DNA from: an uncultured Bacilli bacterium | GTDB lineage: Bacteria; Bacillota_I; Bacilli_A; RFN20; CAG-449 | NCBI GenBank assembly: GCA_944332525.1 | Contig: CALVKD010000001.1 | Span: 49,841-113,840 of the forward strand | DNA length: 64,000 nt | Reading direction: 5' to 3' | Shown: positions 1 through 64,000 of the stretch, one piece after another | How the letters are laid out: every line of letters begins with the position of its first letter | How positions within the stretch are numbered: the stretch's first letter is position 1 | Program-made: the position numbers and the translations under genes | Notes under the pieces: generated by a model | What the model saw: the letters and a program-made list of their open reading frames with translations, nothing else | Database searches by the model: none | What the model was told of the DNA's origin: nothing

Positions 1-688
1 TAAAGCGATGCTTGCAGATGATTTTAAAGATTACGGTTATAATGATAAACAAATGGTCAAGATGTTAATGGATAATAAAATACTTGATAAATATCCGTAT
101 CAAACACTTGATGATTTGTTTGCTGGTATAGCTACAAAAAATCCACCTACTTCTAGTATTATTGATGCATTAGGTTTAAAGAAATTTTCTGATGATGTCG
201 CATTAAAAAAATATTTAGGAAAGAACTCTTCTAAAACTTATAATCCAAATCAAGCGATTTTGGTTAATGGAGTGGATCAATTAAAAGTCACAGTTGCTCC
301 TTGTTGCTCACCGCTTCCTGGAGACAAGATTATCGGATTTGTTTCACGCGGAAAAGGCGTAAAGATTCACCGAGTTGAATGTCCAAATATCAAAGAAGAG
401 CAAAGACTTATCCAAGTTATGTGGAATCCGGATATGAAAGATCAAAACTTCCCGGTTAATGTTGAAGTTGATGCAAATGACCGAAATAATTTGCTTGTCG
501 ATATCATGTCGCTTTTAAGCCAGTTAAAAGTTCCTTGCCAAAAAATTTCGGCAAAAATTCACCGCGATACTGTCACTGTTCAGGTATCGATGACGGTTAT
601 GCTTCCAAATATTGTTAAGATGCAAGATTTATTTAATGCGCTTATCAATATTGATGGGGTTTATGACGTGAAAAGGGTCATGAAATAA
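1..688 (+). CDS. relA: (p)ppGpp synthetase/hydrolase RelA/SpoT, C-terminal TGS-ACT fragment; the 5' end lies outside the window
   Basis: In-frame ORF runs to the window edge. The C-terminal ACT-like region (GVKIHRVECPN...VEVDANDRNNLLVDIMSLL) is typical of the Rel C-terminus. Confidence 0.7.
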   Translation, partial: KAMLADDFKDYGYNDKQMVKMLMDNKILDKYPYQTLDDLFAGIATKNPPTSSIIDALGLKKFSDDVALKKYLGKNSSKTYNPNQAILVNGVDQLKVTVAPCCSPLPGDKIIGFVSRGKGVKIHRVECPNIKEEQRLIQVMWNPDMKDQNFPVNVEVDANDRNNLLVDIMSLLSQLKVPCQKISAKIHRDTVTVQVSMTVMLPNIVKMQDLFNALINIDGVYDVKRVMK

Positions 689-1684
689 ATGAGAAAAAGT
701 AACTTAGTTAATGAAAAAGTTTTAAAAGAATATCGCGTTCATCAGTCGATGCGCTTAATTGATTTTTTGATGGATACTTTTGCAGCTAAAAGCAGAAACA
801 ACATCAAATCTTTATTAACCAGAAGATTAGTTTTGGTTAATGGTGCACCAGTTTCCCAATTTGATTTTGAAGTCGTGAATGGCGATATTATTCAAATCTC
901 ACCACATCCGGTTCGGGAAACTAGACAAAAAGCTTCAAAATTGGAAATTATTTACGAGGATGAAAATTTTATCGTAATCAACAAGCCATCTAATCTTCTT
1001 TCGGTTGCGAGCGATAAAGAAAAAACTATTACAGCTTATCGCTTATTGTCTGATTATGTCAAACAAGAAGATAAGCGCAAAAGAATTTATGTCGTTCATC
1101 GAATTGATAAAGAAACATCGGGTGTCTTAGTCTTCGTTAAGAGCGATAAGCTTAGACACTTATTAACTGATGGCGATAACTGGAATAATCTAGTCAAGAA
1201 AAGAGAGTATATCGCTCTCTGCGAAGGCGCAATGGAAAAGAAAAGCGATATCTTAATCAATAATCTGCTTGAGTCTAATACCAATTTGGTGTACGTAGCC
1301 CATGGAAAAGACGGACATAAAGCAATTACCAAATATAAGGTCATTAAAGAAAATGAAAAGTATTCTCTTTTAGATGTGGAAATTGAAACGGGTAGAAAAA
1401 ATCAAATCCGCGTTCAATTAAAACATATTCATCATCCAATTGTCGGAGATGAAAAATATCTTTCATCAAGTGATCCAATTCACAGATTAGGATTACATGC
1501 TTATAAGCTTGTGATTACGAATCCATTAGATAACAAAACGATGACATTCGTGGCAAAAGAGCCAAAAGAATTTGAACGCGTTTTTGCGAAAGATTTTATT
1601 GAACCCCAAAAGCGTAAAAGTTTTAAAAATGATAGAATGGCTTCTGTTGAGAAAAATAAGAAGTCATCTATAATTAATAAATGA
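689..1684 (+). CDS. rluD: RluA-family rRNA pseudouridine synthase (S4 domain plus catalytic domain)
   Basis: HRIDKETSGVLVFVKS catalytic Asp motif and an N-terminal S4-like region. 331 aa. Confidence 0.8.
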   Translation: MRKSNLVNEKVLKEYRVHQSMRLIDFLMDTFAAKSRNNIKSLLTRRLVLVNGAPVSQFDFEVVNGDIIQISPHPVRETRQKASKLEIIYEDENFIVINKPSNLLSVASDKEKTITAYRLLSDYVKQEDKRKRIYVVHRIDKETSGVLVFVKSDKLRHLLTDGDNWNNLVKKREYIALCEGAMEKKSDILINNLLESNTNLVYVAHGKDGHKAITKYKVIKENEKYSLLDVEIETGRKNQIRVQLKHIHHPIVGDEKYLSSSDPIHRLGLHAYKLVITNPLDNKTMTFVAKEPKEFERVFAKDFIEPQKRKSFKNDRMASVEKNKKSSIINK

Positions 1685-1693
1685 GGTATAACT

Positions 1694-2977
1694 ATGGCAA
1701 ATTATCAAGTACAAAGAGGAACGTATGATGCGTATTATGAAGATGCGTATTATATTCATGAAATTGAAGATTTATTAGGTACAATTGCCCAAACATACGC
1801 CTTTAGCGAAATCGTTACCCCGATTTATGAACAAACCGAGTTGTTTGCTCGTTCAGCTGGTGAAGGCAGCGATATCGTGACGAAGGAAATGTTCTCTTTT
1901 ACTGACCGCGGTGGAAGAAATATCACGATGCGTCCGGAATTAACAGCCGGGGTTATTAGAGCAGTTGTCACTAATAAATTATATGCAAATAGCGATTTAC
2001 CATTGAAACTATATTACTGTGGACCGGCTTTCCGCTATGAAAGACCGCAAAAAGGTAGATATCGCCAATTTACTCAATTTGGAGTTGAATGCGTCGGCGT
2101 TAATTCCTATCTTAATGATGTTGAAGTCATCACTTTAGGGTATCGCGCTTTAATGGAATTAGGTTTCCCGCATGTTATTTTAAAAATTAATTCTTTAGGA
2201 AATAAAGAATCGCGTCAAAAATATATGACCGCACTTCGCGAATATTTTGCAAATCATATTGAAAACATGTGCGATGACTGCAAACACCGTTTTGGAACAA
2301 ATGTCCTACGCATCTTAGACTGCAAAGATCCAGATGATCAAAAAATTATTCAAGATGCTCCAAAAATTGAAGATTATCTCGATCAAGAATCCAAAGATTA
2401 TTTTGATAAGGTTAAAGCGATGCTCGATGAAGATCAAATTCCTTACGAAGTCGATGAAACATTAGTAAGAGGATTAGATTATTATTCTCATGTCGTGTTT
2501 GAGTATCACTTTATTACTGAAGATGGAACATCGTTAGGGGCAATAGCCGCAGGTGGACATTACGATAATTTGGTTAAAGAAATCGGAGGTCCTGAGTTAT
2601 CAAGCGTCGGCTTGGCTATCGGAATTGAAAGAGTCTTCACATTATTAAAACAAATTGCTCCTGAAAGATTCAGCAAATTGACAGTTCCAGTTTATCTAGC
2701 TCATATCGGTGAAGAAGCTATTGATCATACATATTTGCTCATGCAGCACTTGAGAAATGATGGAATGATTGAATGCGATATGACATTTGAAAATAAGAAT
2801 CTTTCCGCTCAAATTAAAATTGCTAATCGCAAGGGTGCAAAATTATTGATCATCGTCGGTGAAGATGAGATGAAAAAATATGCTTATCAAGTCAAAAATC
2901 TTGAAGAAAAAACGCAAGAAGTCGTCGAATACGATAAGTTAATCGATTATATCAATAATTTAGAAATAGAATATTGA
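1694..2977 (+). CDS. hisS: histidyl-tRNA synthetase
   Basis: Class II motifs RPELTAG, GPAFRYERPQKGRYRQFTQ and the GGHYDNL anticodon-binding region. 427 aa. Confidence 0.95.
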   Translation: MANYQVQRGTYDAYYEDAYYIHEIEDLLGTIAQTYAFSEIVTPIYEQTELFARSAGEGSDIVTKEMFSFTDRGGRNITMRPELTAGVIRAVVTNKLYANSDLPLKLYYCGPAFRYERPQKGRYRQFTQFGVECVGVNSYLNDVEVITLGYRALMELGFPHVILKINSLGNKESRQKYMTALREYFANHIENMCDDCKHRFGTNVLRILDCKDPDDQKIIQDAPKIEDYLDQESKDYFDKVKAMLDEDQIPYEVDETLVRGLDYYSHVVFEYHFITEDGTSLGAIAAGGHYDNLVKEIGGPELSSVGLAIGIERVFTLLKQIAPERFSKLTVPVYLAHIGEEAIDHTYLLMQHLRNDGMIECDMTFENKNLSAQIKIANRKGAKLLIIVGEDEMKKYAYQVKNLEEKTQEVVEYDKLIDYINNLEIEY

Positions 2978-2989
2978 AGGTGAAAAAAA

Positions 2990-4741
2990 ATGTTAAAAAT
3001 GGAAGCACGGGACCATACTAATGGTGAATTAAGACTTTCCGATGTCGGTAAAACTGTTAAGCTTATCGGCTGGGTCAGCAAAAGAAGAAATTTAGGATCG
3101 CTTGTTTTTATCGATTTACGCGATCGCTATGGCTATACGCAAATCGTCTTTGAAAGCGAATCATTCCCGGAAGCCGCTAAAATTAGAAATGAGTATATTA
3201 TTGAAGTTGAAGGTGAAGTCTGTAAGAGACAAACGCCTAATCCAAAATTACCTACCGGTGAAATTGAAGTAAATGCTAAAAAGATTACCATTGTCAATTC
3301 AGCTAATACTACTCCGTTTATTATCGCAGATGAAACTGATGCTTTAGAGGATACTCGTTTAAAATATCGTTATCTCGATTTACGCCGTCCGATGATGCAA
3401 CGCTATTTGATGAACAGAGCTAAGATTACTAAATCGATTAGAGAATATCTTGATAATCAAGATTTTATCGAAATTGAAACACCTATTCTTACTCTATCAA
3501 CCCCAGAAGGAGCACGTGACTATCTCGTCCCTTCAAGAACTCGTAAAGGTTCTTTCTATGCTCTTCCACAATCACCGCAACTTTTCAAACAACTTTTGAT
3601 GATTGGTGGATTAGAAAGATATTATCAAATTGCTAGATGCTTCCGCGATGAAGATTTAAGAGCTGATAGACAACCTGATTTTACTCAAGTTGATATTGAA
3701 ACTTCATTCTTATCACAGGATGAAATTTTAACTTTACTTGAAGGTTGCATTAAAAAGGTTTGGAAAGATGTTTTAAATATTGATATTGAAACTCCTTTTA
3801 GAAGAATCCCTTGGAAAATTGCGATGGGAAAATATGGTTCAGATAAACCAGATACCCGTTTTGATCTTTTCTTAAATGATATTAAAGAAGATATTTCAGG
3901 AATTACTTTCCAAGCGTTAGCAGAAGCAGAGGATGTTAGAGCCTTGGTTATTCCGCATCAAGCAGCAGAAACATCGCGTAAAATTGCTGATTCATTAAAT
4001 GATATTTCCAAAAAATTCGGTATTAAACAAGTGACAACCTTAAAATTTGTTAATGGAGAGATTACCGGATCATTTACTAAATTCTTAAGCGATGATATCA
4101 AAAATAAGCTTACTGAGCATCTTGGACTTAAAGAAGATGATTTATTAATCATCGCTGGTGGCAGCTTTAATCACGTCTGTTTTGCCTTAGGAGCAATTAG
4201 AAGCTTCTACGCTAAAAAGTTAAATTTAATTCCACCTCATTCATTTGATTTCCTTTGGGTTGTCGATTTCCCACTCTTTGATAAACTCGATGATGGCAGC
4301 TACACTTCTGAGCACCATCCATTTACTCGCCCAAGAAAAGAAGATGAACAATATTTAGATACTTGCCCAGAAAAGGTTCTTTCTGCAGCATATGATATCG
4401 TTATTAATGGTTATGAAGCTGGCGGTGGATCATTAAGAATTTATGATCAGAATATGCAAAAGAAAATATTTGAAATACTCGGATTTACAGAAGAAGATAT
4501 CAAGAGAAAATTTGGCTTCTTCGTCGATGCTTTCCAATATGGTACCCCACCTCATGGCGGAGCAGCGTTTGGTCTTGATCGTTTAACAATGATTATTTCT
4601 GAAACTGATAATATCCGCGATGTTATCGCCTTCCCGAAGAATCTATCTGCTGTCTGTCCGATGTCTAATGCTCCAATGCCAGTTGATGAACAACAACTTA
4701 AAGATCTCGGAATTAAAGTCGTTACAGAGGAGGACAAGTGA
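2990..4741 (+). CDS. aspS: aspartyl-tRNA synthetase
   Basis: FRDEDLRADRQPDFTQVDIE, GGSLRIY and GLDRLTM motifs. 583 aa. An AGGTGA SD lies 8 nt upstream. Confidence 0.95.
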   Translation: MLKMEARDHTNGELRLSDVGKTVKLIGWVSKRRNLGSLVFIDLRDRYGYTQIVFESESFPEAAKIRNEYIIEVEGEVCKRQTPNPKLPTGEIEVNAKKITIVNSANTTPFIIADETDALEDTRLKYRYLDLRRPMMQRYLMNRAKITKSIREYLDNQDFIEIETPILTLSTPEGARDYLVPSRTRKGSFYALPQSPQLFKQLLMIGGLERYYQIARCFRDEDLRADRQPDFTQVDIETSFLSQDEILTLLEGCIKKVWKDVLNIDIETPFRRIPWKIAMGKYGSDKPDTRFDLFLNDIKEDISGITFQALAEAEDVRALVIPHQAAETSRKIADSLNDISKKFGIKQVTTLKFVNGEITGSFTKFLSDDIKNKLTEHLGLKEDDLLIIAGGSFNHVCFALGAIRSFYAKKLNLIPPHSFDFLWVVDFPLFDKLDDGSYTSEHHPFTRPRKEDEQYLDTCPEKVLSAAYDIVINGYEAGGGSLRIYDQNMQKKIFEILGFTEEDIKRKFGFFVDAFQYGTPPHGGAAFGLDRLTMIISETDNIRDVIAFPKNLSAVCPMSNAPMPVDEQQLKDLGIKVVTEEDK

Positions 4742-6066
4742 TGAACTTTGCATCTTATAATCTAGAAAGAAATCTTCTTTCTGCATTACAAGATCTCGGT
4801 TATGTCACCCTGACCCCTATTCAGGAAGCAACTTTGCCAAAGGCCTTGAAAGGAGAATCTTTCATCGCTAAGGCAGAAACCGGTTCAGGGAAGACGCATG
4901 CCTATCTTGTACCGCTTATCAATAACTTAAACCATAATTCTGCATCTTTGCAGGCAATCATTCTTGAACCGACAGGTGAATTATGCCGTCAGGTTTATAA
5001 CTTTGCTAAAGAGCTTAGCAATTTAACAAAGGATTTTAACGTTGAATATTATTATCAATCATCGACATTAAAAGAAGAAAGAAACTATTCATCACCAACT
5101 ATCATGATTATGACTCCAGGAAAACTCTTAGAGCTGATTAAAAACCATTTAATCTCGCTTTCAGAGGTTTCTTCGTTAGTTCTTGATGAATCCGATATGC
5201 TTTTTGAAGGTGAAGCAAAAGGTTTAATGGAAGAAGTCTTAAGCTATATTAAAGCTAAGCAGAAAATGATTTTTACTGCGACGATGAAAGAGCATGAAAT
5301 TAATGCTTTAAAAAAATATTTTGGAATAAATAAATATTATGAAGTCAGTAAAAATTATACGTCTAAAAATGTCCTTCACCATTTTGTCGATATCAAACAT
5401 CGGGATAAAGTCAAAGCTCTTGAACTTTTCCTCAAGATAAAAAAACCATATTTTGCTTTAGTATTTCTTAGCAAGGTTAAAGAAGCAAAACAGACTTATC
5501 AAAAACTTAACGATGATGGTTTTACTTGCGCTTTATTAAGCTCAGAATTATCTGACCGCGAGAGAAAAAATCTTCTCAAACGGATTAACGATGGTGAGTT
5601 TTCTTTAGTTATTTGTTCCGATTTAGCTTCGCGGGGACTTGATTTTCCATCCGTTAGCGATGTTATTTCTCTGGATATTCCGCGTTCAATAGATTATTAC
5701 TATCACCGCGCGGGAAGAACTGGCCGATACAAAAACAAAGGTGATTCATATATCTTCTATGATGATGAACTAAATAAAGAAGCAAAAAAGACATTAGAAA
5801 GCAAGCTAACTTTCGATTATTTAATTTTACGCGATGAAGACCTTAAAGAAGATAAAAAACGGGTAAATCAACCTAAGAAGAGAAACCTTGAATTGGAAAA
5901 AGAAATCAAAAAGGCTGTCAGCAAAGTTCGCTCAGATAAAGTTAAACCAAATTATAAAAAGAAAATGAGAAGAGCTGCTGAAAAAGCGGTTAAACAACAT
6001 AAAAGAGCGATTATTATCAAAAATCTAAAATCTAAAAGGAAGGCTTTAGCTAGCGTTGATAAATGA
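4741..6066 (+). CDS. DEAD-box ATP-dependent RNA helicase with DESD motif II variant and a Lys-rich C-terminal tail
   Basis: AETGSGKT (motif I), PTGEL (Ia), DESD (II), TAT (III), HRAGRTGR (VI). The ATG at 4741 follows a GAGGAGGA SD; the track's GTG at 4738 is less likely. Confidence 0.85.
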   Translation: MNFASYNLERNLLSALQDLGYVTLTPIQEATLPKALKGESFIAKAETGSGKTHAYLVPLINNLNHNSASLQAIILEPTGELCRQVYNFAKELSNLTKDFNVEYYYQSSTLKEERNYSSPTIMIMTPGKLLELIKNHLISLSEVSSLVLDESDMLFEGEAKGLMEEVLSYIKAKQKMIFTATMKEHEINALKKYFGINKYYEVSKNYTSKNVLHHFVDIKHRDKVKALELFLKIKKPYFALVFLSKVKEAKQTYQKLNDDGFTCALLSSELSDRERKNLLKRINDGEFSLVICSDLASRGLDFPSVSDVISLDIPRSIDYYYHRAGRTGRYKNKGDSYIFYDDELNKEAKKTLESKLTFDYLILRDEDLKEDKKRVNQPKKRNLELEKEIKKAVSKVRSDKVKPNYKKKMRRAAEKAVKQHKRAIIIKNLKSKRKALASVDK

Positions 6067-6536
6067 TTGAAAAAGCATATTTTCGCATTTTTAATAAGTC
6101 TTTTCGCATTATATCTGAAAATCAACAAATTATTGAAATTTATCCATCTAAAGAGTTTCTGCAAATACAAGAAGGATATGCCGCGGAATGCGTAAAGCAA
6201 TTAAAAGAATATTTTTCTGGTAAAAGAAAACAGTTCTCCTTAAATCTTTGCTTATCTGGAACAAAAAATGAAAAAGAGGTTTATCGCTTACTTTTATCTG
6301 TCCCATATGGTCAAACGATTACCTATCAAGAATTAGCTAAACTTTACGGAAACGTTAATTCATCGCGGTTTATCGGTAATTGCATGCGCAAAAATCGCTT
6401 GCTATTTATTTTGCCGTGTCACCGCGTTGTCAAAAAAAACCGAGCAGGAAATTATTTGCTCGGTGAAGATTTTAAAAATTGGCTATTAAATTTAGAGAAA
6501 TCACATATTTCTGATTTCATTAATAAGGACGTCTAA
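6063..6536 (+). CDS. ogt: methylated-DNA-protein-cysteine methyltransferase (O6-alkylguanine repair)
   Basis: The active-site LPCHRVV motif. 157 aa. ATGA overlap with the upstream gene. Confidence 0.8.
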   Translation: MIEKAYFRIFNKSFRIISENQQIIEIYPSKEFLQIQEGYAAECVKQLKEYFSGKRKQFSLNLCLSGTKNEKEVYRLLLSVPYGQTITYQELAKLYGNVNSSRFIGNCMRKNRLLFILPCHRVVKKNRAGNYLLGEDFKNWLLNLEKSHISDFINKDV

Positions 6537-7553
6537 GGCGTCCTTTTCTTCTATTGTCTTATAGATTTGACCTTTTTTAAAGATGACGTATTTTCCTTTT
6601 CCTCCAGCTAACCCAATGTCTGCATGCTTACCCTCACCAGGACCATTAACAATACAACCCATTACAGCAACGGTAATTTTTTTATTTATTTTATTTAATT
6701 CTGCAGAGACTTTATTAGCTAGCGAGATTAAGTCAACTTGAGTTCTTCCGCAGGTTGGACAAGAGATTAATGTCGGATAATTATCGTATAAACCCAAATC
6801 ATGTAATAAGCGTTTGCAAGCGATTATTTCTTCGCAAGGATCATCTGATAATGAAATTCTAATTGTGTCTCCGATGCCTTCGAGAAGAAGCGGAGCTAAA
6901 CCGGCTGCTGAACGGATTAAACCAATTTCTTTAGTTCCCGCTTCGGTGATTCCTAAATGCAATGGATATGGAAAAACTTTACTAGCTTCGCGGTAAGCAG
7001 CAATTGTTGTTAATACCGATGATGCCTTAAGAGAGATTACAATATCATAGAAACCTTGACTCTCAAAATAATCAACGTATTTTTTGGCTAATGAAACAAT
7101 ACCCCTCGCAGTTACTTCATCATTGTTCTGCTTTAGTGTTTCTTCATCAAGAGATCCGGAATTAACACCGATTCGAATAGCTACATGCTTTTCTTTAGCT
7201 TTATCGAGAACGAGTTTAACCTTTTCTAACCCCCCAATATTTCCAGGGTTTATTCTTATTTTATCAATACCGTTATCCATCGCTAATAAAGCTAAGCGAT
7301 AATCAAAATGGATGTCTCCGACAAGAGGAATCGCGATTTGCTTCTTGATATCTGCAATAGCTCTTGCATCATCTTCATCCATAATCGAGCAACGAATCAT
7401 CTCGCAGCCTAATTCAGTTAATTTATTAATCTGTGAAACAACCTCAGCAACCTTACTGGTTTTGATATTGCACATCGATTGAATGACAACTTTATTTTGA
7501 TGTCCGATTTGAATATTTCCGACCTTAACTGCGCGTGTTTCTGCTCTTTTCAT
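6501..7553 (-). CDS. ispG: 4-hydroxy-3-methylbut-2-enyl diphosphate synthase (MEP pathway)
   Basis: GcpE family: N-terminal TRAVKVGNIQIGHQNKVVIQSM and C-terminal CPTCGRT Fe-S cysteines. 350 aa. Confidence 0.9.
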   Translation of the reverse strand: MKRAETRAVKVGNIQIGHQNKVVIQSMCNIKTSKVAEVVSQINKLTELGCEMIRCSIMDEDDARAIADIKKQIAIPLVGDIHFDYRLALLAMDNGIDKIRINPGNIGGLEKVKLVLDKAKEKHVAIRIGVNSGSLDEETLKQNNDEVTARGIVSLAKKYVDYFESQGFYDIVISLKASSVLTTIAAYREASKVFPYPLHLGITEAGTKEIGLIRSAAGLAPLLLEGIGDTIRISLSDDPCEEIIACKRLLHDLGLYDNYPTLISCPTCGRTQVDLISLANKVSAELNKINKKITVAVMGCIVNGPGEGKHADIGLAGGKGKYVIFKKGQIYKTIEEKDALDVLINEIRNM

Positions 7554-7714
7554 ATCTAAAACCTTCCTAAATGATTTGATAACTTAATTATAATAGAAAA
7601 ACTTCGCGGAATAGTTAAAAATCCTAATTATTTCTGTAAAAAGTAAAATTTGTTATGGAAATTAATATTATTACTATGATAAAATACCTATTGTGAAATT
7701 GGAGGTGTCCAAAA

Positions 7715-7867
7715 ATGGCTCGTGATAACATTATTTTACAATGTACCGAATGCGGCAATCAAAACTATACAAGTACCAAAAATAAAAAGGCCCATCCTGA
7801 AAGAATGGAAATCAAAAAATATTGCCCAAACTGCAACCGCATGACCGTTCATAAGGAAAAGAAATAG
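7715..7867 (+). CDS. rpmG: 50S ribosomal protein L33
   Basis: 50-aa [53 protein letters not shown] with CxxC...CxxC zinc-ribbon spacing. GGAGGTG SD is 5 nt upstream. Absent from the ORF track, which has a length cut-off. Confidence 0.85.
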
Positions 7868-7886
7868 AGCTAAGGCTCTTTTTTTG
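7866..7886 (+). terminator. weak intrinsic terminator after rpmG
   Basis: AGAGC-TAAG-GCTCT hairpin (5-bp stem) followed by TTTTTTT. Confidence 0.35.
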
Positions 7887-8533
7887 TGTTTATGGAAATT
7901 AAAGTATTTAATAAATTCCCATTATTTAGTGCTCAGAGTTACTTACTCGTTAAAGGTGAAAAAGCTTTATTAATTGATTGCGGCTATCTTAGCGATGAGT
8001 TAATCCAAGCCCTTAAAGATGTTACATTATGCGGTGTAATCATCACCCATGGTCATTTTGATCACATACGCGGTATTGATAATTTAAAAAAACTCTATCC
8101 TGATTTAAAGATTTTTTATAATCAGACAGATATAAATTTTTTAAGTAATCCAATTAATAATTGTTCGCGCTTTGCTGATAAAAACGATGTCGTTATTAAT
8201 GAGGAAACTATTTCTTTAAGTGAAGGAATACACGCTGTTGGTGAGTTTGAATTCGAAGTGATTTATACTCCTGGTCATACCAAAGATAGTATGTCAATTC
8301 TCTTCCCAAAAGAAAATGTTATTTTTACAGGCGATTTTTTATTTCCGCGAACTGTCGGAAGATGTGACTTACCGACTTCATCGATTAGTGATTTAGAAAA
8401 ATCCTTAAAAAAGATAATACCGTATATTAACGATGAATTAATAATTTACTGCGGGCATGATCAAGCCACAAATGGAAAAAGAATTTGCCAAGAAAACCAA
8501 TATATCAAAGATATATTAAACAAAACATTTTAA
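7886..8533 (+). CDS. MBL-fold metallo-hydrolase (glyoxalase II-like)
   Basis: HGHFDHIRG metal-binding motif. 215 aa. Confidence 0.75.
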   Translation: MFMEIKVFNKFPLFSAQSYLLVKGEKALLIDCGYLSDELIQALKDVTLCGVIITHGHFDHIRGIDNLKKLYPDLKIFYNQTDINFLSNPINNCSRFADKNDVVINEETISLSEGIHAVGEFEFEVIYTPGHTKDSMSILFPKENVIFTGDFLFPRTVGRCDLPTSSISDLEKSLKKIIPYINDELIIYCGHDQATNGKRICQENQYIKDILNKTF

Positions 8534-8579
8534 AAAATTATTATTTTTGCTAGAATAATAAAGAATTATAGGAGGAATT

Positions 8580-9143
8580 ATGGTAAACGTTACTGAAGTT
8601 AGACCAGGAAATGCATATGCCTGGGAAGGAGAAATCTATAGCTGCATCGATATTGATCTCAATAAGACTGCAATGGCTAAGATGAAAGTCAAAATTAAAT
8701 CAAAGAATTTACGTACCGGAGCCGTTCTCGATATGTCATTCATCGGCGGTGATAAAGTCGAAATCTTACACCTCGATAAGAAGAAAATGGGTTATCTTTA
8801 TGATGATGAAGATTTCGTCTATTTCATGGATAACAATACTTATGAACAAGTATCAATTGCTAAAGATCGTTTAAAATGGGAACTCAACTTCCTCAAAGAA
8901 GGTACTGAAGTTGAAATTCTTGATTACGAAGGAGAAATGCTCGGTATTTCCTTACCAGCAAAAGTCGCTTTAACAATTACTGAATGCGAACCAGCAGTTA
9001 GAGGCGATACAGTTAATAAAGCTATGAAAGATGCTTATCTTGAAACAGGTTTAAAAGTTAGAGTTCCATTATTCATCGAACAAGGAGAGAAAGTCTGGGT
9101 CTTCACCAATGATGGAAGCTATGATTCCCGGGCTAACGACTAA
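8580..9143 (+). CDS. efp: elongation factor P
   Basis: MVNVTEVRPGN...KSKNLRTGAV N-terminus. 187 aa. Confidence 0.95.
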   Translation: MVNVTEVRPGNAYAWEGEIYSCIDIDLNKTAMAKMKVKIKSKNLRTGAVLDMSFIGGDKVEILHLDKKKMGYLYDDEDFVYFMDNNTYEQVSIAKDRLKWELNFLKEGTEVEILDYEGEMLGISLPAKVALTITECEPAVRGDTVNKAMKDAYLETGLKVRVPLFIEQGEKVWVFTNDGSYDSRAND

Positions 9144-9146
9144 TTT

Positions 9147-9431
9147 ATGTGGCAAACAATTCTCTATATTTTAATCGGATTAATTGTTGGAGCAGTAGCG
9201 ACATTCTTCATTACTCGTTATTTCTTTACAAAACAATTAAAAGAGAATCCTCCGATTACTGAAAAGCAAATCAGAGTTATGTTCCAGAGTATGGGTATGC
9301 GTCCTTCTGAAGCAAAAATTCAGCAAGTTCTTCGTTCTATGGGAATTCAACCATCGACTAACCAAGAGAAAAAGCAACCATACATTAACGAAAATAAAAA
9401 GAAGAATAAAGAAGATTCTCAAGGTAAATAA
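9147..9431 (+). CDS. yneF: UPF0154/YneF-family small membrane protein
   Basis: Single N-terminal TM helix followed by a conserved cytoplasmic region. In B. subtilis yneF lies in the same yne cluster as plsY(yneS)-parE-parC. Confidence 0.55.
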   Translation: MWQTILYILIGLIVGAVATFFITRYFFTKQLKENPPITEKQIRVMFQSMGMRPSEAKIQQVLRSMGIQPSTNQEKKQPYINENKKKNKEDSQGK

Positions 9432-9434
9432 TTT

Positions 9435-9463
9435 AAGCCCGTTTAACGGGCTTTTATTTTTTT
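9435..9463 (+). terminator. intrinsic terminator after yneF
   Basis: AAGCCCGTT-loop-AACGGGCTT hairpin followed by TTTTATTTTTTT. Confidence 0.7.
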
Positions 9464-9480
9464 AGAAAATTATAAAGTTT

Positions 9481-9509
9481 AAAAAAGAGGATTTATTTAT
9501 CCTCTTTTT
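9481..9509. terminator. bidirectional hairpin between convergent yneF and plsY
   Basis: AAAAAA-GAGGAT-TTATTT-ATCCTC-TTTTT. The hairpin overlaps the plsY stop codon. Confidence 0.5.
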
Positions 9510-10224
9510 CATTTTCATCGGAATGATTGTCAGTTGAAGTTGATTTTTTCATTAACCATTTGGCTTTATTTTCCGTTCCATTTATTAATCTAGCAATATT
9601 TTGATGATGCCTTACAATCACGTAAAGAGCGACAAAGATCAAAAATAGTGAGTAATAAAGATCGCCGACCATCGCGAAATTCATAAACATTTGCGAAAAG
9701 TTTGGAATAAAGGAAATTCCTGCGACAACGACGCCAGCAGCCATTGATCCAACTGAAACATATTTAGTTGTAAAGAAGAAGAGAGCAAATGCCGCGATAC
9801 CGATTAATGCGAAAAGATAATTTGTCGCAAATAAGATTCCAAACATGCAAGCCACTGCTTTGCCTCCGCGAAACTGAAAGAAAACTGGGAAAGTGTGGCC
9901 TATGCAGGCTCCAACACCGGCGATATAGACTAAATAGGACGGGTCAAGATATAAAATTTGATTAACAGAAGGTATCCGAGCAATCAGTAAAACAATCCAC
10001 ATGGCAATCATCGTCTTAAGCATATCTAAGATGATTGTAATTAAGCCAATTTTTTTACCTAGTACTCTACCAGTATTTGTCCCTCCGGCATTATGAGATC
10101 CAAGAGTGCGAACATCGATATTAAAAAATAGCTTTCCAATAATAACTCCGTTAGAGATACTACCAAAAAGATATCCGATTACAAGCGAACAGATAATTGA
10201 GAGTATAATGCTAAGAGCTTCCAT
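9493..10224 (-). CDS. plsY: glycerol-3-phosphate acyltransferase PlsY, with a short acidic C-terminal extension
   Basis: GSGNIGATN-like HNAGGTNTGRVLG motif and multiple TM helices. 243 aa. Confidence 0.9.
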   Translation of the reverse strand: MEALSIILSIICSLVIGYLFGSISNGVIIGKLFFNIDVRTLGSHNAGGTNTGRVLGKKIGLITIILDMLKTMIAMWIVLLIARIPSVNQILYLDPSYLVYIAGVGACIGHTFPVFFQFRGGKAVACMFGILFATNYLFALIGIAAFALFFFTTKYVSVGSMAAGVVVAGISFIPNFSQMFMNFAMVGDLYYSLFLIFVALYVIVRHHQNIARLINGTENKAKWLMKKSTSTDNHSDENEKEDK

Positions 10225-10246
10225 AAGAGTTTACCTCCGTTTATCT

Positions 10247-10273
10247 ATTATACTGATTTTTTTTAATTTGTAA
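10247..10273 (-). promoter_or_regulatory. putative sigma-A promoter of plsY
   Basis: On the minus strand: TTACAA, 15-nt spacer, TATAAT. GGAGG SD lies before the ATG. Confidence 0.35.
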
Positions 10274-10365
10274 TACATAAATATCCTCTTTTAAAAAATA
10301 GGCATATTTAAAAAAAGTGCAAATTAATAATGAAAATTGAAGTCGATATTATTTTACTTATTTAA

Positions 10366-11724
<1,359 letters not shown>

Positions 11725-11734
11725 TTGACGAAGA

Positions 11735-11765
11735 AAAACTATCCGGTTTCCGGATAGTTTTTTTA
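11735..11765 (+). terminator. intrinsic terminator after eno
   Basis: AAAAACTATCCGG-TTT-CCGGATAGTTTTTT. Confidence 0.8.
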
Positions 11766-11918
11766 TGCAAAAAATATAAAATATTAATATATAATTCCGT
11801 TATTTTAAAAAAAATTAATCTAAATATAGCAGTATCGCAAAATTATATTTATTATAAATAAGGAAGTAAGATTTACTTACATAATTTTTTTAGATTTTTT
11901 TATTATTTGAGGTAACAA

Positions 11919-13904
11919 ATGGCAAATAAAGATATTGAAATGGAAAAAAAGAAAGATGCTTATTCAGCATCAGATTTAACTGTCTTACATAATCTTGAAC
12001 CAATCACGACTCGTCCGGGTATGTATATCGGATCAACCGATTATTTAGGTACTCATCATTTGGCATGGGAAATTATTGATAACGCGGTAGATGAAGTCGT
12101 CGCTGGATTTGGTAACACGATTAAAGTAACAATTAATGAAGACGGATCACTAACGATTGAAGATCAAGGCCGGGGAATTCCTTATGACTTTAATAAAAAA
12201 GAAGGTAAGGATGGTTTTGATATTATTTTCTGTACAATTCATGGCGGCGGCAAATTTACCGATAAAATTTATAAAACTTCATCAGGTTTGCACGGAGTTG
12301 GTGCAGCCTGCGTTAATGCTTTTGCTGAATTTTTAAATATTCGCGTGTATAAAGATGGCAAGATCATTGAAGGTGGTTACCGCGATGGAGGCAAGAAAAA
12401 GATAGCTCCTCATGAAGTTGGCACAACTACTCGCCACGGCTCGATAATTACTTTTAAACCACTGTTAGGGATTCTCACCGATATTACCTGGCGTTATGAA
12501 CTGTTTCAATCGCACCTTGATAATACTGCCTCTCAGTTACCGGGGGTTACTATCTCTTTAGAAGATAAGAGAAGCGGAAAAAAAGAAATTTTTTGCTACG
12601 AAAACGGAATATATGATTTTTTAAAGAAAAAAAATGAAAAAAGCATTGCTCTTTGTCCGATTTGCCATGGTAAAGAAGGCGTCGACGGCGACACCATTGA
12701 ATTTGTTTTCCAATATTTAGATAAAGTGTATGATGAGCATCTCTATTCTTTTGCAAATACAGTCTATACTCCTGATGAAGGATACCACGTTCAAGGATTT
12801 AGAACTGGCTTTAACAAGGCAATCAATGACTATGCTAAGGAAGAAGGATATATCAGAGGTACTCAGAGAGTTGAACCAGACGATATCAAAGAGGGTTTAA
12901 CTGCAGTTATTTCAGTAATGATAAAAGAACAAGAACTGCACTTCGTCGGCCAAACAAAAGGCAAACTCGGAACAGCTTCAATCAAGCAGCCAGTTCAAAA
13001 TTTTGTATACAACAAGGTTTATTATTACTTAAAAGAAAATAAACCTATTGCAACAAAGATAATGGATAAAATCATGACGGCTGCGAACGCGAGAGTCAAA
13101 GCTAGAAAAGCCTCTGAAGAAGTTCGTGGCGGATCAATTAAGGCAAATGACCCTAAAGCTCAACTGCAATTATCAGGAAAGCTTGTTCCACCTAACTCTA
13201 AAGATTACTCTAAATGTGAGCTATTTATTGTCGAGGGTGATTCAGCAGGCGGTTCAGCGAAGAAATGCCGCGATAAAACTTATCAAGGCTTATTACCTCT
13301 ACGCGGCAAACCAAAGAATATTTCGACTGATGCCGAAGATGCTTTTATGAAAAATGAAGAATTATCGACGTTGACTTATACTATAGGAACGGGAGCTGGA
13401 AAAGATTTTAATTATAAAAATTTACGTTATGGAAAAATCATTATCATGACCGATGCTGATACCGATGGTTCACATATTCAAAATCTTTTACTAAACTTCT
13501 TTTATAAAAAGATGCGTCCTTTAATTGAAAAGGGCCATATTTATGTTGCGTGTCCACCTCTCTACCGCGTCTATAAAATGTCTGGTAAAAAGGTAATTGA
13601 AGAATTTTGTTGGTCAGATCAAGATTTGGAAGTGGCGAGAAAGAAAATTGGTTCAGGATATACTATATCCCGTTATAAAGGACTTGGTGAAATGAACGCT
13701 GATCAATTATGGGAAACGACAATGGATCCAAAGCATCGCCGTTTAATTCAAATTAAGATGAATAATGAAGATTCAGCTGGTGATAAAATCGATTTATTTA
13801 TGGGAAAAGATGCTTCTAGACGTCAAGAATGGATTAACGAAAACATTGATTTTTCTGATAAATCTGATTTTATAGCTATTAAAAAGGAGAATGAACATGC
13901 CTAA
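11919..13904 (+). CDS. parE: type IIA topoisomerase B subunit, probably topoisomerase IV ParE
   Basis: GHKL ATPase and Toprim motifs (EGDSAGGSAKK, PLRGK, DADTDGSHI). plsY-parE-parC order matches B. subtilis. 661 aa. Confidence 0.8.
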   Translation: MANKDIEMEKKKDAYSASDLTVLHNLEPITTRPGMYIGSTDYLGTHHLAWEIIDNAVDEVVAGFGNTIKVTINEDGSLTIEDQGRGIPYDFNKKEGKDGFDIIFCTIHGGGKFTDKIYKTSSGLHGVGAACVNAFAEFLNIRVYKDGKIIEGGYRDGGKKKIAPHEVGTTTRHGSIITFKPLLGILTDITWRYELFQSHLDNTASQLPGVTISLEDKRSGKKEIFCYENGIYDFLKKKNEKSIALCPICHGKEGVDGDTIEFVFQYLDKVYDEHLYSFANTVYTPDEGYHVQGFRTGFNKAINDYAKEEGYIRGTQRVEPDDIKEGLTAVISVMIKEQELHFVGQTKGKLGTASIKQPVQNFVYNKVYYYLKENKPIATKIMDKIMTAANARVKARKASEEVRGGSIKANDPKAQLQLSGKLVPPNSKDYSKCELFIVEGDSAGGSAKKCRDKTYQGLLPLRGKPKNISTDAEDAFMKNEELSTLTYTIGTGAGKDFNYKNLRYGKIIIMTDADTDGSHIQNLLLNFFYKKMRPLIEKGHIYVACPPLYRVYKMSGKKVIEEFCWSDQDLEVARKKIGSGYTISRYKGLGEMNADQLWETTMDPKHRRLIQIKMNNEDSAGDKIDLFMGKDASRRQEWINENIDFSDKSDFIAIKKENEHA

Positions 13905-16458
13905 GAAGAAAGATGAAATCATTGAAGAAATAAGTTCTCATGAAATGATTTTAGAAAATGAAATTGAAGATGTTTTAAGTAATGGTTTTGGGCGTTATTC
14001 AAAGTATGTTCTCCAAGAAAGAGCTGTTCCAGATGTAAGAGATGGACTTAAACCTGTTCAAAGAAGAATCATCTATACGATGTACTTAGAAGGTAATTTC
14101 GCTTCAAAACCAACTAGAAAATGCGCGCGTACTGTCGGTGCTGTTATCGGGCGTTTCCATCCACATGGAGACACTTCAGTTTATGAAGCGATGGTTAGAT
14201 TATCGCAAGACTGGAAAATGCGGGTTCCATTAATTGATTTCCAGGGAAATAATGGATCTATCGACGGTGATGGACCAGCGGCATACCGTTATACTGAGGC
14301 GAGATTAAGCGAGATCGCGGATGAGATGGTCAGAGATTTAAATAAAAATACTGTCGACATGGAATTAAACTTTGATGACCAGGAGTTAGAGCCGGTTGTC
14401 TTACCTTCGCGTTTCCCTAATCTTTTAGTTAATGGTTCTCAAGGAGTCGCGGTTGGAGCATCAACCGATATTCCGCCTCACAACCTCGGAGAAGTAATCG
14501 ATGGAGTAATTTATCGATTAAGTCATAAACGTTGCTCAGTAAGCGATTTAATGTCCTTTATTAAGGGACCAGACTTTCCTACTGGAGGAATAATTGTTAA
14601 TCCTCAGGATTTAATGCAAATTTATCAAAGCGGTAAAGGTTTAATCCGCTTGATGTGCCGTTACCATACCGAAGAGGGAAAGAATTTAAATTCCTTGGTT
14701 ATTACCGAAATTCCTTACGGCGTTGAAAAATCATCGCTCGTTTTAAATATTGCGAAATGCCGCGTTCAAAATAATCTTGATGCAATTCTCGATGTTCGCG
14801 ATGAAACGGATAAAAATGGTTTAAGGATCGTTATCGAAGTCAAAAAAGATACCGATATTGATCAGCTAACTAAATATATTATATCTAAAGGTGTTTTGAC
14901 TACTTCCGTCAAATTTAATATGTTGGTTATCGATCATAATCGTCCGAGAACGTTAAATTTACTGGAAGCTGTTGATTGCTATATTGAACATCAAATCGAT
15001 GTTATAACCCGTAGATCGAAGTTTGATTTAAATAAATACGAAGAAAGATTACACATCGTTGAAGGCTTAATTAAAGCTTTATCAATCCTTGATGAAGTTG
15101 TGAAAACAATCCGTCAATCAAAAGATAAAGCTGATGCTAGAACTCGCTTAATTAACAATTTTGGTTTCTCAGAAAAACAAGCTGAGGCCTTGCTTAATTT
15201 GCAGTTATATCGCTTATCGAATACTGATGTAACAACTTTAGTTGCTGAAGGAAAAGATTTACGCGAAAAAATTGCAGACTTAAAAGAGTTATTAGCTTCT
15301 CCTGAGAAGATGAATAAACTTATTGCTAGCGATTTGAAGGCGATTAAAGCAAAGTTCCCATCTACTCGTCTTACCTCATTCCAAGAGGAAGAAATGGACT
15401 TAAAAGTCGATATGAAAGCTCTTGTCAGTAAAGATGAAACGATGGTAACCTTTACTAGAGATGGCTACGTGAAGAGAACATCTCTCCGTTCATACTCAAG
15501 CGATGCTGCACCTGGTTTGAAAGACGGCGATGTTGTTAGAGGTGTAGTCAAATGTTTCACTACCGATAATTTAATTTTAATTACATCGCAGGGTAATTTC
15601 TTACAGGTTCCAATTTTCCGCTTATCCGAAATAAAATGGAAAGATGAAGGAAAGCACATCAATGAAATTGGAGCTTTAGGTAATAATGAAAAGATTATTG
15701 GCGGATTTGTTGTTGAAGAATATAAAGAGGGTATCTTCGTTACAATGCTTTCAAAAAATGGGCAAATTAAGAGAACACCTCTTGAAGAATTCCAAACTAC
15801 TAGAATCGCTAGAACTGTTAAAGCCTTTAATTTAGCAAAAGGCGATGAATTAGTCAAAATGGTCGTAACAAATGGAGAAAAGAATCTATTAATCGCTGCA
15901 TCAGATGGAACTACTTCACTCTTCAATGAAAATGAACTTGAACCTTTATCATTGAAAGCTGGTGGAGTTAAGGCCATTGCTAGACTATCAGATGATGCCT
16001 ATTTAGTGACACTACTTGCTCTTGATAAGAAAGAAACTTTACTCGGTGTTATCGTAAAAGAACAATCGGCTATAACGATTCGCAGCGATAAATTGACATT
16101 GGGAAAACGCATGGGTGTCCGCGATAACCTCTTTGGTGTCTACCTATCTAATCCAGTTACCTTGTTGGGTATCGTAGAATGCGATAAAAATAAGATTGCA
16201 GAAGTGGTTTTGACAAATCGCATCCGCGATAAAATCGATTTTGCAAATGTTAGCAATAAACCTTTGGGAATGAAGCTTAAACCTGGAAATCTTGATTTAG
16301 CATCTAAAGAAAATATTAGTGATATTTCTTATTATGATACGATGGTTATTAATTCTGAAACTAAAGTTTATTCAAATAAGAAGCAATCGAAAAAAATTGC
16401 TGAAGAAAAGAAAGAAAAGCGCGAATACTCACTTTCTGACTATATTGATTTCGATTAA
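13897..16458 (+). CDS. parC: type IIA topoisomerase A subunit, probably topoisomerase IV ParC
   Basis: Motifs AMVRLSQDW and AAYRYTEARL with the catalytic Tyr. No QRRGGKG GyrA box seen in the C-terminal domain. A start at 13897 fits the AAGGAGA SD better than the track's 13891. Confidence 0.8.
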   Translation: MPKKKDEIIEEISSHEMILENEIEDVLSNGFGRYSKYVLQERAVPDVRDGLKPVQRRIIYTMYLEGNFASKPTRKCARTVGAVIGRFHPHGDTSVYEAMVRLSQDWKMRVPLIDFQGNNGSIDGDGPAAYRYTEARLSEIADEMVRDLNKNTVDMELNFDDQELEPVVLPSRFPNLLVNGSQGVAVGASTDIPPHNLGEVIDGVIYRLSHKRCSVSDLMSFIKGPDFPTGGIIVNPQDLMQIYQSGKGLIRLMCRYHTEEGKNLNSLVITEIPYGVEKSSLVLNIAKCRVQNNLDAILDVRDETDKNGLRIVIEVKKDTDIDQLTKYIISKGVLTTSVKFNMLVIDHNRPRTLNLLEAVDCYIEHQIDVITRRSKFDLNKYEERLHIVEGLIKALSILDEVVKTIRQSKDKADARTRLINNFGFSEKQAEALLNLQLYRLSNTDVTTLVAEGKDLREKIADLKELLASPEKMNKLIASDLKAIKAKFPSTRLTSFQEEEMDLKVDMKALVSKDETMVTFTRDGYVKRTSLRSYSSDAAPGLKDGDVVRGVVKCFTTDNLILITSQGNFLQVPIFRLSEIKWKDEGKHINEIGALGNNEKIIGGFVVEEYKEGIFVTMLSKNGQIKRTPLEEFQTTRIARTVKAFNLAKGDELVKMVVTNGEKNLLIAASDGTTSLFNENELEPLSLKAGGVKAIARLSDDAYLVTLLALDKKETLLGVIVKEQSAITIRSDKLTLGKRMGVRDNLFGVYLSNPVTLLGIVECDKNKIAEVVLTNRIRDKIDFANVSNKPLGMKLKPGNLDLASKENISDISYYDTMVINSETKVYSNKKQSKKIAEEKKEKREYSLSDYIDFD

Positions 16459-16460
16459 TT

Positions 16461-16486
16461 AAGAGATGGCAACATCTCTTTTTTTG
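16461..16486 (+). terminator. intrinsic terminator after parC
   Basis: AAGAGATG-GCAA-CATCTCTT followed by TTTTTT. Confidence 0.7.
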
Positions 16487-16538
16487 TATCTATATATTAG
16501 ATATTTATTTATAAGCATTTTTATATTAAAATAATAAT

Positions 16539-17069
16539 ATGAAAAGTTTTATTCCAAATTTTTATTGTAGCGATATCTTCCATTTAAGTGATTCTTTTTT
16601 TATTGAAAACAAAATTAAATGCGTTTTATCTGATCTAGATAACACTTTAGATGTCTATAATGAGTTACAGCCATCTCAACGCGTTAAAGAATTTAAAGAA
16701 AGATTAGAAAAAAATGGTATTGAGTTATGTATTGTTTCCAATAATAAAAAGAAAAGAAAAGGAATTTATGCGAAAAGATTAGGGGTAAAAGCGATATTTT
16801 CAGCACATAAACCAGGAGGAAAACGGATTAGTAAATTTATAGCAGATTTAGGATATAAAAAGAGCGATGTCCTCTTAGTTGGCGATCAGCTTTTGACCGA
16901 TGTTCTCTGCGGAAAAAATGCTGGAATTAAAGTTTGTCTTACAGATCCGATTAGTCACCTCGATCAATGGACGACGCATTTTAATCGGTTGATTGATAGG
17001 CCTTTACGGAAACATCTGAAAAAGAAAGGGTATCTTGAGAAAGTGATGGTGAAAGATTATGGAAAATAA
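16539..17069 (+). CDS. yqeG: YqeG-family HAD phosphatase (subfamily IIIA)
   Basis: DLDNTL HAD motif I. First gene of the conserved yqeG-yqeH operon. Confidence 0.8.
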   Translation: MKSFIPNFYCSDIFHLSDSFFIENKIKCVLSDLDNTLDVYNELQPSQRVKEFKERLEKNGIELCIVSNNKKKRKGIYAKRLGVKAIFSAHKPGGKRISKFIADLGYKKSDVLLVGDQLLTDVLCGKNAGIKVCLTDPISHLDQWTTHFNRLIDRPLRKHLKKKGYLEKVMVKDYGK

Positions 17070-18174
17070 AAATGAATTTGTAAAATTATATTGCCCTGGC
17101 TGCGGAGCACTTCTTCAAAACGATAATCCTTTAAAGAGCGGTTTTGTCCCTAAAAAATTAGAAGCAAAAAGTAATTTCCTCTGTCAGAGATGCTTCCGTT
17201 TACAGCATTACGGTGAAGCTTATGAAGATATTCATTACTCTAATGATTATCAAACAATTATCTCTAAAGCTAAAAAAAGTGACGCATTAATTGTTTACGT
17301 TGTTGACCTTTTTGCATTTGACTGCTCGATTATTAATTCTTTAATTACAGCGATTAAGGATGCTAGAGTGGCAGTAATCTGTTCTAAAAGAGATGTAATC
17401 CCGTCTTCGGTAAAAGACGAAAAACTAATTAATTTCGTTCGTTATAGACTAGAAGAAGTCGATATAAAGCCTTTAGCTATCATGGTTTCTTCGGCAATTA
17501 ATAATTATAATCTCGATGAGATTCTTGAGACCTGTGAAAAACTGAGAAATGGGAATGATGTCTATCTTTTCGGTGCTGTCAGCGTCGGTAAATCTTCATT
17601 AGTTAATGCCTTTTTAAAGATGTATGATAATAAGACGACTGAGATGATAACTACATCACCATATCCGGGAACGACACTTAATGTCATTAGAGTACCAATC
17701 GATGAAAAATCATATGTCTATGATACTCCGGGTATCATGACAGAATCTTCAATTTTCGCACATGTCGATAGGAAGCTTTTGAAATATGTTTTACCGCGTA
17801 AAGAGATTAAGCCACGCGTCTTCCAATTATTAGCTAATCAATCGTTAATTGTTAATAATTTGGCAAAAATAGATGTTTATGACAAGGCGAACCTGATTAT
17901 CTTTATGTCAAATGATTTAGAGGTAAGAAGGGCAAAGTTTGAAAGATCGGATACAACATTTAATAATTTAATAAAAAATAAACAATTTAAGCTTCTTGAT
18001 AGAAATGTCTTGTCAGTTAATGACTTACAAGAGCATAATCTTGACGTACCGCATCAAGACTGCGATATTGTTATTTCTGGACTCTTATGGATTAAAATAA
18101 AAGGCTCAGGTCAAAAAATCTGCGTTCGAACCTTAAAAGGTGTCGATGTGGTAATAAGGGAATGTAAAATATAA
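17059..18174 (+). CDS. yqeH: ribosome biogenesis GTPase YqeH
   Basis: N-terminal CPGCG...CQRC zinc finger, a circularly permuted GTPase domain, and GAVSVGKSS. Confidence 0.85.
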   Translation: MENKNEFVKLYCPGCGALLQNDNPLKSGFVPKKLEAKSNFLCQRCFRLQHYGEAYEDIHYSNDYQTIISKAKKSDALIVYVVDLFAFDCSIINSLITAIKDARVAVICSKRDVIPSSVKDEKLINFVRYRLEEVDIKPLAIMVSSAINNYNLDEILETCEKLRNGNDVYLFGAVSVGKSSLVNAFLKMYDNKTTEMITTSPYPGTTLNVIRVPIDEKSYVYDTPGIMTESSIFAHVDRKLLKYVLPRKEIKPRVFQLLANQSLIVNNLAKIDVYDKANLIIFMSNDLEVRRAKFERSDTTFNNLIKNKQFKLLDRNVLSVNDLQEHNLDVPHQDCDIVISGLLWIKIKGSGQKICVRTLKGVDVVIRECKI

Positions 18175-18175
18175 T

Positions 18176-18466
18176 ATGTTAACTAAAAATCAAATTCGTT
18201 ATTTACGTTCGCTCGCGAACACTTGTGAAAATAAATATCAAATCGGTAAATTTGAAATTAGCGATACCGTTATCGATTTATTAGATAAGGCGCTTCTTAA
18301 GCACGAATTAATCAAGGTTGTCGTCAACCAATCCGTTTCTGATAACAAGAGTGATTATGCTTATTTATTAAGCGAAGCTCTCCATTGTGAGCTTATTCAA
18401 ATAATTGGCAATGTTATTGTTTTATATCGTAAAAATTTAAGAGAACCAAAAATTATCTTACCATAA
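18176..18466 (+). CDS. yhbY: CRM-domain RNA-binding protein YhbY/YqeI
   Basis: LTKNQIRYLRSLA...IKVVVNQS pattern. 96 aa. Confidence 0.8.
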   Translation: MLTKNQIRYLRSLANTCENKYQIGKFEISDTVIDLLDKALLKHELIKVVVNQSVSDNKSDYAYLLSEALHCELIQIIGNVIVLYRKNLREPKIILP

Positions 18467-18467
18467 C

Positions 18468-19565
18468 ATGAAGAGATTACTTTATTTCGGTGGATCGTTT
18501 GATCCTATTCACAATGCACATTTAAAATTAGCATCTCTGGCTAAGGACGCTTTAAATTGCCAGAAATGCTTTTTTGTCTTAGCAAAAAATCCGCGTTGGA
18601 AAGACCCGACATGTTCGGCAGAAGACCGTTTAAAGATGCTCCGCTTAGCCATTAAAGGACATCCGGGCTTTGCTATTTCTTTAATTGAATATAATTCGGA
18701 TAAGGATACTACCTATACCTATGACACGGTCAAAACAATTCTTAGATATCATAAAAATGATCAACTATTCTATTTAATTGGTTCAGATCAGCTTGAGAAA
18801 CTCGATAAGTGGTATAAAATTGATGAACTGTCTAAGATGATTAAGTTTGTAGTTTTTAGGCGGAGTAATTATCCACTTAACGAAGAAAATATGAAGCGAT
18901 ACGATGTAAAGTTACTTAATGCTGAAGAGATGGACATTTCTTCGACAAAAATTCGCTTATTAAATAATCTTGACTGCCCTAAACCAGTCCTTGATTATAT
19001 TGCAAAATATCAGCTTTATTATACTTCACTTCTTAAAAACTATATTTCAAGTAAGCGACTAAATCATTGCTTCTCTGTAGCATCGTTAGCTTATGATATT
19101 GCTTTAGACAATCATAAAGACCCTTATAAGGCTTATCATGCTGGATTAATTCATGATATTGCAAAAGGTTTAAATAAAGAAAAAAGCTTAGAACTCATGC
19201 AAAAATATTTTCCAAGCGAAATTGGAAAAGTCGGAGAATGGGGTTACCATCAATTCTTAGCTGTTGTCATCGCTAAAGATATATTAAAAATAACTGATGA
19301 AGAAGTGTTAGAGGCGATAGAATATCACGCGACGGGGAAAAAACATATGTCACCTCTAGCAAAAATTATCTATTGCGCAGATAAGATAGATCCAACTAGA
19401 GGGTATGATTCTAGTGAATTAATAAAGAAATGTAAGGAAAATTACAAGGAAGGATTCAAGGCGGTTTTAAAAGCTAATATTGCCTATTTTAAAGAAAAGG
19501 GAATTGATTACTTAAATGACTACAGCAAGGAATGCTTTGAATATTATTTAGGAGAAACTGACTAA
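18468..19565 (+). CDS. nadD: nicotinate-nucleotide adenylyltransferase NadD fused to the HD-domain phosphohydrolase YqeK
   Basis: N-terminal GGSFDPIHNAH nucleotidyltransferase motif; C-terminal HD domain (HxxxxxxHDIAKG) as in YqeK. Single 365-aa ORF. Confidence 0.8.
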   Translation: MKRLLYFGGSFDPIHNAHLKLASLAKDALNCQKCFFVLAKNPRWKDPTCSAEDRLKMLRLAIKGHPGFAISLIEYNSDKDTTYTYDTVKTILRYHKNDQLFYLIGSDQLEKLDKWYKIDELSKMIKFVVFRRSNYPLNEENMKRYDVKLLNAEEMDISSTKIRLLNNLDCPKPVLDYIAKYQLYYTSLLKNYISSKRLNHCFSVASLAYDIALDNHKDPYKAYHAGLIHDIAKGLNKEKSLELMQKYFPSEIGKVGEWGYHQFLAVVIAKDILKITDEEVLEAIEYHATGKKHMSPLAKIIYCADKIDPTRGYDSSELIKKCKENYKEGFKAVLKANIAYFKEKGIDYLNDYSKECFEYYLGETD

Positions 19566-19903
19566 TGGAAGAATTAACATTAAATTTAATCAAAAAAGTT
19601 GTTGAGGATAAAAAATGTGAAGACATCGCTGTTTATGACGTTAGAACATCTTCACCAATTTGCTCATATATTGTGATCGCAACTGTTAATAATGCGCGTC
19701 AAGGAAAAGCTGTTGCTGATCAAATCGAAGAGGAAGTCGAAAAATTAGGCGGACATATTCATCACGTTGAAGGAGATGAACGTACTCCATGGATTTTAAT
19801 TGATGAAGGAGATATTATAATTCATCTCTTTACGGAGCAGGAAAGACAAAGAATTAATCTCGATGAACTCATCACTCAGGTTAACAATCATGCAAGAATA
19901 TAA
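19565..19903 (+). CDS. rsfS: ribosomal silencing factor RsfS (Iojap)
   Basis: 112 aa at the conserved position after nadD/yqeK. The DIAVYDV...YIVIAT pattern is typical. Confidence 0.85.
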   Translation: MEELTLNLIKKVVEDKKCEDIAVYDVRTSSPICSYIVIATVNNARQGKAVADQIEEEVEKLGGHIHHVEGDERTPWILIDEGDIIIHLFTEQERQRINLDELITQVNNHARI

Positions 19904-20576
19904 TTTAATCATTATCGCGATGAAAGAGGAAGAAGAGGCATTTATTAAATCTCTTCCAATCGAAGTTAAAGATTTTAGCGATAATTTAAAAACATTCACA
20001 TACAATAATGAAAATTTTCTAATTATGCGCGGAGAAGTCGGAAAAGGATCGACGTGTTTTCATCTTGGTTATTTAGATGCAAGATATAAGATTAAAAGAA
20101 TATTTAATATCGGAACATCTGGTGGGCTTTTCAGTAAGATGAATATCGGCGACATTGTTATTGCTGATAAAGTTTGCTATTTCGATGTCGATGCTTGTGA
20201 ATTCGGCTATAATTATGGTCAAGTTCCAGGATTCCCATTATATTTTGAAACAGATCAAAAATATGTTGAAAGTAAGTTAAATGTTTTAAAAGAGGCGGAC
20301 TTTTCTTTTAAAATTTGGAATGGATTAATTGCATCTAGTGACACTTTCATGACAAGAGATAAGATTTCAAAATTTTCGATTTCAGAAATAAAGCCTTTCT
20401 GCGTTGAAATGGAAGCGGCAGCAGTAGGTCAGTCAGCGTACTTGATGAAAGTACCGTTCGTCATAATTAGATCGATTAGCGATATTATAACAAGACCGGC
20501 AAATGCTGATGATTCTGTAAAAAATATTGAGATTTGCTCAAAAAATTGCGCAGAAGCGCTATTAGCATTAATTTAG
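19890..20576 (+). CDS. mtnN: 5'-methylthioadenosine/S-adenosylhomocysteine nucleosidase
   Basis: PNP/UDP phosphorylase fold motifs (GTSGGL, EMEAAAV). ATG at 19890 overlaps the rsfS stop. Confidence 0.85.
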   Translation: MQEYNLIIIAMKEEEEAFIKSLPIEVKDFSDNLKTFTYNNENFLIMRGEVGKGSTCFHLGYLDARYKIKRIFNIGTSGGLFSKMNIGDIVIADKVCYFDVDACEFGYNYGQVPGFPLYFETDQKYVESKLNVLKEADFSFKIWNGLIASSDTFMTRDKISKFSISEIKPFCVEMEAAAVGQSAYLMKVPFVIIRSISDIITRPANADDSVKNIEICSKNCAEALLALI

Positions 20577-20684
20577 TATATCTTTAGTAAAATCATAGTT
20601 ATAGTAATAAATTAGTATTTATTTAGTATAAAGTAATATATTAGTAGAAAATTAGTTATCTTATACTTTTATTATTTTTAGTAG

Positions 20685-20716
20685 AAGAGAGTGTTTAATT
20701 TATCACTCTTTTTATT
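20685..20716 (+). terminator. putative intrinsic terminator after mtnN
   Basis: AAGAGAGTG, 10-nt loop, CACTCTTT, then TTTTATTT. Confidence 0.45.
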
Positions 20717-20751
20717 TGAATAATTATTCCTCTATTTTTATATTATTAATT

Positions 20752-20779
20752 ACTTCGCATAATTGATATTATGTAAAGA
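20752..20779. other. dif: candidate dif chromosome-dimer resolution site (XerC/XerD core)
   Basis: ACTTCGCATAA-TTGATA-TTATGTAAAGA: two 11-bp arms with a CATAA/TTATG dyad around a 6-bp centre. The XerD arm TTATGTAAA and left ACTTC match the Firmicute dif as I recall it. Lies in the convergent terminus-like gap, 1.4 kb from xerD. Confidence 0.5.
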
Positions 20780-20953
20780 ATAAAGAAATTTGATAATAAA
20801 AATCAAAAAGTAATTAGTAGTATTAAGATTAAAAAACTTATATACTACTAATTACTTACTTCATACTATATTTAAACTAATTTATTACTATTTAACTAAT
20901 AAATCACTAATTAACTACTAATGCATTAATTACGCCATAATTATGGCAAGTCA

Positions 20954-22144
20954 TTAATCTTTTAGTAACTCGTCTATAATTGATCCAATTTGAAAGTCTT
21001 TTTTCTCTAATTTAAAGTTTTCAATAATTGTTCTTCCCATATCAGCAAACGAATTTCTATCTTCAATTCTTCTCCCGTTTTTAAATGATTTGCTATATGC
21101 AATAAAAGGAACTTTTTCACGCGTATGATCTGACCCTGGCATTGTCGGATCGTTACCGTGATCAGCAGTGACAATCAACAAATCATCATCTTTTAATAGT
21201 TTAATTAAATCGCCTAAATCTTTGTCAAATTCTTCGATGCATTTTCCGTATCCAAGTGGATTTCTTCTATGTCCATATTCAGAATCAAATTCAACTAAAT
21301 TGACAAAGCATAATCCTTTAAAATCTTCTTTAGCGATTTCTTGAGTGATTTCCATACCGTTATGATTCGATACTGTTTTAAAAGTCTTAGTTACTCCCAC
21401 ACCATTAAATATATCATTAATCTTACCGACACAGATGACATCATAACCATGGTCTTTCATCGTTTCCATATAAGTATAAGACGATGGTGATAAAGCATAA
21501 TCGTGACGACGCGGCGTTCTAGTAAAGTTATCCTTATTTGTTCCAATAAATGGTCTAGCAATAACTCTTCCAACTTTATATTCCTCTTTCATACAAAGTT
21601 CTCTTGCGACTTCACATAAATGATAAAGTTCTGGCACAGAGACAACGGCTTCATTTGCTGCGAGCTGGAGGACTGAATCAGCTGATGTATAAAGAATAAT
21701 TTCTCCTGTCTTTAAAGTTCTTTCACCAAGTTGCTTAATAATCTCGGTTCCCGAGGCAGCAATATTACCAATATACTTTTTACCTGTTTTCTCTTCTAAT
21801 TCATCAATTAATTCTTGAGGAAATCCCGTATCAGTGAAAGTCTTGAAAGGTTTTGTAGTTAAGACACCCATCATTTCCCAATGTCCAGTCATCGTATCTT
21901 TGCCGTTGCTCTCTTCATTTAATGCACAGACATAGGAATTGGCATGCGAAACCTTTTCAGTTCCAAGAATATCACTATTTATATCGTATAATCCTAGCAT
22001 ATTCAACGTTGGGATATTTAATCCTTTGCAACGCTCTGACACGTGAACGAATGTATTTGCACCTTCATCATGGAATTTATCTGCGTCAGCCATCGCACCG
22101 ACACCTAACGAATCCATAACGATCAAAAATACTCTTTTAAACAT
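20954..22144 (-). CDS. deoB: phosphopentomutase
   Basis: [21 protein letters not shown] and TADHGNDP alkaline-phosphatase-superfamily motifs. 396 aa. Confidence 0.9.
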
Positions 22145-22156
22145 AATTCCTCCTAT

Positions 22157-23032
22157 TTATTTCATCATCTTATCATATTCACTAATTAAATGTTTTGTTT
22201 CGACGTGAGTATAAATTTCTGTTGTTTTAATATCGGCATGCCCAAGCAAAGCTTTAACTGTTGATAATGAACATCCATTTTCTAAAAGATGCGAAGCAAA
22301 GCAATGTCTAATAGTATGCGGCGATACCTTATTTATTATACCGATTCTTTCAAATGATTTCTTAATAATTAAATAAAATTCTTGTCGAGAAATCATTTTT
22401 CCGCGGTCAGATATAAATATCTGCTTTTCTTTTTGATATTTTGAATTATTTCTTACTCCTTCAAAATATTTAATTAGATAGTTTTTGGCTACTTCATCAA
22501 TTGGTATAACTCTTTCTTTCGCACCTTTACCCTTAACTTTTAATTGACTTTTTTCCAAAGAAACCTCATTGAGTGTCAAAGATAAAAGCTCACTAACGCG
22601 TAATCCGCATGCGTACATTAATTCTATCATTGCTTTGTTTCGAATATCTTTGCTTGTTTCTAAAGGCAAAGAATCAAGCATCTCACGCATTTTTTCTTTT
22701 GAGATGATATAAGGCAGATATTTTCCTTTTTTATGACTTTCTAATGAAGAAAAATCAAACGACAAATCAGCGTGCAAAGAAAGATAAACTAAGAAATTTT
22801 TAATAGATGAGAGCTTTCTCACAATGGATGAGGCCTCTAAATCTTCAGAATGGAGCTTTTCAAGAAAGTTATTTACTTTTTCGGGTGATAAGTCATCTTT
22901 TGTACTTTTATCGCCTAGGAAGGCCAAAAACTGCTTTAAATCATTTTTATAAGATTCAATAGTTGATTTAGATAGTCCTTTTTCGACAACGAGAGAAATC
23001 AAATATTCATCTATATATTCTTTAAGAAGCAT
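22157..23032 (-). CDS. xerD: tyrosine site-specific recombinase XerD/RipX
   Basis: R...HxxR...Y catalytic motifs (RHCFASHLLENGCSLSTVKALLGHADIKTTEIYTHV). Next to deoB, as ripX is in B. subtilis. Confidence 0.85.
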   Translation of the reverse strand: MLLKEYIDEYLISLVVEKGLSKSTIESYKNDLKQFLAFLGDKSTKDDLSPEKVNNFLEKLHSEDLEASSIVRKLSSIKNFLVYLSLHADLSFDFSSLESHKKGKYLPYIISKEKMREMLDSLPLETSKDIRNKAMIELMYACGLRVSELLSLTLNEVSLEKSQLKVKGKGAKERVIPIDEVAKNYLIKYFEGVRNNSKYQKEKQIFISDRGKMISRQEFYLIIKKSFERIGIINKVSPHTIRHCFASHLLENGCSLSTVKALLGHADIKTTEIYTHVETKHLISEYDKMMK

Positions 23033-24200
23033 CTTTTTTCTCCTTTAAATCGCTCGCTAGCATTAATATATTCTTTTTTACTTTATGATTAAGCTGTTTT
23101 ACCAAAAGTTTAGTAGAAGCCTTATTTTCTTTAGGAGCATCTAACAAAGTCATCTGTACATATTTATCTTTCTCATCAGTTAGTGATGAAAGACCCACTC
23201 CCGCTAAACGAAACAGTTGAGAAGAAAATAATTTATCAAAAAGTTCCATGGCTTTATCATAAATGACAACGTAATCATTAGTCGGTTCCGATAGAGTAAT
23301 CGAACGGGTAATGCTTTTAAAAGATGCATCTTTCAAAATTAAAGTCACAGTTTTACCGACTTTTTTATCTTTTTTAGCGCCTTGCGATATTTCTTTACTC
23401 TTTTGTAAAATCATCTGTCTTAATTCTTCATAATCGCTCGTATCATAAAGAAAAGTTGACGTTGATGAAATTGATTTAGCTTCTCTCTGGACAGGATTAA
23501 CCTCATCATCGCCCTCACCGCGAATCCAAGCTTTAACTTCATCATAGAATTTTCCGAGAATCTTTTTAAGTGAAGGTGATTCGTTGACAGCTAAATCGCC
23601 AATTGTATAAATACCGATTTCATTAAGCTTCGGGTAAGTCTTTTTGCCAATACCCCAAAAATCTTTAATTTTCAAGGGATATAATAACTCTTGAATGCGA
23701 TCTTTAGTGATAATGGTTATTCCCATCGGTTTTTTATAATCCGATCCCATTTTAGCTAAAAACTTGTTGTTTGCTAAACCGATTGATGACTGAAGCTTAG
23801 TCACTTGAAAGATTCTCTGCTGAAGCGACTGTAAATATCCATATTTATCTGTGACGTATGAAAGGATATCAGTTAAATCTAAATAAGCCTCATCAATTGA
23901 TACCTGTTCTAAAACATCGGTTACATTATTTTTAAGATAGGTGAAGAACTCCTCGCTTTTCTGATGATAAAAAGCAAAATCAACCGAGCGAATAATTACA
24001 TCTTTACAAGCTTTTTTAGCTAAATAAGTTGGCATTCCCGAATAAATTCCATACTTCCTCGCCTCATATGTTGAAGTAGAAACAATCCCGCGGCGAGTAT
24101 CGGAAGCGATAATTAAAGGTTTACCTTTGAGCGATGGTTCTTTTAAAATTGCGCAGGCAGCGAAGAATTGATTTATATCGATATGCATTATCCATTTCAT
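23022..24200 (-). CDS. dinB: DNA polymerase IV (Y-family)
   Basis: HIDINQFFAACA, SIDEAYLD and GIGKKT motifs. The real start may be the M at residue 5. Confidence 0.9.
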   Translation of the reverse strand: MKWIMHIDINQFFAACAILKEPSLKGKPLIIASDTRRGIVSTSTYEARKYGIYSGMPTYLAKKACKDVIIRSVDFAFYHQKSEEFFTYLKNNVTDVLEQVSIDEAYLDLTDILSYVTDKYGYLQSLQQRIFQVTKLQSSIGLANNKFLAKMGSDYKKPMGITIITKDRIQELLYPLKIKDFWGIGKKTYPKLNEIGIYTIGDLAVNESPSLKKILGKFYDEVKAWIRGEGDDEVNPVQREAKSISSTSTFLYDTSDYEELRQMILQKSKEISQGAKKDKKVGKTVTLILKDASFKSITRSITLSEPTNDYVVIYDKAMELFDKLFSSQLFRLAGVGLSSLTDEKDKYVQMTLLDAPKENKASTKLLVKQLNHKVKKNILMLASDLKEKKDAS

Positions 24201-24206
24201 AACTAA

Positions 24207-25859
24207 TTATTTACTGATAAGCGATCTTGCAGCTTCAATAGCTTCCTCGGTCACTTCTCCAGCTATCATTTTTGCCATAGCGACAATCTTCTCATCATCA
24301 GATAATGGATGAACAAGTGAATATGTCCGCCCATTTTCAGATATTTTTTTGACTTCGTAAGCCTGCTTCGATTGAGCGACTAAAGCCGGCAAGTGTGAAA
24401 TCAAAATAACCTGGGAATCAACGCTTAAGTCTCTCATCTTTTTTCCTAGCGATATCCCGACTTTTCCCGACACTCCAACATCGATTTCATCAAAAATAAT
24501 GACATCTTTTGGAAGTAATTTATTAAAGACATACTTTAACGCAAAATTTAAACGCGATGATTCACCTAATGAAGCGGTTTTATCAAGCATCAAAAAGCGT
24601 TCACCTTCATTTGCTCTTAACATAAAGACAATATCATCGTTACCATCTAAATTAAATTTCTCGCTCTTAAAGAAATCTATTCTAAATAAAGCGTTTTTAA
24701 AATCCAAATCAACCAGCGTTTTATTAATTTCTGAAGATAAATCCAGGCTATATTTTTGTCTAATAGCCGTGATTTTTATAGATAAATCAACTAATTTTTT
24801 TTCGCTTAAGAAAATTTTTGTGTTAATTTTTTCCATTGCCGATTGATAATCTTCAATTAACAATAATTGCTCTTTCATTTTATTTAGAGAATCTAGAATA
24901 TCCGCGGTTGTATACCCGTATTTTCTTCTTAATCCATGTAATGTGAAGAGGCGGTCTTTAACTTCTTCTAGCTCTCTTTTTTTATCTTCGGCTGATTCAA
25001 AAATATTTTTTATTTCACTATAGGAATCATCTAAATCGTAATAAGCTTCTTCAAATTGGTTTTTTAAAGCCTCAATCTCTTCATCATCAATTCGCGATAA
25101 AGCCTTTTTAGCCGAGTAAAGCGAGTCTTTTGCATTATCATAATAATTAAGAAATTCGCTTAAGGTATCGCTTGTCCTTTCAAAATTAGAAAGACTTTCT
25201 CGACGTTTTTCTAAATCTTCCATTTCGTTTTCGGCAATATGTAAATTTTCGAGTTCGGCGATATTTTTTTTCAAAGTCTCTTCATCAGATATTTGCTCTG
25301 CTTGCTCTTCTTTTTCTTTTTTTTCTTTTAAGGCTTGCTGATAAATAAAATATTCATCATGGTAGTCTGTGAAAATTTTCTTTTCTTCAGCTGATGATTT
25401 GTTTTTTAAGTAGAGATCTAACAAATTAAGCTGATTTTCACTATGCAGATAAAAGGCGTCTTTTTGCTGAGAATGGATATCGATAACGTAATCCATTACT
25501 TTTCGAAGCAAGGTTAACGACGCTGAGGCATTGTTAATTTTAATAGTATTATGATTATTTTTATCAATTGTTCGAGAAATGATTAAGGTATGAGAGGAAA
25601 GTTCTTTACCGATTAGCTCCGAGATGAAGTTTTCATTAACTTGGCTTTTTAAGATAAATGTGCCTTCAATAAAGGCTTTATCTTCTCCAGTTCGAATCTT
25701 TTCAAGTGATGATTTGCTGCCGGAAAGTAAGCTTATCGCGTCAATTAATATGGATTTTCCTGCACCAGTTTCCCCGATTAAAGCAATAAAAGAAGAATCT
25801 AGCGATAAATCTAGATCATCAATTAATGCAAAATGAGAAATTTTTAAACGAGTAAGCAT
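24207..25859 (-). CDS. recN: DNA repair protein RecN
   Basis: N-terminal Walker A GETGAGKS, a coiled-coil middle, and C-terminal IIFDEIDVGVSG. 550 aa. Confidence 0.9.
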   Translation of the reverse strand: MLTRLKISHFALIDDLDLSLDSSFIALIGETGAGKSILIDAISLLSGSKSSLEKIRTGEDKAFIEGTFILKSQVNENFISELIGKELSSHTLIISRTIDKNNHNTIKINNASASLTLLRKVMDYVIDIHSQQKDAFYLHSENQLNLLDLYLKNKSSAEEKKIFTDYHDEYFIYQQALKEKKEKEEQAEQISDEETLKKNIAELENLHIAENEMEDLEKRRESLSNFERTSDTLSEFLNYYDNAKDSLYSAKKALSRIDDEEIEALKNQFEEAYYDLDDSYSEIKNIFESAEDKKRELEEVKDRLFTLHGLRRKYGYTTADILDSLNKMKEQLLLIEDYQSAMEKINTKIFLSEKKLVDLSIKITAIRQKYSLDLSSEINKTLVDLDFKNALFRIDFFKSEKFNLDGNDDIVFMLRANEGERFLMLDKTASLGESSRLNFALKYVFNKLLPKDVIIFDEIDVGVSGKVGISLGKKMRDLSVDSQVILISHLPALVAQSKQAYEVKKISENGRTYSLVHPLSDDEKIVAMAKMIAGEVTEEAIEAARSLISK

Positions 25860-26093
25860 TTAAATATCCTTATCCTGACTTTCTTCTTCTGAGTAATTCT
25901 TCACTTCGCCATCTTCAACAATAAAAGATAACTTATTCATCGAATCATTTAATTCTTTACTTAAATCTTGGGAAAGCGTTTTTCCTTCTTGATACAAACT
26001 AATGCTTTCTTTCAAAGTTAAAGAATCCTTTTCTAAAGATTTGACGATTTCTTCTAACCTAGCAAGTTTTTCTTCAAATGTTTTATTTTCCAT
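25860..26093 (-). CDS. xseB: exodeoxyribonuclease VII small subunit
   Basis: 77 aa with LARLEEIVKSLE. Overlaps the upstream xseA. Confidence 0.85.
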   Translation of the reverse strand: MENKTFEEKLARLEEIVKSLEKDSLTLKESISLYQEGKTLSQDLSKELNDSMNKLSFIVEDGEVKNYSEEESQDKDI

Positions 26094-27357
26094 TCTTCTC
26101 CACCTTCTCTTTCACTTCTGCTTTAATTACCCCGTCTTTTAATTCTAAATCAATTAAATCTCCATTTTTAATTTCTTTTACGGAAGTAATAACCTTATTG
26201 TTTTTAATAATAACGCTATAGCCGCTTTCTAGCAGCGAAAACGGATCGAGATAAGTTAGTTTATCATTAAGGGAGTTAATCTTCGTTAAAAGCCCTTTTA
26301 TGCGTTCAATTATTAAATTAGACAAATTTTCTTGAGCATCACTATATGAATTATATTTTCTTTGCAAAATATTTTTTATTAAGAAATTTTGTTTGTCGTT
26401 AAGATGAGAAATTTCAGATTGCAAATTAAGTAAAATATTTTTTGGAGATTTTGATTCAATAATCTTCATTAAATATACTAATTTTTCGCTTAATAAACGA
26501 TATCTTTTCTCTAAGGAATTATCAAGGCTCTCACTTTGAAGTTTAACTAACCGCAATAGTTCTTCCTTACTCGGAACAACCTTATTAGCAGCATCGGTAG
26601 GAGTAATCGCCTTGCAGTCAGAGATATAATCAAGCAATGTTGTATCAATTTCATGACCGATTGCCGAGATTAGAGGTATCTTTAACTCATAGCAGCGCCT
26701 AATTAATCCTTCATCATTAAAAACGCGTAAATCTTCTTTTCCTCCGCCGCCGCGGGTAATAACTAAAACGTCTAATGGAAAATTTTCACTTTCATTAATA
26801 GCCCTAATAATATCATTAGGTGCACTTTCACCCTGAACTAATGCAGGAAAGATATACACTTCAACTTTAAATCGGTTCTTCAAAGTCGTTAAAAAATCAT
26901 GGATGGCCGCGCCTTTTTTAGCAGTAATTAATCCAATTTTTTTTGGCAAAAACGGTAAAGGTTTCTTAGGTTTAGAAAGAATACCCTCTTCAGCTAACTT
27001 CTTTTTCAAAAGAGCTAATTTTAGTAGATACTCTCCTTCACCATATGGAAACATCTCGGTCACATAGAGCTGGTATTGGCCGCTTTTTTCATAAACGCCC
27101 ACTGTTCCCTTAACTAGAACTAAATCGCCATTTTTAATAGGAAAATTAACTTTTCGTGCATGAAAAGCAAACATCGCACATTTGATAAGAGCATTTTCAT
27201 CGCTTAAGGAAAAGTAAAAATGACCGGTATAGTGTTTTGTTAACGAGGTAATTTCACCTAAAACCATGACAGACATCAGCCCGCCATCAGATTCAATCAG
27301 ACTCTTTATATGTAAAGTTAATTCCGATACGGTGAGATAGTTATTCATTTTAATCAA
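26083..27357 (-). CDS. xseA: exodeoxyribonuclease VII large subunit
   Basis: N-terminal OB fold (VMVLGEITS) and the catalytic region VLVITRGGGGKEDL. 424 aa. Confidence 0.9.
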   Translation of the reverse strand: MIKMNNYLTVSELTLHIKSLIESDGGLMSVMVLGEITSLTKHYTGHFYFSLSDENALIKCAMFAFHARKVNFPIKNGDLVLVKGTVGVYEKSGQYQLYVTEMFPYGEGEYLLKLALLKKKLAEEGILSKPKKPLPFLPKKIGLITAKKGAAIHDFLTTLKNRFKVEVYIFPALVQGESAPNDIIRAINESENFPLDVLVITRGGGGKEDLRVFNDEGLIRRCYELKIPLISAIGHEIDTTLLDYISDCKAITPTDAANKVVPSKEELLRLVKLQSESLDNSLEKRYRLLSEKLVYLMKIIESKSPKNILLNLQSEISHLNDKQNFLIKNILQRKYNSYSDAQENLSNLIIERIKGLLTKINSLNDKLTYLDPFSLLESGYSVIIKNNKVITSVKEIKNGDLIDLELKDGVIKAEVKEKVEKNGK

Positions 27358-27757
27358 GTGCCCGATCTAAAACAGCATTAATAAATTTATAATCTTTTTC
27401 TCCGCAATACTTTTTAGCTAGTTTGACCGCAACATCGATAACAATAGCTTTATCAACGTCGCCGACGTAACGATATTCGCCAAGAGCCATCATTAAAACA
27501 GCGATAACTAACAGATTAATTCTTTCAAACTTCCAGGTCGTGCAGTACTCGCGAATTTCTTTTTCTAGATTGCTAACATGCGAGAGAACTTTAATCGAGG
27601 TTTCCCTAATAAATAGACTTACTTCATCATATGGAGTGTCTAGAGTTGTTTCAATCAACGGGACTATCTCAAAAGATTTTCCCATCCGCATTAAAAATAA
27701 TGATTGGTAGACGATAAATAATACTTTTTCTTGCTCTTGATTACGTGATTCACTCAT
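27350..27757 (-). CDS. nusB: transcription antitermination factor NusB
   Basis: 135 aa with the typical C-terminal FINAVLD. Sits at the position conserved in the asp23-nusB-xseAB cluster. Confidence 0.8.
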   Translation of the reverse strand: MSESRNQEQEKVLFIVYQSLFLMRMGKSFEIVPLIETTLDTPYDEVSLFIRETSIKVLSHVSNLEKEIREYCTTWKFERINLLVIAVLMMALGEYRYVGDVDKAIVIDVAVKLAKKYCGEKDYKFINAVLDRALD

Positions 27758-27786
27758 AATATTTTCTTTCCTAAAAAAATGAGGAT

Positions 27787-28131
27787 TTATTCAATCCCCA
27801 TCACCTTAACATTGACTGAGAACGGAATAAATTCCGTCATCGAAGAGATTGCATAAGCGACTTCTTCTTGAATAGCTAAGCAAACTTGATTGACATTAGC
27901 TTCCGAGGAGATGATGACTTCGACGTCACAGTTCAGACGGTTGTTTTCAATTTTGCATTGAATCGGCCGATGCAATAAAAATAAAAATTTTTCTGGAGAT
28001 TTCTTTAATTTAACCCCTTTAATTTTTTCAATTGCAATGGAGACAATTTCATCAAAAACATTATTGGCAATCGCCAAAGTTCCCCGTTTTGCGTAATTTT
28101 GAATGTAGACGTATTCTGCCATATGTATCAC
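27787..28131 (-). CDS. Asp23/Gls24-family alkaline shock protein
   Basis: DUF322-like sequence, 114 aa. In the yqhY-equivalent position upstream of nusB. Confidence 0.7.
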   Translation of the reverse strand: MIHMAEYVYIQNYAKRGTLAIANNVFDEIVSIAIEKIKGVKLKKSPEKFLFLLHRPIQCKIENNRLNCDVEVIISSEANVNQVCLAIQEEVAYAISSMTEFIPFSVNVKVMGIE

Positions 28132-28182
28132 CTACTTTTATTTTAAAAAAATATTTATAATGTTGCAACAATTTGCGTGATT

Positions 28183-28671
28183 TTATAGATAAGTAAAATC
28201 ACTATTATCGACATAGTATGCCGACCTTTGAAGATTTTTCCCGCTGATAAGAAATTTAAGAGAATCGCTTCTATCAGCAATTAGGTAAGTAATCCGAAAC
28301 CCACTCAGCGCAAAATTATTTGCGTCATTTTTTTCGCTTAAGGTAAACGAATCGGAAAAATACCCTAAATTTGCAGCTTGGACATTATCAGAAAGCGAAT
28401 ATGAAGAATTGATAACAATTAATTTTAAATCGTCGATTTGTAGATTTTTATAAGTTATCAATAATGAAACATCATAATATCCGCTTTGCTTACTTTCAAA
28501 TGAAGTAACCGAATAATTAAACGGTGCCTCCTCAAGCGATGAATAATCGCTTTGATTAAGTAAAAATTGTAAGTCGCTTTGATAAATATCCGCGTAGTTT
28601 TTATCGGTTACTCGATAACCATTACAAGAAACTAGCAAAACAAGTGACAATAAGTAAATAATCTTCTTCAT
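28183..28671 (-). CDS. hypothetical lipoprotein
   Basis: Signal peptide with LLVSC lipobox (MKKIIYLLSLVLLVSCNG). The rest is Ser/Tyr/Asp-rich with no recognisable domain. Start chosen at the internal M to avoid overlap with leuS. Confidence 0.45.
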   Translation of the reverse strand: MKKIIYLLSLVLLVSCNGYRVTDKNYADIYQSDLQFLLNQSDYSSLEEAPFNYSVTSFESKQSGYYDVSLLITYKNLQIDDLKLIVINSSYSLSDNVQAANLGYFSDSFTLSEKNDANNFALSGFRITYLIADRSDSLKFLISGKNLQRSAYYVDNSDFTYL

Positions 28672-28672
28672 A

Positions 28673-31075
28673 CTATTTAGCGACAATATTGACAATCTTA
28701 TTCTTTACAACAATAACTTTCTTAATTTCTAAACCGGCTAATTTACCTTTAATTACTTCATTATTTAAGGCAATTTCTCTCACTTCATTTTCTTCTTGAT
28801 CGACTTTGATTTCAATTGTCGCACGAAGTTTTCCATTAACTTGAACACCGATAGTTATAGTCTGCTTAACAAGTTTGCTTTCATCATAAACCGGCCACTT
28901 TTGATAATCTACTATCTCTTTTTCACCAGTCATCTGATAGAGTTCTTCACCTAAATGAGGACAGACGCAAGAAAGCATCTTAGCGAAATCCTTTAAATAA
29001 GGGACATATATTTCTTTAGCCTTATAACAGTCGTTAATGAAAACCATCATTTGAGCTAAAGCCGTATTAAACTGTAAGTTTTCAAAATCATGATCAACCT
29101 TTTTAATTAAGAAGTTAAATGAATAATCGAGTTCACCATTATTTTCATTTCTCCATTTATCGGTGAATTCTTTTTCGCTGTAGAGACGGTATACGCGGTC
29201 TAAGAAACGTTTAGCACCATCTAAACCGCTATTTGACCATGGAAGAGAAGCCTCTAATGGACCCATGAACATTTCATAGAAACGTAAAGCATCAGCGCCA
29301 TAACTCTTAACAATATCATCTGGATTGATGACGTTTCCGCGAGATTTTGACATCTTTTCACTATTTTCACCAAGAATCATTCCTTGATGGAAAAGTTTTT
29401 TAAATGGTTCTTTGCATTTTACTACTCCGATATCGTAAAGGAATTTATGCCAGAAACGAGCATATAATAAGTGAAGAACCGCATGCTCAGCTCCGCCGAT
29501 ATATAAATCGACTGGCAACCAGTGCTCAATTAATTTAGGATCAGCTAAAGCTTTAAGGTTGTGTGGATCAATATAGCGAATATAGTACCAGCACGAACCC
29601 GCCCATTGCGGCATTGTATTAGTCTCTCTCCGGCCTTTCATGCCGTCAATAGTAACTTCAAGCCAATTTTTTGCATGAGCTAACGGAGATTCTCCTTCTC
29701 TTGACGGTGCGAAATTATCGACTTCCGGCAAAGTTAATGGGAGCTCATCTTCTGGGACAGCGCGAATGGTTCCGTCTTCCATATGAATTAGAGGAATTGG
29801 TTCTCCCCAATATCTTTGACGTGAGAAAAGCCAGTCGCGTAATTTATAATTAACTTTTCTTCTACCTTGTTTTAATTCGATAAGTTTATCGGTTATCGCT
29901 TTCTTTGCTTCAGCAATATTCATTCCGTCAGCAAACGAAGAATTAATATGTTTTCCATCTCCTTCGTACGCTTTTTCAGAAATGTCTGCTTCAATAACCT
30001 TGCGAATAGGCAAATTATATTTCTTAGCGAATTCGTAATCGCGTTGATCATGGCTTGGTACTGCCATAACGGCACCAGTTCCATAGCTAGCTAAAACATA
30101 GTCGCCGATAAAAACTGGGACTTCTTCTCCGTTAATTGGATTGATGCAGTAAGCACCGGTAAAAACGCCTGTTTTATCTTTATTTAAATCGGTGCGTTCC
30201 ATATCGGATTTTGTTTGGCATCTCTTAATATATTCCTCAACGGCAGCTTTTTGCTCAGGAGTAGTGATTTTTTCAACTAATGGATGCTCAGGTGCTAAGA
30301 CGCAATATGAGCAGCCAAATAAAGTATCCGCTCTCGTCGTAAAGACAGTGAAAATATAATTTGTACCCTTAACTTTGAAATCGATTTCTGTACCTTCGCT
30401 ACGTCCAATCCAGTTTCTTTGCATTTCTAATGTCGATTGCGGCCAATCTAATTCATCGAGGCCTTCTAACAACTTATCAGCGTAGGCTGTAATTTTTAAA
30501 ACCCATTGACGCATTGGTTTTCTGATAACTGGAAATCCTCCGCGTTCACTCTTTCCGTCGATAACTTCTTCATTAGCTAAAACAGTCCCTAAATCTGGGC
30601 AGTAGTTAACCGGAACATAACGAACTTCAGCCAATCCTTTTTCATACATCTTTAAAAAGATCCACTGCGTCCATTTATAGTAATCTTCATCTGTTGTTCT
30701 AATTTCCTTGCTCCAATCGTAAGAAAAACCTAACATCTGCATTTGCTCGCGGAAATGGTCAATATTCTTATATGTAAATCCTTTCGGATGATGGCCGGTT
30801 TTTAAAGCAAATTGTTCTGCTGGCAAACCAAAAGCATCAAATCCCATCGGATGTAAAACGTTGAAGCCTTTCATCCTTTTCATTCTCGCGACGATATCTG
30901 TCGCTGTATATCCTTCTGGATGTCCGACATGTAATCCTTGTCCTGATGGATATGGAAACATATCCAATACGTAATATTTCGGCTTAGAAAAATCATAGAC
31001 ATCACAAAAATACGTCTGGTGATCAGCCCAGTATTTTTGCCATTTCTTTTCAATATTTTGATAATCGTAACCCAT
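28673..31075 (-). CDS. leuS: leucyl-tRNA synthetase
   Basis: HVGHPEGYT (HIGH) and KMSKS motifs. 800 aa. Confidence 0.97.
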
Positions 31076-31135
31076 CGGGAAACCTCCAATTCTACAACAC
31101 TATTTAACTAACTTAGTATAAAATAAACATCTCTA

Positions 31136-32053
31136 TTATTCAACTTGATTATCGCCGCTTCCGTCTTTACTAATAAAGACATTTTCAACGTTTTTAATCA
31201 AGGCGAACATTTTTTCATGAAAACTTCGCATACTCAAAATTTTCTTTTCAAAAATTTCTGATGATATGCGGTGGAAAATTCCATCCACAAAAGTCATTTT
31301 TAAATCTTTAACAAAGAGCAAGAGATGCTCATCATCAAAAACGAGATTGATTTTATGATTAAAATAATTATCGATTTCAATAACTGATTTAATACCTCCA
31401 TTATCCATAAAATCATAAATTTTATTACCTGAAGCATAGATATAAAAATTATCAGATAATGAATAAGAGGCAAAACCATAAGCATTAAGAGCTTCATTTT
31501 CATAATATTTTTTTGCATATACTTCCTCATCGCAGATTTGAAAGAAGAAGTTTGTCGCGACATTAAATTCGGAAATAAATATCATTCCGTATCCAGTTTT
31601 AACGTGATCATTATAACGGACGAGATAAATATCAAACGATCGTTCGCTAGTAGCATCAGAATAAGCCTCTAGATAATAGAATTTTTTCAGAAAAAATATT
31701 TTTTTTAAATAGTTATCGCGTTCTTGATTAATGATGATGTTATTGTCTAAAAGATATATTTCTTCAAGTTTGCATTCATTTAGAAAAATCTTCTTGTATT
31801 CGTCGAGATAGATTTTATTAAGCCTTAGGCTATAGAGAAATGCTGATAAAACAATTAAGATGGTAATCAAGACAAAATATAAACTAACAAAATATATTAA
31901 TCCGTGAATAATTTCCCTCTTTTCTAGATATTTTAATAAAAAATATCCACCAAATAGTAAAATTGCGAAAACGACGATAAAAATCGAGAGTTTTAGAAAA
32001 GAAAAAAACTTGATTCTATTTAATTGCTGAACGCGGACTTCATAGTTTTTCAT
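31136..32053 (-). CDS. hypothetical membrane protein: two N-terminal TM helices and a domain of about 230 aa of unknown function
   Basis: 305-aa ORF with hydrophobic segments at about 15-40 and 50-76. No recognisable motif. Last gene of the jetABC-like operon. Confidence 0.45.
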   Translation of the reverse strand: MKNYEVRVQQLNRIKFFSFLKLSIFIVVFAILLFGGYFLLKYLEKREIIHGLIYFVSLYFVLITILIVLSAFLYSLRLNKIYLDEYKKIFLNECKLEEIYLLDNNIIINQERDNYLKKIFFLKKFYYLEAYSDATSERSFDIYLVRYNDHVKTGYGMIFISEFNVATNFFFQICDEEVYAKKYYENEALNAYGFASYSLSDNFYIYASGNKIYDFMDNGGIKSVIEIDNYFNHKINLVFDDEHLLLFVKDLKMTFVDGIFHRISSEIFEKKILSMRSFHEKMFALIKNVENVFISKDGSGDNQVE

Positions 32054-32107
32054 AATTCAATTATAGAAGATGCGTTTTAACATTTAAACAGAGATCAAGT
32101 ATTTTAA

Positions 32108-32557
32108 TTAATCATTGTATCGAGAATTATCGAGATTCTTTTTTCTTTTTTTCCTCTTTCTAACGAAGATTAAGCAGATGATGAATAATCCGCCATAGAT
32201 AATTAACATAAAGTAATTATTCCAAGCTAGGAAATTCGTCAAAGGCTCTGTGTTATTAACAAAATTTCCAATAAACACAGCAAGAGCATTGCTTAAGTAA
32301 GCATGAAACGTTGCTAATGGAAGAGATATAGCATTTAACGCCTGATCTAGAAATGCTCCAATATGGTTCAAATCTTTCAAATTATCGGTTAATACACCGG
32401 TCGATGATAGATAGTAAAGCCCATTGGAAAGGAAGAAAGCAAAGAAAAAGAAGGTGATAAAACGTGTTTTTTTAGCTATCACGACGATGATAACCATCAA
32501 AACAATTAATATGATAAGAAATATCAGACTATTTAGCAAAAGGTCTAATCCATCCAT
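32108..32557 (-). CDS. hypothetical small polytopic membrane protein with a basic C-terminal tail
   Basis: 149 aa, 3-4 hydrophobic segments, C-terminal RKRKKRKK. AGGAGA SD sits 11 nt after the jetC-like stop, so translational coupling is likely. Confidence 0.4.
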   Translation of the reverse strand: MDGLDLLLNSLIFLIILIVLMVIIVVIAKKTRFITFFFFAFFLSNGLYYLSSTGVLTDNLKDLNHIGAFLDQALNAISLPLATFHAYLSNALAVFIGNFVNNTEPLTNFLAWNNYFMLIIYGGLFIICLIFVRKRKKRKKNLDNSRYND

Positions 32558-32568
32558 AATAGTATCTC

Positions 32569-35500
32569 CTATTTACCATGATACACGAATGGATCCATAT
32601 GCGAAACATTTTCTTGAGGTTTTCTTGTAACAACTAAGGTTCTATCGACAACCGTTGAGATATCGAGAACTTTCTCTGGTGGTGCCGAAATGATTACTTG
32701 CAAATCGAAATCTTTTAAAATCTTAATGGATTCAACAATTCTGTTACGATCCATCTTTGAGAAAGCTTCATCAAAGATAACTAATCTGATGCAGTTAGAA
32801 ATATTCTTATTGGCCTTAACGCGGTAAAGCTGTGAGAAAGAAGCTAAGATTGAGATATAGAATGGTGTTTGCGTTTCACCGCCAGAAGCCTTTTTAATAT
32901 TTCTCGCTAAGGAATAGACGGCTCCGTCTGGCTTTTTAACTTTTAAGTCGAAGATTAAATATGAGCGATAATCTGTGAACTTTTCAATATTTTGAGCGAC
33001 TTGTTCAGCTTTATCCTTACCTTCTCCATCAGAGATTAAACGGAATAAATTATCCATGACATCTTTATGCTTGAGCAAGAAAGCTTCATCATCGCTATCG
33101 ACATCGAGCAACATCTCATCGGTAATCATATTGTAATAATCGATATATTGAGGATTTGGTTGAATTGTAAATTCATAGGAATCCTGACCGAAATGCGCAT
33201 CTTTTAAAGCTTCGTTAAGGTCACCGATTTGTAAACGCGCCTGTTCAATAGCCGTTTTTAATTTAAAAATGAAATCATCCTTAAATTCTTTAGTTGCCTT
33301 TTGATGTGCATCTTCAATTTTGACTAAGTACTGAGGAAGTTTGACATCGCGCAGCGTTGTTAATTCTCTCTCAAAATCATCATTATCTTCTTTAGTGATA
33401 TCATATGATAATTTATAGGTAATAACGTAAGAAGACCGACGATCTTTCAATTGTTCATTAAGGTTTCTAATTCTGTTTTGAACCTTAGAGTAGATATCAT
33501 CATATTTTAAACGGATATCAGCTAATGAGAGATTGCTTGCGAGTTCGTTATCAAAGGTTGGTTTTGCTGTTTGCTCAACCCATTCCGTATCAAATGAATT
33601 CTCAATTTCTTCCATGTAAGCTGAGGATTTCTTAACTTCTTGCGGAATCTTTTCTTCTTTAGTGACTTTAATATTATTCTGTAAAGCACCTTTTTCGAGA
33701 ATTAATTCATTTTTCTGATTGTTAAGTTGTTCGATATCGGTATCAATTCTCTTAATCTTCGTATCAGTAGTTTGCAGATCTTGACTCGTACCAGCTTTTA
33801 ATTCTTCTTCGTACTGTTTAAGATTATTCTTTAATGAAGCGAGTAAATCGCTGCTATCGAGCTGATTGAGGCAAATCATCTGCTCAGATTGCGACATAAT
33901 ATCGAGTTCTTTAGCTTCAGATAAAGTATCAACTAATTCTTTTAATGCTCCGATTGATTTAGCTTCTAAATCGAGTTCTTTCATTCTCTGATCGCGGACT
34001 TCACGCGATACCGATCTTCCAATCAACGGATAACGGTAAAGGCGATCTGGTATGACAAAGGAAGCAAATGAACGATATCCAATGCAGGAAGGACAAATAC
34101 CATGTCCGGATTCTCTAGCTTCTTGGAAAGTTTCACATTTTGTTAATCGACCAATTAAGAAATTAGTATAATCGCGGGCACCTTTATGATCGGTAATAAT
34201 TTCTTCGGCCAAAGAATTTTCTTCAGCTTCAAAATTATGCTGAGCTAACGCTCTCTCATCGACTAAACCCGTCCGGTGATAGCCGTTTCTCTTCATAATA
34301 CCCGGCAATAACTTATTAGCAACTTCGTAATATTTATCCTTAACGAATAAATTAAGTTTCTGAGCGGAAATAAATCCCTCAATTGCATTAATCCAGCGCT
34401 TATTACGAATATCGACCAAATCAGCGTAAATTAAGACATCAACTTTTTCATGGAAATGATCTTCAAGAGCCAATTTTAATTGATTTCTGACATTGAGGAA
34501 AGCATCGTCATAGTATTTACCGCTGCTTGAAGTAACTAAAGTCTGCTTTTGCTGGCTAATTCTATTGATAACCATACCGATAGATGACTTTAAGACGCTA
34601 TATTCTTCAATAACAACATTTTTAAAATCACTAATAGCCGATGAAAAGTTTTTGAATAAGTCTGGTGTCAAAGAGCCTAAATTCAAGGCTTCTTTGGTTG
34701 CCATTAACGCTTTATCAAGATTGGCACATTCTAATTCAAGATGCTTCAAAGACTCTAATACTTTGTTATCATCAGTATGCTCAGCAGAACTCAAGCATAA
34801 TGAATTAATTTTATTTTCATAATTTAAGAAATTATTAACATACGTATTAATGCGAGTATATAAAGCTTGAAGATTTTCTTCAATCTCGCAAACTTTTCTT
34901 TCAGCATCTTGATAAGATTTTCTTAAATCTTGAGTTAATTTATAATTATCATTAGAAAATTTATAAGCGATTAAGGTTTGCTTTTGTTCTTCAAGAGCTT
35001 CAATATCGCTTTCGATTTCCCTAATTGAAGAATCAATTTCAGCAATTCTTTCCTCAGCGCGGCTGATATCATTATGATAAGATGCGATATAATCAGAAGA
35101 AATCTGTAAGAAAATTCTCTTCGAGATATAGGAAGCTAAGGACATTTCTTTACGTTTATCAACTATCTGTTGATAAATATTATGAATTTCTTCAAGCGAT
35201 TTAATTTTTACCATCATCTCATCGGCTTCGATTTTTAAGCGTTCATATGAGGTAATATTTGATTTCATCGATTCAATATTAATATCATTAGGAACATCGC
35301 AAACATATTCGGTGATAAAGGATTCAATATTGGTGATAGGTATAAAGGAAACAGCCTTCTTAAAGAGTGAGAAGTATTTTTCCTTAAGATTACCAAATTT
35401 TTCTTTAATGACCCCTTGGTATTGCGCGTTTGAATCACAGAAAATAAATTTATCGCTATTATAATTTGCACTAAAATACTCTTGCAAAGTCTTTTGTGAC

Positions 35501-35937
35501 ATTGGAACGCGATCGATTAAGAAATGGTTTTCTGGAAATTTATCTTCGAGATAGAAGAAGCGGTGTTGCTCAGAACCATCATCGAAAACATCAAAAACGA
35601 CACCGACAGTAAACGGTTGATTCAAGACATCATCGAAAAATTCCAGTGCGATATAGGAAGTAAAGCGACCAGTTCTTAAAAATTTTGTCGATCCATCTTC
35701 ATTATCACCGACTTCACAGCGCAGATACCCTTTTAAAGTACGACCGGATTTTTCATTAGCAGCCTTATTAAAAGAACGACCATAGGTGTCGCCAAGCAAA
35801 ACAACTTGCATAGCATCGATAACTGTCGATTTTCCGGCAGCATTAACACCGGTTAAAAAGTTTAACATGCCGAATTCAACTTCAATATTTTGGAAATAGT
35901 GCCAGTTGATCAGACGCAATTTAGTTAATTTTTTCAT
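32569..35937 (-). CDS. MukB/MksB/JetC-like SMC-family ATPase
   Basis: 1122 aa. N-terminal LRLINWHYF...GVNAAGKST (MukB-type Walker A). Long coiled-coil regions around a globular hinge of about 170 aa (GICPSCIGYRS). C-terminal SGGE signature, Walker B LVIFDEAFSKMD and a D-loop. Confidence 0.7.
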   Translation of the reverse strand: MKKLTKLRLINWHYFQNIEVEFGMLNFLTGVNAAGKSTVIDAMQVVLLGDTYGRSFNKAANEKSGRTLKGYLRCEVGDNEDGSTKFLRTGRFTSYIALEFFDDVLNQPFTVGVVFDVFDDGSEQHRFFYLEDKFPENHFLIDRVPMSQKTLQEYFSANYNSDKFIFCDSNAQYQGVIKEKFGNLKEKYFSLFKKAVSFIPITNIESFITEYVCDVPNDINIESMKSNITSYERLKIEADEMMVKIKSLEEIHNIYQQIVDKRKEMSLASYISKRIFLQISSDYIASYHNDISRAEERIAEIDSSIREIESDIEALEEQKQTLIAYKFSNDNYKLTQDLRKSYQDAERKVCEIEENLQALYTRINTYVNNFLNYENKINSLCLSSAEHTDDNKVLESLKHLELECANLDKALMATKEALNLGSLTPDLFKNFSSAISDFKNVVIEEYSVLKSSIGMVINRISQQKQTLVTSSSGKYYDDAFLNVRNQLKLALEDHFHEKVDVLIYADLVDIRNKRWINAIEGFISAQKLNLFVKDKYYEVANKLLPGIMKRNGYHRTGLVDERALAQHNFEAEENSLAEEIITDHKGARDYTNFLIGRLTKCETFQEARESGHGICPSCIGYRSFASFVIPDRLYRYPLIGRSVSREVRDQRMKELDLEAKSIGALKELVDTLSEAKELDIMSQSEQMICLNQLDSSDLLASLKNNLKQYEEELKAGTSQDLQTTDTKIKRIDTDIEQLNNQKNELILEKGALQNNIKVTKEEKIPQEVKKSSAYMEEIENSFDTEWVEQTAKPTFDNELASNLSLADIRLKYDDIYSKVQNRIRNLNEQLKDRRSSYVITYKLSYDITKEDNDDFERELTTLRDVKLPQYLVKIEDAHQKATKEFKDDFIFKLKTAIEQARLQIGDLNEALKDAHFGQDSYEFTIQPNPQYIDYYNMITDEMLLDVDSDDEAFLLKHKDVMDNLFRLISDGEGKDKAEQVAQNIEKFTDYRSYLIFDLKVKKPDGAVYSLARNIKKASGGETQTPFYISILASFSQLYRVKANKNISNCIRLVIFDEAFSKMDRNRIVESIKILKDFDLQVIISAPPEKVLDISTVVDRTLVVTRKPQENVSHMDPFVYHGK

Positions 35938-36566
35938 TCTGCATCCTCCATAAATTCTTCATCCGGAAGTGATTCAACTTGCTTATATAGGCTTTGAATT
36001 ACTTCGTAATCAACCACAAATGCAATTGAAGGATTAATATAGAAAGTTAAATTTTTCTCATAAAAATCCCCGCTTATTCTCGTTATAATATTATGTTGTT
36101 CTAAAAAGCGATATGACGATTCAAGCGATGAATACGAGACCCTTTTATCTTGACGAATTAAATGCATATTAATTAAGCACTGCATTAATTCATGGCTAGT
36201 AAAACGGACGACTTGATTAAGTGCGTCATCATTATTTTGAGTTTCGTAGACATATCTTAAAGCAAAAATAACTAAGGATGTTTTTAAATCCAATTTCAAA
36301 TGATTTTCTTCATATTCATTTTTAATAGAAATTACCCCGCGCGATGAATCTTTATTAACAATCCATCCAGATAAAGAGAGATAGTTTGAAACTAAATCAA
36401 GATGGCGCTCAATAAAGGAATACTCTTTACTCGCCCGCATCATCTTCGCATTGCGGTCGTAATAATCTCTGAGAATAAAACTTTTCAGCATCAAAGTATT
36501 AACCACATGGGCGAATTCCTCTTTTTCGACATTGCGCAATTGTTCATATTCTTCTAGCATCGTCAA
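35934..36566 (-). CDS. MukE/MksE/JetB-like kite subunit candidate
   Basis: 210 aa, overlapping both neighbours by 4 nt. Size and position match the kite subunit of MukFEB-like operons. Assigned by context, not by motif. Confidence 0.45.
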   Translation of the reverse strand: MTMLEEYEQLRNVEKEEFAHVVNTLMLKSFILRDYYDRNAKMMRASKEYSFIERHLDLVSNYLSLSGWIVNKDSSRGVISIKNEYEENHLKLDLKTSLVIFALRYVYETQNNDDALNQVVRFTSHELMQCLINMHLIRQDKRVSYSSLESSYRFLEQHNIITRISGDFYEKNLTFYINPSIAFVVDYEVIQSLYKQVESLPDEEFMEDAE

Positions 36567-37993
36567 TTCTCCTTTTTAGTATAGATATAATCTGGTGCAT
36601 TAACTTTATCATTAACTTCGACGTTGACGTTTAATTTATCCTCGCGGTCCATATCATAGAAACTAATCGGTGCTGTTGCTTTAATTGCTCCAAGCATCAA
36701 ATAGAGGAAATCATCAACGCTTTCAACTTTACAATCGTGGACGCGTATTTGTTTTTTATCTTGAAAATTTTCAGCCATAAATTCCATAACTCTCTCATCG
36801 GAGTAACGCGCTGTTTCAGCCATTGCCATCGTCATTTGCGAATCATCGAAAATATGTTCATCATCAGGTAATGGAAGCGGATCAGAGAAGAACTTTTGAT
36901 TTCTCTCATATGGTTTTCTAAGCGATCCCTCATCATAATAACCCTGCGTGTAGAGTTTTATTGAAGAGCCAAATGCCCTAATAATATTTGGATATGAGGA
37001 ATTTCTATCTTGCTCATTTTTGGAAAGATTTCTAGCTAATACCGTAAAAATCTTTTCGAGTTTACCCTTAACCGATTTATCGTGGTTATTGAGGAAGATG
37101 ACCTTATCCGCCGAAGCTTTAACATATTCCGATTGCGAAACATCAATATTATTAATTTCCGTAGACAAGCGGAGATAGATATCTTGAATTCTCGTAATCT
37201 TTTTTACTACATCATCAGTAGCTTCTAATCGCGATTTGACCGATTTATTTTCTTTAAGGCATTGATCAATTAATTTTTCACGTACTGTATCAACTTCTAA
37301 CCAGCGTTTCAAAATTGAAGAAATTGGTCCGTGATAAAGAGTGATTGAATCATGGGTTTTTAACGGATGGTAAATTGGATCGACGACGTCTTCACGGCAG
37401 ATATCAAAATGCTGCTTGAGGACTTCGTTAGGCTCAAACATATCGCTGAGCTGACGTTTATATACTTTAATTGAATGATCGAGTTTAGCTACCTCAATGG
37501 CTAATGATTCAGTATTGTTATAGGCATTTTCTAAGGTTTTATACATTGATTCATCTTGATTATCATCTTCATATTTTAAATCAGCATATGTTGTATGCAC
37601 GTAGCTAACATAATGATTTGCAGAAGTGTCGGCAAATTCGTAAATCAGTTTCAACATATTAACAGAATATGAAGGAAGCAAGATATATTCGGTGCCTGTT
37701 TTTGTGTCGTAATCAATATAAATCCAACCTGTTTCAATTAAGCGTTTAACAATTTGATTTGCTTTCGCGCCAATTGATGTTTCGCTTACTACACCATCTT
37801 CTTCATCAACGTAAGAATTTAAATCATCGCCGGAACGACTCTTTAATAATTCGACATAATCATTTTTTCTTATGCGCGCGCGATAAAGGTTTAATGCATC
37901 ATAAAGCACGATTAAAGCATCGCCGTAAACTCCCTTATTACGCGATGCTAAAATTGAAAAGAAATTATCCGGTAATTTTGCAAATAAATTCAT
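36563..37993 (-). CDS. MukF/MksF/JetA-like kleisin subunit candidate
   Basis: 476 aa, first gene of a translationally coupled three-gene operon with the SMC-like ATPase. Assigned by size and context. Confidence 0.45.
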   Translation of the reverse strand: MNLFAKLPDNFFSILASRNKGVYGDALIVLYDALNLYRARIRKNDYVELLKSRSGDDLNSYVDEEDGVVSETSIGAKANQIVKRLIETGWIYIDYDTKTGTEYILLPSYSVNMLKLIYEFADTSANHYVSYVHTTYADLKYEDDNQDESMYKTLENAYNNTESLAIEVAKLDHSIKVYKRQLSDMFEPNEVLKQHFDICREDVVDPIYHPLKTHDSITLYHGPISSILKRWLEVDTVREKLIDQCLKENKSVKSRLEATDDVVKKITRIQDIYLRLSTEINNIDVSQSEYVKASADKVIFLNNHDKSVKGKLEKIFTVLARNLSKNEQDRNSSYPNIIRAFGSSIKLYTQGYYDEGSLRKPYERNQKFFSDPLPLPDDEHIFDDSQMTMAMAETARYSDERVMEFMAENFQDKKQIRVHDCKVESVDDFLYLMLGAIKATAPISFYDMDREDKLNVNVEVNDKVNAPDYIYTKKEN

Positions 37994-38049
37994 AGTATCA
38001 CCACTTTTAATATTACCCCTTTTTTAATATATTTTATATATTAAAGAAT

Positions 38050-38802
38050 TTATTTTCTATTTTTTTCAATATATTCAGAATCAAGCTTTTTTAATTCTTT
38101 GAGTTTCTCAGAAATCATCGCTTTTATCTTATCAGCTAACTCTTGAGTGTTCATATTTTTATATTCTTCATATTTTAATGGTTCAAAGATATGAATAAAT
38201 ACTGGCTGTTTCTTCAAATTGGAACTTTTGGAGTCAAGTATCCGAAATGAGCCCCACATCGCAACGGGGAAAATATCTACTTTAGCCTGCATCGCCATTT
38301 TTAATGATCCAGCTTTAAAATCGCCAAGAGTATGGTCTTTATCTTTGCTTCTTGTTCCCTCTGGAAAAATAACCCATTTTTTATTATCTTGTAAAAGCGA
38401 TGTTCTCACCTGCTGCATTACCTTGATTTCTTGTCTAAGATTTTCTCTTTCGAGATAAAGTCCATCAATAGCCTTAATGACTTTTCCAACATAAATATAT
38501 TTCTCAGCTTCCTTTTTAGCGACGAAAGTCGTTATCTGCGGAGAAATAGCTACAATCATCAAGGCATCCATAAAAGATTGATGATTAGGCGTCAATAAAT
38601 AACTAGGCTGTACTGGTAATGTCTTTTTCCCGGTTAAAATGATTTCGACATTTAACGCTTTAATAGTATTAATTATAATTTCCCGCATTTGATTATAGCG
38701 TTTCTGCAAGGAATAATTTTGTTTTGAAGCGGAATATATGAGCGGATACTTTCTTATTAAGTATGGTACTGCCCGAAAAACATAACCGAGATATTTATTC
38801 AT
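38050..38802 (-). CDS. plsC: 1-acyl-sn-glycerol-3-phosphate acyltransferase
   Basis: HQSFMD (HX4D) and FPEGTRS acyltransferase motifs. 250 aa. Confidence 0.8.
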   Translation of the reverse strand: MNKYLGYVFRAVPYLIRKYPLIYSASKQNYSLQKRYNQMREIIINTIKALNVEIILTGKKTLPVQPSYLLTPNHQSFMDALMIVAISPQITTFVAKKEAEKYIYVGKVIKAIDGLYLERENLRQEIKVMQQVRTSLLQDNKKWVIFPEGTRSKDKDHTLGDFKAGSLKMAMQAKVDIFPVAMWGSFRILDSKSSNLKKQPVFIHIFEPLKYEEYKNMNTQELADKIKAMISEKLKELKKLDSEYIEKNRK

Positions 38803-38810
38803 AAAGCCTC

Positions 38811-39107
38811 CTATAAGCCACGCTTATTAAATTGGTAATCGGCTCCGGCAATATACATAAGAGCTTCAACGACGATAATAATTTTTCCCTCGTAAACTTC
38901 TAATCTACCATCGACCGAGATCAATGTGCCATTTTTATACGAAAATAAAGAATTACGATCATCGCGCGACCACATCATCAAAGGAAATATATCTTTTGGA
39001 TAGACTCCTTGATCATCTTTATATTGACGCGTGACTTCAATATAACGAATTGGGGATTTACTTTCTCTTTCGAGTAAAACTCCATTTAGTGAGACATGAT
39101 TAATCAT
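38811..39107 (-). CDS. short single-stranded-DNA-binding protein paralog (OB fold only, no acidic C-terminal tail)
   Basis: MINHVSLNGVLLERE...MMWSR...ISVDGRLEV...IIVVEAL aligns with the SSB OB fold (MLNRVVLVGRL...VTWRR...GVDGRLQ). About 98 aa. Start chosen at the internal M. Confidence 0.6.
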   Translation of the reverse strand: MINHVSLNGVLLERESKSPIRYIEVTRQYKDDQGVYPKDIFPLMMWSRDDRNSLFSYKNGTLISVDGRLEVYEGKIIIVVEALMYIAGADYQFNKRGL

Positions 39108-39178
39108 AGCAAAACACCTCACCTATATTTTACCATGTTAAGAAATAACCGCGTCCGCGACTAATCGCAGATGAGTCT

Positions 39179-41317
39179 CTACCTAGTAACGATAGTTAAA
39201 GAGATTGGTTCAATAGAAAGTTTCTTAATTTTGTTATTTCCTTGAACGAGACCATTCCCGTCGAAAAGCAAACGGAATTCATCTCCTAAAGGATATTCAA
39301 TAACCGCGTTTGATGGATTGATATAAACTCTGACTTCTGCTAAAGATCCTATTTCTTTACCTTGATAAGAAATCTCTAAAGCTCCCGATGGTAAATCTTT
39401 AAAGGATATGGTTTCTTTAATTTTTTCTTTACTAGCTAAATGGAAAAACGGATAAGATTTTCTTAATGAAATAATATCTCTAAGATAGGTAACTAAATCA
39501 AATCGTTGATCCATTAAATCATAATCAAAGCCATTAATATCATCCATCGCGTTATAAGAATTATAAATACCTTTTTTCGATTTACCGATTTCCTGACCTT
39601 CATGAATAAAAGGAAGTCCGCAAGATAAAATCAACGCTCCATTCAATAATTTAATTCTCTTTAAAAGCAATGATTCGCTTTCATAGGCGTTGGAGACGAG
39701 CATTTTATCAAAGACAGTCGCATTATCATGGCATTCGATAAAATTAATCGATTGAGTCACTTCTTTGAATAGAGGTGGGAAGCCTAGAGGTAACGCTGAA
39801 CCTAAAAAGCAGTGCTTAAATCCATCGATATAGTTTGTATCACCGAGCAGATAGCCTTTGACCCAAAGATCATAATCACCAGATTTTCCCTTGACCGTAT
39901 CTCTATAACGATCATTAAAGAAACCGATTCCACTCATTCTTAAGGCATTATTGAGATTACTTCTCTGCGATGAAGGTAACGTCGTCGGCATATCCCAGCC
40001 TTCGCCATACATAATAAAATCGCTTTTAACTTCTTGACATCTTCTCTTTACTTCAAGAATCGTATCAATATCAATTAAACCCATTAAATCAAAACGGAAC
40101 CCATCAATTCCGAATTCTTGGACCCAATAAAGGCAAGAATCAACAATAAATTTTCTCGCCATCGGATGCGAAGTATTAAATTCATTACCGCAATACGAAC
40201 CATTTGAGAGATTTCCATCATCGCGGAAGCGGAAATAATAAGATGGACAAACTTTTTCAAAGCAAGATGACTCCATGTTAAAGACGTGATTATAGACAAC
40301 ATCCATAATTACTCTAATCCCAGCTTTATGCAGAGCCGCTACCATCTTCTTCATTTCAATAATCCGCGCATATGGGTCTTTGGAATCTGAAGAATAGCTT
40401 CCTTCTGGAACGTTATAGTAAAGAGGGTCGTATCCCCAGTTATAATTTTCGAATTCATTGACATCGCATCCAGTGCAAAAATCAAATGACGGCATTAATT
40501 GAACATGGGTTACTCCGAGGTAGCGAAGGTAATCAAGACCAATTGGATTATTATTACGAGTTTTACAAGAAGGCTGAGCCAATCCTAAAAATTTACCCTT
40601 GTGAATTATTGAAGTTCCATTTTGGCTAGTCATATCGCGGATAGAACATTCATAAATAATGCAGTCACAAGGAGATGATAACTTAGGCAGATACGATTCA
40701 TTTAAATCGATAACAACTTCGCGCGGATCAACGATGACACCAACGCTTGACTGACTAGTGACAGCTTTGCAATACGGGTCATTAGCGATTGTAAGTTGAC
40801 CATTAATTCTTACTAAAAAGTAATATTGGCATTTTCCGAGATCGCCGCTTGCACGTCCTTGAAAAACACCGGTATCAGTATTTTTTTCTAATGTAACAAT
40901 ATTTTCTTTTCCATCTTTAATATAAACGCAATATGCTGAGGAAGCTAAAGGTGAAAAAAGGCGGAAAGTCGTGTAATACTTATGGAAGTGTGCCCCCATT
41001 ACATCGTCGCTTTTATACAAAGAACAAATTCGATCATTTCTCAAAAGGACCGACATATTAAGATAGCAACATAAATAGCGATCATCATAAACTTTATACT
41101 CGGCACCAATCGTTAATGAAGGAACATTAGTCAAGACATAATGGAAATGATGTCCAGTTTCGCGAGCATCCTGAATAGTTAATTCACAAATTCGAATATC
41201 ATCGCAATATAAATAGAAGTGTTTAGCGTATTGGTTAGTGTAGACCTTATGGACATGGACAGAGATAGAGTTATCTTTATTTAAGGTCGCATTAAGAATT
41301 TCATCAAAATTATTCAT
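39179..41317 (-). CDS. pulA: GH13 type I pullulanase/debranching enzyme, cytoplasmic (no signal peptide)
   Basis: YNWGYDP, GFRFDLMG, EGWD and HDN catalytic-region motifs. 712 aa. Confidence 0.85.
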   Translation of the reverse strand: MNNFDEILNATLNKDNSISVHVHKVYTNQYAKHFYLYCDDIRICELTIQDARETGHHFHYVLTNVPSLTIGAEYKVYDDRYLCCYLNMSVLLRNDRICSLYKSDDVMGAHFHKYYTTFRLFSPLASSAYCVYIKDGKENIVTLEKNTDTGVFQGRASGDLGKCQYYFLVRINGQLTIANDPYCKAVTSQSSVGVIVDPREVVIDLNESYLPKLSSPCDCIIYECSIRDMTSQNGTSIIHKGKFLGLAQPSCKTRNNNPIGLDYLRYLGVTHVQLMPSFDFCTGCDVNEFENYNWGYDPLYYNVPEGSYSSDSKDPYARIIEMKKMVAALHKAGIRVIMDVVYNHVFNMESSCFEKVCPSYYFRFRDDGNLSNGSYCGNEFNTSHPMARKFIVDSCLYWVQEFGIDGFRFDLMGLIDIDTILEVKRRCQEVKSDFIMYGEGWDMPTTLPSSQRSNLNNALRMSGIGFFNDRYRDTVKGKSGDYDLWVKGYLLGDTNYIDGFKHCFLGSALPLGFPPLFKEVTQSINFIECHDNATVFDKMLVSNAYESESLLLKRIKLLNGALILSCGLPFIHEGQEIGKSKKGIYNSYNAMDDINGFDYDLMDQRFDLVTYLRDIISLRKSYPFFHLASKEKIKETISFKDLPSGALEISYQGKEIGSLAEVRVYINPSNAVIEYPLGDEFRLLFDGNGLVQGNNKIKKLSIEPISLTIVTR

Positions 41318-41319
41318 AA

Positions 41320-43734
41320 TTAATCCTCGCTTTGGTTATCTTCATTTAAGTATTCATCCGACAGGGTGCGCCTGCCGTTTTCTTTAATTATTATTCCGTC
41401 TTCTTCAAGAGCATCAAGCAAACCATCTGCTCTAGCAAATCCGATTTTAAAGGCGTTTTGAATTTTTGTCGGAGTGCATTTTCCAGTTTCTAAAACGTAA
41501 TTTTTAACCGCTGGATAAAGGTCATCATCATGGAAATCTTTAACGCTTTCATTAATTAAATCATAAGCTGTTGGAGCTTTCGATGATAAATCGAATTTTG
41601 GATCATAATGGACTGACGCATATTTCTTAATATGCTCACAGACGGCATAAATTTCTTTTCCGTCAATATAAGCTGACTGAACTCTGAGCAACGATTTCGG
41701 CGAAGGCAACCGGGCGAGCAAGTCTCCTTTTCCCATTAAGTTTTCCGCGCCATCTTCATCGATGATAATTCGTGACTCTAACGATGAAGAAACCGACAAA
41801 GCGATTCTTGACGGGATATTCGCCTTGATTTCACCAGTAATTATTTTAGCTGATGGTCTTTGGGTGGCAATAACCATATAAATTCCGCAAGCTCGTGCTT
41901 TTTGAGCTAAGCGCTGAATGAATTTGCTCGTCTCTTTGTCGCCATCGGACATAAAGTCAGCAAACTCATCACAGATCATCACGATATAAGGGATTTTCGG
42001 ATAATTCTTTTCTTCACAGACTTCGAGGTATTCTTTGTAGTTAGCAGCCCCTTCGCCTTTTTCAGCAAATAAATCATAACGGCTTTCCATTTCTTCAACT
42101 AATTTTTTCAAGGCGATTTTTCCTTGATCGGTCGAAGTGATAACCGGGCAGAGCAAATGCGGCAAATTTTGGTAACGCAAGAATTCAACGCGCTTAGGGT
42201 CGATAAGCATAAGTTTTAACTCATCGGGTTTATTTCTCATTATTAATGAAGTGATAATATTATGGATAAATACTGATTTACCAGAACCAGTAGTTCCGGC
42301 GATTAATAGGTGAGGCATATCATCAAGCTTGCAAGATATAACTTTACCGGAGATATCCTTACCTAATGGGAATAGCAATTTATCCTTTGCATTATCGGCG
42401 ATTGACTGCATGCAATCTTTAAATGAAACTAAATTCGAAGTTTTGTTTCCAACCTCAATTCCGCATGTATCCTTGCCTTCAATAATTGTTTCAATTCTTA
42501 CTGTTTTATTTCCTTCTAAACGGACTCCTAAATCAGTCTCGAGATTATTGAGGACACTAGTTTTAACATTGTGATTAAGTTTTACGTCAAAGCGAGTTAC
42601 TGATGGACCAATAGTATAAGATATAACTGATGCGCCGATATCAAAGTCGCGGAAACATTCATTAATTTTCTTTGCTCTTTCATCGGCAATCGCAATTTTT
42701 TCTTGTAAATTATTATTTACACTTCTATCTTTTAGAAGGTCAAGGCTCGGATAGACATAAGGGCCTTTATATTCTTCTTCAGGAGTGATTGTTTCAATAG
42801 TTTCTTTTTCAGATTTTTTATTAAAGAAAGAATCAAACTTATCGTTTTTATAGGTATCAATAATCCGTGGCTCTTTCTTAACTGTTTTCTTTTCTTCCAT
42901 TTTCTTCATCGCTTCTTCATGTGAAGGATCAGAGAAAGTAAAAGAATTAGGCTTAATTTCCTCTTTAACTAAATTTACCTCTTCTGGAAGTGGTTCCTTA
43001 ATACTTTCAACTAGTTTTTCACTAGGTTGAGCTATTTTCTTTGTCGGTACGTAAGCTTCCATTTCTTCTTCGATCTTTTCGACATGTATTTCTCTTTTTA
43101 AAGGAGATTCAGTGCTTGGCGAAGAATAATCTGTCTCGGTCTTTTTTAGTTCCTTTTCTTTCTCACGAATAGTTTTGACTTCATTTTTTACGCTGACTAG
43201 ATGTGAAATCAACTGGCTTATCGGAAGGAGTAAAACAAAGATAGCTCCTAAGAAAATTAACAAAGCCGAAATAATCAAGGTACCAATACTAGTAAAGGCA
43301 GTATTTAATGCAGCAGAGAAAAAATACCCGATAAACCCTCCGTTAAGAGAAGAGACGATATCACCAAAAGAGGTAAAAGATAAACCGCTTGATTTTATTG
43401 AATTAGTTAAATCGCTATAAAAAGAGAAAAAGTTATTCATATTTAATCCATCGCTTTGGCTTAACCCAATAGTTAATCCAAAGAAAAGTAAAATAACTCC
43501 CGTCAGAGAAATAATTTTCACCTTTTTGCGAATAAAGATTTTATTAAGTCCATCAAGAAAAAGAAAAACGCTAACTAAGAAATAAGTAGCTCCAAAAATG
43601 TATGCCAAAACAAATGTTAGAAATTTAGAAATTAATCCAACATTTATAAAGGCTAAAACAGAAATAACGATTTCTAAAATACCTAATAATATTCTTGTAA
43701 CCCTAGTCGAGGTCTGATTTTTTTCTTTCTTCAT
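41320..43734 (-). CDS. ftsK: DNA translocase FtsK/SpoIIIE
   Basis: N-terminal TM helices, a Glu/Lys-rich linker, and a motor domain with GTTGSGKS. 804 aa. Confidence 0.9.
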   Translation of the reverse strand: MKKEKNQTSTRVTRILLGILEIVISVLAFINVGLISKFLTFVLAYIFGATYFLVSVFLFLDGLNKIFIRKKVKIISLTGVILLFFGLTIGLSQSDGLNMNNFFSFYSDLTNSIKSSGLSFTSFGDIVSSLNGGFIGYFFSAALNTAFTSIGTLIISALLIFLGAIFVLLLPISQLISHLVSVKNEVKTIREKEKELKKTETDYSSPSTESPLKREIHVEKIEEEMEAYVPTKKIAQPSEKLVESIKEPLPEEVNLVKEEIKPNSFTFSDPSHEEAMKKMEEKKTVKKEPRIIDTYKNDKFDSFFNKKSEKETIETITPEEEYKGPYVYPSLDLLKDRSVNNNLQEKIAIADERAKKINECFRDFDIGASVISYTIGPSVTRFDVKLNHNVKTSVLNNLETDLGVRLEGNKTVRIETIIEGKDTCGIEVGNKTSNLVSFKDCMQSIADNAKDKLLFPLGKDISGKVISCKLDDMPHLLIAGTTGSGKSVFIHNIITSLIMRNKPDELKLMLIDPKRVEFLRYQNLPHLLCPVITSTDQGKIALKKLVEEMESRYDLFAEKGEGAANYKEYLEVCEEKNYPKIPYIVMICDEFADFMSDGDKETSKFIQRLAQKARACGIYMVIATQRPSAKIITGEIKANIPSRIALSVSSSLESRIIIDEDGAENLMGKGDLLARLPSPKSLLRVQSAYIDGKEIYAVCEHIKKYASVHYDPKFDLSSKAPTAYDLINESVKDFHDDDLYPAVKNYVLETGKCTPTKIQNAFKIGFARADGLLDALEEDGIIIKENGRRTLSDEYLNEDNQSED

Positions 43735-43833
43735 AAACTTATAATACTATGTTTTTTCTGAGATAAAAAGATTATCATAAATACTTTAATAATTTATTTT
43801 TTTGATATATATCTGAATATTTTTTCTATTTTC

Positions 43834-43868
43834 GACAAAAGAAAAAGTTTGCTTTTAGGGGCAAACTT
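43834..43868 (-). terminator. putative intrinsic terminator (minus strand) after the 77-aa membrane protein gene
   Basis: On the minus strand: AAGTTTGC, 8-nt loop, GCAAACTT, then TTTTCTTTTG. Confidence 0.45.
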
Positions 43869-44100
43869 ATTCATACTTTTTTTGATTCTTCCAAAGGTAG
43901 ATTACAGTAAATAAACATCCGATCACGATGATTATTGAACCATATATCACATATGGAAGAATATTTGGTGCGAGTTGCATGTAATTAGATATTGCCTTAA
44001 TAGCAATGAACCCGATTAGTAATGCAAGCATAGAGATATCGCACGCGAGTAAAATTCTTAATGCTCTCTTCATCTCGATCATTCCCCTTTTCGTTTTCAC
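43867..44100 (-). CDS. hypothetical small membrane protein (two TM helices)
   Basis: 77 aa, between the ftsL-like gene and ftsK. Confidence 0.4.
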   Translation of the reverse strand: MKTKRGMIEMKRALRILLACDISMLALLIGFIAIKAISNYMQLAPNILPYVIYGSIIIVIGCLFTVIYLWKNQKKYE

Positions 44101-44102
44101 GA

Positions 44103-44330
44103 CTAATCGATAATGACGATATCATCTGCTTCTTGACTTTGCACTTGATTTTGAACCCGCTCGCTTTGGGTCATCGCAACAGTTAATTCCTGATTGGTGT
44201 TAATGATGTTAAATAATGAGGCTCCACCAATTACGATAGTAAGCAAGAATAGCGCTAGTCCGACAATACCTAAACGGAAGCAGATATAATCAAACTTCGT
44301 TTTATTTACTTTGCTGGTTTTGTTTTTCAT
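44103..44330 (-). CDS. FtsL-like small bitopic division protein candidate
   Basis: 75 aa with a single TM helix and a Gln-rich periplasmic coil. Immediately downstream of rsmH, as ftsL is in dcw clusters. Confidence 0.4.
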   Translation of the reverse strand: MKNKTSKVNKTKFDYICFRLGIVGLALFLLTIVIGGASLFNIINTNQELTVAMTQSERVQNQVQSQEADDIVIID

Positions 44331-44335
44331 AAGTC

Positions 44336-45259
44336 CTACTTCCTTTCTAGCACGCGGAGGTGTGCGCTTTTACTACGCGGATTGGCTTCAATCTCTTCTT
44401 TAGAAGGGTTAATCACCTTTCTGGTAACTAATGTGAATTCCGTTTTACGAGGTTCGCTAGGTAAGGTGCGAGATCCTTCCCCTTGATAAGTGTATTTTCG
44501 GAAAATATTTTTCACGATTCGGTCTTCGAGGGAATTAAAGGAAATAACACAGAGACGACCGTGATGATCAAGCATATTAATTGCGGCTTCTAAACCTCTT
44601 TCTAGAACTGCGAGTTCATCATTGACCTCAATTCTGATTGCCTGGAAAACTTGTTTGGCCGGATGGCCTTTCTTTTCCAAGACTTTAAACGGTAATGAAG
44701 CTTTAATAATATCGACAAGTTCAAACGTTGTCTCAATTTTTTTCTTTAATCGTTCCCTAACGATGTTAGAAGCGATTTGATAGGAGTATTTCTCCTCGCC
44801 ATACTCTTTGAAGATGCGTGTTAACTCTTCAAGAGAATAATCATTGACTACTTGATAAGCAGTTAAATTTTTATCGCGATCCATTCTCATATCAAGCTTT
44901 GCATCATATCGATACGAGAATCCGCGGTCACCTTCGTCAAACTGAGCTGAGGACACACCGAGATCGAAGATTGCACCGGATATTTTGTCCACATTTCTCT
45001 TCTTTAATTCTGAGGCGAGATTTTCGAAGTTGGCATGAATAATTTCGTAACGCGAAGATATCTTTGCTAGACGCGCTCTACTTTCTTCAATTGCCTGTTC
45101 ATCTTGGTCAAAGCAATAAAGGAATCCATCCTTGAGTAGCGACAAGATCTTAGAGGAATGCCCTCCGCGACCTAATGTAGCATCAACATATGTGCCGCTT
45201 GGGTTAATCTCAAGATTAGCTATGGTTTCCTGAAGGAGGACAGGAACATGGCTATACAT
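44336..45259 (-). CDS. rsmH: 16S rRNA (cytosine1402-N4)-methyltransferase
   Basis: MraW family: HVPVLL...YVDATLGRGGHS. 307 aa. Confidence 0.95.
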   Translation of the reverse strand: MYSHVPVLLQETIANLEINPSGTYVDATLGRGGHSSKILSLLKDGFLYCFDQDEQAIEESRARLAKISSRYEIIHANFENLASELKKRNVDKISGAIFDLGVSSAQFDEGDRGFSYRYDAKLDMRMDRDKNLTAYQVVNDYSLEELTRIFKEYGEEKYSYQIASNIVRERLKKKIETTFELVDIIKASLPFKVLEKKGHPAKQVFQAIRIEVNDELAVLERGLEAAINMLDHHGRLCVISFNSLEDRIVKNIFRKYTYQGEGSRTLPSEPRKTEFTLVTRKVINPSKEEIEANPRSKSAHLRVLERK

Positions 45260-45698
45260 TCTTATCTTCCTTTTGTGCTATAACCTTAGCATTGGCTTCG
45301 AATGACGCATCATCATTGGCTGAGACTTGTGAATAGATATCTTTGTCCCAGATCTCAACGTGATCATAATTACCGACAACAACAACATCTTTGGTGATGT
45401 GAGCTCTGGCAAGATGATCCTTGCTGAGTGTGATCCGTCCGACTTTATCAAATTCATAATCCATTGAGGAAGCAAAGAAAGTTCTCTTATAGGTTCTCTC
45501 TTCTGGCACTAATTCGTTAAGTCGAGCATTTTTTTCACTTAATTCAATGAAGGTTTCTTCTGGATATAAGCAAAGGCAATTATCAAAACCTTTGGTAACA
45601 TAACATCTACTACCAATAATGTCCCTCATTTTTTGAGGAAGTATTAATCGCGACTTCTCGTCGAGATGGTAAAAGTATGTTCCAAAGAATATTTGCAT
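45252..45698 (-). CDS. mraZ: transcriptional regulator MraZ
   Basis: MQIFFGTYFYHLDEKSRLILP duplicated DXXXR-type domain. ATG at 45698 with GGGAGA SD is preferred over the track's GTG at 45713. Confidence 0.9.
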   Translation of the reverse strand: MQIFFGTYFYHLDEKSRLILPQKMRDIIGSRCYVTKGFDNCLCLYPEETFIELSEKNARLNELVPEERTYKRTFFASSMDYEFDKVGRITLSKDHLARAHITKDVVVVGNYDHVEIWDKDIYSQVSANDDASFEANAKVIAQKEDKNV

Positions 45699-45760
45699 TA
45701 CACTTTCTCCCACCAGATACCCTTATTATACCCTACTCACCCACTTTTGCAATAGATTTT
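45699..45760 (-). promoter_or_regulatory. mraZ promoter with MraZ-box direct repeats
   Basis: Minus strand TTGCAA, 16 nt, TATAAT. Four GTGGG/AGGGT-type repeats at 10-11-bp spacing (TGGGTgagtaGGGTAtaataaGGGTAtctggTGGGA) overlap the -10 hexamer and the leader. Confidence 0.5.
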
Positions 45761-45803
45761 ATAGATTATTTGCTAAAAATTGATTTTTGCCAATAAATTT
45801 TGG

Positions 45804-45835
45804 TAAAAAAAAGTTCAGGATTAGAACCTGAACTT
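45804..45835 (-). terminator. intrinsic terminator (minus strand) after the 45845-46354 gene
   Basis: Minus strand AGTTCAGG, 7-nt loop, CCTGAACT, then TTTTTTTT. Confidence 0.7.
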
Positions 45836-45844
45836 ACCACAATT

Positions 45845-46354
45845 TTAACTTTTTTTCTCCTCATCGGCAAATATTGAAGCTAAATCAGAGAATGGTGAAG
45901 TACCTTCTTGATGCTTTTTATACATATCTTCAGTAATTACTTCCCACCCATCTCCACTGAAAGATTCTTTTTCATCTTCTCCGACAATTTTTAAGGGAAG
46001 CGAAGATAGAATTAAAGATGTTACCAATTCATCGAGATCAAGTTCATCGCCTTCAAGAATATAAATATCATCGCTGAGATCTTCTTCTTTATCATAAGCA
46101 ATCGTAAGATCATCTGTAACGTTTAGCGGATAGGTTAATGGTTTCAAAGTCCTCGTCGATGCTAAAGTTAACGTTCCCTTAATTTCAATTTTCATAATAG
46201 TTAAGTAGGAAACATATTGAACCGTCACCTTTACCTTTAACGGAGAAGCTTCTAAAATTAACTGATTGTTCTTAATTACTTCTTCTGGCAAGACAAAATC
46301 AAAAAGGTATTCTCTAATCTTGTTTGAAGTCAATTCCTGCTTAGATAATTTCAT
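45845..46354 (-). CDS. hypothetical acidic protein, possibly DUF177/YceD-like
   Basis: 169 aa. The acidic C-terminal half recalls DUF177 but the usual cysteines are absent. Weak assignment. Confidence 0.3.
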   Translation of the reverse strand: MKLSKQELTSNKIREYLFDFVLPEEVIKNNQLILEASPLKVKVTVQYVSYLTIMKIEIKGTLTLASTRTLKPLTYPLNVTDDLTIAYDKEEDLSDDIYILEGDELDLDELVTSLILSSLPLKIVGEDEKESFSGDGWEVITEDMYKKHQEGTSPFSDLASIFADEEKKS

Positions 46355-47225
46355 TAATGTATCCTTTCTTCAAGAAATATTCTCTTACTTGATTCATAAT
46401 AAAACGAATATCCGGATGAGCGCGTTCCGAGCAGCGTAACTCAAAAATTAATTTCCATTCTTGAATTGATGCAGTGACGACGATTTCAGTTTTTAAAGAA
46501 TTAGGCAAAACGCTTCTAGCCACCTGTGGGGTGGTAACATTTAAGAGGTCAAAATACGACTTCTCAGCATTTTCCATTGCCTTAGTCCAAATCATTAATC
46601 CTTCTTCCGGTAAAGTAACAGGTTTAATGACAGTAATTTCATTATTGAACTTATCTTTTGAATAATTACAATAGCGCGTTGACTCCTGAGAATAACTAGC
46701 TAAGCGATGACGGACCAATTCATGAGTAACTCCGCGATCAGTAATCAAACTAATGGTCACATACTGATGCATCTCTCTTTCATTTGCTGATAAAAGCGAA
46801 AAATCAGTGATCAACTCAATTTTAAATTCTTCTTCGCCGCGTTTTTTATCAAAGAGCAAAGGATAGCTTTTTTCTAGGAAATAAGCAAAAGTTTTTAATT
46901 CGCTAGGGAAGACATCTTTTTGGTATTGGGTCAAAAACGCCCGAACATTAAATGAGACAAGCGGTTCACTTTCATATGAAAGATGGAAGAAAGGAACGTC
47001 AATCTCCTTTAAAATATGGTAAAAAGGTTCTTCTAGACGGAAGCAAAAATTATAGTGTTCTAAGACTGAGCCATGATTGTTAAGGCAGATTTTCTTAACA
47101 AATTGATAGGCGGAATCCTCGGTTATTTTGTCTTCTGATTTATAGCAAACTCTTCCGCACATCTCAATTTTTTGGAAGAGGCGGTTTTCATTTATTTCTT
47201 TAAAACTAGGACTAACAATTTTCAT
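46341..47225 (-). CDS. thyX: flavin-dependent thymidylate synthase
   Basis: ThyX signature RHRLASYSQESTRY. 294 aa. Confidence 0.85.
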   Translation of the reverse strand: MKIVSPSFKEINENRLFQKIEMCGRVCYKSEDKITEDSAYQFVKKICLNNHGSVLEHYNFCFRLEEPFYHILKEIDVPFFHLSYESEPLVSFNVRAFLTQYQKDVFPSELKTFAYFLEKSYPLLFDKKRGEEEFKIELITDFSLLSANEREMHQYVTISLITDRGVTHELVRHRLASYSQESTRYCNYSKDKFNNEITVIKPVTLPEEGLMIWTKAMENAEKSYFDLLNVTTPQVARSVLPNSLKTEIVVTASIQEWKLIFELRCSERAHPDIRFIMNQVREYFLKKGYINEII

Positions 47226-47941
47226 TTAAATACTCTCCTAATATAATCATATAATTCATGGCTTGTGCCTTTATTTATAACATTTTTCTCATTTTCGTGA
47301 CGTGAAAGCAAGCAGTCGGTTACCAAATAAGTTTGACATCCGAGTTCACTAGCGCACATATCTTCTTCGACATCATTTCCAACCATCAGCAGTTCCTCCG
47401 GTTGGATTTTTAGTCTAGAAATAATCTCCCGGTAGTAATTTAAATCAGGTTTGATATAGTGAAAATCTTCGCCGAATGTTACAAAAAGAAAATCTTTACT
47501 ATCAATATCACCCCATTGCATTCTCGCTAAAATTCCTTCATGCGGGAACAATGGATTGGTCGCGACAATCATCTTGATATTTTTTTCTTTTAAATATTCG
47601 ATTACTTTTTTCAGATATGGATTACCAACAACTAAATCTTTAAGAGAATTAAAATTGCTTTGATAATATTCGCTAACAAGTCTTTTCATTAACTCTTTAT
47701 CAAAAGGGAAATAATTTTCTAACGCTTGGTAAAATTTATCATATGCGGAACTCTCATTATTAATCTTCAAAATATCTTCCATCGACTGCAAAAGTCCGTA
47801 TCCAAAGGTCTTTTCATCAATCGCGAGTTCGCTGTGCCCGCATAGATATTTATATAGTGATTTGAGATAGGCCTTAATAAATTCTTTAATAGAAAAATCA
47901 ATTAATGTTCCATCGAGATCAAAAGCCACAACTTTAATCAT
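47222..47941 (-). CDS. HAD-family hydrolase
   Basis: FDLDGTLID motif I. 239 aa. Confidence 0.65.
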   Translation of the reverse strand: MIKVVAFDLDGTLIDFSIKEFIKAYLKSLYKYLCGHSELAIDEKTFGYGLLQSMEDILKINNESSAYDKFYQALENYFPFDKELMKRLVSEYYQSNFNSLKDLVVGNPYLKKVIEYLKEKNIKMIVATNPLFPHEGILARMQWGDIDSKDFLFVTFGEDFHYIKPDLNYYREIISRLKIQPEELLMVGNDVEEDMCASELGCQTYLVTDCLLSRHENEKNVINKGTSHELYDYIRRVFK

Positions 47942-50322
47942 GATCTTAAATAAGCTCCTAACTTTTTATTTAAAACACTAATAATTGTATTTTCTAATGG
48001 GTCGATATCGTTATCAGCCAAGGTTTTATCAAGAGACTGGTAAGTGATACTTAAAGCTAATGACTTGTATCCTTCCTCGATGTGCTCACCTTGATAAACA
48101 TCAAAAATTTCAACGTTTTTAACTAAGTTCTTACCTTCTTTTTTAATCAATTTGACTACTTCACCAGCGCTGATGTCAGCTTTTAAAACAAAAGCGTAAT
48201 CACGTGAAATTGCCGGATAACGAGAGATTTTTTCCATCTTCTTTACGGAAGTCTTTAATTCTAAGAATTTATCTAAATTGATATCGAGAATATATGTTTC
48301 GCCGATATCTTCGCTTAACGAAGGATGAATTTCTCCCATTACTCCAACCAAAGTATTTCCAAAATAAATACCAGCTGAACGACCAGGATGGAGATATTGA
48401 GACTTAATAAGATTAATTTTATAACGGTTTTCGTCAATTGATAATAAAGACATCATCGCTTGGAAGATACCAGAAATATCATAGAAATCATATTTGCGAG
48501 TTTCCATTTTACCCCGTGAATAATTTTGTCCTCTTAAAGCGATAGCTAATTCATTATATGATTGCTTATCAGTCGTAATTTCTGATATTTCAAAAATTGC
48601 TAAATTCTCATTTTGATGGGCAATATTGTATTTTACGACATTGACTAGCGAAGGTATTAAACCTCTTCTCATAACAGAATGATCACTAGTCATCGGATTC
48701 ATTATCTTTATTTCAGCGTCATCGTTTAAGAAAACTAATTGTTTGTTTTCTTCAGGTGAAACCAACGTATAGGTCATAACCTCATGAAGGGAAACAGCGA
48801 TTAGATGTTCACGAATTCGTTTTAACAAAACTTTCTTCTCATCAAGCCCGCCTATGGTTGTTTCCATACTCGGTAAAGTTGCTTTTACTTTGTCTAAACC
48901 GAGAAGGCGAATTACCTCTTCGCTTAAATCAGCATCGCAGTGCAAATCAATTCGGTAAGGCGGAACGATAGCAGTAAATTTATCACCATCATCAACAACT
49001 TTAATTTCTAATCTCTCTAAAGTGTTTTTGATTTCTTCATTAGTAAATTCTGTGCCGAGTCGTCCATTGATATAGGAATATGTACATTCAATTTTTATTT
49101 CTTCATGGGAAAGATGATCTTCATTAACAATTGCACAAACAATCTTAGCATCAGCTAAATCTTTTAAAAGCTGCATAGTTAAATTTAAAACGTACTCAGT
49201 TTGATGCGGATTAATCCCTTTAATAAAATGTGCCGATGAATCAGAAGACAAGCCTAAGCGCTTAGAAGTTCTTCTAACATTTACCCCATTAAAGTAAGCA
49301 GCCTCAACAGCAATATTTTTTGTATTAGAGTTAACGGCGCAACTCTCGCTTCCCATAACTCCGCCAAGGCATCCAATCATCTTATCATTTTTAATGACGA
49401 TATCACCTTTTTGCAATTGATAGGTCTTTCCATCGAGAGCAGTAAATTGCCCCTCGTAATCACTAGTCACTTCAAAGTTTTTTGAACCGAATAAATCAAG
49501 GTCGTACATATGAAGAGGTTGACCGGTAGTAATCATAATAAAATTACCAATATCAACAATATTATTAATTGAACGAATTCCTTGCCCCTGCAGAGCTCTC
49601 TTCAGCCAAAGAGGAGATTCTTTTACTGTAAGACCTTTAACCTCAGTTACAGCGAATTGCTGACATTCATCAGTAGAAATCTTAACTGTTAAATCACTTT
49701 TATCGGTTGGTAATTCTTTCATCTCCGGCAAAATAACTTTTCTTTGAAATAGAGCGCCGAGTTCTTTCGCTAATGCAAAAATTGATAAGCAATCCGGGCG
49801 ATTAGCCAAAACATTGATATCAAAAATGACATCATCGAGACCTAAATATTCTAAAACGTTTTCATCGCCAACCACGGCATCATTTGGAAGTTCTTCAATA
49901 CCATTAAGTTGTGCTGGTGTCAACTCAGCTTTATCAACGCCAATTTCATAAAGTGCGCAACACATTCCGTTTGATTCGACATTTCTAATTTTTGATTGTT
50001 TAATTTCAATATTATCAAATCCTAAATGCGCTCCAACCATCGCAACAATTACCTTTAATCCAGTTCTAGCATTCGGTGCACCGCAAACAATTTGCTTAAT
50101 TCCGTATTTCGGTCCGAGATCAACTTTTAAAACATGCAAGTGATCGGAATCCGGATGTTTTTCACATTCTAAAATTTCACCGATTACTAAGTGATCTGCT
50201 TTTGCTAATGGTCTAATTTCTTCAACTTCAAGTTGAGCGAAAGTTAATTTATCTGCAATTTCTTCAGGAGTAAGATTGCTCAAATCGACATATTTTTTTA
50301 ATAAATTTAAACTTGCTCTCAT
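47938..50322 (-). CDS. pheT: phenylalanyl-tRNA synthetase beta subunit
   Basis: 794 aa. N-terminal tRNA-binding domain plus B3/4 and B5 regions. Confidence 0.95.
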   Translation of the reverse strand: MRASLNLLKKYVDLSNLTPEEIADKLTFAQLEVEEIRPLAKADHLVIGEILECEKHPDSDHLHVLKVDLGPKYGIKQIVCGAPNARTGLKVIVAMVGAHLGFDNIEIKQSKIRNVESNGMCCALYEIGVDKAELTPAQLNGIEELPNDAVVGDENVLEYLGLDDVIFDINVLANRPDCLSIFALAKELGALFQRKVILPEMKELPTDKSDLTVKISTDECQQFAVTEVKGLTVKESPLWLKRALQGQGIRSINNIVDIGNFIMITTGQPLHMYDLDLFGSKNFEVTSDYEGQFTALDGKTYQLQKGDIVIKNDKMIGCLGGVMGSESCAVNSNTKNIAVEAAYFNGVNVRRTSKRLGLSSDSSAHFIKGINPHQTEYVLNLTMQLLKDLADAKIVCAIVNEDHLSHEEIKIECTYSYINGRLGTEFTNEEIKNTLERLEIKVVDDGDKFTAIVPPYRIDLHCDADLSEEVIRLLGLDKVKATLPSMETTIGGLDEKKVLLKRIREHLIAVSLHEVMTYTLVSPEENKQLVFLNDDAEIKIMNPMTSDHSVMRRGLIPSLVNVVKYNIAHQNENLAIFEISEITTDKQSYNELAIALRGQNYSRGKMETRKYDFYDISGIFQAMMSLLSIDENRYKINLIKSQYLHPGRSAGIYFGNTLVGVMGEIHPSLSEDIGETYILDINLDKFLELKTSVKKMEKISRYPAISRDYAFVLKADISAGEVVKLIKKEGKNLVKNVEIFDVYQGEHIEEGYKSLALSITYQSLDKTLADNDIDPLENTIISVLNKKLGAYLRS

Positions 50323-50324
50323 AA

Positions 50325-51356
50325 TTACTCCTTATCAAATTGTTTGAGAAATCTCAAATCGTTAGTGTAGAATCTACGAATATCATCAACTCCAAATTTT
50401 AGCATTGCTGTTCTTTCAATTCCGATGCCAAAGGCAAAACCTTGATAAACTTTATTATCAAATCCGCACATTTCTAAGACATGCGGGTGAACCATTCCAG
50501 CGCCAAGAATTTCAATCCAGCCTGTTCCTTTGCAAAGCGAGCAGCCTTTTCCACCGCATTCAAAGCAAGAAATATCAACTTCAACCGATGGTTCCGTAAA
50601 TGGGAAATATGATGATCTCATTCTGATTTTTCTTTTTTCGCCAAACATTTTTTTAGCGAATAATTCTAGTGTTCCTAGTAGGTCGCCGAGCGAGACATTC
50701 TTATCGATAACCAAACCCTCAATTTGTCCAAATTGGTGGGAATGGGTCGCATCATCATCGCGACGGTAAACCTTTCCCGGAGAAATAATCTTAATCGGTC
50801 CGACGCCATGCTTAGATAGCATTACTCTTGCTTGAACCGGTGAGGTTTGACTCCGTAAAAGATTATTATCATCGATAAAGAAAGTATCCTGCATATCGCG
50901 TGCTGGATGATCCTTAGGTACATTCAATAATTCAAAATTGAAATGATCAGTTTCTTTTTCTGGTCCCTCAACAATTTGATACCCCATTGAAGTAAAAATA
51001 TCACTAATTTCATCAACAATAGTCGTAAAAAGATGTTTAGATCCACGTAAATAATTTCTAGGAGTTAATGTAATATCTATTTTTTCTTTTTCAAGTTTTT
51101 CTTCAAGAGCTTTTTTTGCTAATTCTTCTTTTTTTGACTCTAAAGCTGCATTTATATCATTTTTTGAAGTGTTAATTAATTGTCCAAAAGCCGCTTTTTC
51201 TTCTTTAGAAAGTTCCTTCATATGGCTCATAAAAGACATTAATTCACTTTTTTTTGAAAGATATAAATTTCTTATATCATTTAATTTATCGAGACTATCT
51301 GCGCTAGCAATAGACTGCTTTGCTTCGCTAACAATTTGTAAGATTCTTTCCTTCAT
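50325..51356 (-). CDS. pheS: phenylalanyl-tRNA synthetase alpha subunit
   Basis: Class II core motifs ([20 protein letters not shown]). 343 aa. Confidence 0.95.
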
Positions 51357-51358
51357 AA

Positions 51359-52486
51359 CTATTCCTCATCGCTATTTTGTTCTTTTTTCTGATTAAGGAA
51401 AAATGGGAGAACATTATCATCTTCCTCTTCATCAGCATCTTGATGATCAACCGGTTGAGCGATAACTGTTTCATTATTCTCAGCTAACGGATCAAATTCA
51501 CTATCAAATTCGGTAGCGACGATAGAGATTAACATTTCATCGTTAAGTTCATCATTCATCTGGACGCCAAAGATGATATTTGGGGTGTTTTCCGAAGCCG
51601 ATGTAATATAATCAATTGCTTCTTTAACTTCATCAAGTGAAACATTTGTTCCGCAAGTAACATTTGCGATAATTGAATGCGATCCCTTGATTGAAGCCTC
51701 AAGTAATGGTGAAAGCAATGCGCTAGAAGCAGCATCAGTAGCTTTCTTTGGACCTTTACCTGAGCCAAAGCCGATAAGCGCTAAGCCCTTCCCTTCAAGC
51801 GTTGCTTTAACATCGGCGAAGTCGAGATTAATGACACCCGGTAAAACAATTAAATCAGTAATAGTTTTGACCGCTTGAACTAAAACGCGATCAGCTTCAG
51901 CAAAAGCTTCTTTAAATGGACGTGTTCCGTTCATCATCATCAATTTATCATTGCTAACAATAATAATCGCATCAACGTATTGCTTTAAATCATTGATTCC
52001 GTCGATGGCATTTTTTCTGCGCTTTTCACCTTCAAATGAGAATGGTCTAGTAACGATAGCGACTGTTAAAGCCCCGACATCTTTTGCAATCTTTGCAACA
52101 ACAGGAGCAGCTCCAGTACCAGTACCACCACCCATTCCAGCAGCGATAAAAACCATGTTTGCTCCTTCAAGAATTTCTCTAATTTCTTTTTCTGAAGCCT
52201 CAGCAGCTATTTTACCAACTTTTGGATTTCCGCCAGCACCTAAACCATGGGTGACATCTTTTCCTAAGATTAACTTATGTTCAGCTTTTGAAGATGCTAA
52301 TGCCTGAGCGTCGGTATTGCAGGCATAAAATGTTACACCTAATAAATTCTCAGCGACCATCTGATTAACTGCATTTGATCCGCCGCCACCGCAGCCGATG
52401 ACAACGATGCGCGCAACCGGTTCTAACGCGGAGAAGGTTTCTTCCTTTTTTGTTTCTTCAACTTGTTGTAATGTATATTCGTCCAT
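51359..52486 (-). CDS. ftsZ: cell division GTPase FtsZ
   Basis: GGGTGTG tubulin signature ([15 protein letters not shown]). 375 aa with an acidic C-terminal tail. Confidence 0.97.
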
Positions 52487-52500
52487 AAATCTATCTCCCC

Positions 52501-53712
52501 TTATAATTCTTCATCGAATTTATAATTTTGTTTTTTACTAACTTTTTTATTATCAACACGGGTTATAGAAGAAGTAATTGTTTCCTCTTCAACAATCGGC
52601 GTCCGCTTTGATTCGTATTTAATTATTCCGAGGACGGAAATCATATTTTTATTACGAGCTCCAATATTTTCCATATCGAAATTTAATACGGTTCTATTAA
52701 GAGCATTAGCTAAGAGCATATAGAAATTATTGAGATTACTCGTTCCACCGATAACGATTAACGGCAAGTTTTCACTACCCTCAAAATCGCTTTCTAAGAG
52801 ATCTCTTACTTTTTCTAAATTTCTCTTAAGCACATCTTTAATAGTTTGAGTTAAATCATCAAATGTAATTTTTCCCTCAATAAACAACGGAAAGGCAGGT
52901 GACTTTTCCATTCCGTAACGGCATTTTAATAATTCAGCTTCGTTATAGGAAAGATTGAATCTCCGACCAATCTCGGACGTAATATCATCTCCACCGAAAA
53001 GAATAGTCTTACTATCGATAACCTGCGCCTTGTTATGAATAAAAGAGACCGTAGTTAATTGATATCCGATATCAAGTAAAATATATGATTCTGGCATCTT
53101 TGCTTTAGTCGATAGATATAAAGCTGCTGCATGGGATGCTGGAACGAGATGCTTCAAAGTTAGACCGCTTTGAGCTATCAAATGCTTAACGGCATTAACA
53201 AGCGGGGTATCAAGAGCATAAATCGCGCCATGTAAGGAAAGTGACTGCGATATCTTCCCAAGCGGTTCTTCATCATAACGCTCTGTCTCATTGATAATGT
53301 AGGTATCTGGTACAATATCAATTATCGTTAAGTCCTTATATAGAGAAGCATTACTCTTTTTCATCGCGGTTAAAATATTCATCGTATCAACGTGTTGGAT
53401 GACATTATTACCATCGACAGTAATCGTCGTTCCCGTATCAACCTTACAAAGCATATTCAGCGATGGCAAGGCAACAGTCACATCAGTAAAATGAATTTTT
53501 AAATGTTCCTCTATTTCCTTAACGACACTTTGAAAAGTTTTTAAAACGAGAGGCTCATCGATAATCATGCCGTTTTTTAAGCCGTGACAATCAGCTTCGA
53601 CTTTATCAAGAACATAAATCTGATTATTGAGGCAAAAACCAGCTAAACACTTAATTGCCCGTGAAGTGAACTCAACTCCAAGATAATAATTGCTATTTTC
53701 CATCTTTATCAA
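52501..53712 (-). CDS. ftsA: cell division protein FtsA
   Basis: Actin-fold ATPase located between ftsQ-like and ftsZ. 403 aa. Confidence 0.85.
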   Translation of the reverse strand: MIKMENSNYYLGVEFTSRAIKCLAGFCLNNQIYVLDKVEADCHGLKNGMIIDEPLVLKTFQSVVKEIEEHLKIHFTDVTVALPSLNMLCKVDTGTTITVDGNNVIQHVDTMNILTAMKKSNASLYKDLTIIDIVPDTYIINETERYDEEPLGKISQSLSLHGAIYALDTPLVNAVKHLIAQSGLTLKHLVPASHAAALYLSTKAKMPESYILLDIGYQLTTVSFIHNKAQVIDSKTILFGGDDITSEIGRRFNLSYNEAELLKCRYGMEKSPAFPLFIEGKITFDDLTQTIKDVLKRNLEKVRDLLESDFEGSENLPLIVIGGTSNLNNFYMLLANALNRTVLNFDMENIGARNKNMISVLGIIKYESKRTPIVEEETITSSITRVDNKKVSKKQNYKFDEEL

Positions 53713-54514
53713 GCCTCCATTCTGAAGTAATTTCCTGGTTATTGTTTACTAAGCGAAAATATAAAGAATAGTATTGGATTTGCTGATCGCCAAAGTTACT
53801 ATGGGACAGTACCATTTTACTTTTATCGATTTCATTATATACATTTAGGACATTATTTTTTCTCAGCTGACCAAGATAATAGCTGAGGGAAAACTCTTCA
53901 TCAAAACTAAATCGCACCCTAATTAAATAATCATTTGAAAACGAATAATAAAAATAAAATTCCCCATCGTACTGCGACAAAGAAATATAGTCAGTATTTT
54001 TTTCTAGGGCATTGAGATTAGCTGAAATAATTAATGATTTTTCATAACTAGACAAATCAGCTGGAACATCACCTAAAAATTCTGGTGCGAGCAAACTTTG
54101 CCGCTGATAGTAGTCGCTTTCAGAAGCGTCAACTACTTCCCCGTCGTATAGATAGCAAGTAGCGTCGTTAACAAAAGAGACGGCTTTTTCTAAAAAACTA
54201 ATTTTAAACATTAACGGATTCAATGTCACATCAATATTAGCTAATTCACTATGGCTCTTTAGTTTTGATTCTATCTCTTTACTGTTTAAGGAAAACACCG
54301 AAGTATTTTCGTCGATATCAAGATAGTTTAGAATTCTTTCTTTATTTAAAGCAATACCTCCATCAATTACTAGCTTTCCAGCTTTTGAGATTGGAGATAC
54401 CAAGTAAAAAAGTAAACAAAGAAACATCGCTATGACAAAAGCGAAGCGAACAAAAAAGTTAACTAGCTCACGACGATTCTTTTTCTTCACTAAAATCTGA
54501 TAAGAATTTTCCAT
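53693..54514 (-). CDS. FtsQ/DivIB-like division protein candidate
   Basis: 273 aa with an N-terminal TM helix and a POTRA-like LVIDGGIALNKERILNYLDI. Position is upstream of ftsA. Confidence 0.45.
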   Translation of the reverse strand: MENSYQILVKKKNRRELVNFFVRFAFVIAMFLCLLFYLVSPISKAGKLVIDGGIALNKERILNYLDIDENTSVFSLNSKEIESKLKSHSELANIDVTLNPLMFKISFLEKAVSFVNDATCYLYDGEVVDASESDYYQRQSLLAPEFLGDVPADLSSYEKSLIISANLNALEKNTDYISLSQYDGEFYFYYSFSNDYLIRVRFSFDEEFSLSYYLGQLRKNNVLNVYNEIDKSKMVLSHSNFGDQQIQYYSLYFRLVNNNQEITSEWRLDKDGK

Positions 54515-54566
54515 ACCCAGTACCTTTTTTTATCTTACCATAATTAAAAGTAAAAAGTTTATCTTT

Positions 54567-56099
54567 TTAAGGTTTAATTTTGAGAATTCTTAATTGAGGA
54601 GTAACACGAGAGTTAAACTCATTTTTTTCTAAATTTCCCAATAGCAGACAAGTATCACAGTTTTCAGGTTTTTTTAGATTAAATCCAATAGCAGAAAACG
54701 TTGGACTACTGACTTTTAAATGTTGATTTTCTTTACCGATTGAATATAATGTCGATGTCTTTACTTTTATCCCAAGTAATGGTTCTGGAAAACCTTGTCC
54801 AAACGGTTTTAATGTTTCAATTATTTGAAGATTTTCTAATGTAATTTCATTTTCTGAAACATCAATATATTCTTCAGCTTTTTCTTCAATGATTTGGTTT
54901 CCCATAAAAAGATTTCCTGTTTCGATGAATTTAGATAAATCTTCTTTTTTTAAGGATAGTCCGCCGGCGCTATGATGTCCGCCACCGGTTAACAAATATG
55001 GTTTTTCTTCGTCGAGAAGTAAAAGGATATTAAAATCATTAGCAGTTCTAATGGAACCTTTAATCACACCATTTTCACTAGAATCGGTCAATACGATTGA
55101 AACTTTATGATATAAATTAGCTAGCTGTCCTGCCAAAAGACCCACAAGCCCTTCTTTCAAATCTTTTTTATAATAAACAATCAAATGTACATCTGTAAAA
55201 TCAGGAAGAAGATTTATTTCTTTTCTTAGGAGATTTTTTCTTTTCTCATTGACCGCTATAATTTCCTCAACAAGTGTTGAATCATCATTCAAAACGAATT
55301 CAACTAATCGAGATATTACAGGCTTTTCCATCATTCTGCCATAGGCATTAAGTTTTGGTATAATATCAAATCCTAAAACTTTTTCATCAATGTATGACTG
55401 ATTAGTTAATTTCCATAAACTATTATTCTTATTGGAATTTAAAATTTTTATACCCAATCTTACTAATATGCGGTTATAAGATTTTAATTCCATCATATCT
55501 GAAATTGTGGCCGTCATCGCCAGAATTAAATTTTTTTCATTGATTCCATCAAGAAGCAATCTCGATACCATAAAAGCAACATAAGAAGCACAATTAAGAA
55601 CATTTTTTTCTTTTTTTAGATAAGGATGAACAAGAATTGCCCGTTGATCAGGATTCTTTTCAAAGTCATGGTGATCAATTATTAAAACTTTAATTCCTTT
55701 ATCTAAAAGAAAACTTACCGCTTCATGTTGATGTACTCCGTTATCGACTAAAATAACCAAATTGTATCCTTTATCAGCGATTTGCTGAGCCCGTGAAAGA
55801 TTAATTCCATATCCGTCTACATAACGCGAAGGTAGATAATATCCTCTTTGTCCTCCTAATAAAGTTAAAGTATTGACCATTATAGATGTTGAGCAAATTC
55901 CATCTACATCATAATCTCCGTAAACCATGATTTTTTCATCGTTTGATAGCGATTTTTTTATTAGTGTAACCGCCTCTTGGATATTCAAAAAGTTATTAGG
56001 GTTTTCTAAATCTACTAGATTGAAATCACGGGTTATTTCATTATAGTCTTGCGGTGAAAGATGGTAATAATTTAAAAGTTTTTCCAAAAAAGAATTCAT
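54567..56099 (-). CDS. recJ: DHH/DHHA1 phosphoesterase, RecJ-like single-stranded DNA exonuclease
   Basis: DYDVDG and IIDHHD (DHH) motifs plus the GGGHHSAGG DHHA1 motif. 510 aa. Confidence 0.7.
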   Translation of the reverse strand: MNSFLEKLLNYYHLSPQDYNEITRDFNLVDLENPNNFLNIQEAVTLIKKSLSNDEKIMVYGDYDVDGICSTSIMVNTLTLLGGQRGYYLPSRYVDGYGINLSRAQQIADKGYNLVILVDNGVHQHEAVSFLLDKGIKVLIIDHHDFEKNPDQRAILVHPYLKKEKNVLNCASYVAFMVSRLLLDGINEKNLILAMTATISDMMELKSYNRILVRLGIKILNSNKNNSLWKLTNQSYIDEKVLGFDIIPKLNAYGRMMEKPVISRLVEFVLNDDSTLVEEIIAVNEKRKNLLRKEINLLPDFTDVHLIVYYKKDLKEGLVGLLAGQLANLYHKVSIVLTDSSENGVIKGSIRTANDFNILLLLDEEKPYLLTGGGHHSAGGLSLKKEDLSKFIETGNLFMGNQIIEEKAEEYIDVSENEITLENLQIIETLKPFGQGFPEPLLGIKVKTSTLYSIGKENQHLKVSSPTFSAIGFNLKKPENCDTCLLLGNLEKNEFNSRVTPQLRILKIKP

Positions 56100-56140
56100 C
56101 GTTTTTCCTCAAAAAAAGGTCGCAATAGCGACCTTAATTA

Positions 56141-58762
56141 TTAATCATTAATACCTGGAATAATAATTTCCTCAGGTTCTGCACCTTTGTTGCGGTTTTG
56201 CTTTGCTAATTTTTCTCTCTTAGCCATTAATTTTTTAGCTCTTCTTTCTTTGAGTTTTGTATTTTTGAACTTCTTTTCGAAAACAGAAGCTAAAGGTGTA
56301 ACCATAAAGACGGCGAATACTCCATTAATGAACATAGTAATTGCAAAGACAATATAGATATTCATCATTCCAATTGGTGATAATGGAATTAAAACAAGAG
56401 GCAAAACAGTGAAGCAAACAAACGATAGACCCATTTGCGTAACATTGCGCTTATAAGCTTTTTCCAGTAATTCCACTCTCTGATCGCTTGTTGTAATTTT
56501 AACCTTTGACTCATTTTTAAGTTGATTTAATGAAGTTCCAAGCGGAATCATAAACAATAACGAGAGAAGCATTCCGCCGAGAACAGCAATTCCGAGATAA
56601 GCAGATGTCTCAAACCGAGCTAATGACAATATTGCAATAGCAATAAATGTTGATCCTGCGACAGAGATAAGCGATGCAAGAGCCATCGTGTAGCGATATC
56701 TAATTAAGAAATAGACAAACACAATACCCAATGATACACCCATTAAAACGAATGTATTATAGAAATCGCTTGTAACGATACCAGGAGTTACAGTATATGA
56801 ATTAATCATTGGTCCTTCATAACCTTCCATAGCATCAAAAGTTCTAACAAAGTTATCTAGTGCGATATATGTTTCACTATCAAGTGATAGAGGAGACGAT
56901 AAATCAGCGTAGAAATATAAATATGTATCCCCTTCTTGGCCAAAAGGATTTTCCATATTTGTGACAACCCAAGAATTAGTTACTTCAACTTCACCAAATG
57001 AATTAATATACGCGACAAAGTTATCTAACTGAGTACCTTCTACCGGTGTAAAGTTCTCCGGAATTTTCTCTTCGAAAAGCGTCTCAATACTTGTTCTAAC
57101 TTCAATTCTGCCAAATGGTTCAAAGGAATTATAATTAAATGCACCAGCGGTAAATCCTAATGTAATTAATGAGACAGCAGATAAAGCGACTAAGCCAAGA
57201 TATACGCCTAAAGTAGCTTTAAATCCTTTTTTGACATTTAATTTTTGAATTGAATTTTCTGGGACTAAGTTTACTCCATCCCCAGAATCATTAATATATT
57301 TATCATTAATGCGATATAATTTGTGTTTATTTTCTAATTTGCTATTAAAGAGGAAATGATTGAGAATACGTGAAACTAAGAAAACTAAGATAACGCTAAG
57401 TAATGATGAGAAGACAAAGAATAACGAGAAGTTTTGAATACTTTGGCGAGATATTAAACTAAGGACAATACCTAAGACAAAGAAAATGACGGTTGTATCA
57501 ACAGCGGTAGAAATAGTTTTTCTAAATCCTTCTGCCGAAGCTTTACTAATTGCTCTGCCAAGATAAACTTCTTCTTTGATTCTGCGGTAATAAACACATA
57601 GCATATTAATCGCAAAACCAAATGTCACAACTATGGAAATTATGGTTATAGGATTAACTATGAAGTTAAATAAATTAAGAATGAACATATCAGCAAGAGC
57701 TGTCAAAGCAACTCCGATAGCACCAGAGATTGCCATGAATCCATAGGAAATAAGTAGGAAAAGACAAACTAGAACAGTACTAACGATAAAAGTAACATTC
57801 ATCCACATAACCGCATCGCCACCATATTCAGGAGTATAACTACGGCGGTATACTTCAGTAATCTCATAATCGCTTAAACTCTTTTGATTAAACATTCTCT
57901 CAAATGAGTGAGCGGATTCAGCATTCATTAAAATTGTCGATTCGGTATTTGCTGCGTATCCATAAGCTGCAAATGTCAAATAGTAACGCGCATCTTCGCC
58001 TTCACCTTCAACGGTAAATATTGAATTATCAATGCCTTCGCTTTCACCAGTTGTTGTTTTCCAAACGCGGTGGGAATCAAAAGCTGCTGAAGTTGAAGTA
58101 TCATCACTTGTGGATTCAGATAAATCGATAACCGCCAAGACTTTGCTTTGGAGTTGTTCGCCTGTCATACCAAATGTTTCAGAAACATAGTTAGTATCAG
58201 CTAAATCTGTATAATCTAAATCATCGGTTTTTCCTTGCCATAAGACTAATAAAGAATTGCCTACTTCATCTTTAGCATTATTTATAACACCTTGCACTTC
58301 AGAAGTAACTTCAAGACGAATATATGCTTGGTTTTGATAATTGTATAAAACTTCAGCAGATCCAGGAACAATTGGATCGCTATCAGTTCCATCAGTGCCA
58401 TCAGTGGTATAGAAAGAAAAATTTCCAGATGACCCGACACTTCTTAAAATATTGTCAACGCTATTAGAGTTACGTGAGCCTAATACGATTTTAATTTCGT
58501 AATTATTTTCTCCATCAGATGCCTTTTGAATACTATAATTCGTAGCACCTGAAGCTTCAAGACGATCACCCATAACGCTAACGACATTATCGATATCGAT
58601 TGTTGTCTCTTCATTACCAGCTCCGGAAATTTTATATAAAACTTCTGTACCATTAGCAAATTCTTGGGAATATGAGAGGTTTTCATTAATTCCTTGAACA
58701 TTAAATAGCACCAATCCGAGCATGGAGATTGTCAAGACGATAAATGCAATTAATCGACGCAT
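56141..58762 (-). CDS. secDF: protein-export membrane protein SecDF (fused)
   Basis: 873 aa. An N-terminal TM helix and a large extracytoplasmic domain, then two clusters of about 6 TM helices typical of a SecD-SecF fusion. Confidence 0.75.
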   Translation of the reverse strand: MRRLIAFIVLTISMLGLVLFNVQGINENLSYSQEFANGTEVLYKISGAGNEETTIDIDNVVSVMGDRLEASGATNYSIQKASDGENNYEIKIVLGSRNSNSVDNILRSVGSSGNFSFYTTDGTDGTDSDPIVPGSAEVLYNYQNQAYIRLEVTSEVQGVINNAKDEVGNSLLVLWQGKTDDLDYTDLADTNYVSETFGMTGEQLQSKVLAVIDLSESTSDDTSTSAAFDSHRVWKTTTGESEGIDNSIFTVEGEGEDARYYLTFAAYGYAANTESTILMNAESAHSFERMFNQKSLSDYEITEVYRRSYTPEYGGDAVMWMNVTFIVSTVLVCLFLLISYGFMAISGAIGVALTALADMFILNLFNFIVNPITIISIVVTFGFAINMLCVYYRRIKEEVYLGRAISKASAEGFRKTISTAVDTTVIFFVLGIVLSLISRQSIQNFSLFFVFSSLLSVILVFLVSRILNHFLFNSKLENKHKLYRINDKYINDSGDGVNLVPENSIQKLNVKKGFKATLGVYLGLVALSAVSLITLGFTAGAFNYNSFEPFGRIEVRTSIETLFEEKIPENFTPVEGTQLDNFVAYINSFGEVEVTNSWVVTNMENPFGQEGDTYLYFYADLSSPLSLDSETYIALDNFVRTFDAMEGYEGPMINSYTVTPGIVTSDFYNTFVLMGVSLGIVFVYFLIRYRYTMALASLISVAGSTFIAIAILSLARFETSAYLGIAVLGGMLLSLLFMIPLGTSLNQLKNESKVKITTSDQRVELLEKAYKRNVTQMGLSFVCFTVLPLVLIPLSPIGMMNIYIVFAITMFINGVFAVFMVTPLASVFEKKFKNTKLKERRAKKLMAKREKLAKQNRNKGAEPEEIIIPGIND

Positions 58763-58892
58763 ATATTTCCTCCTAAAAGTTCATAATCAAGAACAATTCC
58801 TTTTATATATTAATAATATATAAACAATTGCCTTTTTAATATACAACTAATATTATCTATTTTCAACAATAAGAGCGACTTTTCTAAGCCAT

Positions 58893-59900
58893 TTACCTTA
58901 ACAGAGAAGCGAATGTATTTATTTTTAAATGCTGATAGGCTTTTTCTGTAGCCACTCTGCCGCGCGGAGTCTTATTAATCAATCCGAGTTTCAATAAATA
59001 TGGTTCATAGACCTCTTCAAGATTTCTAACTTCCTCACCAATTGTTGAAGCAAGAGTCTCTAGACCTACTGGTCCTCCGTTAAACCGCTTAATGAGTGCC
59101 TCTAGATAGTGAAGATCAATTTCATCAAGTCCTAATTCATCAATTTTTAGGCGTTTTAAAGCATCTAAAGCAACATTCTCATCGATGTATGTTTGATCAT
59201 TAAATGTCGCAAAATCGCGAACGCGGCGATAGATTCTATTTGCTATACGCGGAGTTCCCCTGCTGCGTTTAGCAATTTCCTCTGCTCCTTCTTGTGAAAT
59301 CGGCATAGAAAAAACGCGGCTCGTCCTTTTGATGATTTTCATTAACTCTTCCAAAGAATAATAATCTAATCTATGCGTTATACCGAAACGATCGCGTAAT
59401 GGTGAGGTTAAATCGCCAGGCTTAGTTGTCGCACCGACAAGCGTGAACGGCTTAAGCTGTATTGTGATATTCCTAGCATCCTCATCACGGCCTAAAAGAA
59501 AGGTTAATTTATAATCTTCCATCGCCTCATAAAGTATCTCTTCAACTATGCGCGGCAAACGGTGAATTTCATCGATAAATAAGACATCGCCTTCACCGAG
59601 ATTTGATAAAATCATTGCCAAATCCGCAGGCTTTTCGATTGATGGGCCATTTACTAAGCGAATATTGCTGTTCATTTCATGAGCTATAACATATGCTAAC
59701 GTCGTCTTACCCAATCCAGGAGGTCCGTAGAGCAAAATGTGATCAAGAGGCTCATCGCGGTTAATCGCCGCCTTGATGAAAACGCGGAGGTTTTCTTTAA
59801 AATCCTCCTGTCCAACATATTCATCTAAAGTCAATGGTCTTAAGGTGAGATCGACTTCCTCTTCTTTATTTTCCAAAACTGGATCTAATAATCTGTCCAT
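58893..59900 (-). CDS. ruvB: Holliday junction helicase RuvB
   Basis: GPPGLGKTTLA Walker A and DEIHRL. 335 aa. Confidence 0.95.
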   Translation of the reverse strand: MDRLLDPVLENKEEEVDLTLRPLTLDEYVGQEDFKENLRVFIKAAINRDEPLDHILLYGPPGLGKTTLAYVIAHEMNSNIRLVNGPSIEKPADLAMILSNLGEGDVLFIDEIHRLPRIVEEILYEAMEDYKLTFLLGRDEDARNITIQLKPFTLVGATTKPGDLTSPLRDRFGITHRLDYYSLEELMKIIKRTSRVFSMPISQEGAEEIAKRSRGTPRIANRIYRRVRDFATFNDQTYIDENVALDALKRLKIDELGLDEIDLHYLEALIKRFNGGPVGLETLASTIGEEVRNLEEVYEPYLLKLGLINKTPRGRVATEKAYQHLKINTFASLLR

Positions 59901-60487
59901 TATTTACCTGCCTTTTTTAAAACCTCAGAAACAATTTCCGATGCTGACAAAGTTTCGGGTATTTTTAAGAGATAATTATCGATATCGCTTTTTTTGAATC
60001 CAAGTGAAAGTAAGACTTTTTTTGCATCTTCTTGGTTTTGATTAAGAGATAAAGATAAATTATTTTGATTTAAAGCGATATTAGTCAATGTAGAAGATCT
60101 TAGCGAACCTTTCAAATCAAGAATAATCTGTCCGGCTGCTTTTGCACCAATCGACGGAAGTTTTTTTAAAGCTTTAATATTATCTGTTTCAACCCAAGTT
60201 AAAAATTCATCAACAGAAACATTATGAAGAGCACTTATAGCTGTTTTCGGTCCAATTCCTTTAACAGTAATTAATTTATTAAAAAGATTTTTCTCTTCTT
60301 TGGTTCGAAAACCCACTAATAATTCATCATCGTCTTTAACAATATGTTGAGTGTAAACAAGCATTTCCTCGCCGACAACAAAATCATGCGGATTGATAAT
60401 TGATATTTCAAAGCCGATTCCTCCAACATCAATAACCGCCATTTCATCAGTAACGAGGCTAACCCTTCCGCGTAAATAATAATACAT
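59900..60487 (-). CDS. ruvA: Holliday junction DNA-binding protein RuvA
   Basis: MYYYLRGRV...GIGPKTA HhH motifs. 195 aa, overlapping ruvB. Confidence 0.9.
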   Translation of the reverse strand: MYYYLRGRVSLVTDEMAVIDVGGIGFEISIINPHDFVVGEEMLVYTQHIVKDDDELLVGFRTKEEKNLFNKLITVKGIGPKTAISALHNVSVDEFLTWVETDNIKALKKLPSIGAKAAGQIILDLKGSLRSSTLTNIALNQNNLSLSLNQNQEDAKKVLLSLGFKKSDIDNYLLKIPETLSASEIVSEVLKKAGK

Positions 60488-60551
60488 ATCTTACCTCTAT
60501 AAAAAAGCGTACCCGCTTTCTTTATTTTAAACTTTTTCGGTACGCTTTGCA

Positions 60552-61829
60552 TTAGGAATAATATTCAAATTCAAAGTCACAGAGGGTGACGGTATCACCA
60601 TCCTGTGCTCCCATTTTAGCTAAGGCCTCATCAACGTCAAGCTTTCTAAGGGTAAAAATTAATCTTTCAATTCCCTCATCAGTTGATAAATTGATTAAAG
60701 AATAAGTACGTTCAATTCTTTCACCTTGAATTTTAAAGCGATGTGCTCCAGTCCTAACGATTTCAAATTCTTTCTTCGCCTCTTCAAGAGCATCGTAAAC
60801 TTTAACTTTTTCTCCCTTATCTTCGTAGATTGGGAAATAATCAGTTTTCTTAACTAGATCAGCGAGATAATATAATAATTCTTTAATATTTTCATGAAGC
60901 AACGAAGAAATTAAAAATACTTTATAATTTTTTCCTTCTAAAACTTTAGCTATTTTTTCCGCTTTTTGCCGCGTTTCTTCATCTTCAACTTTATTGATAG
61001 CTACAACCATTGGCCTTTCAAGCAGATGATAACCATATGTGTCGAGTTCATGGTTGATATCCTCAAAATCCTTTAACGGATCTTCTCTTTCAATATCGAG
61101 AATATGAAGTAAAACTTTACAGCGTTCAACATGTCTAAGGAAAGTTAATCCTAAACCTTTTCCTTCGGATGCACCTTTAATCAATCCTGGCAAATCAGCG
61201 ATGACAAAATGATTATCTTCGTCTAGTTCAACCATTCCTAAAACTGGAACAATAGTTGTAAATGGATAATCGCCTATCTCTGGTCGAGCGGAAGATACAA
61301 CATTGACGAAAGTAGATTTACCTACGCTTGGAAATCCGACAAGTCCAACATCTGCAATTAATTTTAACTCTAAAGTCAAAACTTTTTCTTCGCCAGGAAG
61401 ACCATTTTCGGCAATTCTTGGAGCCCGGTTGCGCGATGAAGCAAAACAAGCATTACCGCGTCCACCACGTCCGCCTTTACAAATCATAAAAGTTTGATTT
61501 TCTTCTTTCATATCAACTATGAAATTATGTCCAGGCTCTTGATAAACAACTGTTCCGATTGGTACCTCGAGATAAATGTCTTTACCTTTAGCACCATACA
61601 TTTTTTTCGCCATGCCATCTTCACCATCGCTAGCGACGACTTTTCGAGCATGCCGATAATTAATTAATGTTGAAGTATGATTTGTCGCAACAAAATAAAT
61701 AGATCCACCGCGGCCACCATTTCCGCCGGAGGGTCCACCCCGCTCAACAAATTTTTCATGATGAAAAGCGATGGCACCGTCTCCGCCTTTTCCTGATTTG
61801 ACAGTTAATTTTGCCCGATCGATAAACAT
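60552..61829 (-). CDS. obg: GTPase Obg
   Basis: MFIDRAKLTVKSGKGGDG Obg fold with a GFPSVGKST G domain. Start set at the conserved MFID rather than the upstream in-frame M. Confidence 0.95.
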   Translation of the reverse strand: MFIDRAKLTVKSGKGGDGAIAFHHEKFVERGGPSGGNGGRGGSIYFVATNHTSTLINYRHARKVVASDGEDGMAKKMYGAKGKDIYLEVPIGTVVYQEPGHNFIVDMKEENQTFMICKGGRGGRGNACFASSRNRAPRIAENGLPGEEKVLTLELKLIADVGLVGFPSVGKSTFVNVVSSARPEIGDYPFTTIVPVLGMVELDEDNHFVIADLPGLIKGASEGKGLGLTFLRHVERCKVLLHILDIEREDPLKDFEDINHELDTYGYHLLERPMVVAINKVEDEETRQKAEKIAKVLEGKNYKVFLISSLLHENIKELLYYLADLVKKTDYFPIYEDKGEKVKVYDALEEAKKEFEIVRTGAHRFKIQGERIERTYSLINLSTDEGIERLIFTLRKLDVDEALAKMGAQDGDTVTLCDFEFEYYS

Positions 61830-61876
61830 TACTTTTCCTCCTTTAAAAAAGACCACCATTTTCTGGTGGTCAGTTA

Positions 61877-62164
61877 TTACATTTCTACTGGATAAACAGA
61901 AGCTTGTTTTCTCTTTTTGCCAACTCTTTCGAATTTGACAATTCCATCAACTGTAGCGAAGATTGTGTCATCCCCACCGCGCATGCAATTTACACCTGGA
62001 TAAATTTTTGTGCCGCGTTGACGATAAATGATTGAACCAGCAGTAGCGAATTCACCATCAGATTTTTTTGCGCCTAATCTCTTTGATTCTGAATCACGGC
62101 CGTTCTTAGTAGAACTGACACCTTTCTTCGAAGCAAATAATTGAATATTTAATAAAAACTTCAT
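61877..62164 (-). CDS. rpmA: 50S ribosomal protein L27 with an N-terminal propeptide ([15 protein letters not shown])
   Basis: Conserved FASKKG cleavage context and L27 core. GAGGTG SD before the ATG at 62164. Confidence 0.9.
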
Positions 62165-62181
62165 TTTTTGCACCTCTTTCA

Positions 62182-62469
62182 TTACTTGATCTTGATATAT
62201 TGAGGATAAGCTTCTTCCAAGGTTTGTAACTGAATAACCATCGTTCGCAACGTTTCATTATTCTTGTTATTAACCTCAACATAAGCATCACCCTCAGCGA
62301 GACGAATCTCTTTAATCTCATCATCTCGTAAGGCATTAAAGCCTCCTGTAACGATTGCCGAAGCTGCAGCGCAGACAAGATCTCTCCCGCACTCAGCATA
62401 ATCAGCATGTCCGGAAATCTTCAATCCGACGATTTCCTGATCTTTTTTGATTAAAGTAACTTTAATCAT
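62182..62469 (-). CDS. prp: ribosomal-processing cysteine protease Prp (DUF464)
   Basis: 95 aa with catalytic-region [19 protein letters not shown]. Lies between rplU and rpmA as in Firmicutes. Confidence 0.8.
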
Positions 62470-62475
62470 CGATAA

Positions 62476-62784
62476 TTAAGCATTGATGGCTTTAATCGTT
62501 AACCGAGTATATGGTTGACGATGGCCGCTTAACCGACGGTAATTAGCTTTGCTCTTGTATTTGAAGACAAGAACTTTCTTTTCTTTTCCTTGCTTGTCGA
62601 TAGAAGCAGTAACAGTAGCATCTTTAACATATGGTGCACCGACTTTTAACTTATCGCCGCTAACTAAGAGAACCTTATCAAAAGTAACTTCTGAATTGAC
62701 TTCTCCTTCGATTTTTTCAACGTAGATAGTTTGACCTACTTCGACCTTGACTTGCTTTCCGCCAGTCTCAATAATTGCGTACAT
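62476..62784 (-). CDS. rplU: 50S ribosomal protein L21
   Basis: [15 protein letters not shown]-terminus. Start set at MYAII rather than the upstream in-frame M. Confidence 0.9.
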
Positions 62785-62811
62785 TTTCGCACCTCCTAAT
62801 AATATAGTCAT

Positions 62812-62935
62812 GACTCGCTCTTAAGGTAGATTTTCATCTTTAAAAGACCTCTTCAAGGCGGTTGGGCCCCTATATTAGGCTACAACATAGTTAAAATATC
62901 ATTTTTCTTCAATTTTAGCAATGAAAATTTAACAA
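62812..62935 (-). ncRNA. possible L21-leader (ribosomal protein autoregulatory leader) upstream of rplU
   Basis: 124-nt untranslated region upstream of rplU-prp-rpmA with GC-rich paired segments (GGCGGTTGGGCCCC). Assigned by position and family knowledge only. Confidence 0.25.
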
Positions 62936-63631
62936 TTAGAAAAGATTATTTTCTTGATAATTTATTTCTTTGTTTAAAGATAATGAAAAGAAACTATTTT
63001 TACCAATTATTAAATGATCAATCAAAGTTACATTTATCATTCCTAATATTACTTGAATATTTTTTGTTTCGGCTAGATCGCCACGTGACGGCGATAAATT
63101 ATCTGACGGATGATTATGCGCGATATATAACTTTTTAGCATGGTGACATAGGCATTCCTCCATAATTTTCTTTGGATATAGGGAAACGCTAGTCTCTCCC
63201 CCGCTAGCCACTACTTCCGCATATAGAAGTTTTTGATTTTTATCAAGCATTATTAAAGCTAGATGTTCTTCTTTCTTTTCACAAATCAAACTTCTAAATA
63301 TATTCCCTGCACCTATTAAGGTAATGGTTTCTTTAGCTAATGCCTCTTGCTTTTTTACTCTTAAGTAAATTTCATTAATCGCAGCAATTTTAATAGCCTT
63401 AGCCAATTTTATACCATCATTTGTCATAAGTTCATCAAGAGATAATTTTAAAATGCTACCAAGACTACCATATTTTTTAATCAGTCCATAGCTAATATCA
63501 AGAACATCTTTATTTTTATTGCCATAGCCAATTAATATAGCGATTAATTCCATATCGCTCAGCTGGTCAATTCCGGTGAGTAAGGCTTTTTCTCGCGGCC
63601 TTTGTTGCTTATTGAGATTTTTTATTCCCAT
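62936..63631 (-). CDS. radC: RadC-family JAB/MPN domain protein
   Basis: JAMM motif HNHPSDNLSPSRGD and an N-terminal HhH region. 231 aa. Confidence 0.85.
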   Translation of the reverse strand: MGIKNLNKQQRPREKALLTGIDQLSDMELIAILIGYGNKNKDVLDISYGLIKKYGSLGSILKLSLDELMTNDGIKLAKAIKIAAINEIYLRVKKQEALAKETITLIGAGNIFRSLICEKKEEHLALIMLDKNQKLLYAEVVASGGETSVSLYPKKIMEECLCHHAKKLYIAHNHPSDNLSPSRGDLAETKNIQVILGMINVTLIDHLIIGKNSFFSLSLNKEINYQENNLF

Positions 63632-63795
63632 GTAAATTTAAATCCGCCAGGTAATGTAGTCGAACCCTCGCTTGACATAAATAAGCGATAAACAATTACA
63701 GCAACTATCGCAGCGACCATGACCGCCATCACCGCGGCAACCGTTAGTTCGCCTCCTTTAAGATTTTTCATTTCATCAATAGTTAATTCTCTCAT
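63622..63795 (-). CDS. hypothetical 57-aa peptide with a double-glycine-leader-like N-terminus and a hydrophobic core
   Basis: MRELTIDEMKNLKGG followed by ELTVAAVMAVMVAAIVAVIVYRLF...LPGGFKFTWE. AAGGAGGA SD lies 9 nt upstream. Overlaps the radC start. Below the ORF-track cut-off. Confidence 0.4.
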   Translation of the reverse strand: MRELTIDEMKNLKGGELTVAAVMAVMVAAIVAVIVYRLFMSSEGSTTLPGGFKFTWE

Positions 63796-63800
63796 AAAAA

Positions 63801-63831
63801 AATCCTCCTTACTTAGCAGATAGGGAGGATT
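63801..63831 (-). terminator. intrinsic terminator after valS, containing the SD of the downstream small ORF
   Basis: Minus strand AATCCTCC(C), loop, GGAGGATT, then TTTTTTT immediately before the ATG at 63795. Confidence 0.5.
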
Positions 63832-63848
63832 AAGTAAAAATAATTAAA

Positions 63849-64000
63849 CTAATTTAAAATATCGCGCTTTTTTTGATACTCGGCTAATTCTTTTAAATAT
63901 TTTTCGCGTTTAGCTTTTTCTTCATTAATTTTCTTTTCTGGAGCTTTAGCGATAAAAGCAGGATTATTTAACATTTTATCGCCGCGGAGTAATTCGTTCT
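63849..64000 (-). CDS. valS: valyl-tRNA synthetase, C-terminal coiled-coil fragment; the rest lies outside the window
   Basis: The reverse-strand frame gives ...LNNPAFIAKAPEKKINEEKAKREKYLKELAEYQKKRDILN*, matching the ValS C-terminal motif (NxGFxxKAP...). Confidence 0.75.
   Translation of the reverse strand, partial: NELLRGDKMLNNPAFIAKAPEKKINEEKAKREKYLKELAEYQKKRDILN

What the first reader, a model, noticed from the sequence alone, without database searches (positions are those of the whole stretch)
31136..32557. Two uncharacterised membrane proteins translationally coupled to the SMC-like ATPase
The 149-aa protein has 3-4 TM segments and a poly-Lys/Arg tail (RKRKKRKK). The 305-aa protein has two TM helices followed by a roughly 230-aa domain with no motif I can recognise. 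Both are co-oriented with jetABC and tightly spaced from it, with gaps of 11 nt and 54 nt. A basic-tailed membrane protein plus a bitopic sensor-like protein downstream of a DNA-loop-extruding ATPase is an unusual pairing.
Basis: inference. Interest (0 to 1): 0.6.

Follow-up and report, generated by a model that had tools for sequence, protein, structure and literature searches.

The report
Nuclease-free Wadjet with two membrane partners
In a small group of uncultured gut bacteria, a DNA-looping motor (JetABC) that normally works with a nuclease to destroy plasmids has no nuclease gene beside it. It is instead always followed by two otherwise unknown membrane proteins, which points to a membrane-attached version of this machine whose job has not been tested.

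Summary
The two ORFs are real. They lie on the minus strand at 32108-32557 (149 aa) and 31136-32053 (305 aa), 11 nt and 54 nt from the upstream gene, and both are under strong purifying selection (dN/dS 0.055 and 0.028).

The upstream genes are a type I Wadjet jetA-jetB-jetC set with no jetD nuclease gene. They sit in core housekeeping DNA (FtsK, PlsC, LeuS).

In every related locus I could read (21 of 21 with enough upstream DNA, in at least three different flank arrangements), a 305-aa homologue follows jetC, and none has jetD. In Clostridia, jetC is followed directly by jetD.

The 149-aa protein has three strong TM segments and a conserved cytoplasmic polybasic tail ending in x-Y-x-D.

Best reading (about 40%): a nuclease-free, domesticated JetABC tethered to the membrane by these two proteins. 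Rivals are a membrane effector replacing JetD, or mere synteny.

No physical interaction is shown. Whether the genome has Smc-ScpAB, or jetD elsewhere, could not be tested.

The parts
36563..37993 (-). jetA (kleisin-like subunit, 476 aa)
   Evidence: Pfam PF18982 JetA E 4.3e-80. PADLOC JetA1 E 1.6e-104. Overlaps jetB by 4 nt.
35934..36566 (-). jetB (KITE-like subunit, 210 aa)
   Evidence: Pfam DUF4194 E 2.6e-15. PADLOC JetB1 E 2.1e-59. dN/dS 0.003 against L002. Overlaps jetC by 4 nt.
32569..35937 (-). jetC (SMC-like ATPase, 1122 aa). Walker A (GVNAAGKST), signature (SGGETQ) and Walker B (LVIFDEAF) motifs are readable in the translation.
   Evidence: PADLOC JetC1 E 0, 1051 bits. Pfam AAA_29, AAA_23 and SbcC_Walker_B. 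Translation.
32558..32568 (-). 11-nt jetC/149-aa spacer. An AGGAG Shine-Dalgarno overlaps the jetC stop codon.
   Evidence: Sequence read directly. No terminator-like site on the minus strand between jetC and leuS.
32108..32557 (-). M149: a 149-aa integral membrane protein. It has three strong TM segments, one weak amphipathic segment, and a cytoplasmic polybasic tail (RKRKKRKK) ending in the conserved S/D-x-Y-x-D.
   Evidence: Homologues directly follow jetC in relatives. dN/dS 0.055. No Pfam, NCBIfam or PADLOC family.
31136..32053 (-). M305: a 305-aa protein with an N-terminal two-TM hairpin and a predicted cytoplasmic alpha/beta domain (about residues 97-295). The domain has a TtfA-like fold and is a divergent DUF3137.

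Best explanation
M149 and M305 are the fourth and fifth genes of a lineage-specific jetA-jetB-jetC-M149-M305 module derived from a type I Wadjet system. The jetD nuclease gene is missing from the operon, and the module has become a vertically inherited part of the core chromosome.

M305 is a TM hairpin carrying a cytoplasmic TtfA-like scaffold domain. M149 is a small multi-pass protein with a cytoplasmic polybasic tail and a conserved C-terminal Tyr-acidic motif.

Proposed mechanism: the two proteins form a membrane platform that docks the JetABC loop-extruding motor to the inner face of the membrane, filling the accessory role that JetD holds in ordinary Wadjet systems. DNA reeled in by JetABC would then be held at the membrane and not cut. 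This would make a nuclease-free, MksBEF-like machine for chromosome organisation or segregation, or for sequestering small circular DNA.

Shown: gene content, absence of jetD within the DNA examined, strict co-occurrence, purifying selection, and the predicted fold.

Inferred: topology, physical contact with JetABC, and the biological role.
For: 1. Identity of the neighbours: JetA1, JetB1 and JetC1.

2. jetD is absent.
- No jetD in the 64-kb window or in 20 related loci. tblastn with 12 JetD proteins against 319 kb found nothing better than E 0.44.
- All 14 Clostridia-type jetC loci with readable downstream DNA (L010-L016, L018-L020, L022, L023, L025, L026) have a 386-423-aa ORF immediately after jetC.
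- PADLOC confirmed this ORF as JetD1 in the 5 loci tested (E 1e-96 to 1e-119).

3. Co-occurrence.
- The M305 family has only 18 representatives.
- 21 of 21 loci with enough upstream DNA have jetC, whole or as a 3' fragment, upstream of the M305 homologue. It is directly upstream apart from the M149 gene and, in L004, L005 and L017, an inserted hydrolase gene.
- Of the 15 full-length representatives, 10 were matched to a held locus and 4 more were looked up. Twelve of these loci had enough upstream DNA to judge.

4. The link survives rearrangement of both flanks.
- PlsC...LeuS: the window, L003, L007, L009, L032, L033, L037, L038, L040.
- GlgCD downstream, with a choloylglycine hydrolase inserted between the two genes: L004, L005, L017.
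- GlgCD downstream after a 595-nt non-coding gap: L029.
- Ribosomal protein L28 and a small bPH-domain membrane protein (bacterial pleckstrin-homology-like domain) upstream, with GlgCD downstream: L027, L028.

5. Core-gene behaviour.
- The window holds only housekeeping genes.
- JetABC dN/dS is 0.003-0.021, equal to LeuS.
- JetB is 76% identical in L009, against LeuS 77%.
- No relatives on plasmids, phages or IMG/VR contigs.

6. M305 is a confident model with a TtfA-like fold. TtfA is a membrane-anchored accessory protein with a cytoplasmic domain that localises to poles and septa (PMC6593404). Positive-inside counts place the M305 domain and the M149 basic tail in the cytoplasm, where JetABC is.

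7. Precedents.
- C. glutamicum MksBEFG is confined to the poles by the membrane-associated scaffold DivIVA (PMC10123090).
Against: - All linkage evidence is gene neighbourhood within one clade that also conserves wider synteny. No interaction was predicted or measured.
- M149 is missing after jetC in the most divergent lineage (L027/L028).
- Spacing is variable, and M305 may have its own promoter.
- The net charge of the M305 domain is not conserved (-11 to +6), and nothing in either protein resembles a known DNA-binding or SMC-binding module.
- TtfA's known partner is a membrane transporter, so M305 could serve an unrelated membrane protein.
- jetD could be encoded elsewhere in the genome.
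- Presence or absence of Smc-ScpAB in these genomes was not testable here.
- The M149 structure model is poor (pLDDT 56).
Confidence: 0.4

Rival explanations
1. Alternative effector. M149 and M305 replace JetD as the executing arm of a plasmid or phage defence system. When JetABC stalls on a fully extruded small circle, it activates the membrane pair, which permeabilises or depolarises the membrane (abortive-infection logic). This would resemble the exchangeable effectors of Lamassu and the TM effectors of CBASS and retrons.
For: - They occupy the exact operon position of jetD, immediately 3' of jetC.
- JetC keeps intact ATPase motifs.
- Small TM proteins are common defence effectors, and Lamassu SMC-like systems use varied effectors including membrane-targeting ones (PMC10586767).
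- The two proteins evolve much faster between genera (about 30-40% identity) than JetABC (61-76%), as effector or interface proteins often do.
Against: - The module is embedded in core housekeeping DNA and inherited vertically, with dN/dS as low as LeuS.
- There is no defence-island or mobile-element context, and no relatives on plasmids, phages or IMG/VR contigs.
- There are no PADLOC hits.
- The M305 fold matches scaffold proteins, not pore formers.
- TM segments conserve only hydrophobicity.
Confidence: 0.2
2. No functional link. M149 and M305 are envelope or membrane-biogenesis accessory proteins, for example a TtfA-like cofactor of some transporter. They merely sit next to jetABC in a clade with a conservative gene order.
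For: - The wider neighbourhood PulA-OB-PlsC-jetABC-...-LeuS is itself conserved in many members.
- The closest fold, TtfA, works with a lipid transporter (PMC7458404).
- DUF3137 proteins are mentioned in Bacteroidetes and Mycoplasma without any SMC connection.
- There is a promoter-like site and no SD before M305.
- A hydrolase gene can be inserted between the two genes.
Against: - The pair stays with jetC through at least three independent rearrangements of both flanks.
- No family member was found away from jetC (21 of 21 loci).
- The family is confined to exactly the clade whose jetABC lacks jetD.
- No terminator lies between jetC and the two genes.
Confidence: 0.25
3. Canonical Wadjet with jetD relocated. 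A jetD gene exists elsewhere in these genomes. M149 and M305 only position an otherwise ordinary plasmid-cleaving JetABCD at the membrane, analogous to DivIVA for C. glutamicum MksBEFG.
For: - Only about 64 kb of this genome and 10-23 kb of each relative were readable.
- There is a precedent for spatial confinement of Wadjet.
- The JetB N-terminal helix, reported to contact JetD, is retained.
Against: - In all 14 other jetC loci with readable downstream DNA, a JetD-sized ORF is fused to the operon right after jetC, and PADLOC confirmed JetD1 in the 5 tested.
- No jetD remnant was found in 319 kb of clade DNA.
- From my own knowledge of Wadjet operon structure, split Wadjet operons are not a known arrangement.
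Confidence: 0.1

Closest known systems
Type I Wadjet (JetABCD / MksBEFG / EptABCD) anti-plasmid system
   Same: The same three core subunits in the same order, with overlapping reading frames. They are recognised by type I PADLOC models. JetC ATPase motifs are intact.
   Different: No jetD Toprim nuclease gene in the operon or within the DNA examined. Two integral membrane proteins take its place. The setting is the core chromosome with housekeeping-level purifying selection.
MksBEF (P. aeruginosa) and MukBEF: nuclease-free condensins thought to derive from Wadjet
   Same: An SMC-kleisin-KITE trio without a nuclease. It is chromosomal and vertically inherited. The review PMC10586767 proposes an origin by loss of JetD.
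   Different: As far as I know, and in the papers found here, those systems have no dedicated membrane-protein genes in the operon. Here two are conserved. Chromosome-organising activity is untested for this clade.
C. glutamicum MksBEFG confined to the poles by DivIVA
   Same: A Wadjet-type complex held at a membrane-associated site by a non-SMC partner (PMC10123090). It is the closest functional analogy to the proposed tethering.
   Different: DivIVA is a peripheral, general polar scaffold encoded elsewhere, and the system keeps its MksG nuclease. Here the candidate tethers are integral membrane proteins encoded in the operon, and the nuclease is missing.
TtfA (Rv0383c/MSMEG_0736), the MmpL3 accessory factor; PDB 6t84
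   Different: 7-8% sequence identity and no sequence-level relationship. TtfA has one TM segment where M305 has a hairpin. TtfA is specific to mycolate producers and partners a lipid transporter.
Pfam DUF3137 (PF11335)
   Same: The M305 family matches this model over the domain: 12 of 15 members, best E 1.5e-7; residues 156-272 in the window protein.
   Different: The window protein scores 15 bits, below the 26.1-bit gathering cut-off. The DUF itself has no known function; only 2 papers in the library mention it. No SMC association is reported for it.
Lamassu (LmuB SMC-like protein plus exchangeable LmuA effectors)
   Same: An SMC-family sensor whose partner module can vary, including membrane-targeting effectors (PMC10586767). 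It is the conceptual model for the effector-swap rival.
   Different: JetC is a full kleisin/KITE-bound loop extruder, not LmuB. LmuB scores only a weak partial hit (E 1.3e-9, against E 0 for JetC1). M149 and M305 match no Lamassu or other PADLOC effector.

Membership tests
Wadjet type I (JetABCD) | JetA kleisin-like subunit | tested here: met
   PF18982 E 4.3e-80; PADLOC JetA1 E 1.6e-104.
Wadjet type I (JetABCD) | JetB (DUF4194, KITE-like) subunit | tested here: met
   PF13835 E 2.6e-15; PADLOC JetB1 E 2.1e-59.
Wadjet type I (JetABCD) | JetC SMC-like ATPase with intact Walker A, Walker B and signature motifs | tested here: met
   PADLOC JetC1 E 0. Motifs read in the translation.
Wadjet type I (JetABCD) | JetD Toprim nuclease encoded with jetABC | tested here: not met
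   The genes after jetC are M149 and M305, which have no PADLOC or Pfam JetD match. tblastn with 12 JetD proteins against the window and 20 clade loci (319 kb) found nothing better than E 0.44. The rest of the genome could not be searched.
Wadjet type I (JetABCD) | Restriction of small circular plasmids | not testable with these tools
   Needs transformation or plasmid-loss assays.
MksBEF/MukBEF-type nuclease-free condensin | SMC + kleisin + KITE operon without a nuclease, vertically inherited in the chromosome | tested here: met
   Synteny and identities track the neighbouring core genes. dN/dS 0.003-0.021.
MksBEF/MukBEF-type nuclease-free condensin | Acts in chromosome organisation or segregation, and may replace or supplement Smc-ScpAB | not testable with these tools
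Function needs Hi-C or genetics.
Pfam DUF3137 (PF11335) | Score at or above the Pfam gathering cut-off (26.1 bits) | tested here: not met
   The window protein scores 15 bits, E 0.023. Twelve of 15 relatives match at E <= 1, best E 1.5e-7. This is a divergent relative, not a certified member.
TtfA family | TtfA fold of the soluble domain | tested here: met
TtfA family | Detectable sequence homology to TtfA | tested here: not met
   A profile of 15 family members against all PDB sequences at E <= 10 does not recover 6t84. Structural alignments show 7-8% identity.
TtfA family | Membrane anchor with a cytoplasmic domain | tested here: inconclusive
   Positive-inside counts favour N-in/C-in in all 15 members. 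This is a prediction only. TtfA topology is experimental (PMC6593404).
TtfA family | Partner of MmpL3 in mycolate export | not tested
   No MmpL-type gene was noticed in the window annotations. Bacilli do not make mycolic acids (my own knowledge).
Known defence TM effectors (PADLOC-DB) | Match to any PADLOC effector model | tested here: not met
   No hits for M149, M305 or three M305 homologues.

The most novel reading that the evidence does not exclude
This would be the first SMC-family loop extruder with dedicated integral-membrane subunits. In one form, it is a membrane-tethered, Wadjet-derived condensin that has become a core chromosome-handling machine in a lineage of gut Bacilli, possibly standing in for or complementing Smc-ScpAB. 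In the other form, it is a fourth Wadjet type in which the JetD nuclease is replaced by a membrane effector pair.
Probability: 0.35. Interest if true: 0.8.

Novelty: new variant of a known kind. Interest (0 to 1): 0.55.

Why it matters
Wadjet, MksBEF and MukBEF are the main examples of how an SMC motor moves between immunity and chromosome maintenance. A clade caught with the nuclease gone and two new, strictly co-inherited membrane partners gives a natural test of two questions. What does JetABC do without JetD? Can loop extrusion be coupled to the membrane?

It would also give a first functional context to the DUF3137/TtfA-like fold outside mycobacteria. And it would warn defence-system annotators that JetABC hits in these gut Bacilli are probably not plasmid-cleaving Wadjet.

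Tried and rejected
- Word-indexed homology searches found only the species' own cluster for M305 and for M149 alone. A profile of nine M149 homologues found four clusters.
- The afdb50 fold library was unavailable, so I could not see how other DUF3137 models are annotated.
- The AF2 model of M149 was too poor to use for a fold search (pLDDT 56).
- I tried to map E. coli JetC F919, the JetD docking residue, onto this JetC through PDB sequences. phmmer found no PDB hit for full-length JetC or its C-terminal head, even at E <= 1.
- The JetB alignment of the no-JetD and JetD-bearing clades showed only a 5-residue insertion and a retained N-terminal helix. It was not discriminating.
- The M305 domain charge is not conserved (-11 to +6), so a simple DNA-binding reading was dropped.
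- Profile searches of both families against PDB sequences gave nothing meaningful.
- BFVD viral structures gave no match. Plasmid, phage and IMG/VR searches gave no relatives.
- Promoter and terminator scans are at chance level in this AT-rich DNA and cannot define the transcript.
- Literature searches for Wadjet or JetABC with transmembrane partners found nothing relevant.
- I first guessed that the organism belongs to the order RF39 or is 'Mollicutes'-like. I do not assert this. Record titles say only uncultured Bacilli, Firmicutes or Mollicutes, and some relatives carry Cse60- and SpoIVB-like sporulation genes.
Full report
**Observation**

The minus strand carries a tight co-directional run of genes:

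| Gene | Coordinates | Length |
|---|---|---|
| plsC-like acyltransferase | 38050-38802 | 250 aa |
| 476-aa ORF | 36563-37993 | 476 aa |
| 210-aa ORF | 35934-36566 | 210 aa |
| 1122-aa ORF | 32569-35937 | 1122 aa |
| M149 | 32108-32557 | 149 aa |
| M305 | 31136-32053 | 305 aa |
| leuS | 28673-31075 | 800 aa |

Pfam and PADLOC identify the three large genes as JetA, JetB and JetC of a type I Wadjet system (JetA PF18982 E 4.3e-80; PADLOC JetA1, JetB1 and JetC1 E 1.6e-104, 2.1e-59 and 0).

- 11 nt between the jetC stop and the M149 ATG, with an AGGAG overlapping the stop codon.
- 54 nt between M149 and M305.

An independent gene caller on an identical ENA contig calls the same 149-aa and 305-aa products. 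Hydropathy and the AlphaFold2 model confirm the membrane segments described.

**The genes are real and constrained**

I compared the window with the closest MAG locus, L002, where JetC is 98.6% identical and dS is about 0.5-0.7.

| Gene | dN/dS |
|---|---|
| M149 | 0.055 |
| M305 | 0.028 |
| JetA | 0.021 |
| JetB | 0.003 |
| JetC | 0.012 |
| LeuS | 0.018 |
| FtsK | 0.041 |

Both small genes fall in the same range as their neighbours.

A genome scan with JetC returned 25 loci.
- All 14 Clostridia-type loci with readable DNA after jetC (L010-L016, L018-L020, L022, L023, L025, L026) have a 386-423-aa ORF immediately after jetC.
- PADLOC confirms this ORF as JetD1 in the five loci tested (E 1e-96 to 1e-119).
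- In the window and in its relatives labelled uncultured Bacilli, Firmicutes or Mollicutes (JetC 44-66% identical), that position is taken by homologues of M149 and M305.
- tblastn with 12 JetD proteins against the window plus 20 clade loci (319 kb) gives only noise, E >= 0.44.

**Context**

Every other gene I annotated in the 64-kb window is housekeeping. The list includes RelA, HisS, AspS, IspG, EF-P, PlsY, enolase, ParE/ParC-type topoisomerase, YqeH, NadD, XerD-like recombinase, DinB, RecN, XseAB, NusB, Asp23, LeuS, PlsC, pullulanase, FtsK, MraZ/MraW, ThyX, PheST, FtsZ/FtsA, RecJ, RuvAB, Obg and RadC.

There is no mobile-element or defence-island signature. Identities of JetABC between genera track those of the flanking core genes. 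For L009 they are JetA 63%, JetB 76%, JetC 61%, PlsC 70%, PulA 69%, FtsK 58% and LeuS 77%. This indicates vertical inheritance.

**Co-occurrence test**

- The exhaustive HMMER search of 1.84 billion representatives finds only 18 M305 relatives at E <= 1e-3.
- The word-indexed searches find one cluster each for M305 and M149.
- Of the 15 full-length representatives, 10 matched a held locus and 4 more were looked up.
- In total I hold 23 loci plus the window. All 21 with enough upstream DNA show jetC, complete or as a 3' fragment, upstream of the M305 homologue. It is directly upstream apart from the M149 gene and, in L004/L005/L017, an inserted hydrolase gene. The other two (L034, L039) are too short to tell.

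The link holds in several different flank arrangements:
1. PulA-OB fold-PlsC-jetABC-M149-M305-LeuS (window, L003, L007, L009, L032, L033, L037, L038, L040).
2. jetABC-M154-choloylglycine hydrolase-M318-GlgCD (L004, L005, L017). L029 is similar, with a 595-nt non-coding gap between M154 and M305.
3. RsgA...L28-(small bPH membrane protein, divergent)-jetABC-M301-GlgCD (L027, L028). Here M149 is absent.

No relatives occur on plasmids, phages or IMG/VR contigs. The genes therefore do not 'occur widely without an SMC neighbour'. Within the limits of a single clade, the linkage is specific.

**What the proteins are: M305**

- With a 15-sequence family alignment, AlphaFold2 gives a confident model (pLDDT 85.3, pTM 0.80). 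It has two long helices (5-45 and 53-96) forming a TM hairpin, then an alpha/beta domain (100-294).
- Foldseek independently gives 6t84 (E 5.4e-4, prob 1.00) and then CCDC47 (E 4.4e-3).
- TtfA is a membrane-anchored accessory protein of the MmpL3 lipid transporter. It has an experimentally cytoplasmic domain, localises to poles and septa, and has no obvious ligand pocket (PMC6593404; PMC7458404).
- At the sequence level there is no relationship to any solved structure. There is a weak but consistent relationship to Pfam DUF3137: 12 of 15 members match, best E 1.5e-7, while the window protein scores 15 bits, below the 26.1-bit cut-off.
- DUF3137 is itself uncharacterised.
- K+R counts are 4-7 in the N-terminus, 2-7 just after TM2 and 0-4 in the loop. 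They favour N-in/C-in in all members, which puts the domain in the cytoplasm.
- The domain's net charge varies from -11 to +6. This argues for a protein-protein scaffold and against a DNA binder.
- Conserved positions (E93, L96, S132, S135, Y147, G156, Y213) do not resemble a catalytic motif.

**What the proteins are: M149**

- The family shares three strong hydrophobic segments and one weak amphipathic segment.
- There is a short K/R loop between TM1 and TM2.
- There are 7-9 K/R residues in the last 22 residues, ending in a near-invariant S/D-x-Y-x-D/Y. Y147 and K137 are invariant.
- A three-TM, N-out/C-in topology puts both basic clusters inside. This is an inference.
- The AF2 model is unreliable (pLDDT 56).
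- No Pfam, NCBIfam or PADLOC family matches either protein.

**Mechanism**

In canonical type I Wadjet, JetABC extrudes DNA. On small circles it stalls and recruits a JetD dimer. JetD docks through its aCAP domain on the JetC larynx (residue F919) and probably on a JetB N-terminal helix, then cleaves the DNA (bioRxiv 10.1101/2023.11.03.565488).

Two precedents bear on a nuclease-free, membrane-linked version:
- C. glutamicum MksBEFG is held at the poles by the membrane-associated scaffold DivIVA (PMC10123090).

My best-supported reading (confidence about 0.4) combines four observations: jetD is lost, the module behaves like core genes, two membrane proteins with conserved cytoplasmic parts are strictly co-inherited, and one of them has a scaffold-type fold. 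On this reading, M149 and M305 tether a domesticated, nuclease-free JetABC to the membrane. Extruded DNA would then be held there, for chromosome organisation or segregation, or for non-nucleolytic sequestration of small circles.

The gene content, co-occurrence, selection and fold are shown. Topology, physical contact and role are inferred.

**Rivals**

1. The pair is a replacement effector that damages the membrane when JetABC detects a plasmid (0.2). The operon position and the fast divergence of the two proteins favour this. The core-genome setting, the strong constraint, the scaffold fold and the lack of PADLOC matches argue against it.
2. The pair is functionally unrelated to jetABC and is merely syntenic (0.25). 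The generally conservative gene order of the clade, TtfA's transporter partnership, the variable spacing and a possible own promoter for M305 favour this. Persistence through three flank rearrangements and the 21 of 21 co-occurrence argue against it.
3. jetD is encoded elsewhere and the system is an ordinary Wadjet with localisation factors (0.1). I could not test this because only the neighbourhoods were readable.

**Limits**

- I could not search whole genomes for smc/scpAB or jetD.
- I could not predict complexes.
- I could not consult the AlphaFold database.
- I could not map the JetD-docking residue, because JetC gave no PDB sequence hit.

**Verdict**

The finding is real and more interesting than stated. 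It is a new variant of the Wadjet/MksBEF kind, a nuclease-less jetABC with two conserved, lineage-specific membrane partners. All of the functional evidence is comparative-genomic. Interest is 0.55.

Noticed in passing
window 1-64000: No Rfam family reaches its gathering score and no tRNA gene is found in 64 kb. The window carries five aminoacyl-tRNA synthetase genes (hisS, aspS, leuS, pheS, pheT), which in many Firmicutes have T-box leaders. leuS has only a 60-nt upstream gap.
   Followed up: partly
window 38811-39122 (-): A 103-aa OB-fold protein with sub-threshold SSB similarity (E 0.0036) sits between the pullulanase gene and plsC. It is conserved in that position in nearly all relatives (L002, L003, L007, L009, L029, L032, L033, L037, L038, L040). 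Its function is unknown.
   Followed up: partly
L027 3902-4348 (-); L029 2931-3356 (-); L017 4167-4613 (-); L005 6237-6713 (-): In the lineages where the flanks are rearranged, a small (141-158 aa) two-TM protein lies divergently upstream of jetA. The L029 copy has a bacterial PH-like/DUF6585 domain (E 6.4e-7). It is absent from the window's arrangement. It could be a third membrane partner or a coincidence.
   Followed up: partly
L017 13971-14951 (+), also L004 and L005: A choloylglycine (bile-salt) hydrolase family gene (PF02275, E 5e-92) is inserted between the M149 and M305 homologues in one sub-lineage. The pair therefore need not be contiguous.
   Followed up: yes
L029 9407-10000: A 595-nt AT-rich stretch with no called gene separates the M149 and M305 homologues in this lineage. 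It was not analysed for RNA or remnants beyond the JetD tblastn, which was negative.
   Followed up: partly
window 35934-36566 (-) compared with L010-L025 JetB: JetB of the no-jetD clade carries a 5-residue insertion (…DRNAKMMR…) relative to JetB of the jetD-bearing Clostridia systems. The N-terminal helix reported to contact JetD is retained.
   Followed up: partly
window 32569-35937 (-): phmmer of this JetC, full length or C-terminal head, finds no PDB sequence even at E <= 1. JetC structures (8AS8, 8BFN) are cited in the literature. This suggests either extreme divergence or a filtering effect on coiled-coil sequence.
   Followed up: partly
L033 11638-11820; L038 11604-11786; L040 11579-11758 and 16497-16900: Relatives carry Spore_Cse60 and SpoIVB-type (Peptidase_S55) genes near the module. 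At least some members of this clade therefore look like spore formers and not wall-less Mollicutes, despite some record titles.
   Followed up: no
window 28183-28695 (-): A 170-aa putative lipoprotein (LPAM-like signal, TTG start) overlaps the 3' end of leuS by 23 nt. It has the highest dN/dS of the genes compared (0.11).
   Followed up: no
window 56141-58762 (-): In an 873-aa protein, only residues 317-458 match SecD/SecF_C (E 5.5e-7). It may be an unusually long or fused SecDF-like protein.
   Followed up: no

Follow-up and report, generated by a model that had tools for sequence, protein, structure and literature searches.

A small, strongly conserved gene with a double-glycine-like N-terminus is paired with radC behind a presumed valS terminator in uncultured Bacilli

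Peptides with double-glycine leaders are processed by C39-peptidase ABC exporters, and a short reading frame that seems to carry such a leader at a housekeeping locus raises the question of whether its product is a secreted peptide or something else. One such frame lies downstream of valS in the 64,000-nt stretch of DNA from an uncultured Bacilli bacterium analysed here (the window), where an initial annotation had read it as a bacteriocin or pheromone-like peptide or simply a small membrane protein. The 57-aa frame exists as described, both in the sequence and in the ORF listing (Table 1), and its product is MRELTIDEMKNLKGGELTVAAVMAVMVAAIVAVIVYRLFMSSEGSTTLPGGFKFTWE. The leader pattern claimed for it is present residue by residue (M-15, L-12, E-8, M-7, L-4, G-2 and G-1), and the peptide fits L(-12) S(-11) x x E(-8) L(-7) x x I(-4) x G(-2) G(-1) at every position. 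The strict motif L[STN]xx[EQD][MLIVC]xx[ILV]xGG was matched once in the six-frame translation of the window (128,000 residues), with residue shuffles giving 0.0 matches to this form and 0.08 to a looser one. A hydrophobic stretch follows the leader (L17-M40, mean Kyte-Doolittle 2.45) and a second GG lies towards the C-terminus (G50-G51), both as originally noted. The window peptide had no match at E <= 10 to the GG-leader/bacteriocin models TIGR01847 and TIGR03949; its best NCBIfam match was lant_SP_1948 (E = 0.13), below all NCBIfam cut-offs.

Table 1. Features of the small-gene locus, in window coordinates
Feature	Position	Strand	Basis and remarks
radC	62936..63631	minus	Pfam RadC 6.9e-30, UPF0758_N 1.3e-20; NCBIfam TIGR00608 2.2e-45
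Small gene/radC overlap ATGGGAATAA, 10 nt	63622..63631	minus	radC ATG inside last codons of small gene
Small gene, 57-aa protein	63622..63795	minus	ATG start at 63795; ORF listing and sequence
Parts of the 57-aa protein			Residues 1-15, double-glycine-type leader-like; about 17-40, predicted transmembrane helix; 44-56, conserved predicted C-terminal beta-hairpin (GSTTLPGGFKFTW)
U7 tract, putative terminator tail and SD-to-ATG spacer	63796..63802	minus	Sequence
Stem-loop, presumed valS intrinsic-terminator hairpin, predicted also to sequester the small-gene SD	63801..63831	minus	Fold; 5' arm AAUCCUCC at 63831-63824, 3' arm GGAGGAUU at 63808-63801
Shine-Dalgarno GGAGG of small gene	63804..63808	minus	In hairpin 3' arm, 8 nt before ATG
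valS 3' end, runs off window	63849..64000	minus	Val_tRNA-synt_C (Pfam) 4.9e-7; valine--tRNA ligase (NCBIfam) 1.1e-4; stop TAG at 63851-63849

Conservation of the frame in relatives, which had been proposed as a check on its reality, was extensive, with 102 homologues recovered at E values down to 2e-26 and 208 stretches matching the small gene in a one-genome-per-species collection. Its pN was 0.26 against a pS of 0.75, giving a dN/dS of about 0.17 with synonymous sites saturated, and G15, V33, Y36, L38, F39, S41, G44, P49, G50, G51, K53, F54 and W56 were invariant in the homologues. Median identity to the window was 57% for the peptide, compared with 31.5% for RadC, 53% for Obg, 62% for RuvB and 65% for L21, and the mature part of the peptide was far better conserved than its leader. 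The small gene is a real protein-coding gene under purifying selection. A regulatory upstream ORF, considered as another reading, was ruled out by this amino-acid-level conservation.

The gene occurs only in a narrow clade of uncultured Bacilli with reduced genomes, and one or more of the clade's members are assigned to the order RFN20 (Ca. Alectryobacillus, RFN20/CAG-826); the peptide of CALVJL01, probably the same species as the window, is 98% identical to that of the window. Other carriers include the 1.33-Mb contig JBMNLN010000001.1 and the 1.48-Mb contig with P0038. The protein family is narrow, since among 1.84 billion proteins it accounts for no more than 74 representatives at 50% identity. 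No homologue was found on plasmids. The single viral-contig match, 22 residues long and without an ORF to go with it, proved spurious, and profile matches to large repeat proteins (P0161, P0169, P0173) reflected low-complexity 'S/T-rich...LP' repeats and not relationship.

The leader resemblance is real and family-wide. Across 72 distinct homologues L-12 was found in 68, S/T/N-11 in 70, E-8 in 60, I/L/V-4 in 53 and G-1 in all 72, with Glu at +1 in 70. Matches to TIGR01847 were given by 14 of 40 family members and to TIGR03949 by 10 of 40, others matched ComC or lactococcin-G models, and two homologues, P0052 and P0007, passed the curated NCBIfam cut-offs (26.3 and 25.9 bits, respectively, against a cut-off of 21.5). 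With the double-glycine leader peptides of class II bacteriocins and pheromones (TIGR01847, TIGR03949, ComC/BlpC) the family shares a 15-18-aa segment bearing L-12, S/T-11, E-8, M/L-7, I-4, G-2 and G-1, a hydrophobic core after the leader and a total length of about 57 aa. The position-by-position agreement of the leader with the canonical LSxxELxxIxGG consensus, these model matches, and a bacteriocin-like size and (in most homologues) positive C-terminal tail would suit an exported class II bacteriocin or pheromone, cleaved after G15 and secreted as a 42-aa hydrophobic peptide by a C39-peptidase ABC exporter whose gene would lie elsewhere in the genome.

We consider such export improbable on several grounds. 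Glycine at -2, which is part of the cleavage site in this leader class, is kept in only 37 of the 72 homologues, the other 35 having TG (12), VG (11), AG (5), PG (2), SG (2), FG (2) or IG (1). Conservation is much higher in the core than in the leader and reaches that of housekeeping proteins, the opposite of what bacteriocins show; the locus is itself of housekeeping type, with no plasmid or phage homologues of the peptide found, and the small gene appears to be translationally coupled to radC. The window peptide falls under all NCBIfam cut-offs. Class IIb peptides are Gly-rich, whereas the small protein is predicted to form one uninterrupted Ala/Val/Ile helix and a beta-hairpin. Unlike double-glycine leader systems, the gene also has no exporter, immunity gene or regulator found nearby. 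No C39 peptidase, PCAT or ABC exporter gene was detected among window ORFs of at least 120 aa (one antisense ORF inside the topoisomerase gene being unscanned), in line with the earlier statement that the window holds no C39-peptidase ABC transporter. A tblastn search with a ComA-like probe, which had a positive control for its ABC part only and none for its C39 part, found no exporter with a C39 domain in 1.1 Mb around 97 related loci (+/-6-10 kb), its matches being limited to one ABC exporter without a C39 domain (L080) and one ABC-F protein (L087), and no immunity gene or regulator was found within 6-10 kb in the same 97 loci. Of the initial reading, the leader resemblance stands and the small membrane protein is likely, while the bacteriocin or pheromone locus is not supported.

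NCBI annotates homologue P0052 as a class IIb bacteriocin, and automatic annotation in this way already mislabels members of the family. The N-terminal segment may be homologous to double-glycine leaders or convergent upon them, and is probably not essential for the conserved function, because the -2 Gly has been lost in half the species. As a separate observation, conservation extends to the leader consensus itself (L-12, E-8, G-1, E+1), which hints at a specific N-terminal role, for example in recognition or cleavage. A type IV prepilin or Flp pilin was also considered and rejected: G-1 is invariant, but Glu stands at +1 (pilins: +5 or G/xxxxEY) and the leader is acidic, and the window peptide gave no Pfam pilin or Flp match at E <= 10.

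The initial fallback of a small membrane protein was the better-supported half of that reading, given the hydrophobic helix and an AlphaFold2 (AF2) model (pLDDT 75) with helices at residues 6-11 and 14-40 and strands at 44-48 and 52-56. Net charge is -1.4 over the nine residues preceding the helix and +1.4 over the nine that follow it, and the C-terminal tail of most homologues is net positive. By the positive-inside rule, on which this topology wholly depends, the protein would lie N-out/C-in in the membrane. N-out/C-in single-span proteins of the Pf3-coat type are likewise about 50 aa long and join an acidic N-tail to a basic C-tail through one helix; they are unrelated in sequence to the small protein, whose topology is a prediction.

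Upstream, the SD sequence of the small gene forms the 3' arm of a hairpin followed directly by seven U residues, 17 nt past the valS stop codon. This feature of the initial annotation was confirmed by folding (-12.0 kcal/mol, z = -3.2; none of 200 shuffles folded as well) and is conserved in relatives. A stable stem-loop running directly into U7 so close behind a stop codon has the form of an intrinsic terminator, and in valS-linked genomes the hairpin would act as that of valS, with termination and read-through both predicted from its form. A simple terminator scan did not call it because the loop rule of that scan is 3-8 nt. An equivalent hairpin was present in 57 of 77 distinct related loci, where GGAGG was invariant and compensatory A-U/U-A/G-C changes occurred at the positions flanking it. 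The SD was paired in 78% of 74 loci compared with 29% of 296 control genes, and was both paired and followed by a U-rich tail in 47% of related loci compared with 5% of control genes; in about half of the loci the hairpin lacks a clear U-tract. It is absent at L087, where valS is not upstream, and weak at L089.

Intrinsic terminators that overlap the ribosome-binding site of the next gene, and SD-sequestering hairpins in general, share with this element a GC-containing stem, the U7 tract, the 17-nt distance from the stop codon and an SD in the 3' arm. It differs from known examples in its compensatory changes across about 57 loci, its roughly 3- to 9-fold excess over genes of the same genomes and its lack of an Rfam family, none scoring above threshold for the hairpin region. 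It offers a clear, covariation-supported case of a putative terminator doubling as a ribosome-binding-site trap. The term 'attenuator-like' applied to it earlier fits only loosely: an ordinary intrinsic terminator appears to trap the SD as well, and neither an alternative (anti-terminator) structure nor any leader-peptide logic turned up. Promoter-like matches in the valS 3' end were unenriched (17 of 71 loci, 24%, against 130 of 710 control windows, 18%). A match to the Bacillus sRNA ncr1575 was sub-threshold (28.5 bits against a gathering score of 60) and was taken as chance.

With the SD of its small hydrophobic product enclosed in a stable and conserved hairpin, the gene also recalls a type I toxin with its translation blocked by that hairpin, a reading to which we attach very little probability. 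Type I toxin-antitoxin loci are accessory, often multi-copy and associated with an antisense RNA, whereas the small gene stands at a syntenic housekeeping locus, is strongly constrained by purifying selection in about 200 species and is coupled to a housekeeping-type gene, with no antisense RNA family or known RNA motif above threshold in Rfam. The hairpin is, moreover, missing at L087, where valS is not upstream.

On its other side the small gene meets radC, whose product has a UPF0758 N-terminal domain and a RadC-like JAB domain with the metal motif HNHPSDNLSPSRGD intact in the translation. With its PF04002 domain and H-x-H-x7-S-x2-D metal-binding motif it is a canonical member of the RadC/UPF0758 proteins with an intact JAMM-like motif. 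RadC is among the most widespread bacterial proteins of still-unknown function, and is near-universal in bacteria that do not have the small peptide. The 10-nt stop/start overlap between the two genes has the arrangement of a translational-coupling junction. The initial annotation was silent on this coupling, which we treat, in its strictness, as the decisive context. At 95 of 97 loci, some of them lacking valS, the next gene downstream was of the RadC family. The RadC homologue lay on the same strand in 93 of the 97, with a median gap, extrapolated from alignments, of -1 nt and with 91 of the 93 within -40 to +60 nt; gaps taken from called genes were +3, 0, -4, -1, 0 and -4 nt.

The pairing is kept where the surroundings change. 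At L087 valS is gone, the upstream genes are divergent and radC-minC-minD-M23-M50 follows downstream with a 4-nt overlap; at L092 the gene upstream of the small gene is on the opposite strand; and at L059 a 138-aa JAB-only RadC (Pfam RadC 1.3e-10), its HxH motif lost, lies 4 nt downstream in an unrelated context. The pair also occurs at L089, L094 and L097. At two loci, L011 and L013, the small gene is kept with its own terminator after it and radC is gone from the site, and the peptide may therefore have a RadC-independent role. Among relatives the neighbourhood tig-lon-engB-...-valS-X-radC-rplU... is largely syntenic. In B. subtilis radC lies in an operon maf-radC-mreBCD-minCD, and the gene order of that species is echoed here by valS ... 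radC ... minCD, spoIVF-like and rplU-ysxB-rpmA-obg, with maf and mreBCD absent and the small gene placed directly upstream of radC.

The reading that we favour, at about even odds, is that the frame is a genuine gene for a single-pass small membrane protein under strong constraint, forms a two-gene module with radC and does not mark a bacteriocin locus; a RadC partner is, to judge from these sequence comparisons, more likely than a secreted toxin. Most valS transcripts would stop at the hairpin and U-tract, with the small gene and radC carried on those that read through, and the hairpin (-12 kcal/mol) would mask the SD and so keep synthesis of the hydrophobic peptide sparing. RadC would then be translated by termination-reinitiation coupling, so that both proteins are made together, and N-out/C-in insertion, as expected from the positive-inside rule, would leave the near-invariant C-terminal beta-hairpin on the cytoplasmic side, from which it could dock onto the JAB domain of RadC as a membrane tether or regulator. 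We know of no small membrane partner described for RadC, and literature searches also found none. Operon linkage within one clade could, on the other hand, partly be inherited synteny.

If that synteny were the whole explanation, the gene would encode a small membrane protein whose role has nothing to do with RadC, its adjacency being inherited operon structure in a compact genome. Retention of the peptide at the two loci where radC is no longer adjacent, its far better conservation than RadC and the synteny of much of the neighbourhood would all agree with this; we nevertheless judge it unlikely, as the two genes stay paired where the surroundings on both sides have changed (L087, L092, L059) and where RadC is a JAB-only variant, and the stop/start codon overlap is maintained.

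JAMM enzymes cleave ubiquitin-like proteins just behind their Gly-Gly, and the strict pairing of the small gene with a JAB-domain protein raises the further reading that the peptide is a substrate of RadC, whose JAMM-like metallopeptidase domain would cut between G15 and E16 in a precursor and maturase pair. G-1 is fixed (72 of 72) and E+1 nearly fixed (70 of 72) at the would-be site, and of 72 partner RadC proteins 68 keep an intact JAMM motif, H-x-H...S-x-x-D. The closest structural relatives of the RadC domain, the function of which is unknown, are JAMM proteases that cut C-terminal to ubiquitin and ubiquitin-like proteins (2025 review). An earlier contextual analysis favoured a nucleic-acid role for RadC, however, and RadC-type JAB domains have no precedent as peptidases. 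The -2 Gly is dispensable and its retention did not correlate with whether the JAMM motif of RadC is intact, the peptide persists beside a catalytically dead JAB domain (L059) and without an adjacent radC (L011), the leader is helical in the AF2 model and not a beta-grasp tail, and RadC occurs so widely without the peptide. Cleavage by RadC accordingly seems rather improbable to us, and the wider proposition that its JAB domain either binds the membrane peptide or cleaves it after the invariant Gly, as a precursor or partner pair, is rated just as low. Were it true, the peptide would be the first candidate substrate or partner for RadC, and a double-glycine-type leader would be in use outside the C39-exporter pathway.

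Under the favoured reading of a membrane partner, a small protein conserved on the level of Obg and RuvB, and locked to the radC start despite changing surroundings, would supply RadC with a concrete partner open to laboratory testing; the family does not extend beyond one uncultured clade, and the partner role is a candidate one. The N-terminal region of the small protein contains ELTIDEMK, and its sequence from E16 onward is ELTVAAV....

Among 5.8 billion proteins, searched through a word index, the 57-aa peptide encoded between valS and radC had 102 homologues (50-77 aa, best E 2e-26), none of which carried a Pfam domain, and 208 stretches of a one-genome-per-species collection were found to encode a relative, so that the conservation proposed as a check in the initial annotation was observed. 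Against 1.84 billion representatives, the family profile matched only 74 clusters at E <= 1e-3, indicating a narrow family, which no Pfam or NCBIfam model covers. In 79 distinct coding segments, synonymous sites were saturated (median pS 0.75 against pN 0.26), dN/dS was approximately 0.17 where finite, and codon position 3 varied five times more than position 2, a pattern of substitution that is that of a real gene under constraint. Median identity of the peptide to the window copy was 57% (62 loci), where the same comparison gave 31.5% for RadC, 38-39% for RuvA and Prp, 53% for Obg, 62% for RuvB, 65% for L21 and 73.5% for L27, which puts constraint on the peptide level with that on core housekeeping proteins.

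Features of the window and of related loci (L handles), with coordinates in the respective sequence
Feature	Coordinates	Strand	Remarks
Small gene	63622..63795	minus	57 codons, ATG start, product MRELTIDEMKNLKGGELTVAAVMAVMVAAIVAVIVYRLFMSSEGSTTLPGGFKFTWE
valS 3' end	stop TAG 63851-63849	minus	upstream of small gene; Pfam Val_tRNA-synt_C 4.9e-7
radC	62936..63631	minus	downstream of small gene; Pfam RadC 6.9e-30, UPF0758_N 1.3e-20; NCBIfam TIGR00608 2.2e-45
Hairpin 5' arm	63831-63824	minus	AAUCCUCC
Hairpin 3' arm	63808-63801	minus	GGAGGAUU, pairs with 5' arm; U7 then ATG follow
ncr1575 match	63796-63917	minus	Rfam, sub-threshold
Division/cell-wall cluster remnant	41320-45713 and 51359-53712	minus
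ORF just upstream of ftsA	53693-54514	minus	273 aa; no Pfam match at thresholds used
ORF	28183-28695	minus	170 aa; no Pfam match at thresholds used
Type I Wadjet system	31136-37993	minus	anti-plasmid system
JetA	36563-37993	minus	PADLOC 1.6e-104
JetB	35934-36566	minus	PADLOC 2.1e-59
JetC	32569-35937	minus	PADLOC E = 0
ORFs after JetC	32108-32557; 31136-32053	minus	149 aa; 305 aa
L059 peptide-RadC pair	5974-6591		also in L058
L011 site lacking radC	6001-6787
Tiny gene, L001	14364-14456		30 aa
Tiny gene, L004	15138-15242		34 aa

Across its six frames (128,000 residues) the window has a single match to the strict form of the leader motif, L[STN]xx[EQD][MLIVC]xx[ILV]xGG, and this lies at the small ORF; residue shuffles yielded 0.0 matches (0.08 for a looser form), confirming the double-glycine leader pattern first described for this peptide. 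Numbered with G15 as -1, the 72 distinct homologues displayed L at -12 (68/72), S, T or N at -11 (70/72), E at -8 (60/72), M or L at -7 (53/72), I, L or V at -4 (53/72), G at -2 (37/72), G at -1 (72/72) and E at +1 (70/72), which is the canonical LSxxELxxIxGG pattern. When 40 members were scanned, weak matches were found to TIGR01847 (14/40) and TIGR03949 (10/40), with others matching ComC, lactococcin-G-beta or lantibiotic-leader models; the homologues P0052 and P0007 scored above the curated cut-offs, which is why P0052 is named 'class IIb bacteriocin' by NCBI, and the window peptide reached no NCBIfam cut-off. On these positions and model matches we take the family's resemblance to double-glycine leaders to be genuine. 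Unlike double-glycine-leader peptides, however, the family loses Gly -2 in half its species, and by the alignment this residue is dispensable there, with the remainder of the protein tightly constrained.

As initially stated for the window, no C39 or ABC-exporter domain was found in its ORFs of at least 120 aa (all except an antisense ORF inside the topoisomerase gene), which were housekeeping genes or the Wadjet system, plus four ORFs without a domain match. Over 1.1 Mb from 97 related loci and the window, an approximate ComA-like probe, validated only for its ABC part, retrieved one C39-less ABC exporter (L080), one ABC-F protein (L087) and nothing else. An exported GG peptide served by a distant exporter would fit the leader, and is considered quite unlikely. 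Of the initial suggestion of a bacteriocin or pheromone-like peptide, or else a small membrane protein, the second part is the better supported, given the hydrophobic L17-M40 (mean Kyte-Doolittle 2.45), and the bacteriocin is not supported, given the exporter scan and the loss of Gly -2. No plasmid or phage homologues of the peptide were found. A type I toxin is very improbable.

In the 40-member alignment, G15, V33, Y36, L38, F39, S41, G44, P49, G50, G51, K53, F54 and W56 were invariant and the most conserved block was C-terminal (YRLFMSxxGSTTLPGGFKFTW). AlphaFold2 on this alignment (pLDDT 75) predicted a short helix (6-11), a long helix (14-40) and a beta-hairpin (strands 44-48 and 52-56, with the invariant PGG as the turn). 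Mean net charge was -1.4 in the nine residues before the helix and +1.4 in the nine after, an asymmetry which, by the positive-inside rule, would favour an N-out/C-in topology.

The radC context is, in our view, the decisive point for interpreting the peptide. The initial annotation, whose sequence statements were all correct on re-reading, gave neither strand nor radC, with which the small gene overlaps by 10 nt, the radC ATG lying within its final codons (ATGGGAATAA). A RadC homologue was encoded on the same strand as the peptide in 93 of the 97 loci, with a median distance of -1 nt between the peptide stop and its extrapolated start (91 loci within -40 to +60 nt) and gaps from gene calls of +3, 0, -4, -1, 0 and -4 nt; by gene order, the peptide is paired with RadC across loci. 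This pairing is independent of valS, as four contexts show. At L087, which encodes the distant relative P0164, unrelated genes lie upstream in divergent orientation and radC-minC-minD-M23-M50 downstream, and at L092 (P0163) an opposite-strand gene precedes the pair. In L059 the peptide copy has a longer leader of 22 aa (ITGE junction), and 4 nt after it comes a 138-aa JAB-only RadC (Pfam 1.3e-10) with its HxH motif replaced and metal ligands lost; the pair is surrounded by genes whose products are large secreted or lipoprotein-like proteins, not by housekeeping genes. The L097 partner is a 179-aa RadC with the HNHPSE motif intact. As exceptions, L011 and L013 kept the peptide gene after valS with radC missing from the site, a terminator-like hairpin and then minC-like, minD and spoIVFA/B-like genes following. 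Set beside this gene order, a membrane protein unrelated to RadC appears unlikely. As JAMM enzymes cleave after Gly-Gly, and the closest structural relatives of the RadC domain are such JAMM proteases, it is attractive to see the peptide as a substrate cleaved by RadC, but four things count against it and make it distinctly improbable: Gly -2 is often lost, the JAB partner in L059 is dead, some loci are without radC, and a nucleic-acid role of RadC has been argued for earlier.

Within the 53-nt segment between valS and the small ORF, arm pairing places the GGAGG Shine-Dalgarno (SD), 8 nt upstream of the ATG, in the 3' arm of a hairpin (dG -12.0 kcal/mol, z = -3.2; 0/200 shuffles as stable), bearing out the proposed embedding of the SD in the valS terminator with U7. 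GGAGG paired with an upstream CCUCC-type arm in 57 of the 77 distinct upstream regions (median 12 pairs, dG -11.4 kcal/mol), and positions flanking the invariant SD varied in a compensatory manner, with the pair immediately 3' of the SD being A-U (24 loci) or U-A (21), that at position -2 A-U (21) or U-A (20), and that at -3 A-U, C-G, U-A or G-C. The SD was paired in 78% of peptide loci compared to 29% of 296 other SD-bearing genes of the same loci, and paired with a U-rich tail in 47% compared to 5%. By these comparisons the hairpin is conserved among related loci; it was missing at L087, where valS is not upstream, and just weak at L089, where valS has its own separate terminator. The valS 3' end showed no enrichment of promoter-like motifs, and no Rfam family exceeded threshold at the hairpin region. 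A match to the Bacillus sRNA ncr1575 covering the valS 3' end and hairpin (28.5 bits, gathering score 60, E = 0.041) was rejected as probably arising by chance from A/U-rich sequence plus terminator. The most economical reading is that the hairpin would be the ordinary valS intrinsic terminator, its purine-rich arm doubling as the SD of the next gene; it lies 17 nt beyond the valS stop codon and is probably clear of the terminating ribosome's footprint. As no alternative anti-terminator structure was found, 'attenuator' is too strong a term, and the 'attenuator-like' label originally suggested fits only loosely.

Our preferred reading, for and against which we see the case as evenly balanced, is a single-pass membrane protein that is produced in small amounts, is co-translated with RadC and acts as its membrane partner through the conserved, probably cytoplasmic C-terminal hairpin. 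The valS terminator would stop most transcripts, leaving only read-through transcripts to encode peptide and RadC; on these the hairpin would mask the SD and keep peptide levels low, RadC would be made by translational coupling, and the beta-hairpin would mediate the partnership at the membrane. We infer read-through, coupling, topology and RadC interaction from sequence. The best description of the family is a peptide of double-glycine-leader type that is fixed, as a membrane protein coupled to RadC, in a housekeeping locus. No published description of a small membrane protein linked to RadC was found in the literature; the family, confined to one uncultured clade and with a predicted role as RadC partner, offers a testable handle on RadC, and the bacteriocin mis-annotation of its members is corrected.

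Among the titles of carrier records are 'Bacilli bacterium', 'Erysipelotrichaceae bacterium', 'Coprobacillus sp. CAG:826', 'Tenericutes bacterium', 'uncultured Mollicutes', Ca. Alectryobacillus merdavium and Ca. Fiminaster equi; L007 (CALVJL01, 'uncultured Bacilli bacterium') encodes a peptide 98% identical to the window's. Bins titled Azospirillum sp. CAG:239, Acutalibacteraceae, Lachnospiraceae or Phocaeicola dorei (L018-L021, L026, L064) carry the Bacilli-type locus, and their sharing of the peptide-radC arrangement of other loci suggests that they are mislabelled or contaminated. Ca. Alectryobacillus has been placed in order RFN20, family CAG-826, and peptidoglycan is predicted missing in RFN20 families CAG-826 and CAG-288. 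In the window, ftsK comes directly after mraZ-rsmH and ftsA-ftsZ lie elsewhere; mur, ftsW and pbp genes are absent, as is mreBCD downstream of radC, a remnant that fits a Mollicutes-like Bacilli lineage deficient in peptidoglycan, such as RFN20 CAG-826/CAG-288, and the window's own organism may likewise belong to RFN20. In the Wadjet system, the two ORFs after JetC matched neither a JetD model nor any Pfam family; JetD would then be very divergent, split or missing. Two distant relatives, L001 and L004, carry tiny called genes between obg (or nadE) and ruvA.
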